DNA of 63,307 bases, counting the filler, from Basidiobolus ranarum (taxonomy: Eukaryota): assembly GCA_040143965.1 (NCBI GenBank). It is 10 parts of 10 records of this genome, joined end to end, with 100 filler letters (N's around TTAATTAATTAA, not from the genome) between each part and the next. Parts side by side here need not be neighbours in the genome. Positions count along the whole stretch, not along the records: positions 44,426 to 50,655 come from JASJQH010008246.1; positions 50,756 to 56,983 come from JASJQH010008247.1; 8 more parts are not named here. One strand, given 5' to 3'. Shown here in pieces: positions 1 through 63,307 of this stretch. The notes beneath the pieces were generated by a model, which was not told the DNA's origin, ran no database searches, and worked only from the letters and a program-made list of their open reading frames with translations. Both the position numbers and the translations under genes were made by a program. The stretch's first letter is position 1. Every line of letters begins with the position of its first letter.

Positions 1-304
1 AATGGCAAAAAAAAGATATTTTCCGGGAGGTTGGTATATGTGCCAAAAATTGGATTAAAGACTTTTTTAGATCAGCATCACATCTGCAACAATACCCAAG
101 TAACATTATAATTACAAGCACTACATCATGTTCACAAATACAATGTGTCCTAACTGGGAAGCAGTAATTCATTTCAGTAAAATCATATGGAAGTAGCTGC
201 AATAATTCTGAAAAGAAGTCTTGAGTGTCTGTGTAAATTTGGATAAATAACCATGCATCAGAACCAACACTGATGCTACCTTCTAGCTACACCAAAGGTA
301 ATAA

Positions 305-1600
305 ACTGAAGAGAAATTTGAGCATTGTCATCACCAGAAAACCATCACAATTTTAATTCATTTGGGGTAGACTGTTTACTTACCAACATATTTTCATCAA
401 GCACTTTTTGAGGGTAGTCATTTTTTCTATTTCACATCTAAAATTTAAAGATCTGGAAAATAGTTGCACATGTTTAGCTAAAATAACAGAAAATTTTTGA
501 TTAACAAATATGTGAGATTTGTTACCCAAAGTTTGCATATTAACCATGTGAAAACTTATTTGTTACCTTGAAATCCCCAGTCTCTTTGATATATTGGTTG
601 AAGATTGTTCAACAGTACTACATACCCAAGGTTTTGCTCATATCCAACATGAGTCTGTATTAATATCTTCATCAAAGCCCACCATTATATCAAAGTTAGT
701 GAATCAACATTCTTCCAGCTATCTGGCAGATGCTCTGCACATTGTGCCACACCATATTATAGACTTGTTTGGAATGATCAATTTCAATCACATTTACTCT
801 AATATAATGACTCAAGGTCCAATAAATCCTGGCAAAAAGAACAAGTCCTATGTTCTACCCAGATATCTGCAGATTAAATACCATAGTGGATGTCAAGCTA
901 AATACTCTTCTTTTGATGCCACTTGCCACATACTAGCATTACATTTTTCCATCATAATTTTGTAAATTCTCTTCAAGCACTTTTACTCATTTTTACATTC
1001 TTATAGTGTGACACTGCTCAGTGTGCTTTGTGATGTTTGGGTGGCTTTTTGCTTGCCATTAAGTTTTGGGCTAATTTCAACACATTGAAAAGTGCCAGTT
1101 GAGGTTGGAGAGCTGTAAGTCTTTTTTCCTGCTCCTTAGCTTGTTGAGAGATGCCAGATGTCAGATAATCTTCCATCTATTGAGCTCTTCCAACTGATGG
1201 TCTTGGTTGCATGGAAAAATCAAGCCTTTTTAGCAACATATCTTTTAGTATATAACTCAGGAAATACAGGTTTTTATCATCATAAGAAGAAATTGGTCAG
1301 TGGGACAGTAGAACCAATAATCACTGGCTCCTTTACTTTTCTGGAGGACTACTAGCTTGCTGCTCCTTGAGTAAAGCTTTAGCTGCTTTTCATTATTTTC
1401 CAAATTAATGATTGAATACATTTTTGAGATGTTACATGAATAGACCTATGCTGGCCCAATTTCAATTTGCTTACAAGAATCTAGGATTTGCCACATTAAA
1501 TCAGTCAATAACCATCTGAGCAAAAGTTGAACACTGGTTTTTCAAGAATTAGCGTGAATTGAGACAATTTTGGGCAAATTTTTGCTCAGTTTCCAAAGAT
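305..1600 (-). mobile_element. Decayed copy of the unknown-ORF element (family U)
   Basis: Visible homology to 47232-49130 and 49136-50655 (e.g. AGAAATTTGAGCATT, TCATCAAAGCCCACCATT, TGGCTTTTTGCTTGCC, GGGACAGTAGA); many stops; boundaries approximate. Confidence 0.75.
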
Positions 1601-2048
1601 ATCCCATTTATAGGCAGTACTTGTTTTTCCTATTGGATTAGCTTTATAAAATACTATCCAATAATGTTCTTTTATTAAAAGTTGGGAAGGTCCAGAATCA
1701 ATAAACCTTGTTAGATAATCCTGGCTGGTGGCAATAAAGGAGCAGAGACAAACAAGTGCTCACTTTTTGTAATGTAATCTCTTAAACCACTTTACAGAGG
1801 ATAATGAATGTGATGTAGAAAAGAAATGAACATGAGAATTAGGGTTTTTGTCAACTTCAGTAATAACAAATTTTTGATTATATCCTATTTTAGTATTGTG
1901 TGTTAATTCTTGCTATAGCAAGTGATGGTTCTCTCAGCATGGAGAACAGTGTACCCAGAGATTGATATTCTATAATCATGGGTTATGATGAAAACTAGAT
2001 CCAGATTGTTATCTCTAATACCTGAATATTTATTTCTCACCTATTTTG

Positions 2049-2395
2049 TGTTGAGGTCATTGGAAGCCTATTGGAAGTGGATTAAAGAGATAGAGAAGTT
2101 GGTGCTTTTCACTTATTGATTTTTTGAGTTGGCAGTTAATAAAAAGAGTGTTGTCAAAATTTTAAAAAACTTATATGCACAATGTATTAAGGAAGATTCC
2201 AGGGACATGGGTTCAAAGGTTGGGGCTTCTAGCACAATTCTGAAATATCCGCATATATGAGAACTCCTAAGCTGGTGAGAGTATATTAAGCAAATTCCAA
2301 TTGGCAATAGTGTAATATTTTAGTGGAATATTATATAACTAAATACTAAGCTCAAGAAATGACTATATAGGTGTATTCCCATTCTAACTTTCAAC
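2049..2395 (-). mobile_element. Solo LTR, family A-related (Copia-type)
   Basis: TGTTGAGG...TTTCAAC flanked by TTTTG on both sides (2044-2048, 2396-2400); internal similarity to 28975-29303 (TTTTCACTTATTGATTT, GGGGCTTCTAGCACAA, GACTATATAGGTGT). Confidence 0.7.
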
Positions 2396-3849
2396 TTTTG
2401 TGCACAAATACTGGTTTTTTTAGGCATTAGCTAATAGTGTGCACTCCCACAGCAATGTTTATTTACAGCAAACCCCAATGTAGAATGTGAGTTGAAATAC
2501 CAGGATGAAATTGGCAAAAATTGCACTTGATATTGATTTGCAATTGGAATCCCATCATACTTCAGGATGAAAACTTATTTCTAACTGTGAAAAAGCAGAG
2601 TGTTGCTCACCCAATTTATTGCTATATCTATCATTGGTATAATACTTTTGTACAAAGATCTCACTTGTATTTGGATTAAGTTCACAGCACATAACAAAAA
2701 CACTTTAACTTTTGTTCAATATATTCTGATTAGATTTGGCCTCTCACAATATTTCATTGAGTTTACAGGCCAATTCTACTTGCTGATGCACCTTGGAAGT
2801 GAAGTACTCTTTAAGACCATATGAATGCCTTTTGATATTTTAGATGCTGACACCATGGGGGGTTGCTTCTGATTGCTCCAATGGTTGCATTACTGTTAGC
2901 AGTATTGCTGTAAATGTCTACACTTTCAAAAATTGAGAGTGCTAGCTGCTGACTGACAACTGTGACTCAGCTTGTGTTTTTCCTTAGGCTGCCTGGCATG
3001 GCCAAGATTTCTTTTTGTATGTAGATGTGGGGTATGTTTTGGTGATTGTCTTGATAGAGTATGTGTGCATGCTTCAATAGCATGCTACTTACCAATAGTA
3101 GTGTGGCTTGCTTATTGGATAGGTTCAGGAGTTATAACCTCTGGTAGCTCATTTAAGCACAGGATTATAAGCTCAGTCCAAATCTTTGTTCTAGCTTGCT
3201 TATACTCTCACACATTTTTAATAAGCTACATAAAAATGCCGATGGTTGCAGAGTGTTTATTTGGCTAGAATAAACCAGGTTAAGCCAGCTGAATATAGTC
3301 CATTAAAGACCATGTGACTCCTAGTCCCTGCTTGTTGCAGCTTTTCTTAAGATACATACAATCTCTGGCATGATTTTGAATGGCTTCCTTGTAACCTGCC
3401 CACTTGTCATGAGAATATTTGACCTGTCTCACATTTTTTGTGTCTTTTGCTTCAATGGTTGTCTTATGAGTGATATGCTTTCACTTGCCCATGCTGTTGC
3501 TAATTGTTTTGTGGTTTGATAAATGCCCCGTTATTCTATTAGATCAGATGCTTCTGAGGTACTTGAAGCAATGGATGTGGTTACCACTGTAGGCTAGCTG
3601 AAAATCCCACTTACAGTACCTTCCAATAGTTGCTTACTAACAATCTACTACCTATACCTCCGATTCAGCTATCTAGAGTTTTTACTCTTTTGCCTATCAT
3701 TCTGTTGTTATTTTATATATGCTGTACTGCTTTATTCATTTGGGTTGGGATATTTGTTGCAATCTCATTACCTTGTACCACCAAGAATCATAGGAGTGTA
3801 AAAGCATGTGGTGGCATTAGAGGTGCAACTCCATATTTAACAGTGATCT

Positions 3850-6255
3850 AATAGATAGTAATATTAATAAGCAATTACTACACATTTTTGAATGGCAGCA
3901 TTGAGTGCTAAATAAACAGAGTATGTATAAACTAACTACTGAATGATGAGTTGCTATTTACCTCATATCAACATGCCCACACAACTAACTATTTTGTATT
4001 TCACTTTGACCTTTCTTATATCTTAATGATTCAAGTTGTGCATTAGCTAAAGGTTTGGTCAACATGTCAGCAATCATTGCTTTAGTAGGGCAATAGAAAA
4101 GTTCAATTATATTGCTCTGGACTTGTTCCATGGTGCCAGGAATTATCAGACCTTGGTTCAGTATATTAGAGTAAATGTGATTGAAATTGAGCATGCAAGA
4201 GGGTGCTGGATAGTGCCAATTTGTGCCTCATAAATTTTAGAATACTTTATTCATTATGATATATACAGTACAATTAGCACTATCACAGACAACAAGTCCT
4301 CTCTATTGCTTCTCTAACAAGATGAAGCCTAATATTGATATGTCTTGTTCTAGCATGAAATTTAGGGTTTTTAGCTAATGAAATGAAACTTGGATTACTT
4401 GCAGATACAGAAATAGCACATTTTTTCATGTATCCTAAGTCAGTACCCAACTTGCTTACCCACCTAGCTTCTTGTGTAGTAGCAGAGGCAGCCATATACT
4501 CTGCTTTTGTAGTGGAAAGTGCTACAGTTAGTTGCTTCTTATTTTTCCAAGTTATGACTCCATGACCATAGAGAAAAGTGTACTCAGTTGTTGATTCTCT
4601 GTCATCCATGTTTCTTCCCCAATCTGCACCACTGTAGCTTTCAATATTTTGTGCCTCATGAGTGCCAGAGTATTCCCAAACTAGATCTACAGTTCCTCTC
4701 AAATACCTCTATATTTATTTTACCACAGTCTTGTACTCAGATCCTGGATTTTTAAGATATTGGAAGACAGTTCCCAAGGCCACAGTAAAATCTGGACATG
4801 TTCCAACCATTTTATAAGTTGATCTGCCTACCATGGACTGATAAGGGAACTTCTGGCTTTGATGTAATTCATTTTGGGCCAAATCTAATGAATTTTCACT
4901 AATTTGGCATTAGAATCTATTGGTGTTGATACAGGCTTAGTATTCTCCATGTTTAAGAGTTTTTCAATGTACAAGTGATATCTAGACTGATTCAGCATGA
5001 TTCAATGATTAGGTCTAGCTTTCTTGATTTGAATTCAAAGGGAATAACTATTTCACCCACATCGTTCATCTAAATTGGCTTACTAAGCTGCTTTTTATCT
5101 GATTAGGTGCTTCCAGATTATTTATGGCTATGATCAATTCATCTACATATAGTGCCAAGAAAAAGATCCTAATACTGGTTATTTTGATATAAATACTGTA
5201 ATTGGCTATTCATTGTTGGAATTTCTGTTATTCCAAATAGGTCTCTAACTTGTTGTATGCTGCCCTGGGTGCTTACATTTATGTATATAGCAATATATGT
5301 AGCTTACAGACCATATCAGGGTGTTTTATATCAACAAATACATCTAACAGCTCTATATAGATCACTTCTTGTAGAGTTCCATTCAAAAAGGCCGTTTTAC
5401 ATTTATTTGATGTAAATCAAGGTGTGCTAAGGTTTCACAAGCTTGGCTTTTGACTTTGTAGACTCATTGGCAGCCTATTGGCTTTCTTCTTGATGGCAGA
5501 GGACCTAAAATGCCTGCTTTCTTGTCCTGTAGTAAAGAAAACTCATCAGACTTTGTTTTATTCCCATATTTTTATTCTGTACTTTCCAATGCCTAAGCTT
5601 GAGTCTGTGTCTTGTCACAGACCACAGCATATGCACAGACATCATCAATGGCAGTGCTCAACTAGTTCCCCAGCTTACTCCTCCTTCTAGATGATCTTCA
5701 AGGCCTTCAACCATCCTCTGTAGTAATTGATGCTAGAAATTTGCTTGAGTTGAACTCCAATTCAGTGGGCATGTTGTCAGACACTTCCTGAATAGTGCTG
5801 ATTGTGTTTTCAAAAAGTCTGCGGGCCCTATATCCATCATAGTAACCAAGATATATGCATTTGCTGCTTTTGGGTTGCAGTTTGGAGTGTTGTAGAGCTG
5901 GAATTAGGTGATATGCTGTGCAACCCAAGATCCTGAGATTGTCCACACTTGGTTGTGAACCATAAAGGACTTCAAATGGAGTAGAATTTTGTAGCAATCT
6001 TGTTGTGCATTTGTCCTTACTATTATCTCCAGTGGAGATATACCAAGCCCAATATTGATAATCTAACTCTCAATCATGTAACATTGATATGCCATCCCTG
6101 CTATGGTCCTATTGGCAAGCTTTGCAACTTCATTTTTCTGCGGAGTATCAGGTACAGTAGTTTGTTGCTTAATTCCATGTTTAGAACAATAACTGGTATA
6201 GCTTTGGAGCAGTAGTCTCCATCATGTTCACTCCTTGGTAGTATTATTTTTTGTA
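3850..6255 (-). mobile_element. Decayed Ty1/Copia retrotransposon (integrase end, RT, RNase H, PPT, partial 3' LTR family B)
   Basis: Minus-strand fragments include TPFEVLYGSQPSVDNLRILGCTAY and KLQPKSSKCIYLGY, RNase H YSGADWG...VALSTTKAEYMA...HINIRLHLVRE and MIADMLTKPL; order is IN-RT-RH; cut by the contig end. Confidence 0.9.
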
Positions 6256-6355
6256 NNNNNNNNNNNNNNNNNNNNNNNNNNNNNNNNNNNNNNNNNNNNT
6301 TAATTAATTAANNNNNNNNNNNNNNNNNNNNNNNNNNNNNNNNNNNNNNNNNNNN
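6256..6355. other. Artificial contig linker (44 N + TTAATTAATTAA + 44 N); identical linkers at 12609, 18959, 25304, 31648, 37991, 44326, 50656 and 56984
   Basis: Nine identical 100-bp spacers with stops in all six frames; the intervening contig lengths decrease monotonically. Confidence 0.98.
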
Positions 6356-6597
6356 AATTTAAAACCAAATTTATATTTTGGTTCGAAACTTTTCTAAAAC
6401 TTTTTAAAAATTTATTTCGCAAAATATTATTTTAAAACTCGAATTAGAACTTGATTTAGATCCAATATACTGATTTTTTTCCCTTTTTCTCCTACAATTT
6501 ATTTGTTCAATACGCTTATAGCTATATTTTACTTTTTAACTTGAGCGCGTATCCTCGATATTTACCTTCTCGTGTTGAGCCAGAATTACTAAAAAAT

Positions 6598-7885
6598 ATG
6601 GGTTTATTTGACGAAGTATTGGACCTTAAGAAGGAATTGAAACAAGCCATGGAAACCTCCAGTTTCTCGGTGAGAATATAACTCGCTAATGCTTCATTTT
6701 ATATTCTCCTTCTAACCAATGCTTTGTAACTTTTTTGGTGATTCGGTATAACAGGACGCCCTTGATACACTGAATAAACTTGAAAAAATCCCAGCTACTG
6801 AAGATCTTCTGAAGGTATTTCTATTTTTTCTTCCAAAATAACGATATTCTCTTTCTTACCGCTTTTTATCCCTGGTTCCTTCATATCAGAAAACGGAGAT
6901 CGGCTTATTTGTTGGGAAACTAAGAAGCAACCATAGTGCGGAAGTCGCTAAAGCAGCCAAGGAAGTGGTCAAGAAATGGAAAACCGATGTTGTAAGCAAG
7001 GGTAAACAAGAGAAAACCTCTAGACCTTCCTCGCCTATCCAAAAGAAATCAGTAGAGGAGAGACCAAAGAGTAAGTAATCCTCTTTTAATATACTTGTTA
7101 TTGAATTTGTTGGAGAATACTAACGGACTTGCAACATCATTTAGTCGTTACCAAAACTGCTGCTTCTACTCCAACTTCTCAAAGATCTGCTAGCCCAAAA
7201 ACTCCCAAAGATGACAAGGAGAGAACGGTGGCAACTGATAGAGTCACCTTAAAATCCACAGGGAACAAAGCGAGAGATAAGTGCGCAGAAATGATTTATG
7301 CTGCACTTGCTACTAACAGTGATGCCGGTTAGTATACATCTCATTTGATTCACTTCGTATGATTACATGGGCAAGGTTGTTAATTTTCTTTTTAGACTCA
7401 GAGATCATCAGCACCACTGCTACCAATATCGAAAAGAACGTGTTCGGAGAATTTGAAGCGGTTGATTCCAAATACAAGGCAAAGATGAGATCCCTCTACT
7501 TGAACTTGAAAGATCGTAATAATCCTAGTTTGAGAGCCAATGTTTTGAATGGGGAAATCACTGTTGAAAGATTATGCACCATGTCCACCGCCGATATGGC
7601 TTCAGAGGAGAGAAAAGCTCAAGACCGTGCTATCCACGAAGAGAATCTATTTAAAACACGCGGTGCAGGCCCTACTGCAGCTGAAACGGATGCTTTCAAA
7701 TGTGGTAAATGTGGCGGAAGAAAGTGTACTTACTTCCAAATGCAAACAAGATCTGCTGATGAACCGATGACTACGTTTGTTACTTGTACGATATGTGAAA
7801 ATAAGTGGAAGGTAAGTTCTGCCACGCTTTAATTTATAACGCTATCCATGTATTCATGTTCCTCTTTTATTTTTAGTTCTGTTAA
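6598..7885 (+). CDS. DST1: Transcription elongation factor S-II (TFIIS), 6 exons
   Basis: Exons approx. 6598-6669, 6755-6814, 6890-7069, 7145-7327, 7396-7811 and 7877-7885, with GT-AG introns. N-domain TEIGLFVGKLR...VKKWK, central domain YKAKMRSLYLNLKD, zinc ribbon CGKC...[27 protein letters not shown]. Confidence 0.96.
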
Positions 7886-8254
7886 GTTTGATCCCTCGCC
7901 TATTCCGACATTACAAGCAAATATTGAGGAATGGTGGATACTTCAATCGCTCTCCAATTAGTTATTGCTAAAACGAATAGCTAGTTTATAGAAAACGCCC
8001 AAGACTTTGGTTGTTCATTCTCAGAGGAATCTTTGGCTTTGTTTATACTTGGTGTGACTCTTCTCACATTTTACTCAGTAAAATATTTTGACATAAATAA
8101 TAATAAAAACGAATTAAAAGAAAAAATGGCAACCACTCTATGATTCTTCAATTTTCATTTTATATGATTAGTATTGGTACGCATTTAACAAGTGAAATGT
8201 AGAAACATTTACAAAAGTGCACTTATATGGAATATATACTGTCCTGCAATAGCA

Positions 8255-8776
8255 TTAATGTCTGTCTTTCTCTTTAACAATGATCAATGGCATAGGTAGA
8301 TGATGTGCACAATAATCACTAACACTTCCCAATAGTGCTCTCTTGAGGGTTCCCAAACCACGAGAGCCCATGATTACTAGATCTGCTTTCAATTCAACGG
8401 ATTTACGTACAATTTCATCTCTAGCGTCACCACGCATGGCGATGGCCTTGCAGGGGATGTTCTTTTTTCTCAACATGTGCGCGTATTCCATGAGTAGTCG
8501 GTGACTACCGTCTCGATATTGATCTTCGATAGTGGTGGCATACTCACCCATATCTACATAGCCGGTTCCAAAAGCACCACTGCTAACATACATAGGACGT
8601 ACATGGGCGAGTACCACGATATCACTCTTTGGTCTTAGGAAGTTATCAATAGACCAGCTAACGGCATATTTACTACTAGAGGATTCGTCAATTGGTATAA
8701 CCACTATACGGTTGGTTTCTGGTGTATGTTCATCTTGGTGAACAACTTGGTCGTGAATCGCTGTTTCTGAACTCAT
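8255..8776 (-). CDS. Universal stress protein (UspA family)
   Basis: RIVVIPIDESSSSKYAV...GDARDEIV...ADLVIMGSRGLGTLKRALLGSVSDYCAHH USP signature; intact ORF. Confidence 0.93.
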   Translation of the reverse strand: MSSETAIHDQVVHQDEHTPETNRIVVIPIDESSSSKYAVSWSIDNFLRPKSDIVVLAHVRPMYVSSGAFGTGYVDMGEYATTIEDQYRDGSHRLLMEYAHMLRKKNIPCKAIAMRGDARDEIVRKSVELKADLVIMGSRGLGTLKRALLGSVSDYCAHHLPMPLIIVKEKDRH

Positions 8777-9499
8777 CTAAAGGTTTAATGGTTATTAGTA
8801 GTAATAGTGACGGTAATGGAAATTGTGAACCACAACTCTAGAATAATATGGGATTTATGAACCGGTATTTGGTGCATATTCTTATATACTGGAGAAGCGT
8901 GTGAAATCTTTTAAACCAATCTGGGTTTTCTGTGTAACGTAAAACACAACAAGATAAGATCCAGGGCCTGGATTCTCAAGAGCACTGTGCCTCCTAAAGT
9001 CTATGATTCGCGTTAGGTTGCTTTTCCCAATACTTTGACTGTTCTCTATCATATGTTAAGGGTCGATCCAGATCTTTATCATCAATGTATTGGGCAGATT
9101 GGCATAATTCTACAAAAACCACATGGGATCCGACCGCGGATCTCATATATTTCTGTTCAGCTAGGTCACACGCCAAAAACAATAGCCAATAGCCCAAATT
9201 TTGACATCATTTTTGGCTGCGAAGTCATATGCGGATGGCATGGGCTGCTCATCTTCATACAACCCCACGTCAATTCCCGGGGTCTAGTTAATCATTGCAT
9301 ATTCTACAGCCAAATGTTTGTCTGTAAAGAAGGTCTAACCAGGGTGTAATAGATCAAGCCATATGATTCAGTCGATTGAGGTTTATTTTTACATTCAATT
9401 GATTGTTGGGTGCTCTGGTGCACTGAAAAGGTAGATAAGCGATGATTTAATGAAATAGTGAGAGTGGCACGGGAAATAGTATAGCAAAGGATAAGGGTT

Positions 9500-11203
9500 T
9501 TACATCTTTGCTCCAAATGCTTTGGCTACTTTGAGACTCTGTCTCATACCTAAATCGAGCATGATCTCCTCAGAGCCGCCTGGAATGGCGTACGCTCTTA
9601 CTTCGCGATACAAACGTTCAATCTTTTCACCTTGACCACCGCGAGTATATGAGAGTCCACCGAATATCTGCGCAGCTTCACGTGCACAGAATTCAAATGT
9701 CTGTGTGCTCTGTGCCTTAAGAAGGGCAATTGGCCCTCCAAGAGCAAGCATTTGCATGTCTTTGGGCATCTCCCGGGTCATATTTATTAACGACTCCATC
9801 CATGCGTGGACTGCTTCAATTTTCCCAGCCATTCTGGCGCATTTGTCGCGGATAACTGGATGTTCAATCAATTTCTTACCAAAGGTCTTACGCTTATTGG
9901 CATATTTGATGGACTCTTCGAGACACACCCGTGAGAATCGGGATGCTTGTATGGCAATGCCCATTCGTTCGTGGTTGAAATTGTACATAATGTATTTGAA
10001 TCCTTTGTTTTCCTTTCCAACCAGATTGCTTTTGGGAACCTTAACATCCTCAAAGGTGATATAGGTTGTGCCCGAGCACCAAACTCCGGAGCAGAGCATT
10101 TGTCTAGTTGTAACGCCTGGCATTGAGCGCTCAATCAGTAGTAAAGAGACACCACCCATGCCTTCACCACCAGTTCTAACCGCAACTGTGAAGTAATCTG
10201 CCCAAACTCCATTTGTGATCCATTTCTTCTCTCCATTGACAATATAATGTTCACCATCATCAGTGAGCTTGGCTTCACATCGGATATTGGCTACATCACT
10301 GCCGGCATATGGCTCAGTAATTGCCAAACAAATAAATTTCTCCCCAGATAGGCAACCTGGGGCAACCTTTCGCTTAAGCTCCTCAGATGCAAAATTGAGA
10401 ATTGGTGGGAGACCAATGCCTAATCCACCCATGACACCCCACAATACACCACCACTTCCACATCTAGACATCTCATCGCAAAGGATGAATTCGTGGAAAG
10501 GATCAAACTCCTCCGGAGTCACATTACCAATTATATTCTGAGTGCAGGCATACTCTGATGGGTAAGGTCCAACCACACCGGCAAGAATACCAGCCTTGGC
10601 AAGTTTCACATACAAATCTTTGGGGATAGATTTGGCTTCATCCCATTCGTGAGTAAATGGCATAATTTCCTTTTCAACAAACTCACGAACAGCAGCTCTC
10701 ATACGTTTGTGACTGTCATTGTAGTAGGGACTAGGAGAATAATACCAAGAAGGGTCACCAAATGGTACCAGTTCACCAAAGTATTCAGGATTCATTTCGG
10801 AGGAAGAAGTGGGTGCCTTCTCTGTTACGGTTGCACCATCACCCACGCTGCCAACTAAGAGCTTAGGTCCCCATTGATCAAGAATTGCCTTGTTATGGAA
10901 ATTATCGAATTGCTTAGAGGCATCGGTACCAGCAACACGAATGAGAACCTAATTTCCAGAAACATTAGAAACAAGGATTCCCTTAGAAGGGTGATTATAA
11001 GACTATGCTCACCTTTTTACCACCAGGATGCTCATTCAGAAAGTTGCTAAGATCGTAAACCTAGAAGCAATCAGAATTGTTAGTATTACTACAATTTTCA
11101 AATCATCTTTGGCCAACACCAGTACCTTGCCATGAACAATGATCCAACAGTCCTGTTCGCTATTGTGCTTTTGAACGTCTTGTACAGTGAAGGATTTGCC
11201 CAT
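9500..11203 (-). CDS. Acyl-CoA dehydrogenase with N-terminal cytochrome b5-like domain, 3 exons
   Basis: Exons 11203-11126, 11060-11013 and 10948-9500. The b5 part reads [49 protein letters not shown]. ACAD motifs CLAITEPYAGSDVA, NGEKKWITNG, QIFGGLSY and IPGGSEEIM. Confidence 0.95.
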
Positions 11204-12708
11204 TGTTTGAAGAGTGAACGACTATTTAGATCACAAGAAGTAAGGGTTTTAATAGAAACAAAAGAGATAAAGATGATTAGCTCAAGGATAAGAAAGCTCA
11301 GAAGCAAAGGGTTGGGTTAAATATTGCCTCATCGGTTGACTGCTTCTCACATCTCCTCACGTGAACCGCGCAGCAATTAAGCATTCATTCCTCCCTTCCA
11401 AACTGCAAGATGAGTAGTTGAATTGTTGTGGGGAGCCAGACTAATTTCACGTGAGGATCATGTAATATGGTCGATCTCTATTCAGGGGGTTAGAGGTAAT
11501 CGAATAATAAAAATCAACGGAATTGCCAGACCGTTTGTAGTGTTGTGTTTATTTGTAGCTTGAATAATCATGGCAATCGCAAAATATAGTAAGGGCTGAG
11601 ATCCAGGCTTTTCTGTAACGAATACCTGAGCAACAACAATCTGGATTTCATTGCCACTGGAAATGGATACATGTGGGACATAAAAATTGACTGTCACATT
11701 CCTCATTTCATTTGGAACCAGTATGTGGCCAACCACATTAGGATTAAATATCCATTTATGCTCTAATCTAACTCTTCACATGTGACGCTATACATTGGAA
11801 TGCTAGTGGTATGGATCACGTATGCTGACGAGTACACCTTGCGAAGTTAGTGATAGTATGAGTGAGAGTAGCCTTGAAGTTATCTGCAGTCTACGTAGTT
11901 CGTTTCGCTTGGGAATGCATGAGCTTTAATGTCCATTCATTTAGGGTGCCGGGGTAACTGTTAAGTGTTGGCAATCCCTTGGTTTTAGGAACAATTGATG
12001 AAAATGCTTTCCAAACACTCAGGATGTTACCCAAACCATATGAAAATCAGGGAGAGCATTTAGTCTTATGATCCATTGTTACTACAACAGTCCATCGTAC
12101 GTTCAGCGGTGTACGCAGCCAAAATCAGCATCAGTGAAGCTTTTTGCAAGCGTGACCTTGCAAGCATTTAGGCTGACTAAACAGAAACCTGCTGTCTCGA
12201 AACCTAACCAAAATGCGAATCAGCTTTGTTTCATTCAATAGGGATCAATCTACTTGTTTGACCATTGGTGCTCGATTTCTGATGGATTCAGTGATTCGTA
12301 ACTTTGAAGTAATGCCACCATTACATGTATATACGTGGCCAACTTGCATCAGATCTGAATTAAAATTTGAGTGCTAGAATTAGGGGCGAATTCAATCTTT
12401 TACAGTGTTTTAATCTAAAATGAGAGTAATTAAAGAAATCAATTAGATATTTCATAAAATCAATGGGACGATCGCAAAAAATTCGAGATAAGCTCAGACA
12501 CCTGGCAAAAGAAAAAGGGTTCAAAGACTTACTCTGTATCAAATGTTTAGTGAGGCGATAACAACACAGAATTATTTAGTTTTTTCGTTAGTCGACTGCT
12601 GCTAGCTGNNNNNNNNNNNNNNNNNNNNNNNNNNNNNNNNNNNNNNNNNNNNTTAATTAATTAANNNNNNNNNNNNNNNNNNNNNNNNNNNNNNNNNNNN
12701 NNNNNNNN

Positions 12709-13665
12709 GTAAGTACCTCTATAATTGGACTAATTTGCTTGTGTGATAATCTGATGATATTTTTAGGAAAGCTGCAAGACAGACTTCTTGGTGAGATAGA
12801 TGAGGATATGCAGTATCATTGTTATAGCCATGGGGTAATCTATTCAGGCAATGACACATCTACTTATGGCGGGACATTTGTTGACTGCATGTTGGGGATA
12901 TATAGGCTGAATTCATGATGGAAATTTGCCAAAATCCAAGAGCTTATTCTCATTGTGAATTGTATCAAGAGTCAGCTATTTGCCAAGTGTCAGTGCTATT
13001 CAAAATTTCAGATGTTTAGCATTTTTCCACCATTAGTTTGCTGGTAAAGCATATTGAAGTTGTTGAGTTATGTCTAATAAGTCATGTATGTGCATATGTA
13101 GAGACTAAACACAACAAGATTCTTGTATTTTTTGATTCTCATTATGGCTGGAGTACAAAGCATAAAATATCTGAATAAAGGCATGCATATTAATTAAAAT
13201 TACTACAGCAGTAAACCCAGTAATTTGCCATTCAAAAATTATATTTTGCAAAATTGCCAGATATTGATTAGCACATGCAAAATTTGAGGATCAATATTTT
13301 AACATGTATGAATACTGTCAAAATACCCTCAAGAAACTGCAGTCACACCATCAAAATCCCTGGCAGAATGCAAGCCACCAATATTGTGATGGTTCTCTGA
13401 CAGTTTTGCTCTTTTGGAGAGTAGATCCAATCCAGATCAAATCACTTTTATTTCTGTTAGGGAATGGTATAAGAGTCATATTATGTTTATACTATCCATC
13501 ATATCTGGACTTGAATAACCAGTGCTCATAGATAGCTTCTTGGAGCCTTTGATTGCAGCATTTGAACAGTTATCTAATAGGGTTCAGATGGGTGAATATT
13601 TTATTAAAGCTAATATTGTTGTATGTATTGGTGACACTCCTGCCATCAGGAAACTTAGCTAGATA
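12709..13665 (+). mobile_element. Decayed CACTA/En-Spm-type transposase remnant
   Basis: ANIVVCIGDTPAIRKL at ~13609-13657 is homologous to 55190-55260; 12709-12830 matches the reverse of 46000-46125. Confidence 0.7.
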
Positions 13666-15411
13666 ATTCCCACTTACTTGAAGCCTGGCATCAAACCCCT
13701 CCCATTTTTACTACTATTAATAATGGATTGAAATCATGTCCTACAATAGTTTCTGTAGTAACAAAACAAAATATTGACTAGCTGCTTTCTGGTAGGAACT
13801 GGAATATATGAGTCACAGTAACTCCCAAATATAGCTTTGCGGAAGGTGACAAAAAAGCCAGTAGTTGCTCTGGGATTAATGAGGATTAATAATTTAGTGT
13901 AGATGGAGAGCATAATATCAAACTTCTATTGAGCTGGCACAGTATCAATCACTCTGGCTTGTGTAAGAAATTTATCAAAGAATTTCAATTATTGTCATAA
14001 AATTCCCTACATTCTGTAAAATCAACTATCTGTTTTCATGTATTATCCTAATTATTTCAGTAATGTGTAATTGCATGGAAACTACACAATATATTGCATC
14101 AGTAAAGTTAATTACAGTTCAATCTGAATCAATTTGTTAGAAACACATACCAAAACAGCTGAATACAGAGCATTTTAATTCATGATATAAAAGATCTCTA
14201 ATCATGGTTGGAACCAATAGAGTCTAACATCATAGTTATGGTATCTACATATCATGTCAAAATAGATTCTTCCTGATTCACAACCTACTTTGATATAAGA
14301 AACTGCCACTTCCATAATTTTGTGTGCAGAGATGAATAAAGGTGCAGGTGGTTTGAAGCAGCACATGCCTGATGATTTTACAGATGCCCAGATATCCACT
14401 ATGAATTCTTGCTTGGAAATATGGGGGTTATTGATAAACTTTACAGAAACTGCAGAAGATGGCATTAGATAAAAGTGAAAGCAACTTTTGACTTTGTTTT
14501 GGAGAAAATTTTATATCTTCATGCCTTCAGAAGTCTGCAAGAAAGTATACAATAAGACTCATGAGAATTGAAAGCATGAATTGAGAAATAGCAATTTTGA
14601 TTTTGAGTCTGTAAAGTCATGATTCCAATTGTGTTTTTACCTGTATAGACTGGAAGCTACCATTGCAGCCCAAGCTTTAGAGACAAAACAGGTTCTAAAT
14701 GGATATGTACCACTAATCAATGAGACTTTGCAGCCACTGTTGATGGAGGTATCAGAGTTTGTAATAACATTTCAAGACACTATGGCAAGAGTAATCAATG
14801 AAGGTGCAAAGAGAAAAGTAAGACAACTTATTAAATTACTGATATTTTGGAAGGCATATTGGAGCAGAGATATACAGATCTCTGAATTAAAGAGACTCCA
14901 TGCAAGGTATCTGTTTCTTCAGAAGAGTCAACACACCTCACCACTAGAATTGAGATATCACTTTCAACAAGGGCAGGCACTCAACAAGTTTGTGCATGCA
15001 CTAATAGCACATATCAACAGCAATGCCAGCTGGGAAGAGTCTGTGATGCTTCTCCTGTTTTTGATGAAGAGCCAGCAGTCAAGGATGAACCACAAAGAGG
15101 ATGGCACACATTTTCACACATCATTGCATGCAACTGACCTGATCCAATCAAATCAACCCTGTAAACTCTTGGCATTGGGAGAAGAGTCAGGTCCAAGGAG
15201 GGTGCTACCAGACAGATAGACCGGTTTGATGTGGATTACCATGCAACAGCAACAAATGCCAACTGCAAGAATTATTGAACCTGCCACTTTGTTGGACCAT
15301 CATCTGACACCTGAGAGCAAACTACTCAGACAGCATTTTTTTACAACACTTACCCCCTCAAGACCAAGACAATGAGTGTTTGAGAGAGATAGTTAGGCTT
15401 TTACTGAGCTT

Positions 15412-15900
15412 GAAGAAGCCACAGCAGTCAAACACAAACCGCAAGTTAGCCCATATATTCCAATGCATTCCGCCTTGCAACAGAAATCATGGCCAGACAA
15501 AAGAGATGATGCTTTTACCATAGGTGAAGAGGCAAAAACCGCTGAAAACAAACCTTGAGGTAAACAACTTGCTCTAACACATACTGGAATGTAACCACAG
15601 CAGTGGCCAGCTAAAAGAGTTGAAACTTCTGCTGTGGTCAAAGAAGCAATAATAACTAAACACAAACCACAAGGTAGACCACTTGCTCCAACCTGTACTG
15701 CCATGCAACCATGGCCATGGTCAGTTAAAAGAGATACAGCTTCTGACATGATTCAAGAGGCAAGTACTACCAAACAAGAATCACAAGGCAGACAACTTGC
15801 TCCAACATGTTCCACCATGCAACCTTGGTTATGGCCAGTCAAAAGGGATGAAGCTTCTACCATGGTTGAAGAATCAACAACTGCCAAGCACAGAACTTAA
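15412..15900 (+). repeat. Tandem array of ~4.3 x 114 bp (38-codon) units within a decayed ORF
   Basis: The TGG(C/T)CAG..AAAAG anchor recurs at 15490, 15604, 15718 and 15832 (period 114); units translate as EEA...KHKPQGRP...WPxKRDxA. Confidence 0.88.
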
Positions 15901-16832
15901 GTGGGACATTCCATGTTGACTGTTTAACTGCATGCCAGCAGCAATTGCTGCTTAACCCATTAAGTTAAGGCTTAACCTCTGAAGAAGAAACTGTAGATAC
16001 ACACAAATCACAAACTTGACCAGACAAGCCAATGCATACCACAGCACATTGACCTCAACCCATAAGTCATGCTGACCAAGGTAGAGGAATGTCAGTAGGA
16101 TTGAACCAATCAACCCAGCACAGAGGTTCAAGTGAAGTTCTATCCACAGAAATATCAAGGAGACAACAAAAATAATGGAAGCAAATCAGCAAGCACTACT
16201 TGAAATCTGACCAACTACTGACTGCTCTTGTTAATACTGACATTATCCAACATTTACTTTTCACAGACTCAGGAGTAATTGTCATAGATTGCAGTCAAAT
16301 ATAGCATCAATCTCTTTAGTTAGATCACAAATGCTTACGTCTTTAAGAAATACTGATAGTGTGAAATTGTCATATATCAAAAAAATCAATGATTGTCCAT
16401 TAATACAAAAAAATTCACTTCATATAAATAAAAATGTTTGTCAATAAAAAGCTTGTGCAGCTCTTTTGGTTCACTATAGCGCAATCTACTTATATTCTCA
16501 CTCAATTAGATGCATACATGATTGAATGAATAATTTGCTGGTTTAAAAATGCTGAATCAAGCAATCCTGATAAATACTATCATGTTGCAGATCAATTCAT
16601 TATTGAGTGCTGTTATTTGTTGTTGTTGTGCCAAAACTATGGCTGTTTCATAAAACAGGAGCTATTGGACCTGATTGAAGATCAAGATATTGTGTGAGTG
16701 AGACACAAATGATTGGCTTAAAAATATGTAAATGTCTTGGTTATACATCTGATTGTGTAAATTACAGTATAAATTGTTTATTGTTGTACATTCAATAATT
16801 TGTAAGTAACAAACTAAAGGATGAACTTGGAT

Positions 16833-17075
16833 TGTTGGTAACCCAATATTTTAATGTAGCAATACTAGATTGGGTACCTTGGTACAAGCCAGCATAATAT
16901 CTCCAATATAATCATTGTGTCCAATCAAGAGTTATAAGACCTAGCCATGGTTATTAACAGATTGCTCCAGATAGTGTGTTAGCAGGCTGGATAGATTGGC
17001 ACAATCTGACCTGGTCAAATGGAACAAGTCTAATGTATTGAGACTTAACCAAGGTTTTGACTGCGTTGCCTAACA
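16833..17075. mobile_element. Probable solo LTR (separate family)
   Basis: TGTTGGTAAC...GTTGCCTAACA imperfect inverted termini, flanked by TGGAT / TTGAT (4 of 5 match as a TSD). Confidence 0.45.
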
Positions 17076-17116
17076 TTGATTGAGGCCCACAAAATGATTC
17101 TCCTCTATAATTTCCT

Positions 17117-18958
17117 TGATAAAAGTGTTTAGGGAATTTGCAAGTGTTTTAGACAAGGTTTGGATTTGTGAATTAGACACTTAATTTTTATTGCATTGAA
17201 TATTTCCTATGTATAGTATACTATTAAGTAGGATTATTTGTGGTGCTTAGATCATAATAAACATGCCTGTTAAGCATGGGTGAAAATTTGAGCTGATTTG
17301 GAGAGGTTTCGAGAAAATAGTGAAAATTGGTAAAAGTGATCTAATTGATAATTCTATCAAGTTGAGCAATGAACATGCATTTTTCAATGACACAATTGAG
17401 TGCTAAATAATCAGAATTGTTTGTTGTTTCTTACTATTTGGAGTAATAGGTCCATTACCATTGAGAGAAGTGCACCCAGTTGTTGATCTTTGATCATCAA
17501 TGTTTCTTCCCCAGTCTGGATCACTGTAGCTTTCAAAGCTTTATGCATCAGGAGTAGCAGAGTATTCCAGAACTAGATCTCCACTTCATCTCAAATACCT
17601 GAATATTTGTTTTACTGCAGCTGTGAGCTCAGATCCTGGATTTTTGAAAAGTGGCTGAAAGTTCTCACTGGTACAGCAATGTGTGGATGTGTTCAAACCA
17701 TTGTATACATTAAACTGCCCACCATGGATTGATAAGGGAACTCCTGGCTTTGATTTGAGTCATTTGAGCCAAATCTGTTGAGATCTTGATTTATTTCACA
17801 TTGAGATACATTGTTGGTGATTCAGGCTTGCTATTCTTCATGTTGAAGTGTTTTAGGATATCTACAATGTATCTAGACTGATTGAGCATGATATTCTGAT
17901 TAGGTCTATCTCTCTTGATACGGATTGCAGGAAATAACTCAATTCATCCATATCTGTCATCTGAAATGGGTTTGAAAAGATTGTTTTACAGCTAATTAAG
18001 TGCTTCTAGATCATTTGTGGCTGTGATCAAGTCATCCACAAATAGTGCCAAGATAAGGATCCTATTTCCAATTATTTTGATATAATGCTGTGATCAGCTG
18101 TGCATTTTTCAAATTGTAGTGATTCCAAATAGGTGTCCATCTTGTTGTACCATGCCCTGGGAGCTTGCTTGAGTTGATAAAGGAAATTTTGCATTTTACT
18201 GACCATGTCAAGGTGTTTTGGGTCATCAAATCTATCTGGTTGCTCCATATGGATCTCTGATAGATATCTATTCAAAAACCCTGTTTTTACATCCATTTGA
18301 TATAAATCAAGGTTATGTATGGCTGTGAGTGCCGGGATTGATCTAATAGAGCTAAACTTAGCTGCTGGAGCCAAAGTTTCATTAAAATCAACTCCTATGG
18401 TCTTGGAATAATCTTTTGCAACCAATCTTGCTTTGTACCTTTGCATGCTTCCATCAGCTCAGTTTTTGACTTTGTAGACCCATTTGCAACCTATTGGCTT
18501 TCTCCCTGATGGTAGAGGACTTAAAACCCATGTTTTATTGTCCTGAAGTGAAGAAAACTCAGCAGAAAATATTTTTTCCATAATTTTGATTTGGACACCC
18601 CAGAGCCTGATCTAGGGTCTGTGGCTTGTCAGAGAATGCTGCATAAGCGTATACATTGTTGTTGAAAGTGTTCTGCTCATTTCCCAGCCAATTTCTCCAT
18701 CTAGATGATTTTCTGGGAGCTGAATCATCTTCTAATGTAATTAGGATGTAAATTTCAGTGTGATTAGGCTCAGGTACATATGGAATTTTGTAATACTCTT
18801 CCTTAATAGTGCTAATTGTGTTTTCTAGATCAAAAACTGGGTTTTGGGGAGAAATATTTACTTTTTCATCACAAATTGCATCTCTGCACTAAACTAACTT
18901 CTAATATATGGTATCAGACAGTATGTGGGCCTTAGATTCATCACAGTAACCAAGAAAT
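17117..18958 (-). mobile_element. Decayed Ty1/Copia element (RT/RNase H remnant plus partial LTR family B)
   Basis: RYKARLVAKDYSKTIGVDFNETLAP...QMDVKTGFLN...LYQLKQAPRAW (RVT_2 type); LTR end TGATAAAAGTGTTT at 17117. Confidence 0.9.
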
Positions 18959-20724
18959 NNNNNNNNNNNNNNNNNNNNNNNNNNNNNNNNNNNNNNNNNN
19001 NNTTAATTAATTAANNNNNNNNNNNNNNNNNNNNNNNNNNNNNNNNNNNNNNNNNNNNCATCAACTTCGGTAAACTGAATTTGATATAGAATCACTCAAC
19101 ACTTAATACTCAACACTCAACTGATATATTTTTCTTTGAAGATCTCTTGATTTGAAGAAACTCACTTATTTAGAGTTGAAGCAATTCAGTCACGATTATA
19201 ATAAGGCTAAAAATCAATTACTGCTACAAAGATTCCAAGAGTGGGTCCAGACACCTCCAGAGCATGAACAATTTGTTGCTTAGTTACTTCGAGACGGTTG
19301 CTAAAACTTCGGATAATAAAGAATATACAGCAAGACATCAGTATTTGAACTGGTATCAAAGTGGTACATACTAGTTGTGAGCCGGTATACCGTGTGATGA
19401 GCATACCATTCTTACGTATGGCTGGTCTTTTGGGACCAGAATGTAGGCTAATTTGGAACCATTATTCCAAACCATTTTCAATATCGTCATTGTTGTATGA
19501 GGACAAAACTCGATGACATAATCTAGATCCGGTGAGTTCTTGATCCCCACATCGTGAATCACAATTGCAGGGGAGAGGAGGGAAAGGTCGTCAAATACCG
19601 TCGAAGCGTCAAGGGTCAGGCTCCATATCTTGACATATAGTTGCAAGTGTTATTCAACTCCACATGAATTTACTAACGTGGAGAGAGTTTGGAGAGGAAT
19701 TTTTACCACTTCAAACACTAAGGAGTCATGCAGAAAATGTAGAACCCCGCTGACTGGTCTTCGTAATTAAACCTTGTCTCTGAATGCACCTCCACCATGT
19801 CGGACCACTTATCTGACAAACATAAATTATGATCTGGCAAATTTAGGCCTGCAGATGCAATTTGGTCAAGTTGCTATCCGCTAAAGCCAGCCTAAAGTGG
19901 TAGATAAAAAGTATATTATGAGCAGTGGTGTTGGGATCAACGCTTTTGATGCTAATCACAGACCTTTTGTTAGTTTCAAGACCAGGTTTATGCATGATCG
20001 GTCCCTTGTATCTTGCACATTGCAATTGGATCCATCTGCACCTATATTACGGTGGCCTTTATTGAACAGAACAGACAACAAGAGGCGAGGAAATGCAGAG
20101 CCTCCGTACACTAATATGAAGTCTGTGCTTTTCAATAACAAGACTCCTTCACGGTTCTCCACTTTTTTCTATATCGGATGGTTGAATATATCGGATGGTT
20201 GAATATGAGAAGGAATTAAGTTGGGATATGGAAATGAATTAACACAATGTAACCTGCCTAAATAGTCTCATTGTGTTGCAGATGACAAATTCAATTAATC
20301 CATAATAATCTGACTCTCTGTTGTTGCTGTCTTGCTATTGCCTCAATTAATCTATATCCATCTGATTCTGCTTCCTCGTCCCCACATTCAATATTTATGC
20401 GCATCTCATATGATTCTTCAGTGGCCCCTTCCCCTTCAGTGACCCAGACTGTCAATCTATTTACCTTATCGCTTGCACGAAATAGTCCGAAATATTCCAT
20501 TTCCCCTTAAATATTTTCTCGACCTTTATTTGGGCATCTTACGTGTGCACAGAGGGAAGGTGGGTGTCAAGTAGAGTGAGTGAAGCGTCAAGAGGGGAGG
20601 GGAGAGGAGAGGAAAGAGTGTATGTATTGTATGTTTGTTTTTACATTATTAAAAGAAAACATTCAAGGAGTCACGTGGATCAAAGTAACTTAACATTATT
20701 AATGTACAGGGAATGAATGCAAAA

Positions 20725-21725
20725 TTAGTTTAAAATATTATGAATACGTAGTACAGAGGTGTCTTCAAAGCCTGATTTGCTACTAGAAACTTCAGATTCG
20801 GCTCTATGCACGCTAGGCTGGTGAAGATATTCGCACTGCGAATAAGATTGAACAGATACAGGAATAGTGCTTGATCCGTAAGGATAAGGTGAAACTGCAC
20901 TTCTTCGACGATACCTTTCTTCCTCTATGGATTGCTGGCTACGGAGCAAGTACTCATCTAAAGAACGCTTGCGATAGGTAGATTCATAGTTGCACTGATT
21001 GGTCATATAGGTGACATTTGGAAGTGATTGTTCGGAATAAAGAGGTCCACTCGGCCCCGAGTAACGGAACGTACTGTGATCATGGTGGACAGCTGGCAAG
21101 GCATCGTAGTTGCTGCTTTCACTTGGTTTGCGTCTAACCATGGTTCCCTTGGGGAATTCGCCATTTTCAAAGGAGGACATGAATTCAGGATCCACTGTCC
21201 AATAACCCCCCTTTCCCTTACTGATGTGAGGGACATCACTTTCTGCTCGGGGGATTTTCTTAAAGCATTTGTTTAAGGATAGATTGTGACGAATAGTATT
21301 CTAATAGAAATGAATTTAGTAACCATTCCAAAATCAATTCCGTTATTAAATCAGTTGATAATTACCTGCCATCCAGTGTCACCTGCCTTATACATAGCTG
21401 GGTAACGTTCCATGATCCATTGATAGATTTCTCGCAATGTCAGTCGCTGCTCCGGTGCAGATAGAATAGCTTGGGCAATTAAAGAAGAATAGGAGAATGG
21501 GGGTCTTCTGCGTTTTCTGGGCATTTTCTTGCCAGAGTCAGGAGATACGGAGACAAAGTTCTCGGCAACATTATGTGAGCCATTCACACTAGCTTGGAAG
21601 TTTTGGTATGGGTTCATAGGGTTACCAACGCCAGTTGTATAGCTACTATAGACTCGCTGAGACGAGGTAGAATATGGAAACTGGTGACTATTTGAGAGTT
21701 GTGAAAGAGGCGCAAGAGTAGTCAT
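20725..21725 (-). CDS. Forkhead-box transcription factor, 2 exons
   Basis: Exons 21725-21366 and 21300-20725. The spliced domain reads [39 protein letters not shown]...[21 protein letters not shown]...[10 protein letters not shown]. Confidence 0.96.
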
Positions 21726-24288
21726 TCAATACAGAGGAGCAAGCCCACTTAGTAAATAGGAAGAAGTATAAAATGCCAATAAAATTGGATCTTTAAGGAA
21801 GACAGTTGAGAAGCAAATGCGCTTGTGACTGGAAGGGTATATAAGAGAATCAACAATTCAGATGTACAGAAGTTTCTAAGTGAGAAGAGGCAATATTGGA
21901 GTAAGAAATAGGCTGCAGATGATTCATTATATACTGCTTTCCTGGAACACGGGTCAAAATCTCCGAAAATCTAGCAAACATTTATGTGGATCTCTTTAGT
22001 GGATCTCTTCTCTAATTTCTTGTCGCACAGTCCTGCTTTTACTCTTTTTATCGTTAGTTTTCTAAGAATTTCCTTTTGGTTGGCCCAAGATGATATCACC
22101 CTAAACAAAACTACCCTAAATTCAATTGCCCTAAATATCACTCTAGATGTCGCCCAAAACGCTAGACTCCAATCATGATAAAGATATTTGCAGCATAGAT
22201 TAGAGCACTACAGTGGGCGCGATCTTGATCAAGATGTCTCTCCTTTGTTGACCGTCACCCTCTTCGTCATCAATATGGCAACCTTGTATACGTTCGGGAA
22301 TTTAACCGTTTTTAACTTATCCTGATGACAGAAAGATTAACTAACAGCTTAACTACATCATGATTGAGTCATTTTCACCGCGCATTTCCTGGTTCCCATC
22401 AGTCTAGCTTGCAAGTGAAATCAGGGCTAGAGCCAGGATTTACAAAAGCCCTCTATCACTTCCTTTAGGGTTAGGGTTATACCAAAACGTCTAACACATT
22501 CAGCCATATTAAACTGGCACAATACCACATTGAACAGCTCAAAAATCTTCCTTATAAGGGAACTTCATAGTATGTATGACGATGCTCCACAGCTTTAACT
22601 TCGTTCTACCATGAAATGTGATAATTCAATGCTATACACTGCAGTTACTAAGTGAATAGACAAAGATGGTTATAAAGTAGGAGCTACGAAAAACCGTTGG
22701 TTCCAGTTCTAAATCCAACTCGTGTCCATCGGAGAGATTGGACAGCTATATCAGACACAACCATACGCAAGTCTTTTTTGGCACAAATGATTTCTTTATA
22801 TGGTAGATGTTTATATAATCTGCTTATCTAGGCAGTCTATAGCTTATTTCTTTTTGGCTACTTCGGAAAGATATATTTCGTTTGGCCAATCCATCGAAGA
22901 TGTCGTGATCGCAGCCTACAAATAGCTTTCGTGTCACGACGATTTCCCGACTTCCATCTTTCGAATGTACGAATGGTGTTCATCATGAATGTACGAATGA
23001 TGGTCATGTTAATAGTACAAGCAAGGTCATCTTATTTGTTGGAAGAACTAGTAAAGTCACCTTATTTGTTGAATCATTTGTATCACACTTCTGGTATTTG
23101 CTGGCCATTTGCTGGGCCCATTCGTCCCATTTTGGTGAGTTCCCTCGATCTCAGTCATATTTCCCCATCGTCCTTAGTGCCATATACCATTTACTCATTC
23201 TTTATTCACCCATGTTTGTCCTTATCCGCCCATCCTCTCACTTGTCGCTCTTCATTAAATCCCATGCATAGAATGTGTAACCTGGAGTGCCATCCCAGTT
23301 GCATCACGTTGTGTACTACCAGACACTTTGGATTCGCCATTCCCATCTAACAAGTAATTGGTCCGGAGAATATCTGTCCATCCATTTAACCTTTCGACTT
23401 GCCAGTATGGTGTATTTACTATAATGTAGCCTAACATAACATAATGTAGCCCAACATACCCTCTTCACATCAATCAGGAAATAAACTTAATCCCATAAAC
23501 TTTTCCAAATCTGCAGTTTATCATGATTATCTTGAGGACCAAACTAGATTGGATCCCCTTGAACTTTAGATTTTGATTGAGCAAGTATGGATTTGTTTGC
23601 ACTAAGCTTGAATTGGGTTGAAACAAAGCGTAAATCCTGGTTTGGAAAATGTGGTATCTGGAAATAGGATGTTCGGAAAAATAAAGTATCTGGAAACATG
23701 ATATGACTGCGAACGTGAACAGATAAGGATATAGAGATGAGATTATTTCATCAAGATTATGAGTTGAATTAGGTGAATGTCCACATTTATATATATATAT
23801 CGATATATACATTTATACTGACCCCAAGTAGAGGCTAACCCTAAGATACCTGCCGGAAATCACTAACAGACAATGATACTCGATATGAGCCCTACTGATT
23901 ATGAGCCAAGGTTCGAGACCTAACACCAAGTAAGTTAGTAAGTAAGACGAAAGAAGGAAAGTAGGTCAGTATGGGAAAGACGAAAAAGTCTAATCAGCAC
24001 TTACTAGCATCTTCGTTAGCGGTGAGGTGTAGCTCGAGACGTAATGGTTTATTTGTAAGCAGTGTAATATTCCCACCTACCGTTACACCATATGAAGTAT
24101 TATTCGTTTATGGCTATTTTTAATCTATTGGGTTGCTCTCGGTTACTAATTCCTTAATATGCCGTTGCCAAGATGTTTATTTTCCATGGGTGTGTTACGA
24201 GGGCATTTATTGTTTCTTTTCCATGGATGTGTTACGAAGCCATTTAGAGCTCATGGTTTTGCTCTCACAATACTTGGGCCAAACAGAC

Positions 24289-24365
24289 TAGCTATTGAGT
24301 GAAAGAGTACAAGGTTAGTTATTGAGCGAAAGAGTACAAGGTTAGCTATTGAGTGAAAGAGTACA
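24289..24365 (+). repeat. Minisatellite, ~3 x 27 bp (TAGCTATTGAGTGAAAGAGTACAAGGT)
   Basis: Units at 24289, 24316 and 24343 (partial), with no spacers. Confidence 0.9.
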
Positions 24366-27300
24366 GAAGTTAAATCAGTGACTGAGGCTGGTACTAGTGT
24401 ACACATGAAAGGTCGTAGTGGAATGGAATGATGTTTGTAAAATCATCATTGAATATGTTCTTCAGACACTGTTCCGGTTGCGCCCAGTGGGGCTGAGAAA
24501 TCAAGATGGCTCCGTAAAATGGCAAGTCGATGCAATCGGAGAATTCATATCTCTTGAAATATGCTACACCAAACCATCATATTTGTGAATATCTCTTAGC
24601 CAACTGTAGTCGCAAGATGCCTCCAATACCAAATACATGCAACCCTTTATCTCCAATCCCAAATAGCTAACCCTATTCACCGTTAGCCAATTTCAATGCT
24701 ATTGGCTTGGAACTAGTGCTATATTTACCAAATATGAATTCTGACCAGAAGGATTAAGCTTCACCCTGGCTGATTAAAATGATGGTTGCAGTTAACACCT
24801 GTACTTGGTTGCAGAAACATGACTTTATCTGATTATGTTAACTGACCACTAAAAAGATATCTTTCAAACTCATATGAATATTAATCCCCTTGCAATTTCT
24901 TTTATATTTCGCCAAGAAGCACAATAATTCCGGGATTTTTTGCTACCATTTCGAGATGTAATTTCTGCTATTCTTGACTTGTATCATTGTATTGTAATCC
25001 TCACTTTCAAAGTAATGAGTACCCTACCATAGGTCATGTTGTAGGAGCTATCAGCTGTGATATGGATATCTTCCAGTATTCATTTGATTCAATGGTATCA
25101 TGAAACTTACAAATGTGTATATAAAGTCTCATTTAGTACTGATACCTGTGTTGCTGCCAGAATCACAGCCAGCATATAGGGAAAAGTATAAAATACCATA
25201 GAGGGTAGCTTATTATCTCATAGGCTGTTTAGAAAGCAGAATTTATTTTGTTACTTTAAAGTACAACTAAGGTGCAACCTCAAGAAATTAACTTGTAACA
25301 AATNNNNNNNNNNNNNNNNNNNNNNNNNNNNNNNNNNNNNNNNNNNNTTAATTAATTAANNNNNNNNNNNNNNNNNNNNNNNNNNNNNNNNNNNNNNNNN
25401 NNNCGATCATTGTTCCTCAATGAAAAGATTTTTTTTTCGCAATCATGATTATACAGCTATACTTTGGTGACCACTGCCACATCGTTATGCTCAAGGCTCA
25501 AATGGCTTATCCAAAAATGACTCTTAATTACATTCACATTGCTGAATGGTGTAACTATGTAGCTATTTGTTTAAGCTGTAGAACTTAAAAGTGCAAAACG
25601 TGGTGTATTCTATCAGGCTACTAGGTTATGTTGGGCTTTCCTTTTGGAACCATATAGTTAAAGTCATTATTTGACATGACTAGTAAACCAAGTTAAATTG
25701 TTCTTTTGTGACTACTGAAATCATATTTAGGATGGCTGCTAAATGATTAATCTAACCCTCGTAGTTGGAATATTTGTTTTCTCTATCAGGCCGAGGTAAT
25801 AAGATTGCTTAGATAACTTTTGAGGCTCTGAGGTTCGAAAGCCTCACAGATACCTCTAGAACCATTGTAATGTAATCTCGCTTCTGCTTTTCGATTTCTT
25901 TGGGAACTAAGTTTGTTAGTGTGGTACACCATACCAGGTCATCTGAAACGACATTGAGTCAAGTCGGCCTGAGTCTGGCGTAACTTGGATTAGCGGGAAT
26001 TGAAGAGACTACTTCTTTCAATTTGAGGAAAAACCCTGCCGAAAGTGGATGGGAGTGTGAGAATGAGAGTGCGAGTCTGGTTTTGTGATAATTAGTATGT
26101 TTTGGGGAATATGACTTAGGTCTAAGTAGATTAACCTATGCGGAGTTCAGTCAAATCTTAAACATGTTGTGATAAATAATAGTAAGTTCACCAGGATTGT
26201 GGCCAAAGCCATTCAAGTGTTACAATGTTTCTCAGAACCTTCGAATTCAAATTCTCAATAATATTGATGATTAAGCAATTATCAGAGGAGAGGATCGGAG
26301 AATTCAAGACTCAAGTAGTTCATTGGATGGCGATATATTTTCCCGGGATCGCACGCACATGTTAGGAGTGGGATCTTAAAGGCAATGGCCAGCACATCCT
26401 TTGCCAGTGGAGCTATAGCCTATCATGAGCAAAATTTGTCCCAAGACTCAATATCCCCCAAGTTATATCCAGAACCTATTTGCCATAGATTTAACCAGAT
26501 AAGGAATAGGTGATAACAGACTTGTAACTAATACGGGATAGTGGCTAATATAACATGACTGCGAGATACATTATACATCATTTAAACAATACCTCCTAGA
26601 TCTTTGGTAGAGCAGCTTGGGCTGGATAGTAAAGAACATCCCAATTGTATTCGGTCACTTGGATCCCAGGATGAATGTGACCTGGTAATTTCTAAAAAAG
26701 GGCCTAGATAATATTGACTGCCTAAAGCGGGAGAGGGAGGAATAGAATGGCACAATTGTATCAGAGGAACAATGTAGCTTGAATCATCCTAATCTATCGC
26801 AACATCTCTACTCAGCTCAAAAGCACGGATAGCAGCGAAGTTGCGACATATTGGAGGAGTCTCTCATCAGTAATGGTAACTTCAGGGAACTGGCCCCTCC
26901 CTTCGTTTCTTTGCTTGTGATAACGACGGTTTGCCCGACACGCAAGCCTGATTCTGAGATAATCTAGTAACAATCAGGGTTTGTAATAGGGGCTTTTACT
27001 GCTCAGAGGTTATATAGAGGCAGTGAAGTAGGACCATGTCTTTGGGAGAACAAGTGAATAAAGGTGGGGTACACCAGAAATGGGGCTGCTGTACATGCAA
27101 CATTTTGCCACCGATTCTGATCGGCTCATTTAGAACTATATCAAGTCCTTACGAAAACGGCGCGTAGTTCCACAAGCATGGTGAACCATCTTGGGGTGGA
27201 TTTCTCTTTTTATCAAGATATCGTTCTTACTCTATGATAATGGAGGATCATTTAATTTCCTAGGTTTAGAATTCCCTCATCTTCAGAATCATGCAGTAGT

Positions 27301-27726
27301 TAGACATCTGGAGTTCGGATTGATTAGTTCGGTGGAATCTGATCAGGAACCTACCTATTTTATTGGTTACTCGATATCACAATGGGGGAGAATATATGAA
27401 AGTGTTGTACTTGTTGGGAAAAGCTCTGACAGCGAGTGGTAATATTCAGGGTGTATTGTGTTCCTGAATAGTCGTATATCTTTTATAAATAGGCCAAGGT
27501 TGGCAGTATAGCAACACCCGCTCATCAGCTTCGACATTTCGTGGTGTTTTTCGAGTATAACCTCTTCTTCCGTCTTTTGACTTGTCTACGCATTCCGTCC
27601 AAGTGCGAAAACGCTCCCATCACTCTAATTACGCGCTATATCTTACACTCATCGAGAGGCATATAAAATCCATCTTCGCGTTTGGGATTGTAGGATTTTC
27701 TTTAAAATAACTGAGGCGACATACAC

Positions 27727-28233
27727 ATGATGATGAGTCGTTTGGTACGCAAGTGCTCGGTGACTGCTGGTGAATTGTGGGTTCCAGATATGACTAATTG
27801 TACACTGGAGAACCATGCAATCACGAACGAAACGGCAATGGCAAAAATGAGCCTTCATAGAGTCAGATCCCCACTGAGTGGATCTTTCAGCGTAGATTAT
27901 CTATGCAAATATATCGCGACCCCATCCCCCAAAATCGATATTACATCAATGAGCTCCAATGCCGCAGCGCCACTCGATTGCGACTTCCCGAGCCAAGACT
28001 TAGAGGAAATGAGCAACTCTTCGCTGTCTACTAACCAAGATAGTATATCTCCCGGTATTCTCGGTTTATCTGAGCAAGAAGAGCCTGATATGGATTCTGT
28101 GTACGTATCATTCCCGCCTGTTGATGATGTATCAGCATCTGGTGAGAGCTGTAATCAAGTAAACTCACATTCAACGCGAACCATATTGGGATCCATCTCT
28201 AATTCTATTCGGAAGCGAGCTGCTAGTGTCTAG
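27727..28233 (+). CDS. Hypothetical Ser-rich, probably disordered protein (168 aa)
   Basis: Intact ATG-TAG ORF in CpG-retaining DNA with TATAAAT at ~27485; no domain recognised. Confidence 0.6.
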   Translation: MMMSRLVRKCSVTAGELWVPDMTNCTLENHAITNETAMAKMSLHRVRSPLSGSFSVDYLCKYIATPSPKIDITSMSSNAAAPLDCDFPSQDLEEMSNSSLSTNQDSISPGILGLSEQEEPDMDSVYVSFPPVDDVSASGESCNQVNSHSTRTILGSISNSIRKRAASV

Positions 28234-28974
28234 ATGATCAAACTAATCTTCGGAGAGAATGAGTCAGTAGTGCGATGAAATATTCTACACGTCCTCTTAA
28301 TACTAGCGTCATGGTCCTCGTATCTAAACCCATGTTATTTTCATTTCGTATACATAATTTTAAACTACACTTTACCTAAAACCCTTTGCTTCTTCCTCCT
28401 CCCAATCCTTTCTTAAACGTACATTCCCTAAATTAACCTTCTCACATGGTGAGTCTTCACTCCAGGCAAACTTTTGTAGCGCTTCAGAACCGGTGCTATA
28501 TTAGAGGATGAGATTCAGTCGAGGCAGGAGCCTCTAGCTTCACATCTCTCCATGTATTGTACAAAATGGTAGTCCTTTACCCCGTTGATTTATATTTTTC
28601 TAGTGTATATTTTACAATCTTAATGCAGTTTTCAATGCCTATTTTTCTCATACACACATTTTGCTTGCTTCTTTTCTCGCTTACTTTTGGGGTTTAATGC
28701 CTTTCACACCTCTTATCCCTCGCTCTACTATGGACTCCTTTATGACCAAGGCCAACCCTTTCATCATTAATGAATATAAACAAGTATTTTCTTGAACAGT
28801 TAAACATAGTTGGGCATGCCACTCAACCAATCAGCGGTTAGGTGAGGTAGTAGTAATAATCTAATAACCATGTCAATAGTTGATATTTTGTCTATTCAGT
28901 ATATACTCAATTTAGTTTGTTAGGAACGCTAATTATTCATACTTGTGGAAGAAATTAGAAGCACAGCTTATATA

Positions 28975-29303
28975 TGTTGAAGTATTTTGAGAGTTTGTTG
29001 GAAGTGGTTTGGAGAACTAGAAGAATTGATGGTTTTCACTTATTGATTTGTTGAATAGAAAGTTGACATTCATAGTTTTGTCGAGGTGTAAGCAAGCAAA
29101 TGTGTAGAATGTGTTAAGGAAGGTCCTAGGAACATGTGTGCAAAGTTTGGGGCTTCTAGCACAAGTTTGAAAATCTATATATCTGAGAACTTCTAAGTAA
29201 ATTCCAATTGAGAATAATGGATAATATCTTAGTGAATTATAAGATAACTAAGTACTAAGCTATATATGACTATATAGGTGTTTAGGCAATGCTATTTTCA
29301 ACA
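28975..29303 (-). mobile_element. Solo LTR, family A (Copia), with 5-bp TSD ATATA
   Basis: TGTTGAAG...TTTCAACA flanked by ATATA (28970-28974, 29304-29308); same family as the 3' LTR at 43712-44059. Confidence 0.9.
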
Positions 29304-30008
29304 ATATATTGATATTCTCTTTATAATAATCATAACAAACTCTCAATACTCATCGCTCAAACTTGTGTATATCGCATTTGATAATAGGAGTGTGGATGAT
29401 TTTTATATATTTCAGCTATCAGCCATTTGGTCTTGCCTTTCATCTTCTCATTCCTTATTTTCCACTCCAGTAAACTCTTTTAGCAGTTGCCATAGATCAT
29501 TCATTCCGAACATTTGCTATTTATAGTGACAAAGAGAGAGATAACTCCATGTTAAGTATGTTATCTATGAATGCATGCTATTCTTTTATATCAAACAGGA
29601 CTTGAATGCCGAAGTATGAAGAAATGATGTATCCCATCATAATATTAACAACCTGGAGCATCCTCTTCATATTATAACTTACTTTATTAAATGATGAACA
29701 AGTAATTCCAATCAGCCACTCCAAAGTATCAGTCTAGCAAAGGAGTTGCAACAATCCTAACTAAACTTATAATATGATTTGAAAATTTATATTAATATTT
29801 AATAAAAGCATAAACTAAACTTGATTTGTTTCCCATTTCTACTCGAATATTTCCCATCCTATGATCATACAAAAATCCAGGAATCTAACCGCAGTCTTGA
29901 TGAAATTCAACTTGAAATAAAAGAAAAAAAAACTCACACACACACACACACTGACTTTAGTACAGTATTTATGAACTGTTGAAAAATTTCTACCTAGTTC
30001 AAGTTATA

Positions 30009-31647
30009 ATGATGGAACCGGAAGTCAACCAACCACCAACTGAACAAACTAAAAAACCTCGTAAACGTTTTGTCGGTAAAGCTCGCGGTACGGCGAAAAG
30101 TTCAGTCGCCGGCGACCCTGGGAGTATTGAAGATGGTGTAGCCATTATAAAAAGTAAGAGACTCATTGTTATAACTCGAGAAAGGTCCATTGTACCCCTT
30201 TTGTTCGCTCCAAAAAGCTGGTTAAACTAATGGTTACTTAAGACCCTCGTGCTAGTGGTAAAACCAACCGTTTAGCTTCTCAGATACCTGACGATATTTT
30301 GAATGATCCCTTATTGGCTAAAGCGATGGAGCAAGTTAGTGTTATTTTCAAGCTTCAAAATAGTTCTTTAGTGAGATAAGAGAGTTAATTTATTGCAATA
30401 TTCTTTTCGTAGCTTCCTTCAAATTACAACTTCGAAATTTATAAGACAGTATGGGGTATCAAGCGTGCAAACGCCACCAAAGGTACTTTTATTCTAAAAC
30501 GTATCCAGGGGTTATTACTGATTTAAAAAAATTTCCCGATTTATAGTCGCATTGCAATTTCCTGAAGGAATCATGTTATTCGCTTGTACAATAGCAGATA
30601 TTCTCGAGAGGTGACTAAAATTTTATCCCGTCAAATAGTAATATATTTTGCCACTACATGGAGATATTCTGACTTGTACTTTTAGATTCTGTGATGTTGA
30701 GACAGTAGTCATGGGAGATGTAACATATGGCGCTTGTTGTGTGGATGATTTTACCGCACGTGCACTAGGCTGTGATTATATGGTGCACTACGGACATAGT
30801 TGTCTTGGTTAGCGAATATTATTATGTTAAATGAGCATCGAATGCAATACCAACTTTATTTCTTTAGTTCCCGTCGATGTTACAACCATCAAAACAATGT
30901 ACGTGTTTGTAGATATTGGTATTGATACTCAACATTTCATCGAGACTGTGAAGTATAACTTTACACCTGGGTCAAAGTTGGCAGTCGTCGGTACGATCCA
31001 ATTCGTCACGGCTATCCAGGGAGCAAGAGGGCTCTTGGAGGCTGACTACACTATTCTCGTACCACAATCCAAACCTCTCTCTCCCGGTGAAATCCTTGGA
31101 TGTACTTCGCCAAAGTTACTTGAGCAGGATGCTATCATGTACGTAGAATACTTATTATGCGAGAGATACGGAATAGTTTTGACTAATCTTCCATACATAG
31201 CTACTTGGGTGATGGTCGATTCCATCTTGAATCTATCATGATTCATAATCCCAATATTCCCGCGTACAAGTAAGCAGCATATTCATGACTGTATGTCAAC
31301 GGCTATATGCTCATATATTAATATCTGTAGGTATGATCCCTATAACAAGAAGTTCACACGTGAGAGATATGATCATACCCAAATGCATTCCATACGTCAA
31401 CATGCCATCCAAGTAGCCAAGAAAGCAAAGACGTTCGGTTTGATCCTGGGAACCCTTGGACGTCAAGGCAGTCCCAAGATTATGGTCGATATCGAAGAGA
31501 AATTAAAAGTTCGTGGACTCAATTATGTGATAGTACTTCTTTCCGAGATTTTCCCCAGCAAATTAGCCCAATTCGAGCATGTTGACGCGTAAGTCATAAC
31601 CAATTATCCGGTCTATTTCAATTTTTTCACACTAACATCACATTGAA
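30009..31647 (+). CDS. DPH1: Diphthamide biosynthesis protein 1, multi-exon, 3'-truncated by the contig end
   Basis: Spliced exons give [85 protein letters not shown] and [11 protein letters not shown]. Confidence 0.96.
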
Positions 31648-31747
31648 NNNNNNNNNNNNNNNNNNNNNNNNNNNNNNNNNNNNNNNNNNNNTTAATTAAT
31701 TAANNNNNNNNNNNNNNNNNNNNNNNNNNNNNNNNNNNNNNNNNNNN

Positions 31748-32830
31748 CTATTGAATTCTTTTGGAGTGGCTTCCATTCAGGCTAATTGGGCACGTCTGTT
31801 CGTCAATAAACAGCCAGTGGGCTTGTTTTTAATGACTGATGATGTAAAATCCCCATTTCTCAAGCGGACTTTCCATGGTAACGATGAAAACGCCAAGATC
31901 GGAGCAGCATTCAAATGTAACGCCATCGAAGAAACTAAAGTAGCTAATCTAGCCTTTAAAGGAGATTATTTAACTGGATATGATTTTCAAAATACTTACG
32001 AAGTTGAAGAAGCACCTGATGGTAAAGATGTCGCCCATCAAAGTTTAATAGAATTTATGAAAATCATCAATGATTTCAATCCAGCTAATGCTAGTGATAA
32101 TGATCTCAAGAAACTTTCCGAGGTTTGGGATTATTCACACTTTCTTCGTGCTATGGCATTGGAGTTTTTGGCCGGCTCTTGGGATACCTTCTGGTGGGCG
32201 GGTAGTAATTATTATCTTTATAAGCCACCAGGAAAGCCCTGGGTTTATATTCCTACCGATTTTGATTTCACCTTTGGAAGTGATTATCCAAATCTAGATA
32301 TGGGTACTTACCAGGAATTTAGTCAAGGAACCAGTCGTCCTCCTATTGATAAACTTCTAGCCGTTCCAAAGATCAAAAAAGACTTTGAGGAAATGTTGAA
32401 AAATATGACTAATCATGGATTCAATTCGGATGTGTTAAATCCTCGTATTGACGGCTACTTGGATATGCTGAAAGATGAACTCAGTTGGGATCGTGAACTC
32501 ACTCGTCTTGCTGTTGGTAAGAATCCTAAATGGACCCTGCAGAATGCCATTGATAATATAGTCAAGCCTATCCCTACCAAGGAGTTTGCACTTAAACCAT
32601 GGATCGCTGATAAGGTCAAATTACTTCAAACACAGCTAAATTACAAGCAAAAGACTGAAAAGTATGTTCCAAAACCTGTGACAAACTCTACTAGTACCAC
32701 TACTCAAGGCAGTGAGAAAAATAATAACGAGGTACATAAAGAAGGCGTAGATACCCCTCAATCCTCCTCAAATCAATTAGTCAACTCTGTTCTATTACTA
32801 GTACTCTCATTAACTATCACTTGTATATAA
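31748..32830 (+). CDS. cotH: CotH kinase-family protein, 5'-truncated, with probable GPI signal
   Basis: ARLFVNKQPVGLFLMTD, FLRAMALEFLAGSWD...GSNYYLY, YIPTDFDFTFG; S/T-rich tail and hydrophobic C-terminus. Confidence 0.88.
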   Translation, partial: LLNSFGVASIQANWARLFVNKQPVGLFLMTDDVKSPFLKRTFHGNDENAKIGAAFKCNAIEETKVANLAFKGDYLTGYDFQNTYEVEEAPDGKDVAHQSLIEFMKIINDFNPANASDNDLKKLSEVWDYSHFLRAMALEFLAGSWDTFWWAGSNYYLYKPPGKPWVYIPTDFDFTFGSDYPNLDMGTYQEFSQGTSRPPIDKLLAVPKIKKDFEEMLKNMTNHGFNSDVLNPRIDGYLDMLKDELSWDRELTRLAVGKNPKWTLQNAIDNIVKPIPTKEFALKPWIADKVKLLQTQLNYKQKTEKYVPKPVTNSTSTTTQGSEKNNNEVHKEGVDTPQSSSNQLVNSVLLLVLSLTITCI

Positions 32831-33111
32831 TTTAATCTATTTGGTATCTTTGAATAAATTAACTCCACTACTTTTAATGAAAAAGAGTAATTCGAAGTAA
32901 CAGTAAGGCAAGTTCTCTTTGGTATCTAAACTCAAGTCACACCCTGAGTGAAAACGTTTCTTTGGATTGATCGCTACAGTGGAAATAGCTTACGGTTAGT
33001 GGGTAACATGGAGTCAATTGGGTAAAATTGTGAATTTATTAAATTCCTTAAAATAGCAATGTTTCACTTTGAATCAATTTTGGTAGATTAAAAGTTGGGT
33101 TTTGTATTCAG

Positions 33112-33621
33112 TTAGTGATTCCAATACCCAGTTAATACTATTGCTACACCACTCAATACCGTTAGGGGATTGAAAAGTGATTCTCCTCCATTTGGTTTGT
33201 TATTGTTGTCTGGGGTAGAGGTTGCTGCTGGATTAGAAACTACAGGTGTGGTTGCCACGGGTTGTTCTGGTGCACTTCCAGCATTATTTCCATCGTTACC
33301 GGGTTGAGCGGGTGCTGGGCTAGGTTGGGAATTTTCAGGATTGGGTTGGTTTTGTGGTGTTTGACCATCGTGACTTGGGTTGTTAGTACCATCACTGCTA
33401 CCGCCACCATTTCCATTTCCATTACCATTGCCGTTGGCATTACCGTCCCCTCCACTGGCACTACAATATGCTGATCCAGTACCACAGAAGCCCCAGCTTG
33501 AACAGCAGGATCCGGTAGGACAATCAACTCCGTTTCCACATCTACCATCCAAGCTGACAGCAGCTTGGTAAGCTGGAGTCATACAGGCGATCAAAGCGAC
33601 AGTTACAAGAGCGAATTTCAT
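33112..33621 (-). CDS. Secreted chitin-binding (CBM18/hevein) protein, probably GPI-anchored
   Basis: Signal peptide MKFALVTVALIACMTPAYQA; DGRCGNGVDCPTGSCCSSWGFCGTGSAYC; G/N/P-rich stalk; hydrophobic C-terminus. Confidence 0.9.
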   Translation of the reverse strand: MKFALVTVALIACMTPAYQAAVSLDGRCGNGVDCPTGSCCSSWGFCGTGSAYCSASGGDGNANGNGNGNGNGGGSSDGTNNPSHDGQTPQNQPNPENSQPSPAPAQPGNDGNNAGSAPEQPVATTPVVSNPAATSTPDNNNKPNGGESLFNPLTVLSGVAIVLTGYWNH

Positions 33622-34868
33622 AGTTGTGTTAAAGGTTTAGTTTAAAGCGAAGTAGTCGAATTACGTGATATTGTTTGATATTCAAGGTTAATGATTTTTC
33701 TTCAAACTCTGTGCTCTCAAATTTATACTAGTAAAGAGGTGATCATGTTTTCATGCAAAATGAATACCACTTCAAACGTTACGTAAATTCTGTGACATAA
33801 TCATGGAATTTAGGTCATCCATTCATAGGATTGGTGGATCTTGCATGATCATGGAAACATTTACCAAGTTTACCTTTCTTTCACCAAGTCGCTCAGTCAA
33901 CATTACTGCTAAAATGAGAGATAATTCACTTACTACCTCTAAATATTACTCAGTAAATCTTCACCACTGGGAAGTTATTTACCAGTGCCACGTCTAGTTC
34001 ATGATTGTTGATGTATATGTGAGAAAGCTCAATATTATAAGCACTGCGATTTACCACGTAAGCTACTGAAAAAATGATCATCATGAACCGAATTCTGTTA
34101 CATTTGGGGCACCCCAACATAGTTATCTGAAATCTGTAGTGTAAGATAGTGAGTCTACCTCATCTTCCATTATATACTGCGGTTTCAGCTAACTTTTCAT
34201 TCTAAATATGATGGCTTCTAACATTCGATGCCATAGCAGTCTGATGGAAAATATGCCATTATTCTACTATGTTTCATTCTATAATAACTCTGAAGTTCCA
34301 AATGTTCTTTGTGTAGTACGTATCATTTAGCATGCAGTATTTTCATCAATATTATTGGATCTACATCAGATAAACAGCACTAATTATCAGATCTGCTATA
34401 TATGGTATGCTGTATAGATGTTTTATCTCCTAAATCTGATAATGTAGGGTTTGCTTGAGAAACTTCTTCATTATCTGATCTATGTAGATGCGGTTGACTA
34501 TTTGCTTTATTAGAGTTTTAACCAATGGTACAAGTGGAACATACGAGAGAATGGGCCGCCCTAGTTAGCTCCAAGATTACTATCAAAATTCAAGAAAATG
34601 TGATGTCGTTAGTCATAAGGTGTGACCTTGGACCCCAAGCTTACTTGAACCAGCATTCTAAACTAAATGTAAAAGAAAGTAAAGTACATAAATATTTCAA
34701 TATTTTCAGGTGTCACCGCAGAAAACGTTTTGTTATAGGAAACGAATGGATTCCGTTTTTGTTAAGACCAACAAGAGTATGCTTATTGGGTAGCATCCAC
34801 TGTTCTTCTCTATAAAAATGAGAGGAGAACCGCTCTAAACCACTTCAAATCAAATCATTCCAGTTATC

Positions 34869-35295
34869 ATGTCTTCCAAAGTCTCTGTCTTCTTCTCTCC
34901 GTCTTGGGTGCTATGAGCATTATTGATGCTGCTCCAGCTAACTGCTACAACATTCCTTCCGCTGGTGGCTGTATCGATGGCTGCAATATGGTACGATCAC
35001 TTAGTGAATTCAATGATATGAAATTTTTGAGCTAATCCATTTCACTTTTCGTTACCAGCAAGCAGGTATTCAATTATTTGATGATTATAGCAGTGATCTT
35101 GCCAGCCCTTTCTTCGTAAAATCTTTGGGATTACAATGTGATCGTGCCAATCCCAATTTTATCCCCTTTATGACCAGTGCCGGAATTTGCATGGTTGATT
35201 GCCCAATTCCTCAACAAAGTGCTTATAATAGTACTTATAAAGCCTCATGTGGTTGGTACAAAGCTAACAAAAATGGCTCTACTGGATGTAACTAA
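34869..35295 (+). pseudogene. Small Cys-rich secreted-type protein, 2 exons, with start ATG one base out of frame
   Basis: TATAAAA at 34811; intron 34991-35058 (GTACGA...CAG). Spliced frame: VFQSLCLLLSVLGAMSIIDA-APANCYNIPSAGGCIDGCNM|QAGIQLFDDYSSDLASPFFVKSLGLQCDRANPNFIPFMTSAGICMVDCPIPQQSAYNSTYKASCGWYKANKNGSTGCN*. Not present in the ORF track. Confidence 0.75.
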
Positions 35296-36660
35296 GTACA
35301 TTCATGATTCTCAGCTTAAATAAATATATCCACTGTGCTTATAAGCCATTCGTAATGTTTACTGCAGTAACCTTAACCCTTAGGGTAACGTTTGATGGTA
35401 AATTACTCAACAAGGTAGACAGAGATCGTATGTTATCAATCACATGGTAACACTTCCCTAAGAAATTGACGAAAAAGAGATAAAAAAGATCAGAAGAAAA
35501 CTGGAGGATTATCTTGTCTGATCATATTGTCCCAGTTCTACTAAAATAAATTAGTATCTCTAAAGCGACTAAACCTTTCTGCTCAAAAATCAGAAATACC
35601 AAGCAGTCGAATGTAAAAAATTCATGCGTAGCCAGTTTCCGCAAAACAGTAGGTTTCAATTTGACATGCTAAGCAGTGTTCCAAAGTAAGAGAATGCACA
35701 GCAAATCTTCCACTCTAGCTACATTGCATCTTGCAGTTGTACATTACAAATTTGTCCACTTCATTCACATCCAAGTAATCAGAAGTCTCATTGTTAGCCA
35801 ATGTCTTACTACCATTATTATTTTGAAATATTTAATTCTATCAGTGATCCAAGGACTCTCTAGATTTGAAATTTATAGCTTTTCATATATTTGAGTGCTT
35901 AACCACGCTTTTAATTACAGCACTCATCATGTTGAACATAGGATGCTCAAAGAGGTGTAAGCCATAGAACATATTGAAGATGAGGAGTCTCCACCACAAT
36001 GAATAATAGTGAAATTGTCTTTAGAATAGTGCCTACCAAGTATAGCTTAGGAGTATTGGACTAGCTGTGAAGAGATTGTATTTTGATTAGTAATAAACCA
36101 TATTCTCAAAACACCTGTAATAATTAATGTTTTGCACCAGAATTTGATAAATTTAGAAATCCCTCTTATTTTGAAAATCTTACAATAATCACATATGCAA
36201 ATAGTGTCCATATTGCTCTGCATGCAGCGTTGGGATGCAACAAGCAAGAGTTTGACAACATTTGTTGAGCACAGATGTCAGCAAATATCTAGTATTATTT
36301 AGTAACATCAAACAGAGTGTAGTAAGCTGAGGACTGATTCAAACGATGTTGGGGACCCCAATTGTGAATTAATATTTCCTCTCTGTCAAGTTATACTCAC
36401 ATATAGCCTGAAAACTTGTTGACATATCAATTCACTGGGCTGACTGAGGTCTTTTACACTCAGTGATTTAGCATAGATAATATTGGTAAAGCACATGGTT
36501 TGAAGCTGACTTAGTACTAACAAGCACCTTGGAACAGCTAGTTTTGAAAGATTTTGATATAATGAATAGATTCAGGACTGAATGGTCTCCAGCTTGTTTG
36601 AATAAGCTAGAACAATATATTTTGCTGTTAGTGTTGGAGGATCTGGTCATAATGAGAATA

Positions 36661-37008
36661 TGTTAAAGTATTTTGAGATCCTGTTGGAAGTGGTTTGGAG
36701 AATTTGAGAAATTGGTGGTTTCACTTATTGATTTATTAAGTTGAAAGTTGACATTCATAGTTTTGTCAAGATGTAAGCTAACTGACATGTAAGACTTGCT
36801 AACACAGATACTAGAGGCACGTATGCAAAGTTTGGGGCTTTTAGCACAAGTTTGAAAAATCTATATATCCAAAAACTTGTCAGTTGGTAAAAATATTTGA
36901 AAAAAATCCCAATATTAAATTATGGATATCATCATAGTTCAATCTAGGATAACTAAATACTAAGCTATATATGACTATATAGATGTTTACACAATGCTAA
37001 TTTCAACA
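36661..37008 (-). mobile_element. LTR family A copy
   Basis: TGTTAAAG...TTTCAACA, colinear with 28975-29303; no matching TSD. Confidence 0.8.
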
Positions 37009-37562
37009 AAAACCACCAGTTTCTCTAGTTCTCCCAGTCACTTCCAATAGACAGCCAAAATACTTCAATAGGCTATGAGTCCCCAGCTTGAACTCTGGGT
37101 TATATCAACTTTGCAAATTTCTGGAACTTTTCCCTCTTCTGAAAAATCATATGGAACCAATTATCAAGTTTGGAGGATTAAATTTTATTTTCAACACATA
37201 TGATCTATCTCTTTCTATATTGCTCAACATGTCATTGGGAATTTTCAGAGATATTGCAAGTGAAGTGGAATATAAGAAGAAAGTATAGTTTTCACCTGTT
37301 GGTTTATTTGTCTAAACTTTGGCATTTGCACTTTTGTACAAAATACCACAGATTAGTAGAGGGGTCATAGTGGAAAACATGTTGAGATACTATATACAAA
37401 GTTTGAGGGCTTTTTGATAACTGTGAAATTTTACAAAATATCTATATCCTGACTATCATTAATCAGAATCGAACAGTTACAAAATAATGTGGAGTCCAGA
37501 GTTATTTTCTTCCAGAAGTGAATAGCTGATTTTTAACTATGTATAAAGTAATAGGTATACAT

Positions 37563-37990
37563 TGTTAAAGTGTTTTAGAGGACTAGAAAAATTGGTAGTT
37601 TCCACTTCATGATTTATTAAGTGTGGGTTAACATTCATATTTTTGACAAGAGGTAGGCCAGCCTGTTGAAATTAGCATTGCCTAAACATCTATATAGTCA
37701 TATATGTTGAAGTTAGCATTGCCTAAGCACTTATATAGTCATGTATAGCTAAGTACTTAGTTATCTTATAATTCACTAAGAAATCATCATTTATTCTCAA
37801 TCGGAATTTACTTAGCATATTTTTACCAACTTAGAAGTTCTCAGATATATAGATTTTTCAAAGAAGCCCCAAACTTTGCACACATGTTTCTGGGACCTGC
37901 CTTAACACATTCTACACGTTAGTTGGCTTACATCTTGACAAAACTATAAATGTCAACTTTCTACTCAATAAATCAACAAGTGAAAACCAC
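37563..37990. mobile_element. Nested LTR family A fragments in opposite orientations
   Basis: A partial copy at ~37563-37663 is followed by a reverse-oriented copy starting TGTTGAAATTAGCATTGCC (37664), with a second terminus at ~37705; cut by the contig end. Confidence 0.75.
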
Positions 37991-39316
37991 NNNNNNNNNN
38001 NNNNNNNNNNNNNNNNNNNNNNNNNNNNNNNNNNTTAATTAATTAANNNNNNNNNNNNNNNNNNNNNNNNNNNNNNNNNNNNNNNNNNNNGGCCCCTGCA
38101 CAAGGATGACACGTAAATCTTGAGTGGACACCTCTTCGGAGGAAATTTTTTTATATATCCTCCACAGTTATTGGATGATTTCTACTGCTCCCAATCAATT
38201 ATGGTTTTGGAAAGAAATTTTTCTGTCGTTAGTGAACTCTATCTCAAGCAAGCGCACGATCCGAAATTTCTGATACATTGACACTTTATGGAGATAAATG
38301 GTATTCAGTAGTTCAAGTAATAATATGCATACTCGATTTCACAGTGATAGCTATGCTTCCAGTGGAAAATGGAATATTTTGCAAGTGTTTGCACGATTTG
38401 CACTTGATATTTTATTGGATTCCAAATCAATATTGATTCTGGTGTTAAAAATGCTGAAACAGAACAGGATGTATAAGAGCGTGGGAAATAGTTTGAAGTT
38501 GATATTCCTTTTTGCGTATGAATAAAGATGTTTTATAAAGTCCTCTCGAGTAAATATCTCTGGCAGTATGACTAGTACCAAAAGTTAGTTTAGAAGTTGT
38601 AGTAGTGGATGTCTTGGTACCCTCCACTGCCAAAATGCTCAGAGTAATGGCAGTCATAGGTTGATTTAACTGTATAGCATATTGGGCCATCTTAGCTAGT
38701 TCCTAACTAGTATTAATATACATAATATATAAATAAATGGTATCCCATAACCAATTTCTCGAGAAAATAGATTTATAATGATCACCCAGATCACTTACTT
38801 CAATCAAGCCTAATGATGATCTTAAATAGCAAAAGTCAAGCTCAACAATCTGATCTTCGATTTGATGTGAATTCATTTTCTGAGGGCATGGTTTCTTCAT
38901 GGTTTCTGCCTGGTTTCTTCATTCATATACACATCAAGAAGTAATCTATAAATATCAAAAGTATAAATTTACCAACCAATGGAGATTCACTTTAGTCTGA
39001 GGCTCTGTTCACTCTAAGTATGCTAGAGATAGGAAACAAGGACTGGTGATCCTGTCTACTACAATTGTGATTTGCGTTGTGATTTGTGTACATGTTTATA
39101 CCGAAAGTTTCTAAAATCAATGAATTTGCATAATTCTATCCCATTTTGATCAGAAGTAATGAAATTATGGGATTTGTTCTGAGTGCGTATAAGCCTAGTT
39201 AGAATTGACTAATAGGATATGATATGCATGAACCCTAGCGTAGGTAAATACATACATAAATAGTGAAGAACATCTCACTGCTCAGCACCTCCTCCTTCCT
39301 AAACCGTCATATCATA

Positions 39317-40001
39317 ATGCGTTTCCTGCATTCTCTGATTACTTTAGCTGCTGCTATTCAGCTCGTACAGGGTGACTTGAACGGTGATACAGGGCCTGAA
39401 GACTCCCAGTATCCAAGCTCCGTATAATAACAAGGCTTTTTCCCACAACGAGAAATCGGATCCTGTAAACTTTAACATTTTGGTTAAAGGACCAGGATAC
39501 ACTGCTGATTCATTATTAAAAGCCGGTTGGGGTCCAGGAAAAATTGTTCACGTCAACGGTTACAAGTTTACGTTACCAAACTGGGGGTATGGTAAGAGCG
39601 ACAACTGGATCGAAGGAGGTCAGAAGGTGAAGGTCGTATCGAAGCCTGGTGCTACCCGGCTGGGATTTCTGTTATCAAGTGATATGGGGAATTTTGGTGG
39701 AGAATTTCGGATCGTCTATACCGGTTGTAATACACAGGTTGGCAGAGTAGCCTCAACAGACTGGAAATGGAAGATAGAACATGCCCCCGGCAACACCATT
39801 GCACTCAATGGACTGGAAGCTACTAATGGAGGTGGTGATGTTCGGATATATACTACAGAGGTAGATATAGATCCTAGTAAGGAAATAGCTTATGTGCAGC
39901 TCCCTACGGCAAGGTTAATTTATGACGTTCATCCTGCTGGTAAAGGCATTAAAGGCCATGTTCATGTGTTTTCACTTGCGACAAGAAAAATAGGCTATTG
40001 A
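39317..40001 (+). pseudogene. Secreted protein resembling a bacterial glycoside-hydrolase accessory beta-sandwich domain, frameshifted after the signal peptide
   Basis: Signal peptide MRFLHSLITLAAAIQLVQG from ATG 39317 is out of frame with the 205-aa body. The body has the pattern YNN...AGWGPG...NGYKFTLP...DN...GQ...LGFL...VYT...DW...PGN...IDPSKEIAYVQLP...HVFSLA. No intron in the body. Confidence 0.7.
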
Positions 40002-40423
40002 GTGTGTTGCTCTTGGTGTTGCTCTTGGGATAATAAATACTGCTTCAACGATACATAATGCTATTTCTATCTGTGGATTAGGGTTGAAGTATTAGCTTTG
40101 CGGATGATATGTACAGAGTTTAGGGTTGAGTTACGCAATATTTTCTCTTTTGCATGTCATCAAAATATGTATCTGAATGTAAATTCAATACTAGCAGAGA
40201 GCATAATATTAACTGACTTGCGTTTTTACTCGGGTGCAATTCTTACTTTATATATATTAATCCAGGTACATTATGCACAAAAGCCTTGCGAAAGGTTATT
40301 GGTATCTGGAAATTTTAGCAAATATAAGCGTTTTTGGTCCATGCTACATCCCAAGATTCATTAAATAATATTCTTAAACTTTCAATTGCAGTAAAAATGT
40401 ACTACATCTGAAGCCTACAGGAA

Positions 40424-41555
40424 TTAACAAAAGAATGACCAGCTAGTGCAACGATTCATGAAATTACAGCACTCTCCTTCTGGACAAACGATTACTGGGT
40501 TACCCGAATCTCGACAGTTACCATTGGTAGAGATTATCGTGGTAGTTGGTGGAGGTACTGTTGTGGTGGGAGGAGGAGACTTCGTAGTGGAATTGCTGGA
40601 GGTAGAGCTACTAGTCTTGGTAGGAGTCACTGTAGAAACATTAGGTGAAGTTGTTGAGCTGGTCGTCTTGCTGGTGGTAGATTTGGTAGTCCTCTTGCTT
40701 GTAGTGGGCTTGGTAGTGATCGTCTTGCTTGTAGTGGGCTTGGTGGTGGTCGTCATGCTTTTAGTGGGCTTGGTGGTGATCGTCTTGCTTGTAGTGGGCT
40801 TGGTGGTGATCGTCTTCATTGTAGTGGATTCGGTGGGTTTATCAGTAGGACCAGTTGAATCAGCAGTTGAGCTTACAGACTCAGTGGGAGCGACGGTAGA
40901 TTCGTTTGGGTCAATGGTCGAGTTGAAAGATGCAGTGCCGTTATCAGTAGGGCTGGGAGACTCAGTTGAATCGGCAGTTGAGCTAGCGGATTCAGACGGT
41001 ACGTCAGTAGGACTGGAAGACTCTGTTGAATCAGTTGTTGAGCTTGCAGACTCAGTGGGGGTTACTGAAGATTCAGTAGAGTCGGTTGGGTCAACTGTTG
41101 AGCTTGCTGATTCAGTAGGAATGTCAGTAGGACTAGAGGTCTTAGTTGAATCAACAGTTGGGCTTGCAGACTCAGTGGGAGTCACGGTAGACTCAATAGA
41201 CCCGGTTGGGTCAACCGTTGAGCTTGCGGATTCGGAAGAAATGCCAGTAGGACTAGAGGACTCAGTTGAATCAGCTGTTGAGCTTGCTGACTCAGTGGGG
41301 GTTACTGAAGATTCAGTCGAGTCAGTTGGGTCAACCGTTGAGCTCGCTGATTCAGTAGGAATTTCAGTAGGACTAGAGGTCTCGGTTGAATCGGCAGTTG
41401 AGCTGGCGGATTCGGTCGGTAGGTCAGTAGGACTGGAGGACTCTGTTGAATCATCAGTTGAGCTTACAGACTCAGTGGGAGTCACGTTAGATTCAGTAGA
41501 GTCGGTTGGGTCAACTGTTGAGCTTGCTGATTCAGTAGGAATTTCAGTAGGACTA
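40424..41555 (-). CDS. Ser/Thr/Pro-rich mucin-like cell-surface protein with C-terminal Cys (CBM18-like) domain; N-terminus missing
   Basis: 60-bp/20-aa repeats (TESASSTVDPTDSTESSVTP / TESASSTADSTESSSPTDVP), 30-bp TTKPTTSKTI repeats, and C-terminal NGNCRDSGNPVIVCPEGECCNFMNRCTSWSFFC*; the repeat breaks mid-unit at 41555/41556. Confidence 0.8.
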
Positions 41556-43281
41556 TCCACCATCCACTTTGGAAGGCATTAACATGCCAGAAACTAACAC
41601 AAATAATGATGAAGCATTGATCATTTTACCAGATGTGTTCCTTTGTGGCAATAGGGCAAGTGAAGAGATTATAATCCCGAAGTATGTAGTAAATCAATGG
41701 TTGGCCAAGGTCAACCTAAACACCATCAAGACCATCAACATCCAAAATGGCTACCTTGCCCACTATTGAACCACCCTCCACTAGATATTTGGATAGAGTT
41801 TTTACAACAAGGGAATCACAGGCAGAACACCATAATGATTTGTATTTGACCATGAGTACAAGCTATGTAGTTGCTATACAGGTAATGACAAGTAATAATG
41901 TTGCAATATTGCAATTGATGCAGCATTTGGAAGCTACTAGGCAACAGTTAGAGATTTACTCATTAATGATACAAGACCTTCAGAATGCCGCACCTGAGGT
42001 ACAGCAACATGCTGTTCCCCTATCCATTGTCACATGGGATTTCGATCAATCCCACACCACACATATGAACATCACTGTGACAATCTAGCAGAGCAGAATA
42101 TATGTTCGACCATTAAGCCTGCAGAACAACCTGAAATTGCTTGGGCACATGAAAGTAGAAATCTCACAGGAGAACCGGCAAACCAAACAACTTTGATTGT
42201 CAGATCTGCCATCACTTGCTCTGCTGATGATTGTTTAACTTTTTGGAAACTGTGCAGAATCCTGCCCAAAATCACCTGAATTGGAGACAATTGTGGAAAA
42301 CTAAACACCAGGCATTACTCTGAAGGTTCTTAACTTATTTCATGTTGCTTATCTGGGGTCTTTGCAAGAAATGGCAATTGGGCTAGTATAGGCCTATTCA
42401 TGAAGCATATCAAAAATGTACATAATTATTAATTTGGAAAAGTGAGAAAAGCAGGTGAAGAAGTACTCAAGGAGCAGGAAGTTAGTAAACCCAAGGGAAA
42501 AGCAAAGGAGCCAGTGAGTTTAGGCTCTACTGTTGCACTTACCAAATTCTTCAAACTATTACAAAGAACTGCATTTCCAGAGTCAGATATACTTGCAAAA
42601 AAGCTTTATTTCACCAGGGAACCAGGTAAACCACTTCAAAGAGTGCTAAATTTGGAAGTTTTTCCAACACCTGGCTCCTCTCAACAATCCAAAACATTGG
42701 CAAATAAAACTCATAGCACCCCAACCTCAACTGGTACTTTTGAAAGTGTTGAAGTTAGCCCCAAAGCTAAAGGCAAGCAAAAAGCCACACAAAACTGCAA
42801 AGCGCCCTCAGTTGTGTCACACTACAAGGGTGTATGAAAATGGTAAAAGTGCCTGAGGAGTATTTTCAAAAGTATGAAGAGAAATTCACAGCACAAGTAT
42901 GCAGAAAGTGGCTTCCGAAGAAGAACATTCATCTTGACTTTCAGTCTGGTTTTCATCATGCAGCTAGCTTGAAAGAACTTAATACAGAGTGGCACAATAT
43001 AGCAGGGACAATATTGCAACATATCCACCAGATAGCTGGAAGAATGTTGATTCAGCAACATTAATACCATGGTAGGCTTTGATGGAGATGTTGATACAAA
43101 CTTGTATTGGATATGAACTAAACCTTGGGTATGAAGAACTCTATAAGAATATTCAGGAGAATATATTGAAGAAACTAGGAATTTCAAGATGACAAATTAG
43201 TATTCAAGTGATAAATTTGTAAAATATGAGTTACATTTTTTGTACATATGTTGAACTATAGTTTTCTGAGATTGTAGCCAA
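41556..43281 (+). mobile_element. Decayed family U element (unknown ORF)
   Basis: Fragments PETNTNNDEALI, MTSNNVAILQLMQ, MGFRSIPHHTYEHHCDNLAEQN, FPESDILAKKL, QVCRKWLPKKNI and LNTEWHNIAG are colinear with 47484-49110. Confidence 0.85.
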
Positions 43282-43711
43282 TCATGCACAGCTACTTTGT
43301 TACCCTACCCTCCACCATTGTATTAACATTGCTGGATCAACATTCTTCCAGCTATCTGGTGGATACCTGGCAATATTGTGCCACTCTGTATTGAGTTCTT
43401 CTTTGATATCTGCATAATCAACACCAGACTGAATGTCAAGTTTAATGTTCTTTTTCCGGAGCCACTTTCTGCATACTTGCAATGCACTTTTGACTTCAGA
43501 CTTTTATAATGCTCCTCAAGCACTTTGTCTATATCATACTTCCTTGTAATGGGAAATTACTGAGGGTGCTTTGTGGTGTTTGTGTGGCTTTTTGCTTGCC
43601 TTTAACTTTGTGGCCAATTTAAGCACTTTGAAAAGTACCAGTTCAGATTGGAGAGCCATCAGTTTTATTTGCCAATGTTTTAGCCTGTTGAGAGGTGCCA
43701 GGTGTTGGATA
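43282..43711 (-). mobile_element. Inverted partial family U copy
   Basis: QVCRKWLRKKNIKLDIQSGVDYADIKEELNTEWHNIARYPPDSW on the minus strand; interrupted by an LTR at 43712. Confidence 0.8.
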
Positions 43712-44325
43712 TGTTAAAGTATTTGGGAGCCTGTTGGAAGTGGTTTGGAGAATTAGTGGAATTTGTGGTTTTCACATATTGATTTATTGAGCAGAAAGTT
43801 GACATTTATAGTTTTGTCAAGATGTAAACAAACTAACATGTAGAATATGCTAAGGAAGGTCCCAGGAACATGAGTGCAAAGTTTGGGGCTTCTAGCACAA
43901 GTTTGAAAAATCTATATATCTGAGTACTTCTAAGTTGGAAGAAAAATTCGAAGTAAATTTTAATTGAGAATAATTGATAATATCTTAGTGAGTTATAAGA
44001 TAACTAATTACTAAGTTATATAGGACTGTATAGGTGTTTAGGCAATGCTAATTTCAACACTCTCCCTCAACTAAATAGTCATATAAACTAATCCTAATAA
44101 AGGTCTAAATTTCTCAAATTTCTGTCTAGCTAATGGTTTGGTTAATATATCAGCAATCATATCTTCTGTAGAACAATAAGTTAAGTCAATAAACTTATTC
44201 TCTATAGTCTCTCAAATGAAGTGATGCTTAATATCTATGTGTTTGCTTCTATTATGAAACGTGGGATTTTTAGCTAATTTGATACAACTTTGATTATCTT
44301 GAAATATTGTAGTTGGTGAATTTTG
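43712..44325 (-). mobile_element. 3' end of a Copia element: RNase H end, PPT and 3' LTR family A (43712-44059)
   Basis: Minus strand reads IFQDNQSCIKLAKNPTFHNRSKHIDIKHHFI...DMIADILTKPL, then the purine tract GAGGGAGAG immediately before TGTTGAAATTAGC. Confidence 0.9.
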
Positions 44326-44425
44326 NNNNNNNNNNNNNNNNNNNNNNNNNNNNNNNNNNNNNNNNNNNNTTAATTAATTAANNNNNNNNNNNNNNNNNNN
44401 NNNNNNNNNNNNNNNNNNNNNNNNN

Positions 44426-45997
44426 AGCTTGGTAGAATAGTTCCCATCTCCTGATTAATGCTTCAACTTTAGTTCCATCAAAGAAGAGAGTTCCTGGGGA
44501 TCTGCATAATGGTAGTATTGGGGTTGACATGTTGAATGAGTTGTAGTAGTAGTCCTTCTTGTTGTAAGTCTTCAGAGAGATTCAGTTGAACCCCCCCTGT
44601 TGGGTGCTAAATGTAGTTGTTTTTGGGTGTAAGCAGCATCTATAACTGCAATATCCTGAGCATCTTGTGAGGTGTCCAAAGGGTGTGATAACCATGGTTG
44701 AATAACTCTGGGATGTACTGTAATATGGGTCTGTCTCTTGCCTCTTGGGTCTTTGTGAAAAGGAATCAAGCCTCTAGAAATGCCTAAGGACTGATAAATC
44801 ACAATGTAATGTCCTGCTTTCTGTTGAATAATATGCTGGTGCTGGACAAAAGAATATACTGGCTTCAAAGTCCTTTGAGAATGATCAGATAAAAAGGGTA
44901 TATCTAATCAAAAACCACTGTAAACTCAGCCAGCAGGGTCTTGAACAAGGATGCACTAGTAGTGATTTATCTAAGAATATAAAAAGTTCCTTTCCCATGC
45001 AGATAAAGCTAGGGAAACAAATATAAAGTATCAGAAATATAACATCTGCCTCTCAGTACTTCCTTTGAGCTGGTCAAGTCCTTTCTAGTCACCAGTAGCC
45101 TGTAACTGCCTCTAGTAGTCTCTCTTGGGCTTCCTTTTCAAAGGTCTTGTAAGCAGAGATGAAAATAAGAGGCAATCACAAGTAGTAATTATTAGTTGAA
45201 AATCAGGATGATTTTTATTTGAAAAGATATGGCTCTTATTGATACTTTTATGATGGTAGATATGATTACTAATGAGAATTTCTGGAAAGTTCTGGATAAT
45301 TCTATTGGTGGGGATCTGGGGTTATGATATCATCATAAATCATAAGATTAGATTCCATGGAATATTCCAGAAGGTTATAGAATGATCCAGAAAGTCATGG
45401 AATATTCCAGCAAAATCAAGTTTTGATTGGTCAAGACTCAATCAATCATCAAATATTCCAAGAATCTTGCGGAATGTTCCGGAAGATTGTAGAATTTTCC
45501 AGAAAATATTAGGGCTGATGTGGGTTAATACTGATAAATCTGGAATAATGGGGGATAATAGTAATGGTGTGATATGATTGGCTAGAAAATATGGGTAAGT
45601 CAAATATGGATAATAAAACAGAAATTGTGCAATAGTAATGATATGAGCTTGGAGTGGCAATAAGTCAACCTGCCAATTGGTAGCAATGCTGCCCCACTAC
45701 ACCAACAAAATCAAGTTTAGATTAGTCAAAACTCAATTCAATCATCAAGTATTCCAAGAATCTTGTGGAATATTCTGGAAGATTATAGAAGTTTGCAGAA
45801 AATAATAGGGCTAATGTGGGGTAATACTGATAAATCTGAAATAATAGGGGATAATACCAATGCTGTGATATGATTAGCTAGAAAATATGGGCAAGTCAAA
45901 TATAGATAATTAAATACAAAATGTGCAATAGTGATGATATGATCTTGGAGTGGAAATAAGTCAATCTGCCAGTGGGTAGCTAGGCTGCCTCACTACA
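44426..45997 (-). mobile_element. Probable Ty3/Gypsy-type remnant: LTR with a tandemly duplicated ~295-bp 5' part, plus gag/protease-like decay
   Basis: Minus-strand TGTAGTG starts at 45701 and 45997; direct duplication 45411-45705 / 45706-46000; possible LTR end GTTACA at ~45101; GTKVEALI protease-like fragment near 44460. Confidence 0.5.
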
Positions 45998-46411
45998 ATG
46001 CCAAGGCTACAACAATAATACTGCATATCTTGATCAATCTCTCCAAGAAGTCTGTCTTGCAGCTTTCCTAGAAATATCATCTGATTATCACACAAACAAA
46101 AGTAGTCCAAGTTATATAGGTATCTACTCTATGTCCATGGATTGGGTTTTGTTGCTGTTAATATGCTCAAACAATGCAAAAACACATGAGCACATTGAAA
46201 AGAGGCCTTTGTTGGAAGGTTAAAGTAGTCTGGAGACTCCTTAACCCGTTGCATTACATCAATGATTATTATGGCCAATACATTGCTAATCAAATTGACA
46301 TACAGTAATACTGAATATTTCACATGGAGCATCATTTCACTGCAGGTGTGCTCCATGCAGAACTCCCAAAATGCATATCAAGGGCCTATAATCTCTAAGT
46401 AATGTGAAAGA

Positions 46412-46693
46412 TGTTGAAAGTCTGGTGACTTGTGGTATAAGCAGTAATTCCTAAAGAGGAAAATATTGAGTATGGTGACTGCATCTAAACACAAAGTCTA
46501 AGGCCAATCAGTTACTTGTAAAGCTTAAATGCCAAAGTACCATACATTGACAGATTAGGTTAAGGTTTGCTAGCAATATGGGCATAGCATACAAGGACTG
46601 GTAGCTCAGTGGTTGGAGCACCTTGCTAGAGTGAAGGAGGTCCCCAGTTCAAATCCTGGCCAGACCAATAATTCTCCCTAAGTAATTTCAACA
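46412..46693. mobile_element. 282-bp solo-LTR-like insertion carrying a tRNA-like cassette, TSD AAAGA
   Basis: TGTTGAAA...TTTCAACA; AAAGA at 46407-46411 and 46694-46698; the empty site is visible in the paralogue at ~54187-54200 (GTGAAAGATGCCGC). Confidence 0.92.
46595..46667 (+). tRNA. tRNA-like (pseudo-tRNA/SINE-head) sequence, nominal anticodon AGA, inside the mobile unit
   Basis: 73-nt cloverleaf spacing: GGACTGG/CCAGACC acceptor, A-box TAGCTCAGTGG, CCTTG-CTAGAGT-GAAGG arm, 5-nt variable loop, B-box GTTCAAATCC; several stem mismatches. Confidence 0.7.
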
Positions 46694-47231
46694 AAAGATG
46701 CAGCAGGGAATGTATTGAATACCAACAGAGATTCAGTCTATCTTCTTTAAACCGGTAATAAAGTTTTCAGATTCAATTACAAAATCTTTGCATAGCTGCT
46801 GTATCTGCTGAGATCAGCCAATGTGAGTTGATGCTTTAAAAATATATTAACAATATCCACAAATAACTCCCAATGTTGCCAATACATATCAGGCAGAAAT
46901 ATTTTACAGATTCCACTTGAATGTATACAAAGCCAATACTTCCAGTCTTTGCATTTGAATAAATGCCTAGTTCAGTGGATGTTGATTGGAGTCCTGGTAA
47001 AATATGATGGTATCTTGACCTTTTCAAGCATATTCCCAATCAAATCAAACTTTGATCCTATCTCAAATGGCCCATTCATATTGAATTCTTCACTATATAG
47101 CAGAGTAAGAGGTATTGAAATGTTGTTGAGTAGTAAGTGCATAGTGCCTGATGCAAAGCTCTGGTTCCAGCTGATCCCCTTTAGCAATAATATCTTAGGC
47201 TTATGACTCATACCAACTTTGATGTTAGACT

Positions 47232-49130
47232 TACCCTAACAGAAATTTGAGCATTATTATTGTATGAAAAGCATCAGAATTTTAATCCATTTGGGTTGAT
47301 CATTAATTACCATCATATAATCATCAAGTTAGGTTTGATTTTGATAAATTTTTTCAGTTTCAGGAGTGAAATTTTGAGATCTCACAAAATAGTTGTGCAT
47401 GATGGGCTACATTCTCAGAGAACTATGGAAGAACACTTGTGCAAACAACATAACTCAAATTTTACACAATTATCACTAGAACACTAATTTCTCACCTTTG
47501 AAATCCATAGTTTGTTTGATATATTCTCCTCAATATTTTTATGGAATTCTGCACACCCTAGGTTTAACTCATATCCAACAAAAGTTTTTATCAATATCTT
47601 CATCAAAGCCCACCATTGTATTAATGTTGCTGAATCAAAATTGTTACAGCTATCTGGCAGATACCCTGTGATATTGTACCACTCTGTATTAGGTACTTGC
47701 CAGGTATCTGCACCATCAACACCAGACTGAATGTCAAGTTGAATGTTCTTCTTCTGAAGCCACTTTGTGCATACTTGCACTGCATTTTTCCCTTTAAACT
47801 TTTGAAAATACTTGTCAACCACTTTTATTATTTTCATACATCCTTGTAGTGTGACACTACAGAGGGTGCTCAGATGTCTTTGTATGGCTTTTAGCTTGCC
47901 TTTAGGTTTGGGTCTAATTTCAATAATTTGAAAAGCACCAATAGAGGTTGGAAAGCCATGAGTTTTATTTTCTGGTGTATTGGCTTGTTGAGAGGTGCCA
48001 GGTGTTGGATAAACTTCCAAATTAAGCAGTCTACCAATTGGTGTACCTAGTTTGATGGTCAAATTAAGCTTTTTAGCCTGTATATCTAACTCTGGAAATG
48101 CAGATCTCTGTATGGTTTGAAGAATTTAGTAAGTGGGACAGTAGAGCCCATACTCACTGCCTTCTTTGCTTTTCACTGGGGTTTACCAACTTCTTGCTCC
48201 ATGAGTACTTTTCTAGGTGCTTTTCTTTCTTTCCCAAGTTGATATTATGTACATTCCTGAGATTTTTTAGCAATAGGCCTATACTAGCCCAATTTTCATT
48301 TGCTTGAAAAAACCTATGATAAGCCACATGAAGTAAGTCAAGGACCTTCAGAGCAGTGCCTGTTTTCTGGTTTTTTGACAACTGGCTCAAATTGTGGAGA
48401 TTTTGGGCAAGTATGTGCACAGTTTCCAAAATGTTAAACCTTTCATCTTCACAGCAAGTGACAGCAGCTCCGACATTCAGAGTCTTTTGGTTTGCCAGTT
48501 TTCCTGTGAGATTCCTACTTTCATGTGCCCAAGTAATTTTGGGTTGTTGCATAGGCTGAATTGTCCAACATGTATTCTGATCTGCTAGATTGTCATGGTG
48601 ACACCCATATGTAAGGCATGGGATTGATTGAAATCCCATACGAGAATGGATGGAGGGATCAGCTTGTTGCTCTAGCTCAAGTACAGCATTCTGAAGGTCA
48701 TGTATCATTGTTGAGTGACTCTCTAACTGTTGACTTGTTTCTTCAGATTGCTACATTAATTGCAATATTGCAGCATTTTTGCTTGCCATGGCCTGTATAG
48801 CAACTTTGTAGTTTTTACTTATGATAGCATACAAATCATTATGGTTTTCTGCATGCAATTCCCTTGTTGTATTACTTCTAACCAAATTTTCTATGGAGGG
48901 TTGTTCAATAGTTGGCAAAATAGCTATTTTGGCAGTTGATGGTCTTGATGGCATTTCTGTTGAACTTTGCTCTACTATTGATTCACTACATAATTGGGGG
49001 ATTACAATCTCTTCACTTGCACTATTGCTGGAAAGGAACATATCTGTTAAATTAATTAATACCTCATCATTACTTGAGTTAGTTTCCAGATGACTCATGT
49101 GTGATACCATCTCAACTCTGAGGTTTTTGT
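47232..49130 (-). mobile_element. Family U element, most complete copy of the unknown ~540-codon ORF (49110-47484)
   Basis: ORF pieces 48751-49110, 48154-48708 and 47484-48062; the terminus TACCCTAACAGAAATT at 47232 interrupts the transposase remnant. Confidence 0.85.
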
Positions 49131-49135
49131 AGGCA

Positions 49136-50655
49136 CACCCTAACAGAAATTTGAGGATTGTTAATGTAGGAAAACCACCCCAACTTTAATCTATTTGGGA
49201 TTGACCATTTACTTACTGTCATAAAATTGACAAGTTAGATTTAATTTTAATCAATTTTTTTAGTTTCAGGAGTGAAATTTCAAGATCTCACAAAAACTTG
49301 CCCATGATTGGCTACAATCTCAGAGAACTATGGATCAACACATGTGCAAAAAATGTAACGCAAATTTTACATAATTACCACTTCAATGCTAATTTGTCAC
49401 CTTTGAAATCTCTAGTCTCTTTGATATATTCTCCTGAATATTATTATAGAGTTCACCATATTCAAAGTTTAGCTCATACCCAACACAAGTTTGTATCAAT
49501 ATCTCCATCAAAGCCCACCATTGTAATAACATTACTGAATCAACATTGTTCCAGCTATCTGGTGGATACCCTGCAATCTTGTGCCACTCTGTATTAAGTT
49601 CTTCCCAGATATATGCATGGTCAACACCAGACTGAATGTCAAGTTGAATGTTCTTCTTCTGAAGCCAATTTTTGCATACTTGCATTCCATTCTCCATGCA
49701 TACTTTTGAAAATACTCCTCTAGCACTTGGACTATTTTTGAATGTCTTTGTAATGTGATACTACTGAGGGTGCTTTGCAGTGTTTGGGTGGCTTTTTGCT
49801 TGCCTTTAACTTTGGGGCTAATTTCAACAATTTGAAAAGCACCAGTAGAGGTTGGAAAGCCATGAATTTCATTTGCTGGTATTTTAGCTTGTTGAGAGGT
49901 TCCAGGTGTTGGATAAACTTCCAAATTTAGCGCTCCTCCAACTGGTGTACCCAGTTCCATGGTGAAATTAAGCTTTTTTGCCAGTATATCTGACTCTGGA
50001 ATTGCAGATCTTTGTAATGGTGTGAAGAATCTGATAAGTAGGACAGTAGAGCCTAAACTCACTGGCTCCTTTGCTTTTCCCTTGTGTTTACTAACTTCCT
50101 GGTCCTTGAGAACTTCTTTAGCTGCTTTTCTTACTTTTCCAAGTTAATAATTGTGTACACTTTTAAGATGTTTCATGAATAGGCCTATAATATCCCATTT
50201 GCCATTTGCTTGCAAAAGCCCAGGATAAGCCACATGAAAGAAGTCAAGAACCTTCAGAGTATCACCTGGGTTTTGGTTTTTTCACTATTGGCTCAAATCC
50301 AGGTGATTTCAGGCAAGATTCCGCACAGTTTCCAAAATGTTAAACCACTCATCATCAGAGCAAGTGACAACAGCTCTGACATTAAGAGTCTTTTGGTTTG
50401 CCGGTTTTCCTGTGAGATTTCTACTTTCATGTGCCCAAGCAATTTTGGGTCCTTGTGTAAGCTTAATGGTTCAGCACATATTCTGCTCTGCTAGATTGTC
50501 ACGGTGATGTTCATATGTATGGTGTGGGATTGATTGAAATCCCATACAAGAATGGATGGAGGGATCAGCTTGTTGCTCTAGCTCAAGTACAGCATTCTGA
50601 AGGTCTTATATCATTGTTGGGTGACTTCCTAACTGCTGACTAGTTGCCTCCAAAC
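49136..50655 (-). mobile_element. Family U element, second copy abutting the 5' side of the first
   Basis: Terminus CACCCTAACAGAAATT at 49136; ORF pieces 49389-49697 and 49532-50062; cut by the contig end. Confidence 0.85.
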
Positions 50656-51369
50656 NNNNNNNNNNNNNNNNNNNNNNNNNNNNNNNNNNNNNNNNNNNNT
50701 TAATTAATTAANNNNNNNNNNNNNNNNNNNNNNNNNNNNNNNNNNNNNNNNNNNNTGGTTACTGTAGAAAGCAACCTGCTGTGCAAAGCCTAGTGAATAT
50801 CAACCATGATAAAGGCACAAGATGAACTTTAGTTTTTCCTTCTGAGGCCAATGATTGTGCTCTACCTCAATGTTTTGGTAACACTGCTGAAAGTCAAGAT
50901 ACTGTGGAGTTACTACAGCTCTATGACCCAACTGATGTGGGCAGAAATTCCACTTTGGTTGAAACAGTGAGGTGTGGGACAGAAGTGTTAGCTCAAATAT
51001 TCGGTAATAAAGCTTTATCCCACTACAATAGAAACCTTTATTATCCTACTATGACACAGGGTAGAATATCAAGCTAAAAAAAGGATAAAGAATACGGTGT
51101 GATCTTGGATGGTGCCAAGGCCAGAAGCTTTTTTGCTAGCCAAAAGGGTTGCTTATAAAAAGAAATAGCTGAGATTACATGCTCTGAATTGATGCATGAG
51201 TATAAATTCTATGATTAGGTGGCTTAGCTTTGAAGTGCCAATAAGATCACTACTATGCAATAGTGGCTTTGAAGCTTCAAACACATTGGCATCAAATACT
51301 GTTGCAGCTCTGAGCAAAATGTGAAGAGAATTCATTGGTTGGTTACAAATGTTAGCACTACTTGTGTGA

Positions 51370-53969
51370 GCATCTTGAGGTCTTAAATTCCAGTAGTTTT
51401 TGTTCTAAACATGAAATTAAGCTACAAACTACTGAACCTTATACTCCACAGCAAAATGGAGTTGCAGAACATGCTAATAGGACCATAGTGGAGATGGCAA
51501 GATCAGTGTTACATGATCAAAAGTTAGATTGCCAATATTGAGCTGAATCTGTCTCCACTGCAGCCTATATCAAAAACAGATGCCCAACAAGATTGATACA
51601 AAAATCTACATCTTAAAAGCTCTATATGGATCAAACCCAAGTGTGGATCATCTCAGGTTCTTTGGTTGCACAGCATATTGCCTAATTCCAGCTCAAAAAT
51701 GCTCTAAATTGGAATCTAAAAGCGGTAGATGATTATTTCTGGGCTACTGTGATGGATCTAAGGCCTACCAACCACTTGATATCAAAATTCAGAAGTAAAT
51801 TAATTGCAGAGTTGTGATTTTAGATGAAAAGCAAATTTTACACCTTAAATCATAGTTCTTGATCCAGAAAACACAATCAGGACTATTCTAGAAGTATCTG
51901 GCAAAATTCCAGCTGTATCTGAGCCCTATTCAGGCAAAAATCCAGTCAGAATCAAATCAGACAATGATTGAGGACCCAGGAGATCATCCAGAAGGAGTAA
52001 TAAGCCAGGGAACTGGTGGAACACTTGCAATCATGATGTATATACTTATTCAAAATTCTGTGATGAGTCACAGACTCTAGATCAAGCTCTGGTGTATCCA
52101 GAATCAAAATGATGGAAAATGCAGTGTCTGATGAGTTTTCTTCACTTCAGGACAATAAAATGTGGGTTTTAAGTCCTCTACCATCAGGGAGAAAGCCAAT
52201 AGGGTGCAATTAGGCATACAAAGTCAAAAATTGAGCCAACAGAAGCATATAAAGGTACAAAGCAAGATTAATTATAAAGGTTCTTCCCTGACTCTAGGAG
52301 AAGATTTAACAAACCTTTGCTCCAGTAGCTAAGTTGAGCTTCAGTAGATCAATCCTGCCACTCAGCTATCCATAACCTTGATTTACATCAAACGGGTGTA
52401 AAAACAGCCTTTCTGAATGGAAATCTAGAAGAGATTTAGATGTAGCAACCAGATGGATTTGTAGGCTCAAAACACCCTGATATGGTCTGTATACTGCAAG
52501 AATTGCTCTGTGAACTCCAGTAAGCACCTTGGGCATAGTACAGCAAGATTTGTAATAACTGGAAATCCAAATATGCACAGCAGATCACAGTACTTCCATT
52601 AACACAACTGGAAAAAGGAACCTTATCTTGGCACTAGATGTGGATGACCTGATCAAAGCCACAAATAATCTACAAGCACTTAATCAGGCAAAACCAGATT
52701 ATCAAGCCAACTTCAGAAGATATTGGTGAATTCAGTTATTCTCTTGGATTCAACATCAAGAGAGATAAATGCAATCAGAAATAATGCTGAATTAGTCAAA
52801 AATATATCTTAAACATGCTAAAATGCCTAAACATGAAGACTAGCAAGCCTGTATCAACACTAATAGATCCTAATGTGAAATTGATCAAAATTTTATCTGA
52901 TTTGGCCCAAAATCACTCAAATCAAAGCTAGAAGTTCACTTATCAATCCATGGTGGGTAGTTTATGTACACAATGGTTATAATACATCCAGACATTGCTA
53001 TGGTAGTGGGAACTGTGAGCCAATATCTCAAAAATCCAGAATATGAGCACATAACTGCAGTGAAGCAAATATTCAAGTATTTGAGAGGTACAGTATATCT
53101 AGTTCTGTAACACTGCCACTCCTGATACACAAATTTTTGAATATTACAGTGATGCAGACTGGGGAAAAAACCTTGTTGATAGAAGATCAACAACTAGGAA
53201 CACTTTTCTCTATGGTAATGGAGCCATAACTTGGAATAGTAGAAGCAACTAACCATTGCACTTTGCACTATGGAGGCTGAGTATATGGTTGCCTCTGCTA
53301 CTACACAAGAAGCTATGAGGCTAAGGAAGTTATTTCTAGAGTTAGGGTACTTGTAAAAATGTGCTATTTTTGTATTTGAAGATAATCTAAGTTGTATTTC
53401 ATCAGCTAAAAGCCCTACTTATCATGGTGGAACAAAGCACATAAATGTAAGGTATCATTATATTGGAGAAGCAATAGATAATGATATAATTGAACTTGTC
53501 TATTGCCCTACTGAAGAAAAGATAGGTGACATCTCAACCAAATCTTTAGCTAAAGCACAACTTGAATTATCAAGATATAGGTTAGGTTTAAGAGAGATAC
53601 AAAATATTTAGTTGAGTGGGAATGTTGAAATTGGGTAAATAGCATTTCATTGCTTAGTAGTTAGTTTATTCCTATTCTGATTATTTAGCACTCTGCCATT
53701 CAAAAACATGTGTTTATTGCTCTAATATATAGAAATATTGATAGGATCATATTTACCAATTTTCACTGTTTTCTCATAACTTCTCCAAATCACTTCAAAT
53801 TTTTACCCATGCTTAAGAGGCATGCTTGTCAAGATCTAAGCATGTCCATTAGTCCTATTTCATAGCAAACTACTAATAGGATAAATTCAAATCAACAAAA
53901 CTTAAGAGTACAATTAACAAATCCAAATCTTGTCCAAAACACTTCCAAATCCCTCAAACACTTTTATCA
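51370..53969 (+). mobile_element. Decayed Ty1/Copia element: integrase, RT, RNase H, PPT and 3' LTR family B (53623-53969)
   Basis: PYTPQQNGVAEHANRTIVEMAR integrase motif; RT/RH remnants; GAGTGGGAA PPT followed by TGTTGAAATTGG...CTTTTATCA. Confidence 0.92.
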
Positions 53970-54635
53970 ATGAGCACATTGAAAAGAGCCCTTTGTTGTA
54001 AGGTTATATATTTAGGAGTGTCTGCAACCCCTTGCATGACATCCATCACTGATTTTGCTGACACATTTTTAATTAGATTAATAAACAGTAATATTGATGA
54101 TTCCACATGGAATCTCATTTCACCACTGGTGAGCCCCACTGGGAACTTCCACAATGTATACCAAGGGCCTATAATCTCTAAGCATTGTGAAAGATGCCGC
54201 AGTGAATGTATTGAATACTGGCATAGATTCAGTTTTTTTTTCTTTAAACTTGTAACAAAGTTTTTCATTACAATTACATAATCTTTGCAAAATTATTGTA
54301 TCTGTCTTAGATCTGCCAATGTAAGTTGATGCAATGAATATTTATTAACAATAACCATAAACAACTCCCAATGCCGCCAATACTTATCAGGCAGAAATCT
54401 TTACAAGATTTCACTTGAATATATGAATCCCACACTTACAGTCCTTTGATTTGAACAAATGCCTATACAAGTGGATATTTATGGGAGTCCTAATAAGATA
54501 ATATGGCAACTTGATGCTTTCAAGCAATTTTCCAATGAAATCAAACATTGATCTAATCTTAAATGGTTCATTCATATTGAATTTTCAACTGTATAGCTTA
54601 GTAATTAGTATTTGAATGTTGTTGAATAGTAAGTG

Positions 54636-54917
54636 TATTGAAAGTCTGGTGACTTGTGGTACAAGCAATAATTCCCAAACAGGAAAATATGGAGCATGGT
54701 GACTGCATCTGAACACAATGTCTAAGGCCAATCAGTTGCTCGTATAGCTGAAATGCCAAAGTACCATACATTGACAGACTAGGTTAAGGTTCCCTAGCAA
54801 TATAGGCATAGCATACAAGAACTGGTAGCTCAGTTGTTAGAGCACCTTGCTAGAGTGAAGGTGGTCCCAGGTTCAAATCCTGGTTGGACCAATATTTCTC
54901 CCTAAATAATTTCAATA
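54636..54917. mobile_element. Second 282-bp solo-LTR-like insertion with tRNA-like cassette, TSD AAGTG
   Basis: TATTGAAA...TTTCAATA; AAGTG at 54631-54635 and 54918-54922; the empty site is visible in the paralogue at ~47131-47150 (TAGTAAGTGCATAGTGCCTG). Confidence 0.92.
54819..54891 (+). tRNA. tRNA-like sequence (second copy), nominal anticodon AGA
   Basis: D-arm GCTC/GAGC, identical CCTTGCTAGAGTGAAGG arm, perfect T-stem CCAGG-TTCAAAT-CCTGG; degraded acceptor stem. Confidence 0.7.
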
Positions 54918-56230
54918 AAGTGCATGGTGCCTGCTAGGAGGCTCTTGCTCCAGCTCTTCCCCTGTGGCATTATCATCTTATGCTTATGGCTAATATCAAG
55001 TTTGATGTTAGGCTGACTATTTGGTGAATAGATATCAGTGAGCATGTTGATATCTGGCTAGAATCTTGATGGTAAAGACAGGAAGTTCAGTGTTGTATTT
55101 GGATAGTTATAATATGCATGCCTGATAGAGTAAACTTCATTGATTTGACAAAATCTACACCACATAAGTGCATTGTGTACACTAAAACCTCCTAGTTTAT
55201 GCATGGCAGGAATGCCATCAATACATACAATGATAGTACCTTTAGAGAAATATTCACCCATCTGAACCCCAGCAGATAACCATTCCAATTCTGCTATCAA
55301 AGGCATCAAGAAGCCATCTATAAGCACTGGTGATTTAGGTCCTGATATGATGAATAGTATCAAATTATTATGACTCTGATACCATCCAGAAGGATGAAGA
55401 TTGAAAATTAATAGAAAATATTGGCTATCAAGCCCTTCCAACAGTAGATTTGTTTGGTCAGAAACGATCCAGAGGCAATGCAAATGCATGCTCATGTGTG
55501 TTCTCAAAGAAACCTGGATTTTTCAGGTGTTTGTATTGCTGTCCATCAAGAATACTGCTAATTCCATCATACTGATGGTGAGTGCTTTGGTATTGGATCA
55601 ATGATCTACATTTGGGAGATTTCCTCAAAACTCTAAAACTTCACAATGGGAATTAACAGTATGCCAGCCAAATGGGAACAATATTTACCTGATTCAGTGA
55701 TTGCCAATTGAGCACAAACAGTACATGACTTCAGTGTATTCAGATCACTGATGAAAGCTATACAACCATTTGGACATGAGGGTAGTTTAATTACTGAAGG
55801 AATACAAGTCATATGATAGACAAGTGCTTTCTGCTTGCACCAGCTATGTGGCAGGTAACAGGTGCCAATCAACTGAGGTAGAAATGTAAGAAAACCAATA
55901 AACACCTGATTGCCAAAATAGGATTGAACTCTCCACTCCACAATAATCCAAGCTGCTTTCTTTACTATAAGTGTTATGAATGGACCAATTATTACCTATC
56001 AAAAAGAGTTCACAACCAAACTATTGTCATCTTCTGTAACTTCTGATGTACTACCATCAGCACTGAATAACCAAGGTTCCCATCATACATCAAGTCCTCA
56101 AAGTTGCCAAGACTTACTGGTTTAACAAAAGTTGAATTTGTACCAACATCATTCTGGTCATACAACTGTGGTAACTCCATGGTATCTTGATTTTTGGCAG
56201 TTTTACCAATACTGTAAGGCTAAGCAAAGC

Positions 56231-56983
56231 CACCCTAACAGAAATTAGGGGATTGTTATCATGGGAAAACCATCCCATTTTAATCCATTTTGGATTGACT
56301 ATTTACTCACCATCATAAAATTTGCAAGTTATATTTAATTCTAAGTACTTTTTTCAGTTTCAGGAGTGAAATTCCAAGATCTTGCAAAACAGTTGTACAA
56401 AATTAGCCACAATCTCAGAGAACTATGGATCAACACATGTTCAAAAAAAATAACTTAAATTTTACACATTTATCACTTGAATTCTAATTTGTCACCTTTG
56501 AAATTCCTGGTTTCTTTGAAATATTCACCAAAATATTTTTATAGTGTGCTACATACCTAAGGTTTAGCTCATATCTGACATGAGTTTGTATCAGTATCTT
56601 CATCAAAGCTTACCATTTTATTATCATTGCAGAATCAACATTCTTCCAGCTATCTGGCAGATACCCTGCCATATAGTGCCACTTTGTATTAAGTTCTTCA
56701 CAGATATATGCATGGTCATAACCATACTGAATGTCAAGTTCAATGTTCTTCTTCTGAAGCTACTTCCTGCATGTTTGTCCTGTGTTTTTCTCATAATACT
56801 TTTGAAGTTACTTCTCCAGCACTTCAACTATGTTTCTATGTCCTCATAGTGGGACACTACTGAGAGGGTTTTGCAGTGTTTGTGTGGCATTTTGCTTGCC
56901 TTGAAGTTTGAGGCTAATTTCAACACTTTGAAAGGCTCTGGTTGAGGTTAGAGAGCCATGAGTTTTATTTGCTGGTGTTTTGG
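56231..56983 (-). mobile_element. Family U element 3' part with terminus CACCCTAACAGAAATT
   Basis: Homologous to 49136-49890; cut by the contig end. Confidence 0.82.
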
Positions 56984-57083
56984 NNNNNNNNNNNNNNNNN
57001 NNNNNNNNNNNNNNNNNNNNNNNNNNNTTAATTAATTAANNNNNNNNNNNNNNNNNNNNNNNNNNNNNNNNNNNNNNNNNNNN

Positions 57084-57910
57084 GGCTACCAACATGCACC
57101 CTGTGTAAGAAACCTTGATGATACAAGATTGACAATTGGGTACACTTCTCTCTATGGTGATGAAGACATAACTTGGAATAGTAGGAAGCAACCAACCAAA
57201 GCACTTTCCACAACAGAAGCAGAGTATATGGCTGCCTCTGTTACTACACAAAAAGCTCCATGGTTGAGAAAGTTATTAACAGACTTAGAAACACATGCAA
57301 AAACATGCTATTACTGTGCTTGATGATATTCTAAGTCAAATCACATGAGCTAAAAATCCTACATTTCAAGATAGAACAAGACAAATATATATATTAGGCA
57401 ATGTTTTCTTAGAGAAGCAATAGAGAATGATAAAATTCAACTGGTCTATTGCCCGGCTGAAAAAAATTGCTGACATCTTGACCAAGCCTTTAGCTATAGC
57501 AAAACTTGAAACTTTAAGACATAAGTAATGTTTAAGAGAAATACAAATAATTAATTGAGTGGGAATGTTGAAGTTGGGTAAAAGCAACTCAATATTAAAT
57601 AGTTAGTTTATTTTTATTCTGATTACTTAGCACTCAACTCTGCCATTCAAAAATATGTGTTTATCGCTCTAATTAATAGAAATGTTAATTAGATCACTTT
57701 TCCCTATCTTTACTATTTTCTCAAATCTTCTCCAAATCATCTCAAATATCCACCCATGCTCAACAGGCATGTCTGTTTTGATCTAAGCATGCCCAACAGT
57801 CTGGTTTAGTAGTAAACTATGAGTAGCACTTATTCACTGTTAAGAAAACCTAAGTGTCTAGGTCACAAGTCCATGTGTGGTACCAAACAAATCCAAATCC
57901 ACTGTACACT
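57084..57910 (+). mobile_element. Copia RNase H end, PPT and LTR family B (from 57566)
   Basis: ITWNSRKQPTKALSTTEAEYMAAS; IADILTKPL; GAGTGGGAA followed by TGTTGAAGTTGG. Confidence 0.85.
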
Positions 57911-57944
57911 TTAGTTATTTATATGAGTCATTATGGGCTAAATT

Positions 57945-58930
57945 GTATGAAATTTTGATTTATTTCACATTGGGATCCATAGGGGCAAATACAGGCTTGC
58001 TATACTTATGTTGAGGCATTATATTATCCCCAAGATGTATCTGGACTGATTCAGCTTGATTTTCTACTTGGCTTTACTTCTCTTGATTTGGATCACAAGA
58101 AAATAACTCAAATCACCCATATCAGTCATCTGAAATTGCTTGATAAGCTACTTTTGGCCCATATTGGGGGCTTCTAGATCATTTGTGGCAATGATCAAGT
58201 CGTCACTATATAGTGCCAAAATAAGGATCCTATATCTGGTTGTTTTGATGTGAACATTGTAATCTGCTGTGAATATTTAGAACTCCAGTGATTCCAAATA
58301 GAAATCCATCTTGTTATACCATGTCCTGGGTGCCTGCTTGAGTCTATACAGCAATATTTGCAGCTTACAGAACCAATCAGGGTATTTTTAGTTGATAAAT
58401 CCATCTGATTATTCTACACAGCTCTCTTCTTCTAGAGTTCCATTCAGAAAGTCTGTGTTTACATTCCTTTGATGTAAATCAAGGTTATGGATTGCTGAGA
58501 GTGCAAGGATTGATCTGATGGTTCTAAACTTAGTGACTAGAGCAAAATTTTTATTAAAGTCCACTCCTGGAGCTTCAAAATAGCCTTTTTGAACTAATCT
58601 CACTGCATTGGTGGTTGAAGCCTTAAAACCCATGTATTGTTGTCCTGAAGTGGAGAAAACTCTGAATAGAATTTAGAAGCAGTCTCATTGGGCATCTGTT
58701 TCTGATATAAATTGCAATGGAGACATATACAGCTCAATATTAGTTATCTAACTTTTGATCATAAAACATGAATCTTATCATCTACACTATGGCCCTATTG
58801 GCACATTCTGCAACACTGTTTTGTTGAGCAGTATCAGGTTCAGTAGTTTGTTGCTTCATGTATTGTTAGGAACAAAAAGCAGCCAAGTCTTAAGAGCAGT
58901 AATTTCAAATTTATCACTACTAGTACCCTT
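57945..58930 (-). mobile_element. Internally deleted Copia RT/integrase remnant
   Basis: RLVQKGY...PGVDFNKNFALVTKFRTIRSILALSAIHNLDLHQ...FLNGTLEEE. Confidence 0.8.
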
Positions 58931-58969
58931 ATTTTATGTGCTGATTATTAATCTCCATTGTTTTGTTGT

Positions 58970-61010
58970 GCTTGAATAGAGCTAAGGCTTTAGCTTTTGA
59001 TTTGGGAAAGAATACGCAATATATATCTTGTACAAATATTTTGCTTAGATAACATCTCAAAGTTAAAGGGTCTAACCAATGTCAATCTTATCCCCCCTAT
59101 CACTGTCCAAGATACCATATCTGGCTTTTATTTACTCATATCAGGCCTCTCCTTACCTTCTGACATGTTTGTATCTAGTCTTGTCACATTTTAGAGAGAT
59201 GCAAGGATTCTGGGAACAATAGGGATTATAAAAAAAGCAAAAACATTTTGTCAAAGATTTATTTATGGCAACATTATATGATGTTGCACAATATCTGGAG
59301 AGATTGTGAAGAAGAAAGTTTCAAAGAATATTCTTGATAGCACCAATATAGACACTATATATTCTTCTCATATTGTGGAAGCATTGGAATTTCTATCAGA
59401 GATATATCACTCATATAAAAGTTTACCTATTTCTTTTTCCAGTTTACTTAGAGATAAAAAAGGCTTAGTAACTATAGTAGAATATGGGGCAAAAGGGACA
59501 AGAGAATAACATGAAATAAATATAGAGTTGGGACAACAGTATATATTTGGAAAAAAAGTTGAAGAGGGTTTTATAAGAAATTCTGATGTTAAATGGTTAA
59601 ATCCACTAGAATTTTTTGTCCACCAAATGTTTGCAAGAGAGGGAATTATAAATATCTGAAATAATCTTGACATCACAGGCTATTTGAATAGATGATCCAG
59701 ACAACTCTTGGCCAATGTTGAAGTTAAATATAATGGCACAATAGGTAGCCTAAATATGGTATCAAGCTTTTAAGAAACTCCTCTGCAGTATTAACCATTT
59801 TCTTCATCTATACAAATAACTTGTCCTAATTTATAACTGTGCCCTCTACAAATTATATCTGCAAAAACAAGTTTGGACAGGTACCAATTGGTGTTTGTCT
59901 ATCACAAAGTAGCTTCAACTCTTCCATATTGGCCACACTGTGCTTGAGGACTATCTGGGTAATTATAGACAAGAGTTTCTTTCAGAGTCCTATTATATGA
60001 AAAATGGTTGACTATATGATAATCATATGCCAGTTCCAGTATATCCTTATTACACTGCATCAATTGCATTATTGCAGCATTATTGCTTGTCATGGCTTTT
60101 AAACAGTTTCATGGTTCAATTGTTGAGATGCAACACCATTTGACATTTCATTGTTTTACCAGCTACAGACTTTACAATGGTGGTAGACATCTTGTGAACA
60201 GTACCTTGTCTTCTGGTAATATATGATATCTCTTTTCATCTAAATGTAAATCAAATATTTGGATATCTACCAGGTTTTGCAACAGATCATCAGAGTATGT
60301 TTTACCATTCATGACTAGTACATTTTCCAACATATACTTTAATACTATATTTTTGATATATGAAACACATGTCTCAGACTATTGGACAAATCTTAATTTT
60401 ATATCCTCTGGATTTAAGTTTGCCCCAAATAATTGTTTTGTGATAAAATTTGTGGGAAAAGGGGTGGTTAGGTATGACCTGCCTTTTGGATTATCTATTT
60501 TCGGTGTAGACTTTTGGGGTATCATATTACTAGGAGAGGCAATTATTGGATCCAATAACATATCATGAATTGATTCTTTGGTACATTCTGATACCCTGCT
60601 AATGAAAGTCATAAACTCTGGATCTTTCCTAAGAATGTCTAAAGTAAAGCATGCATCCAAATATCTGGAATATACAATCCATGTAAGCTGTATTCTTGTT
60701 AGACTGCTGTTTTTTCTTAGCACCTTAGTTTCATATGGTGTCAACAGCTTTTCCTTTTCTGGCAAACCTCCATTTAGTAAAATAGGTCTGGACACAATTT
60801 TACATAGTCCTCTTCTTTAGAATTAATTATAAAATATTTTAATATTCAATGATATCTGTCATACTTTGTGATAGACAACTCCATCTAGGTTTTTATAGAC
60901 TCTGGTATGTAAACATTTTCCTGCTTTACCACACTTGTTCTCTAACAAATTAGTAATATTTCCAAATCAAGTCTTGACATATATAATGCAACCAGAAGAA
61001 TTAGTTGAAC
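58970..61010. pseudogene. Fragmented, compact two-barrel (beta/beta'-like) RNA polymerase of probable linear-plasmid or viral origin
   Basis: + strand ~59460-59750 reads through stops as IVEYGAKG...LGQQYIFGKKVEEGFIRNSDVKWLNPLEFFVHQMFAREGIINI*NNLDITGYLNR*SRQLLANVEVKYNGT, matching Rpb1/beta' regions F-G. Weaker beta-like and beta'-like pieces lie on the minus strand. Confidence 0.78.
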
Positions 61011-61906
61011 AAAATCACCCTGATCAGATCTGTAAACTGCAAAATTGCAATATGGACCCCAGCAAGCATGCAGGGCTTGGTACAACAAGTTAGATACCTG
61101 TTTGGAGTCACTAGAGGCCCAAAGATTCATTGCAGAGCATAGTTTTTACATTAAAGCAGCTGGTAATTGGATCCTTATGATTACACTCTATGTGTATGAC
61201 TTGATCCTATTCATAAATGACCTAGAAGCACTTGATCACACAAAAAGCAGCCTATATAACCAGTTGCAGATGACAAATACTAGTAAATTCAGTTTTTTCC
61301 TTGGATATTAAATCATAGGAGATAGACCCAATCCAAAAATCATGCTAAATCAGTCCCGATAAATTGTAGACATGCTAAAATGCTTCAGCATGGAGAATGG
61401 CAAGCTTGTACCAACACCAATGGATCTCAATATGAAAATAAATAAAATTTCAGCAAATATGGTACAAAATGAATTAAAACAAAGCCAGGAGTTCTCTGAG
61501 CAATCCATGTTGTGTATTTTGATGTATCAATTGGTTGGAAAATGTCCAGACATTGGTGTAGCAGTGGGAGTTGTGAGCCAATAACTCAAAGTCCAGGATC
61601 TGAGCAAAATATCATAGAAAAAAAAATTGGATACCTGAGAGTAATTGTAGATCTGGTTTTAGATTATTCTGGCACTCCTGATGTGCAAAATTTTGATGGC
61701 AACAGTGAAGCAAACTGGAGAAGAAAACTTGATGATAGAAGATTACCAACTGGGCACACATTTCTGTGTTGTAATGTTGCCTTAACTTGGAACAGTAGGA
61801 TGCAACATACCATTGCACCTTCCACTACACAAGCATAGCATTTGGCTACCTACACAAGAAGCAAAGTAGCTGAGAAGGGTACTTACAGACTTAGGATACA
61901 TGCAAC
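61011..61906 (+). mobile_element. Decayed Copia RT/RNase H remnant
   Basis: RAWYNKLDTCL...ITLYVYDLI...; CPDIGVAVGVVSQ; interrupted by an LTR at 61907. Confidence 0.85.
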
Positions 61907-63307
61907 TGATAAGAGTGTTTAGGGGATTTGGAAGTGTTTTGAACAAGATTTGGATTTGTGAATTAGATACAGAAGATTTATTGAATTGAATATGTCCTAT
62001 TTATAGTTTACTATAAAATAGGACTATTGGATGTGCTTAGATCATAACAAACATGCCTGTTAAGCATGAGTGAATATTTGATGTGATTTGGAGAAGTTTT
62101 GAAAAAATAGTGAAAATTGGTAGAAGTGATCTAATGGATATTTCTCTCAACTAGAGCAATGAACACATGTTTTTGAAAGACATAATTGAATGCTACACAA
62201 TCAGAATATGAATAAACTAACTACTAAATAACAAGCTGCTATTTACCTAATTTCAATGATCCTGCTCAACTCATCATTTTGTATTTCTCTTAAACCTAAC
62301 TTATATCTTAATATTTCAAATTGTGCTTTGGCTAAAGATTTGGTTAAGATATCAGCCATCATTTCTTCAGTAGGGCAATAGACAAGTTCAGTTATATCAT
62401 TCTCTAATGCTTCTCTAACAAAATGATGCCTAATATCTATATATTTTGTTCTATAATGAAATGTAGAGTTTTCAGCTAATGAAATACAACTTTGATTATC
62501 TTCAAATACAGTAATAGCACATTTTTGCGTGTATCCTAAGTATGTAAATAACTTTCTTGACCACATAGCTTCTTGTGTAGTTGCAGAGGCAGCCATATAA
62601 TCTGCTTCTGTAGTGGAAAGTGCTACAGTTGGTTGCTTCTTACTAATGCAAGTTATGGCTCCATAACCATAGAGAAAAGTGTATCCAGTTGTTGATCTTC
62701 CATCTTCAAGGTTTCTTCCCCAGTCTGCATCACTGTGGCCTGCAAAATATTGTGCATTAGGAGTGGCAGAGTATTCCAGAACTGGATCTACAATTCCTCT
62801 CAAATATCTGAATATTTGTTTTACTGCATTTTGTGCTCAGATCCTGGATTTTTGAAGTATTGGCTGACAGTTCCCACTGCCACAGCAATGTCTGGACATG
62901 TTCCAACCATTGTATATATTAAACTACCAACCATGGATTGATAAGGGAACTCCTGGCTTTGATTTGAATCATTTTGGGCCACATAAGACAAAATTTTAAT
63001 TAATTTCACATTGGGATCCATTAGTGTTGATACAGGGTTGCTATTCTCCATGTTAAAGCACTTTAGGAATTCTAGGATGTATCTAGTCTGATTCAGCATG
63101 ATTTTCAGAATGGGTTTATCTGGCTTGATTTGGATTCTAAGAAAATAACTTAATTCACCCATATCAGTCATCTGAAATTGGTTTGATAAGCTGCTTTTTG
63201 TCTGATTAAGTGCTTCTAGATCATTTGTGGCTATGATTAAGTCATCCACATATAGTGCCAAGATAAGGATCCTATTTCCGGTTGTTTTGATGTAAATACT
63301 GTGATCT
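61907..63307 (-). mobile_element. Copia RT C-terminus, RNase H and 3' LTR family B (61907-62258)
   Basis: LYVDDLIIA (RT YVDD), YQSMVGSLIY, HSDADWG...VALSTTEADY...EDNQSCI...MMADILTKSL; the best-preserved copy in the window. Confidence 0.93.

Follow-up and report, generated by a model that had tools for sequence, protein, structure and literature searches.

Helenus is the name given by Kojima (2024; PMC10886601) to TRIMs with tRNA-derived segments in their LTRs, and TRIMp3 is the wider concept of that work. In the accessible text of the paper, a Helenus element comprises two LTRs, a short internal part, a PBS and a PPT, with a whole length of 311-1263 bp, and the tRNA-like part of the LTR acts as an internal Pol III promoter, recognised by TRGCY and YGG for box A and by GGTTC for box B. 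Fungal Helenus elements are non-autonomous, have 5-bp target duplications (TSDs) and are mobilised by a copia partner, for which PBS similarity is the criterion; solo LTRs are frequent, and of some families nothing but solo LTRs with 5-bp TSDs is left. The anticodon is often at odds with the isotype, and the 'tRNA-Ser-AGA' predictions of rusts are mostly Helenus. The same text reports that self-primer complementarity was not found in these elements and proposes the insertion of a SINE2 into a TRIM LTR as their origin. Its Table 1 lists fungal Helenus from Pucciniales and Agaricales only, to which the text adds Amylostereum.

Further described systems share single traits with this group. Cassandra, a TRIM of plants, carries 5S rRNA in its LTRs, with a Pol III terminator inside the LTR cassette, and Ajax, a nemertean TRIM, follows the TRIMp3 logic with 5-bp TSDs (both from the accessible text of PMC10886601). 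The inverted repeats of Ginger2 elements measure 50-180 bp and their TSDs are mostly 4 bp long, TDD-4 and TDD-5 produce 5-bp TSDs, and Ginger ends read TGTNR, according to the accessible sections of PMC2836005. Here we describe a 282-bp unit with a tRNA-like cassette in Basidiobolus ranarum, and compare it with these systems and with the copia LTRs of the same window.

Results

The window, that is, the whole analysed stretch of 63,307 nucleotides, consists of ten pieces of ~6.2 kb each, separated by spacers of the form N44-TTAATTAATTAA-N44. A 282-bp unit with sharp ends and 8-bp inverted termini was found in two copies with a mutual identity of 90%, copy 1 in piece 8 (44426-50655) and copy 2 in piece 9 (50756-56983) (Table 1). 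A BLASTN search of the window with copy 1 returned the query and 54638-54915 (278 nt aligned at 90.3% identity, E 7e-108), and the three remaining matches were all at most 19 nt long, with E values of at least 0.17. No third copy was found in the window by nhmmer with a two-copy profile, the next matches having E values of 0.34 and 1.5. The termini are TG..CA in copy 1 and TA..TA in copy 2, which is one transition per end relative to copy 1, and the inverted match of the termini (TGTTGAAA/TTTCAACA) stops after 8 bp. The ORFs of the unit itself are 46-61 aa long and are not common to both copies. No paired LTRs, PBS or PPT belonging to the unit were seen in the window, which has the two isolated copies only. 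Two probes, a 23-mer that lies outside the tRNA part and a 22-mer that lies within it, were each scanned against metagenome, prokaryote-genome and viral contigs and gave 0 matches; these scans detect exact matches only and the collections are poor in fungal sequence, so the zeros say little.

Table 1 Features of the 282-bp unit, its insertion sites and the resident copia LTRs. Positions count along the whole window.
Feature	Position	Strand	Remarks
Copy 1, 282-bp unit, probable solo LTR	46412..46693	+ (strand of tRNA-like part)	ends TGTTGAAA...TTTCAACA
TSD AAAGA, left, copy 1	46407..46411	.	single AAAGA at paralogous empty site 54190-54194
TSD AAAGA, right, copy 1	46694..46698	.	
tRNA-like cassette, copy 1	46595..46667	+	nominal anticodon AGA; 17/21 cloverleaf pairs
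Box A region, copy 1	46602-46612	+	TAGCTCAGTGG
Box B region, copy 1	46646-46656	+	AGTTCAAATCC
Empty site matching copy 1 insertion point	54190..54194	.	piece-9 paralogue reads ...GTGAAAGATGCC..., AAAGA once
Copy 2, 282-bp unit	54636..54917	+ (strand of tRNA-like part)	ends TATTGAAA...TTTCAATA
TSD AAGTG, left, copy 2	54631..54635	.	single AAGTG at paralogous empty site 47135-47139
TSD AAGTG, right, copy 2	54918..54922	.	
tRNA-like cassette, copy 2	54819..54891	+	18/21 cloverleaf pairs
Box A region, copy 2	54826-54836	+	TAGCTCAGTTG
Box B region, copy 2	54870-54880	+	GGTTCAAATCC
Empty site matching copy 2 insertion point	47135..47139	.	piece-8 paralogue, AAGTG once
LTR-B, 3' LTR of copia element, 348 bp	53623..53970	+	starts TGTTGAAATTGGG, ends CTTTTATCA
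LTR-A, solo LTR	28975..29303	-	starts TGTTGAAAATAGC, ends ACTTCAACA; 5-bp TSD TATAT
LTR-A copy	43712..44059	-	starts TGTTGAAATTAGC, ends ACTTTAACA; purine-rich tract GAGGGAGAG directly upstream

Each copy is flanked by a different TSD, and both TSDs are exactly 5 bp long. The surrounding sequences are paralogous repeats, 77-79% identical to each other, and each paralogue contains the empty site of the other's insertion, where the duplicated pentamer (AAAGA or AAGTG) occurs once. Because the empty sites are reciprocal in paralogues of 78% identity, the two units are independent insertions that postdate the divergence of the host repeat. The unit is therefore mobile, and the tRNA-like cassette, present in both independent insertions, travelled as part of it. 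All of this agrees with the first-pass annotation, which had reported two 282-bp copies with inverted termini on different contigs, different 5-bp TSDs, an empty site in each paralogue and the joint movement of unit and cassette. The same annotation had called the paralogues transposase remnants; their paralogy stands, and the transposase label goes back to a single Pfam match next to the block. From 47 stop-free ORFs of at least 35 aa in and around both host blocks, 27 were tested by Pfam, a set that excluded ORFs lying within the units and, past position 55060, most of those on the plus strand. No credible match within the host block was obtained among the tested ORFs, and the 27 gave only an adjoining Transposase_21 match in piece 9 (E 3.6e-8, 55061-55522, minus strand), which lies 44 bp outside the paralogous block.

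The tRNA-like segment is 73 nt long in both copies and lies 26 bp from one end; read along the strand of the cassette, it spans bases 184-256 of the 282-bp unit. Against the Rfam tRNA model it scored 41.8 bits in copy 1 and 40.1 bits in copy 2 (gathering score 29), which upholds the earlier description of a tRNA-shaped sequence with A and B boxes. ARAGORN recognised copy 1 only, as Ser-AGA, and this was its sole tRNA in the 62 kb; the variable loop of the cassette has 5 nt and lacks the long arm, so the nominal AGA (Ser) anticodon without a long variable arm was likewise confirmed. Neither Rfam nor ARAGORN found any other tRNA-like sequence in the 62 kb, weaker pieces included, and Rfam scans to E 10 gave no 5S match in the window.

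Stem pairs 3-70 (A.A) and 31-39 (G.G) are broken in both cassettes, which indicates that the cassette was already non-working as a tRNA in the common ancestor of the two copies. A functional tRNA gene was rejected on the incomplete cloverleaf pairing of both copies (Table 1), the combination of AGA with a 5-nt variable loop and the ARAGORN call in one copy of two. The minimum-energy fold differs from the cloverleaf, and the folding energies are ordinary (z 0.60 and -0.72). The region of the cassette is stripped of nearly all CpG. Between the copies, 9 of 73 positions differ in the cassette (12.3%) versus 20 of 209 in the rest of the unit (9.6%; Fisher p 0.51, a comparison of two dead copies that has little power). 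The cassette does not outlast its flanks, and equal divergence was what the first-pass annotation had named as counting against its own reading.

A T4 run is absent from the plus strand of both copies, as it also is from ~35% of shuffles, and no Pol III terminator was found downstream of the cassette within the LTR. The absence of T4 is compatible with read-through by Pol III. With a self-primer in mind, the cassette was compared with the 40 nt that follow five LTR-A and LTR-B ends; the longest complement was 5-7 nt, which is chance level.

Pfam matches to RVT_2 and to integrase-SH3 place copia elements in the window, where two LTR families of this type, LTR-A and LTR-B, were compared with the unit. 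Both start with TGTTGAAATT, as had been stated for the other LTRs here, and end with ..CTTT(A/T)A(A/T)CA. LTR-B is directly preceded by a purine-rich tract, and the internal part of its element is homologous to RVT_2-bearing copies. The unit and the resident LTRs have in common the terminal motif TGTTGAAA(T/A)T...AACA or ATCA and the 5-bp TSD, and they are similar in size (282 bp versus 329-351 bp); they show no sequence similarity beyond the ends, and LTR-A and LTR-B have no tRNA-like part. The unit has the TG...CA ends (TA..TA in copy 2, via transitions), the short inverted repeat and a TSD within the 4-6 bp range by which LTRs are recognised. The earlier attribution of TG..CA ends with a 5-bp TSD to an LTR integrase gains support from the motif common to the two copia families and from the one solo LTR flanked by TATAT.

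Comparison of the ends gave no consistent orientation. In the comparison of 5' ends with copia LTR starts, 10-11 of 14 nt agree for the minus strand and 8-10 of 14 for the plus strand, 1-2 more for the minus strand; at the 3' end the plus strand is ahead by 1-2 of 14 nt, and whole-length alignment scores are the same for either strand. Neither strand appears to be favoured as the LTR strand by these comparisons, and the proposal that the cassette lies antisense at the U3 end is not favoured by them. If the minus strand were the sense strand of the LTR, the cassette would face out of the element and could not drive it.

Measured against Helenus as defined in the accessible text of PMC10886601, the unit has a tRNA-derived sequence in which each box motif occurs in at least one copy (TRGCY in both, YGG in copy 1 and GGTTC in copy 2) and the 5-bp TSD of the fungal families. 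The likeness extends to a cassette that is no credible tRNA and combines a Ser-AGA anticodon with the missing long variable arm, to probable solo LTRs with TSDs, and perhaps to a copia-type partner, for which elements with the same end motif and a 5-bp TSD are present in the window. It is a likeness in described traits, and the unit differs from Helenus in being known here from solo copies alone and in its host, since Basidiobolus, to which the closest match at protein level points (92%), lies outside the Basidiomycota listed for fungal Helenus in that text. Cassandra would resemble the unit as a non-autonomous element with a borrowed integrase and an LTR that holds a Pol III promoter cassette of small-RNA-gene origin (accessible text of PMC10886601). 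Its cassette is 5S and its hosts are plants, whereas the cassette here is tRNA-like, without a 5S match to E 10 and without a T4 run after it in the LTR, and membership in Cassandra was rejected on these grounds. Ajax, with which a 5-bp TSD is shared, differs by its partial 5S-derived promoter and animal hosts, as far as the accessible text of the same paper goes.

Discussion

The first-pass annotation had proposed a fungal, tRNA-based analogue of Cassandra. That concept is sound, but it is not novel, being already described as Helenus/TRIMp3 in the accessible text of PMC10886601. What is new is the host lineage; the 2024 paper already contains the idea itself, the 5-bp TSD of fungal families, the tie to copia and the survival as solo LTRs. 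Our literature searches brought up no account of elements of this kind from Basidiobolus or from further early-diverging fungi. Mucor, Rhizopus and Mucoromycota are mentioned 0 times in the accessible text of PMC10886601; its supplementary tables may name further hosts.

Since the termini and the TSD length match those of the two Ty1/copia LTR families of the window, the best reading of the two units is that they are solo LTRs. On balance we consider it probable, if by no means assured, that they belong to a tRNA-bearing LTR family integrated by copia machinery, of which Helenus (TRIMp3) is the closest described kind and for which use of Pol III is a candidate function. One LTR-retrotransposon family would have integrated twice, separately, through a Ty1/copia-type integrase that left TG..CA ends and 5-bp TSDs, and later recombination between LTRs would have reduced each insertion to a single LTR. 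The LTR would have held a decayed tRNA-derived segment that was carried along with it. Under a Helenus-type reading the plus strand would be sense. Transcription by Pol III would begin at the cassette of the 5' LTR, with ~99 nt of that LTR still ahead, and the transcript would pass through the PBS, the internal part and the 3' LTR to yield a template with a repeated end.

The units may instead be solo LTRs from a copia element of the usual Pol II-driven sort, or from a large non-autonomous LTR element, in which a fragment of a tRNA or tRNA-SINE is a passenger with no role in transcription, in either orientation and perhaps antisense near the U3 end as the first-pass annotation proposed. We regard this as rather unlikely, although it predicts an integrase signature identical to the one seen and suits a cassette that diverges at the rate of its flanks with two stem pairs broken in both copies. 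The slightly closer fit of the minus-strand 5' end to copia LTR starts points the same way, whereas the preference at the 3' end is the opposite. According to the accessible text of PMC10886601, 'not a few' Repbase LTRs have tRNA-like parts, and the name Helenus is kept for elements with TRIM structure; on the other side, the LTR elements with a whole small-RNA-like cassette in that text are all short TRIMs of the Pol III type. The box A and box B motifs, moreover, have stayed recognisable despite ~10% divergence and the loss of nearly all CpG, which argues against a passenger.

A complete MITE-like DNA transposon, with 8-bp inverted ends and a 5-bp TSD, moved by a DDE transposase related to integrases (e.g. 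Ginger2/TDD) and containing a tRNA piece by chance, seems improbable. The two copies agree in their length of 282 bp and have inverted ends, a second LTR was not seen, Transposase_21 remnants of DNA transposons occur in the window, and the TGTTG ends and 5-bp TSD do fit the Ginger end motif and the TSDs of TDD-4/TDD-5 in the accessible sections of PMC2836005. The inverted match of 8 bp, however, falls short of the Ginger2 repeats described there, whose TSDs are moreover mostly of another length, no Ginger-type transposase is among the Pfam matches of the window, and the unit ends equal those of the resident copia LTRs; a Ginger2/TDD-type transposon or MITE was rejected on the length of the inverted match. 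Very improbable, in our view, is an origin as a tRNA-derived SINE (SINE2), or as a tRNA pseudogene moved together with neighbouring DNA by segmental duplication, which would explain why box A and box B motifs occur in a tRNA-like segment. In such SINEs the tRNA head is at the 5' end, the tail is LINE-related or A-rich and the TSDs vary in length, whereas here the tRNA part, read on its own strand, is close to the 3' end and is followed by 26 nt with no A-rich, simple-repeat or LINE-type tail. The position of the cassette, the missing tail and the TSDs of exactly 5 bp at both sites led us to reject SINE membership, and the TG..CA ends likewise speak against it; segmental duplication is excluded by the reciprocal empty sites, which fall at different points in the two paralogues.

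If the units are solo LTRs of a tRNA-bearing, copia-integrated family, they open no new kind of mechanism, the concept having been published in 2024 (accessible text of PMC10886601). They would carry the range of tRNA-bearing LTR elements (Helenus/TRIMp3) beyond Basidiomycota into an early-diverging lineage of fungi, and this would speak for LTR retroelements having captured Pol III promoters repeatedly and independently. Their copies mark integrations of the copia type, which can be dated by comparison with the host repeats. Such copies also inflate tRNA gene predictions, as the sole ARAGORN tRNA in the 62 kb is one of them. We put forward as a tentative possibility, doubtful on present evidence, that Basidiobolus-like fungi (Zoopagomycota) have their own Pol III-promoted, copia-mobilised lineage of miniature LTR elements of the TRIMp3/Helenus type, independent in origin of that of rusts and mushrooms. 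If this is true, many of the 'tRNA-Ser-AGA' calls made in genomes of this kind would be copies of LTRs, and the capture of a tRNA promoter would be a solution to which LTR elements have come recurrently across the fungal tree.

Two independent insertions of a 282-bp unit

Copy 1 and copy 2 of the 282-bp unit aligned without gaps, and their likeness stopped abruptly at either end. They showed 29 differences over the 282 positions, including a single transition per terminus of copy 2 relative to copy 1. Perfect 5-bp direct repeats surrounded both units (AAAGA for copy 1, AAGTG for copy 2). Each unit lay in one version of a ~1-kb host repeat (77-79% identity between pieces 8 and 9), and the two versions aligned colinearly once the units were taken out. 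The repeat in piece 9 held a lone AAAGA at the copy 1 site, and that in piece 8 a lone AAGTG at the copy 2 site. Since these empty sites fall at different positions of the host repeat, segmental duplication is excluded as the source of the two copies, and the units are independent insertions with true target duplications, later than the divergence of the host repeat. The alignment and empty sites thus confirm the mobile copies, different target site duplications (TSDs) and reciprocal empty sites described in the first-pass annotation, and show that the unit moved as a whole, duplicating 5 bp on integration.

Coordinates of features in the 63,307-base window, whose ten pieces (~6.2 kb each) are separated by N44-TTAATTAATTAA-N44
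Feature	Position	Strand	Remark
Piece 8	44426-50655		repeat-rich; holds copy 1
Piece 9	50756-56983		repeat-rich; holds copy 2
Pieces 1, 3, 10	1-6255; 12709-18958; 57084-63307		repeat-rich
Copy 1	46412-46693		282 bp; ends TGTTGAAA...TTTCAACA
Copy 2	54636-54917		282 bp; ends TATTGAAA...TTTCAATA
Cassette, copy 1	46595-46667		41.8 bits (Rfam tRNA)
Cassette, copy 2	54819-54891		40.1 bits (Rfam tRNA)
Empty site of copy 1	54190-54194		piece 9
Empty site of copy 2	47135-47139		piece 8
LTR-A	28975-29303	-	solo LTR; TSD TATAT
LTR-A	36661-37008	-
LTR-A	43712-44059	-	purine tract immediately upstream
LTR-B	53623-53970	+	start TGTTGAAATTGGG, end CTTTTATCA
Acyl-CoA dehydrogenase frame	9500-10948	-	intronless
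CotH kinase-like frame	31700-32830	+	piece 6
Chitin-recognition domain frame	33112-33636	-	piece 6, adjoining CotH frame
U6 snRNA-like match	38089-38150	+	extreme start of piece 7
Region open on both strands	40424-41582		tandem repeats at 40822-41555
296-bp tandem pair	45407-45701; 45702-45997		87.8% identity
120-bp segment	46001-46122		adjoins 296-bp pair
120-bp segment, inverted	12714-12833		88.5% identity
~1.9-kb repeat, tandem	47233-48739; 49137-50645		83% identical
~1.9-kb repeat, further pieces	309-1597; 41590-43300; 56231-56983

Sequence context of the insertions

Pfam matches on open frames in the window, to TFIIS, forkhead, CotH, a chitin-binding domain and an acyl-CoA dehydrogenase (482-aa frame), indicate a eukaryote whose genes have few introns. 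Two Basidiobolus meristosporus proteins matched the dehydrogenase frame at 92% and 88% identity, and the next best among the 120 matches listed came from chytrids and glomeromycetes (71-74%). The source was therefore taken to be a Basidiobolus-like fungus other than the strain of those two proteins. The dehydrogenase frame is ~40 aa short of its relatives and gave no Pfam match to the cytochrome b5 domain (PF00173) that they carry, which may lie on an upstream exon. The U6-like match was weak (E 0.37; 22.3 bits against a gathering score of 44) and may be a gene severed at the piece boundary or chance. The region open on both strands (384 aa) had a high GC skew and only weak, sub-cut-off Pfam matches.

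Pfam also identified RVT_2, the copia-type reverse transcriptase, in two pieces (3 and 10); piece 1 had an integrase SH3-like domain, and one frame of piece 9 matched Transposase_21 (tnp2). This last frame (E 3.6e-8) lies 44 bp outside the host block, which partly supports the earlier description of the host as a transposase remnant; however, among 27 stop-free frames of at least 35 aa scanned in and around both blocks, those within a block had no credible Pfam match. The 296-bp tandem pair lies ~400 bp upstream of copy 1, and the ~1.9-kb repeat, with minus-strand frames of 144-213 aa lacking Pfam matches, directly follows the copy 1 host block. CpG observed/expected was 0.04-0.06 in the repeat-rich pieces, with a TpG and CpA excess of 1.33-1.46, and 0.40-0.75 in the gene-bearing pieces 2, 4, 5, 6 and 7; the two units contained 0 and 1 CpG. 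Such loss resembles the outcome of methylation and deamination of CpG acting on repeats over a long time.

The unit is best read as an LTR

Two resident Ty1/copia families, LTR-A and LTR-B, served for comparison. LTR-A (~330-350 bp) starts with TGTTGAAA(T/A)TAGC and ends with ACTT(T/C)AACA, and is present in one truncated and one diverged copy besides those tabulated; its solo copy shows that solo-LTR formation happens in the Basidiobolus ranarum genome. LTR-B is a 3' LTR, because the internal region before it is homologous to RVT_2-bearing copies. The unit shares the end motif and TSD length of both families and is similar in size, and its inverted terminal match extends for 8 bp and then stops, as in an LTR. 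With at most one mismatch allowed, the window held 27 occurrences of TGTTGAAATT, where 15.6 were expected and no shuffle gave more than 26.

An LTR is therefore the best reading of the unit, and we infer that each copy is a solo LTR from an LTR element mobilised by copia. A tRNA-SINE fails as an explanation: the cassette occupies positions 184-256 on its own strand with just 26 nt beyond it, a tail is absent, and the TSD is exactly 5 bp in either copy. An integrase-related MITE of the Ginger2/TDD type would fit the TGTNR ends, and its TDD-4/5 members the 5-bp TSD, but fares worse than an LTR, as the inverted repeats reported for such elements span 50-180 bp (PMC2836005) versus 8 bp here.

A decayed tRNA copy within the unit

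Both cassettes scored above the Rfam gathering score of 29, and no other tRNA-like sequence was found in the window at E up to 10. ARAGORN called only the copy 1 cassette, as Ser-AGA; the 5-nt variable loop means that the long arm of serine tRNA is missing. Cloverleaf pairs formed at 17/21 (copy 1) and 18/21 (copy 2) positions, and pairs 3-70 (A.A) and 31-39 (G.G) were broken in both, hence already in their common ancestor. The minimum-energy fold was not a cloverleaf, and folding energy was ordinary (z 0.60 and -0.72). These results show that the unit carries a decayed tRNA copy. Differences between copies numbered 9/73 in the cassette and 20/209 in the rest of the unit (Fisher p 0.51); three of the nine fell in loops, three changed G-C or U-A to G-U and three broke pairs. 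There is no sign of extra conservation of the cassette, a comparison with little bearing on an active master, as two dead copies mostly record neutral post-insertion decay.

The proposal that the cassette lies antisense at the U3 end was not established. At the 5' ends of LTR-A and LTR-B the better match came from the minus strand of the unit (10-11 of 14 nt, vs 8-10), at their 3' ends from the plus strand (6-10 of 14, vs 4-8, ungapped), and whole-length alignment z-scores overlapped between strands. If the cassette were antisense, it would more likely be a passenger, unable to drive the element.

Relation to Helenus

Helenus is a TRIM carrying sequence of tRNA origin in its LTRs, and is classed alongside Cassandra and Ajax under the name TRIMp3 (Kojima 2024, 'Helenus and Ajax...', PMC10886601). 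According to that study, fungal Helenus has 5-bp TSDs and PBS regions common to copia elements; some families persist solely as fragments and solo LTRs with 5-bp TSDs; tRNAscan isotype and anticodon frequently mismatch; and predicted tRNA-Ser-AGA, Thr-AGT and Ala-AGC 'genes' of rusts are mostly Helenus copies. Its cassette is not complementary to its own PBS, which argues against a self-primer, and its proposed origin is a tRNA-SINE insertion into a TRIM LTR. Of the three Helenus box motifs (TRGCY, YGG, GGTTC; PMC10886601), both cassettes contain TRGCY; that of copy 1 also has YGG, and that of copy 2 GGTTC.

If the unit is of Helenus type, its plus strand would be the sense strand, the internal promoter of the cassette would set a putative Pol III start ~99 nt ahead of the LTR end, and transcripts would need to terminate past the 3' LTR. 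Neither copy has a T4 run on the plus strand, as read-through needs, but this is weak because ~35% of shuffles are free of one as well. No Pol III terminator was found after the cassette within the LTR of either copy, in contrast to Cassandra, whose LTR cassette includes one (PMC10886601).

Among fungi, Helenus is listed from Pucciniales, Agaricus and Coprinopsis, and Amylostereum is named in the text; the supplements, where the consensus sequences for a direct comparison are given, may add others. Repbase LTRs were the starting point of the screen, which then covered only relatives of positive genomes, and the paper mentions neither Mucor, Rhizopus nor Mucoromycota (PMC10886601). A 2026 meeting report, in its accessible part, merely restates the finding. 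We found no published report of Helenus/TRIMp3 in early-diverging fungi or of Basidiobolus with such elements, the accessible part of PMC11105155 included. Six exact-word scans of three collections (metagenome, prokaryote and viral contigs, with few fungal sequences) gave 0 matches to the unit.

The unit is known here from isolated copies, and membership in Helenus proper is unproven because TRIM architecture was not seen in the window. The idea of a fungal tRNA-based analogue of Cassandra holds up, but is not new. With the tRNA-bearing LTR already in print since 2024, the unit adds a probable new member rather than a new concept, and its novelty lies in the host lineage: it is probably a Helenus-like candidate in a new fungal lineage, Basidiobolus (Zoopagomycota).

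Follow-up and report, generated by a model that had tools for sequence, protein, structure and literature searches.

A probable relic of a virus-type RNA polymerase subunit in transposon-rich DNA of Basidiobolus ranarum

The best-matching described counterparts of the locus reported here are the fundsalphavirus relics of Basidiobolus and other early-diverging fungi (Gong, Zhang & Han 2020, Virus Evol 6:veaa008, PMC7017919), for which the published account gives a gene set of D5, SNF2 helicase, SAM-MTase, RPB2, RPB5, RP1n, and RP1c. The resemblance extends to the host genus (B. meristosporus and B. heterosporus are among the hosts), to the splitting of RNA polymerase (RNAP) subunit 1 into RP1n and RP1c, and to premature stops and adjoining retrotransposons, as described in that paper (PMC7017919). 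Moreover, relatives of our fossil carry D5, SNF2 helicase, a methyltransferase/capping enzyme, RPB2, RPB5, and a DNA polymerase (DNAP). The likeness is one of description and gene set, not of sequences filed under the name fundsalphavirus, which we found in one paper only. The B. ranarum locus differs in being a lone 3' fragment of RP1n with no DNAP nearby. The screen of Gong et al., in the account available, was probed with DNAP only and would therefore miss a locus of this kind.

Three further systems share a largest subunit that ends near the bridge helix. The yeast VLE pGKL2, a cytoplasmic linear plasmid, is described as having a reduced multisubunit RNAP of Nucleocytoviricota-like origin, with beta' divided past the bridge helix, at the beta'a15/beta'a16 boundary (Sykora et al. 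2018, PMC6211774). According to the same description, its K2ORF6p joins beta (residues 1-693) to a short beta' part in which the beta'a13-a14 rim helices and most of the clamp are missing, whereas the family of the fossil, compared with K2ORF6p through that description, is unfused and keeps an N-terminal zinc ribbon and domains 3-4. In archaea (Rpo1N, or A') and some Nucleocytoviricota, the largest subunit is likewise split shortly past the bridge helix; two beta' records each are given for Marseillevirus and Lausannevirus (Sykora et al., PMC6211774). These N-parts differ from the compact family in length (830-1000 aa against about 550-750 aa) and in their full-size domains 1, 3, and 4. Finally, compact RP1n proteins from IMG/VR and metagenomes (P0002, P0012, L241, L161/L001, and L179) also end past the bridge helix and have reduced domains 3-4, but they are intact ORFs on uncultured viral contigs of 17-97 kb, whereas the fossil is cut short, ridden with stops, and embedded in fungal repeat DNA.

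The window analysed is a stretch of 63,307 nt of B. ranarum DNA (assembly GCA_040143965.1). Nine identical spacers divide it into ten pieces with lengths falling strictly from 6255 to 6224 nt, and the true context of the fossil is one Copia-rich contig of 6,224 nt (positions 57084-63307; Table 1). In the left flank, Pfam RVT_2 is matched with an E value of 8.7e-37 at 58007-58603, and by blastn, 58667-58878 is 80% identical to 51397-51608 and 71% identical to 5979-6192, a region of another Copia copy that carries an SH3_retrovirus domain. In the right flank, RVT_2 is matched with an E value of 2.8e-15 at 61042-61423, and the blastn matches that begin at 60988 are to 52445-52506 and 18185-18243. 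The first-pass annotation had described its polymerase remains as wedged between Copia remnants, and the limits of Copia homology on both sides bear this out. Searching the window by tblastn with 203 ORFs from contigs L241, L161, L001, L003, and L179 yielded no other viral gene; the only matches were RP1n itself and a host-type TFIIS zinc ribbon on another contig (7668-7808). None of the Nucleocytoviricota hallmark genes sought (major capsid protein, A32 ATPase, D5, VLTF3, and PolB) was detected in the window. On other contigs of the window lie host genes that share 92% and 88% identity with proteins of B. meristosporus.

Table 1. Features of the fossil-bearing contig and its left boundary (window coordinates)
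Feature	Position	Strand	Evidence or remark
Artificial spacer, N44-TTAATTAATTAA-N44	56984..57083		Left end of the fossil's own contig; read directly
Copia fragment, 5'-truncated (RT + integrase end), left flank	58007..58878	-	Pfam RVT_2, blastn
Unassigned gap, 157 nt	58879..59035		Between Copia end and fossil start
RP1n C-terminal fossil, 245 codons	59036..59770	+	Remains of Rpb1 domains 3-4, GAKG, GQQ..GKK, bridge helix
Five premature in-frame stops: TAG 59192, TGA 59279, TAA 59507, TGA 59657, TGA 59693	59192..59695	+	Stop list
TAA at the site of the family's native stop codon	59771..59773	+	Subunit end directly past the bridge helix
No recognisable gene, 1.2 kb; contains pieces b and d	59774..60987		1 CpG in 1215 nt
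Short dispersed repeat, part of piece b	60010..60102		More copies at ~41.9 and 48.75 kb
Copia fragment, 5'-truncated, right flank	60988..62250	+	Pfam RVT_2, blastn
Further Copia copy, inverted	62243..63307	inverted	Inverted repeats

The Rpb1/beta' match that had been singled out in the first-pass annotation (piece a) holds up and proves longer than described. It extends over a single plus-strand frame, open apart from point stops, that matches the compact RP1n family profile A1 (built from 14 such proteins) at 107.6 bits (hmmsearch, E 2.9e-35, HMM positions 354-603 of 605). RP1n is the N-part of a split largest subunit, about 600 aa long, ending just past the bridge helix. With P0002 as the query, tblastn gives 6e-28 across 59030-59749, and the fossil is matched by 69 of the 75 compact-family proteins used in this way. 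In direct phmmer comparisons, the fossil scores 106.9 bits against P0002, 73.5 against P0004, and 70.9 against P0012; a Basidiobolus meristosporus cellular largest subunit and yeast Rpb1 reach 35.0 and 32.9 bits. Among PDB sequences the best phmmer match is Pol II Rpb1 (1.5e-8), archaeal Rpo1N chains follow at 5e-7 to 2e-4, and 34 of the 36 matches at E<=1 are RNAP largest-subunit sequences. Pfam alone recognises Rpb1_5 at positions 2-50 with 24.9 bits, under its cut-off of 28.5.

The GAKG and GQQ..GKK motifs and the bridge-helix region, at the start of Rpb1 domain 5, are present in the fossil. The short loop between GKK and GF, to which attention had been drawn as a departure from cellular Rpb1, is also real (read by eye, it is short in 9 of the 14 members of alignment A1), but it is not diagnostic, because P0012 and P0004, among the nearest relatives of the fossil, carry a long loop. 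The C-terminus of the fossil (SSF) aligns with the SF or QF ends of P0003, P0006, P0010, and L241, and the TAA that follows lines up with the C-termini of these four proteins and of P0012. The catalytic NADFDGD motif is absent; the profile match begins directly past it, with nothing upstream in any frame, and the unassigned gap in which NADFDGDEMN and the upstream 350 codons were expected gave no match in any frame by tblastn or the family profile. With this motif and the upstream part missing, the fragment is incapable of encoding an active enzyme.

An exhaustive HMMER search of 1.84e9 representatives returned 356 matches at E<=1e-3, 15 of them at E<=1e-10. The top matches are proteins of 440-750 aa that align at their C-terminal end (e.g., P0002, 2.4e-23, 44% identity); family members are 33-45% identical to the fossil across 100-260 residues, and two of its relatives, P0004 and P0373, are annotated Basidiobolus ranarum proteins. 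Accessions for B. ranarum copies are KAK9759605.1 and K7432_016063. Fifteen of 20 scanned proteins (443-890 aa) have a reduced build that extends from Rpb1 domain 2 to about the 55th residue of domain 5, and in several of them domains 1 and 3 are weak or escape detection; the other five (832-988 aa, or without domain 1) have full-size Rpb1 domains. Less productive were a word-based protein search with P0001 (616 candidates, 0 at E<=1e-3), a method too insensitive for this purpose, and scans of viral contigs with P0007, which found no relative, and with P0009, which found only generic giant-virus Rpb1 at 25-31% identity. A scan of metagenome contigs with A1 reached a best E value of 1e-51, dominated by generic patterns, with no member of the compact family.

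Several family members lie on contigs whose gene content is informative. One of these is L161, an IMG/VR record of 17,169 bp whose extreme ends carry 145-nt terminal inverted repeats (TIRs) and which encodes a classical family-B DNA polymerase (PolB, PF00136), a capping-like protein, an SNF2 helicase, RP1n, UDG, and a TFIIS-like ORF. An RP1n nearly identical to that of L161 occurs on the 35-kb contig L001 beside Rpb5, SNF2 helicase, and UDG. L179 encodes a D5 primase-helicase and a capping enzyme with methyltransferase, and L241 has DUF5757 and MutS7 in addition to Rpb2 and RP1n as separate genes. Capsid, A32, and VLTF3 genes were not seen in the stretches of these relatives that were examined, which for L161 was the whole record. 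A 1138-aa protein of L161, considered as a divergent Rpb2, was rejected as it contains a B-lectin domain, and a 283-aa ORF of the same element, a candidate RP1c, found no support in Pfam or PDB. The PF00136 polymerase, unfused subunits, D5, Rpb5, TFIIS, and MutS7 of the relatives point to Nucleocytoviricota-like viruses. Given that no capsid protein was seen in them and that one is a 17-kb TIR element, the source may not be a "giant" virus. A fold search of BFVD with the P0002 model placed a Pithovirus LCPAC104 RNAP subunit on top (3.9e-30). A Pithovirus-like affinity is nevertheless weakly supported, because the top matches (Pithovirus, an unnamed entry, Bodo saltans virus, and an iridovirus) fall within four orders of magnitude and the model is mediocre (pLDDT 70.2, TM about 0.4).

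Phylogenetic placement agrees with the scores. In a tree of 75 rows and 251 columns, computed with the "quick" method, the fossil is sister to P0002 (SH-aLRT 87) within a compact set of 29 rows, although its own end branch is very long (2.87). This set is divided by a branch with an SH-aLRT of 99 from the remaining 46 rows, which comprise cellular and full-length-Rpb1 sequences (archaeal-type by Pfam build). Forcing the fossil together with CTD-bearing Rpb1 costs 56.3 lnL (p-AU 0.0155), for a group that was named after the tree had been seen and whose CTD rows fail to form a single clade when the tree is left unconstrained. The fragment thus stands apart from cellular Pol II, in line with the earlier expectation. 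As judged from its sequence, the fossil is a member of the compact viral RP1n family and not of the cellular polymerases.

Five in-frame stops, no frameshift, and not a single CpG in 738 nt mark the sequence as a dead fossil. In the alignment, the 59693 stop falls on a conserved Arg (in GYLNRR), consistent with a change from CGA to TGA. Across the window, the observed/expected ratio of CpG is 0.04-0.06 in contigs that contain only transposable elements versus 0.40-0.75 in those with genes. Classical RIP was rejected as the mutational process: the depleted dinucleotide is CpG, and the (CA+TG)/(AC+GT) ratio is raised to 1.5-1.6, not lowered. The AT-richness remarked on in the first-pass annotation does not set the fossil apart, since the Copia DNA on either side is just as rich in AT and as free of CpG.

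The first-pass annotation had gone further and read three additional minus-strand pieces as parts of the same polymerase: pieces b and c as Rpb2, and piece d as running from a beta-like C-terminus into beta'. None of them gave an RNAP signal in any test. For the nine pieces outside a, Pfam at E<=10 reported no RNAP family, and a 215-aa piece had no PDB match at E<=10; the compact RP1n profile found nothing in the remaining five frames, and hhalign probabilities for pieces outside a were 0.5%, 0.15%, and 0.1%. Pieces b to d were also unmatched by tblastn with compact viral Rpb2, with the 203 ORFs of the relatives' contigs, and with the 75 compact RP1n proteins, which include one Basidiobolus ranarum protein covering the N-terminal two-thirds. 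Piece b is in part a dispersed repeat, and piece c (59165-59090) is the antisense of the plus-strand fossil within which it lies. Two by-eye readings were likewise rejected: minus-strand DKVLFTR / QGTVHKMS / LHLNN as the RQPSLH region, unsupported by profile, hhalign, or tblastn, and NNAAIMQLM as the helix that follows NADFDGD, the motif being part of the short dispersed repeat. The whole 1.2-kb tract downstream of the fossil matched nothing in Pfam, PDB, the family profile, hhalign, tblastn, or the ESM Atlas, in which a 144-aa minus-strand ORF (60379-60813) found only unnamed bacterial clusters (score 1524), an uninformative result.

These results bear directly on the proposal that a pGKL2/VLE-type cytoplasmic linear plasmid, with a fused beta-beta' RNAP, was captured and scrambled in the nucleus. 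In its favor, the subunit ends directly past the bridge helix, which is the reported split point between K2ORF6p and K2ORF7p (PMC6211774), and VLEs have by now been recorded from Zoopagomycota and Mucoromycota (PMC13348850). Fusion is opposed by the lack of detectable Rpb2/beta-like sequence on either strand anywhere in the window (Pfam, and tblastn with compact viral Rpb2), by the lack of an Rpb2-like part in all 155 rows inspected (the 150 nearest HMMER matches and 5 others), and by the build of the relatives, which begin with the Rpb1 N-terminal zinc ribbon and not with a beta part and, in L241, have a separate Rpb2 gene. One candidate exception, P0412 (1443 aa), joins the C-half of Rpb2 to Rpb1N in one ORF, but it scores only 28 bits against the fossil and is thus not relevant. 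Scrambling fares no better, as there is only one contiguous beta'-N fragment in a single frame and pieces b to d fail every test. In addition, ~190 residues separate the catalytic-site position from the bridge helix in the fossil and align with Rpb1 domains 3-4 of the related proteins, whereas the VLE RNAP is reported, in a description rather than a sequence, to lack beta'a13-a14 (PMC6211774). The relatives' polymerase is of the classical PF00136 type, whereas those of VLEs are protein-primed pPolB (PMC13348850); Basidiobolus has no occurrence in the available text of that VLE survey; and AT-richness is shared with the flanking Copia DNA. The fusion and scrambling reading is largely refuted, and we regard a VLE-type source as very improbable. 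What stands of the first-pass annotation is a non-host, virus-type RNAP fossil in transposon-rich fungal DNA; the fused, scrambled enzyme does not.

A pseudogene of one of the host's own largest subunits (Pol I, II, or III) is equally improbable, as is a chimeric assembly or a contaminant. Pol II Rpb1 does lead the PDB matches, and the contig is short, but a Basidiobolus cellular largest subunit scores far below P0002, the tree and the AU test speak against a cellular origin, and a native stop past the bridge helix is seen in no cellular eukaryotic Rpb1. The fossil is depleted of CpG to the same degree as its Copia flanks, which speaks for a long stay in this genome and not for contamination. 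A somewhat better case, though still an unlikely one, can be made for a small linear plasmid-like TIR element with a Nucleocytoviricota-type module and an unfused compact RNAP, neither of pGKL2 type nor capsid-forming. L161 is a family member of just this form, with no recognised capsid gene and a module functionally the same as that of yeast helper plasmids as these are described (PMC6211774, PMC13348850), and NCLDV capsid homologs are reported from none of 40 non-zoosporic fungal genomes (Myers et al. 2026). Against this, L161 is distant (a different subclade, a very long branch, and a best window match of 4.9e-8), its lack of Rpb2 means that it cannot be self-sufficient, its RP1n has a near-identical counterpart on the larger, more gene-rich L001, and contigs of 52-97 kb that carry Rpb2, D5, and MutS7 harbor other members of the family. 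It is similarly doubtful that the compact-RNAP lineage as a whole consists of capsid-less or multipartite small linear TIR elements like L161, a second independent plasmid-like lineage in fungi. If that were true, L161-like elements could be a still-living link between Nucleocytoviricota and the helpers of yeast killer plasmids.

We consider it likely that the locus is a nonfunctional relic (an endogenous viral element) of one gene, the RP1n of a Nucleocytoviricota-type RNAP of the fundsalphavirus kind. Because the window holds no other viral genes, the virus-type assignment rests on a single gene fragment, and we infer integration from a single 6.2-kb contig. Viral DNA would have become part of the nuclear genome in a Basidiobolus-like fungus, and Copia insertions or deletions may then have removed the 5' 350 codons, including NADFDGD, along with any adjoining viral genes. 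Repeat-directed cytosine methylation by the host and deamination (CpG to TpG/CpA) would subsequently have killed the remainder by point substitutions, and the relic probably does nothing today.

The finding has no bearing on the origin of fused beta-beta' polymerases. To the footprints of Nucleocytoviricota-like DNA in Basidiobolus it adds another, a very eroded one; the association was already published in 2020 (PMC7017919). Since relics exist that offer no DNAP to a probe, counts based on DNAP are underestimates. The locus would also serve as an example of CpG-directed decay by the host killing a captured gene through substitutions alone. Beyond the fossil itself, the analysis brought to light a large family of split, miniature RNAP subunits, so far unnamed, on viral contigs, and with one of its members on a complete-looking linear element of 17 kb, this family is worth a study of its own.

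The plus-strand match to Rpb1/beta' at 59460-59750 reported in the first-pass annotation is real, and it is larger than was claimed. Its motifs were recovered in the plus frame through 59282-59800 (translated with X at stops), and A1, a profile of 14 compact RP1n proteins (N-terminal part of a split RNA polymerase largest subunit), matched the window at 107.6 bits (E = 2.9e-35), with positions 354-603 of 605 covering the fossil in one frame. The close relative P0002 matched 59030-59749 by tblastn (6e-28), as did 69 of 75 family proteins the fossil stretch. Pfam gave a marginal match for Rpb1 domain 5 (positions 2-50, 24.9 bits versus a cut-off of 28.5), and a PDB sequence search ranked Pol II Rpb1 first (1.5e-8), followed by archaeal Rpo1N, Pol III, Pol IV, and Pol I. 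The gene retains an intact 3' end, because its TAA (59771) coincides in alignment with the C-terminus native to the compact RP1n family. At the other end, the match starts directly after the NADFDGDEMN position, and neither this catalytic motif nor the preceding 350 codons was found in any frame with the family profile or tblastn. The 245 codons contain in-frame stops (see the table) and no frameshift, and the CpG count is 0 in 738 nt. The one at 59693 stands opposite the second Arg of GYLNRR, a conserved residue, and appears to be a classic CGA-to-TGA change. The lack of ~20 residues between GKK and GF is likewise real but has no diagnostic value, as this loop varies within the compact family: nine of the 14 A1 members were read as having it short, and it is intermediate in P0002, and is long in the nearest relatives P0012 and P0004.

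Three minus-strand stretches previously read by eye as polymerase (~60050-59850, ~59165-59090, and ~61005-60100) gave no RNAP signal in eight kinds of test. No RNAP family appeared when nine translated pieces were compared with Pfam at E ≤ 10, a 215-aa piece had zero PDB matches at E ≤ 10, and the family profile with all filters off left the other five frames empty. Alignment of three pieces to A1 with hhalign gave probabilities of 0.5%, 0.15%, and 0.1%, and the six frames of 59771-61100 reached best tblastn E values of 0.17 and 0.57 against 80 viral loci. The 203 ORFs of four relative contigs, including the compact viral Rpb2, matched only the RP1n and, on another contig, a TFIIS zinc ribbon in the window (tblastn); 75 family proteins, among them the Basidiobolus ranarum protein P0373, which spans the N-terminal two-thirds, matched nothing in 59790-61010 beyond one chance-level plus-strand row (E = 0.97). 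An ESM Atlas search with a 144-aa ORF was uninformative. The ~59165-59090 stretch is the antisense strand within the true fossil, and 60010-60102, part of the ~60050-59850 stretch, recurs on other contigs (~41.9 and ~48.75 kb) as a short dispersed repeat. Further by-eye polymerase matches in ~61005-60100 were ruled out by the same tests. Since these stretches fail all tests, the relic is one contiguous beta'-N fragment and not a scrambled one.

An exhaustive HMMER search for relatives among 1.84 billion representatives gave 356 matches at E ≤ 1e-3, 15 of them at E ≤ 1e-10. Instead of full-length Rpb1, the best-scoring ones are proteins of ~440-750 aa that align at their extreme C-terminus (P0002: 607 aa, 2.4e-23, 44% identity). 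A reduced Rpb1 N-part occurs in 15 of 20 Pfam-scanned matches (443-890 aa) and consists of domain 2, a reduced domain 4, and the first ~55 residues of domain 5 (bridge helix), with domains 1 and 3 weak or undetected in several members; full-size Rpb1 domains occur in five (P0018, P0021, P0024, P0030, and P0033). In a quick IQ-TREE tree (LG+C20+F+G4, 75 rows by 251 columns), the fossil, on a very long branch (2.87), is sister to P0002 (SH-aLRT 87) within 29 compact rows; a 99* branch lies between these and 46 others: CTD-bearing Pol II and other full-length-domain Rpb1 (archaeal-type by Pfam build, the rows being unlabelled). Forcing the fossil together with six CTD-bearing rows, a group chosen after the tree was seen and not monophyletic when unconstrained, cost 56.3 log-likelihood units (p-AU = 0.0155). 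This placement apart from CTD-bearing Rpb1 bears out the proposed non-host origin. The AlphaFold model of P0002 (pLDDT 70.2), searched against viral structures, retrieved the Pithovirus LCPAC104 RNAP subunit first (3.9e-30), closely followed by an unnamed entry, Bodo saltans virus, and an iridovirus, which lends weak support to a Pithovirus-like affinity.

Two family members carry names, both from Basidiobolus ranarum annotations: P0004 (KAK9759605.1, 121 aa, 43-52% identity to the fossil) and P0373 (447 aa). The others come from metagenomes and IMG/VR, on contigs as long as 97 kb, and at least 80 clusters match the family profile at E < 1e-119. An Rpb2-like part is present in 0 of 155 rows (the 150 best HMMER matches plus five others), and beta and beta' are separate proteins in this lineage. 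One 1443-aa ORF, P0412, joins an Rpb2 C-terminal half (94-586) to an Rpb1 N-part (643-1406) ending past the bridge helix. Either this fusion of beta and beta' is genuine or the gene call ran through; the protein is not close to the fossil (28 bits, phmmer). The record L161 has repeated intergenic motifs, and neither Rpb2 nor a capsid gene was found in its whole 17,169 nt. It resembles a helper-plasmid-like module assembled from Nucleocytoviricota-type parts. On L241, a compact split RNAP contig, a MutS of the MutS7 type that ends in an HNH domain is encoded at 18152-20905 (minus strand); this gene is otherwise known as a marker of mimivirus relatives.

Features around the fossil and gene content of contigs carrying its relatives
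Feature	Position	Strand	Content
Left Copia copy	homology up to 58878	-	RVT_2 at 58007-58603, then integrase end
RP1n fossil	59036-59770	+	stop codon 59771-59773
Five in-frame stops within 245 codons	TAG 59192, TGA 59279, TAA 59507, TGA 59657, TGA 59693	+	
Right Copia copy	homology from 60988	+	RVT_2 at 61042-61423
Further inverted Copia copy	right side, to contig end		
Spacers	6256-6355, 12609-12708, 18959-19058, 25304-25403, 31648-31747, 37991-38090, 44326-44425, 50656-50755, 56984-57083		
L001 (35-kb contig)			SNF2/D6-D11-type helicase, RP1n, UDG, DUF5757 protein, Rpb5
L161 (IMG/VR record behind L002)	whole record, 1-17169		145-nt terminal inverted repeats; PF00136 classical family-B DNA polymerase, weak capping/methyltransferase protein, SNF2 helicase, RP1n, UDG, TFIIS-like ORF; 1138-aa protein with B-lectin domain; 283-aa ORF
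L241 (52-kb contig)			separate 891-aa Rpb2, DUF5757, RP1n, helicase, MutS7-HNH
L179 (40-kb contig)			D5 primase-helicase, capping enzyme with N7-methyltransferase, DUF5757, RP1n

As first described, the fossil lies between Copia remnants, both 5'-truncated; 157 bases without assignment separate it from the left remnant, and a 1.2-kb unassigned, CpG-free stretch separates it from the right one. The same 100-nt spacer (44 N-TTAATTAATTAA-44 N) interrupts the window nine times, leaving ten pieces, each shorter than the one before (6255, 6253, 6250, 6245, 6244, 6243, 6235, 6230, 6228, and 6224 nt). The window looks like size-sorted contigs chained by a six-frame-stop linker; features in separate pieces are therefore not physically linked, and the last piece (57084-63307) is the fossil's sole physical context. 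CpG observed/expected is bimodal by piece, at 0.04-0.06 in transposon-only pieces 1, 3, 8, 9, and 10, where TpG+CpA is raised, and at 0.40-0.75 in gene-bearing ones. This pattern indicates strong repeat-directed CpG decay in the transposon pieces, not classical CpA-type RIP. The gene-bearing pieces encode TFIIS, a universal stress protein, an intronless acyl-CoA dehydrogenase (92% and 88% identity to two Basidiobolus meristosporus proteins, ~72% to chytrid/glomeromycete ones), a Forkhead protein, diphthamide synthase, and a chitin-binding protein. Provided that every piece belongs to a single assembly, the source is a Basidiobolus-like fungus.

Elsewhere in the window, 47484-50143 (minus strand) holds two diverged copies of an ORF set (123-213 aa, without Pfam match), both with 'NLEVYPTPGTSQQA...' and 'KNWLQKKNIQLDIQSGVD...', in CpG-depleted DNA, and is probably an unclassified repeat. 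A 40-nt repeat is common to 48751-48792, 60055-60096, and 41885-41923. The 30/60/120-nt tandem array at 40428-41579, open for 384 codons on both strands and with strong GC skew, probably either encodes a repetitive Ser/Thr/Glu-rich protein segment or has no coding role. A Transposase_21 (tnp2/CACTA-type) fragment (E = 3.6e-8) lies in CpG-depleted DNA at 55061-55522 (minus strand).

According to Gong, Zhang and Han 2020 (PMC7017919), a DNAP screen of 1,006 fungal genomes revealed "fundsalphaviruses," endogenous Pithovirus-related NCLDV-like elements of 14 species, among them Basidiobolus meristosporus and B. heterosporus, with premature stops and retrotransposons nearby. RNAP subunit 1 is split there into RP1n and RP1c, and both are common to these elements, as are D5, a D6/D11-like SNF2 helicase, a SAM methyltransferase, RPB2, and RPB5; this is the set around the fossil's relatives, a likeness at the level of published gene lists. 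Among the papers searched, no second one uses the term "fundsalphavirus." In the accessible text of Heneghan et al. 2026 (PMC13348850), VLEs are extended to Zoopagomycota and Mucoromycota, Basidiobolus is unmentioned, and NCLDV pseudogenes in fungi are given as already known; Myers et al. 2026 (PMC13533422) reports NCLDV capsid homologs in 0 of 40 non-zoosporic fungal genomes.

We consider it quite likely that the fossil descends from fundsalphavirus-type DNA. A Nucleocytoviricota-like virus with a miniature split RNAP would have contributed DNA to the nuclear genome of a Basidiobolus-like fungus, where Copia insertions and deletions would have reduced RP1n to its last 245 codons. Methylation-driven CpG decay would have created the stops through substitution alone and stripped CpG from the adjoining Copia copies, and the present-day relic would be functionless. 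Of the endogenised plasmid or virus first proposed, the viral and non-host parts stand, the fused and scrambled parts fall, and derivation from a plasmid is improbable. A source among small linear, possibly capsid-less elements, not "giant" ones, is unlikely; this reading rests on L161, at 17.2 kb complete-looking and linear with terminal inverted repeats, a distant member of the family without Rpb2. A fused polymerase of pGKL2 type is poorly supported and highly improbable. According to Sykora et al. 2018 (PMC6211774), the yeast VLE polymerase joins beta residues 1-693 to a short beta' part lacking most of the clamp and beta'a13-a14, and its beta' cut, between a15 and a16, is that of the fossil's family and some archaea; however, beta-like sequence was not found here, and beta and beta' are separate in the relatives. 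A host pseudogene or chimera is equally poorly supported and highly improbable; phmmer with the fossil gives 35.0 bits for the cellular largest subunit of Basidiobolus meristosporus and 32.9 for yeast Rpb1, versus 106.9 for P0002, 73.5 for P0004, and 70.9 for P0012. The fossil is a very eroded further example of a relic already described in Basidiobolus.
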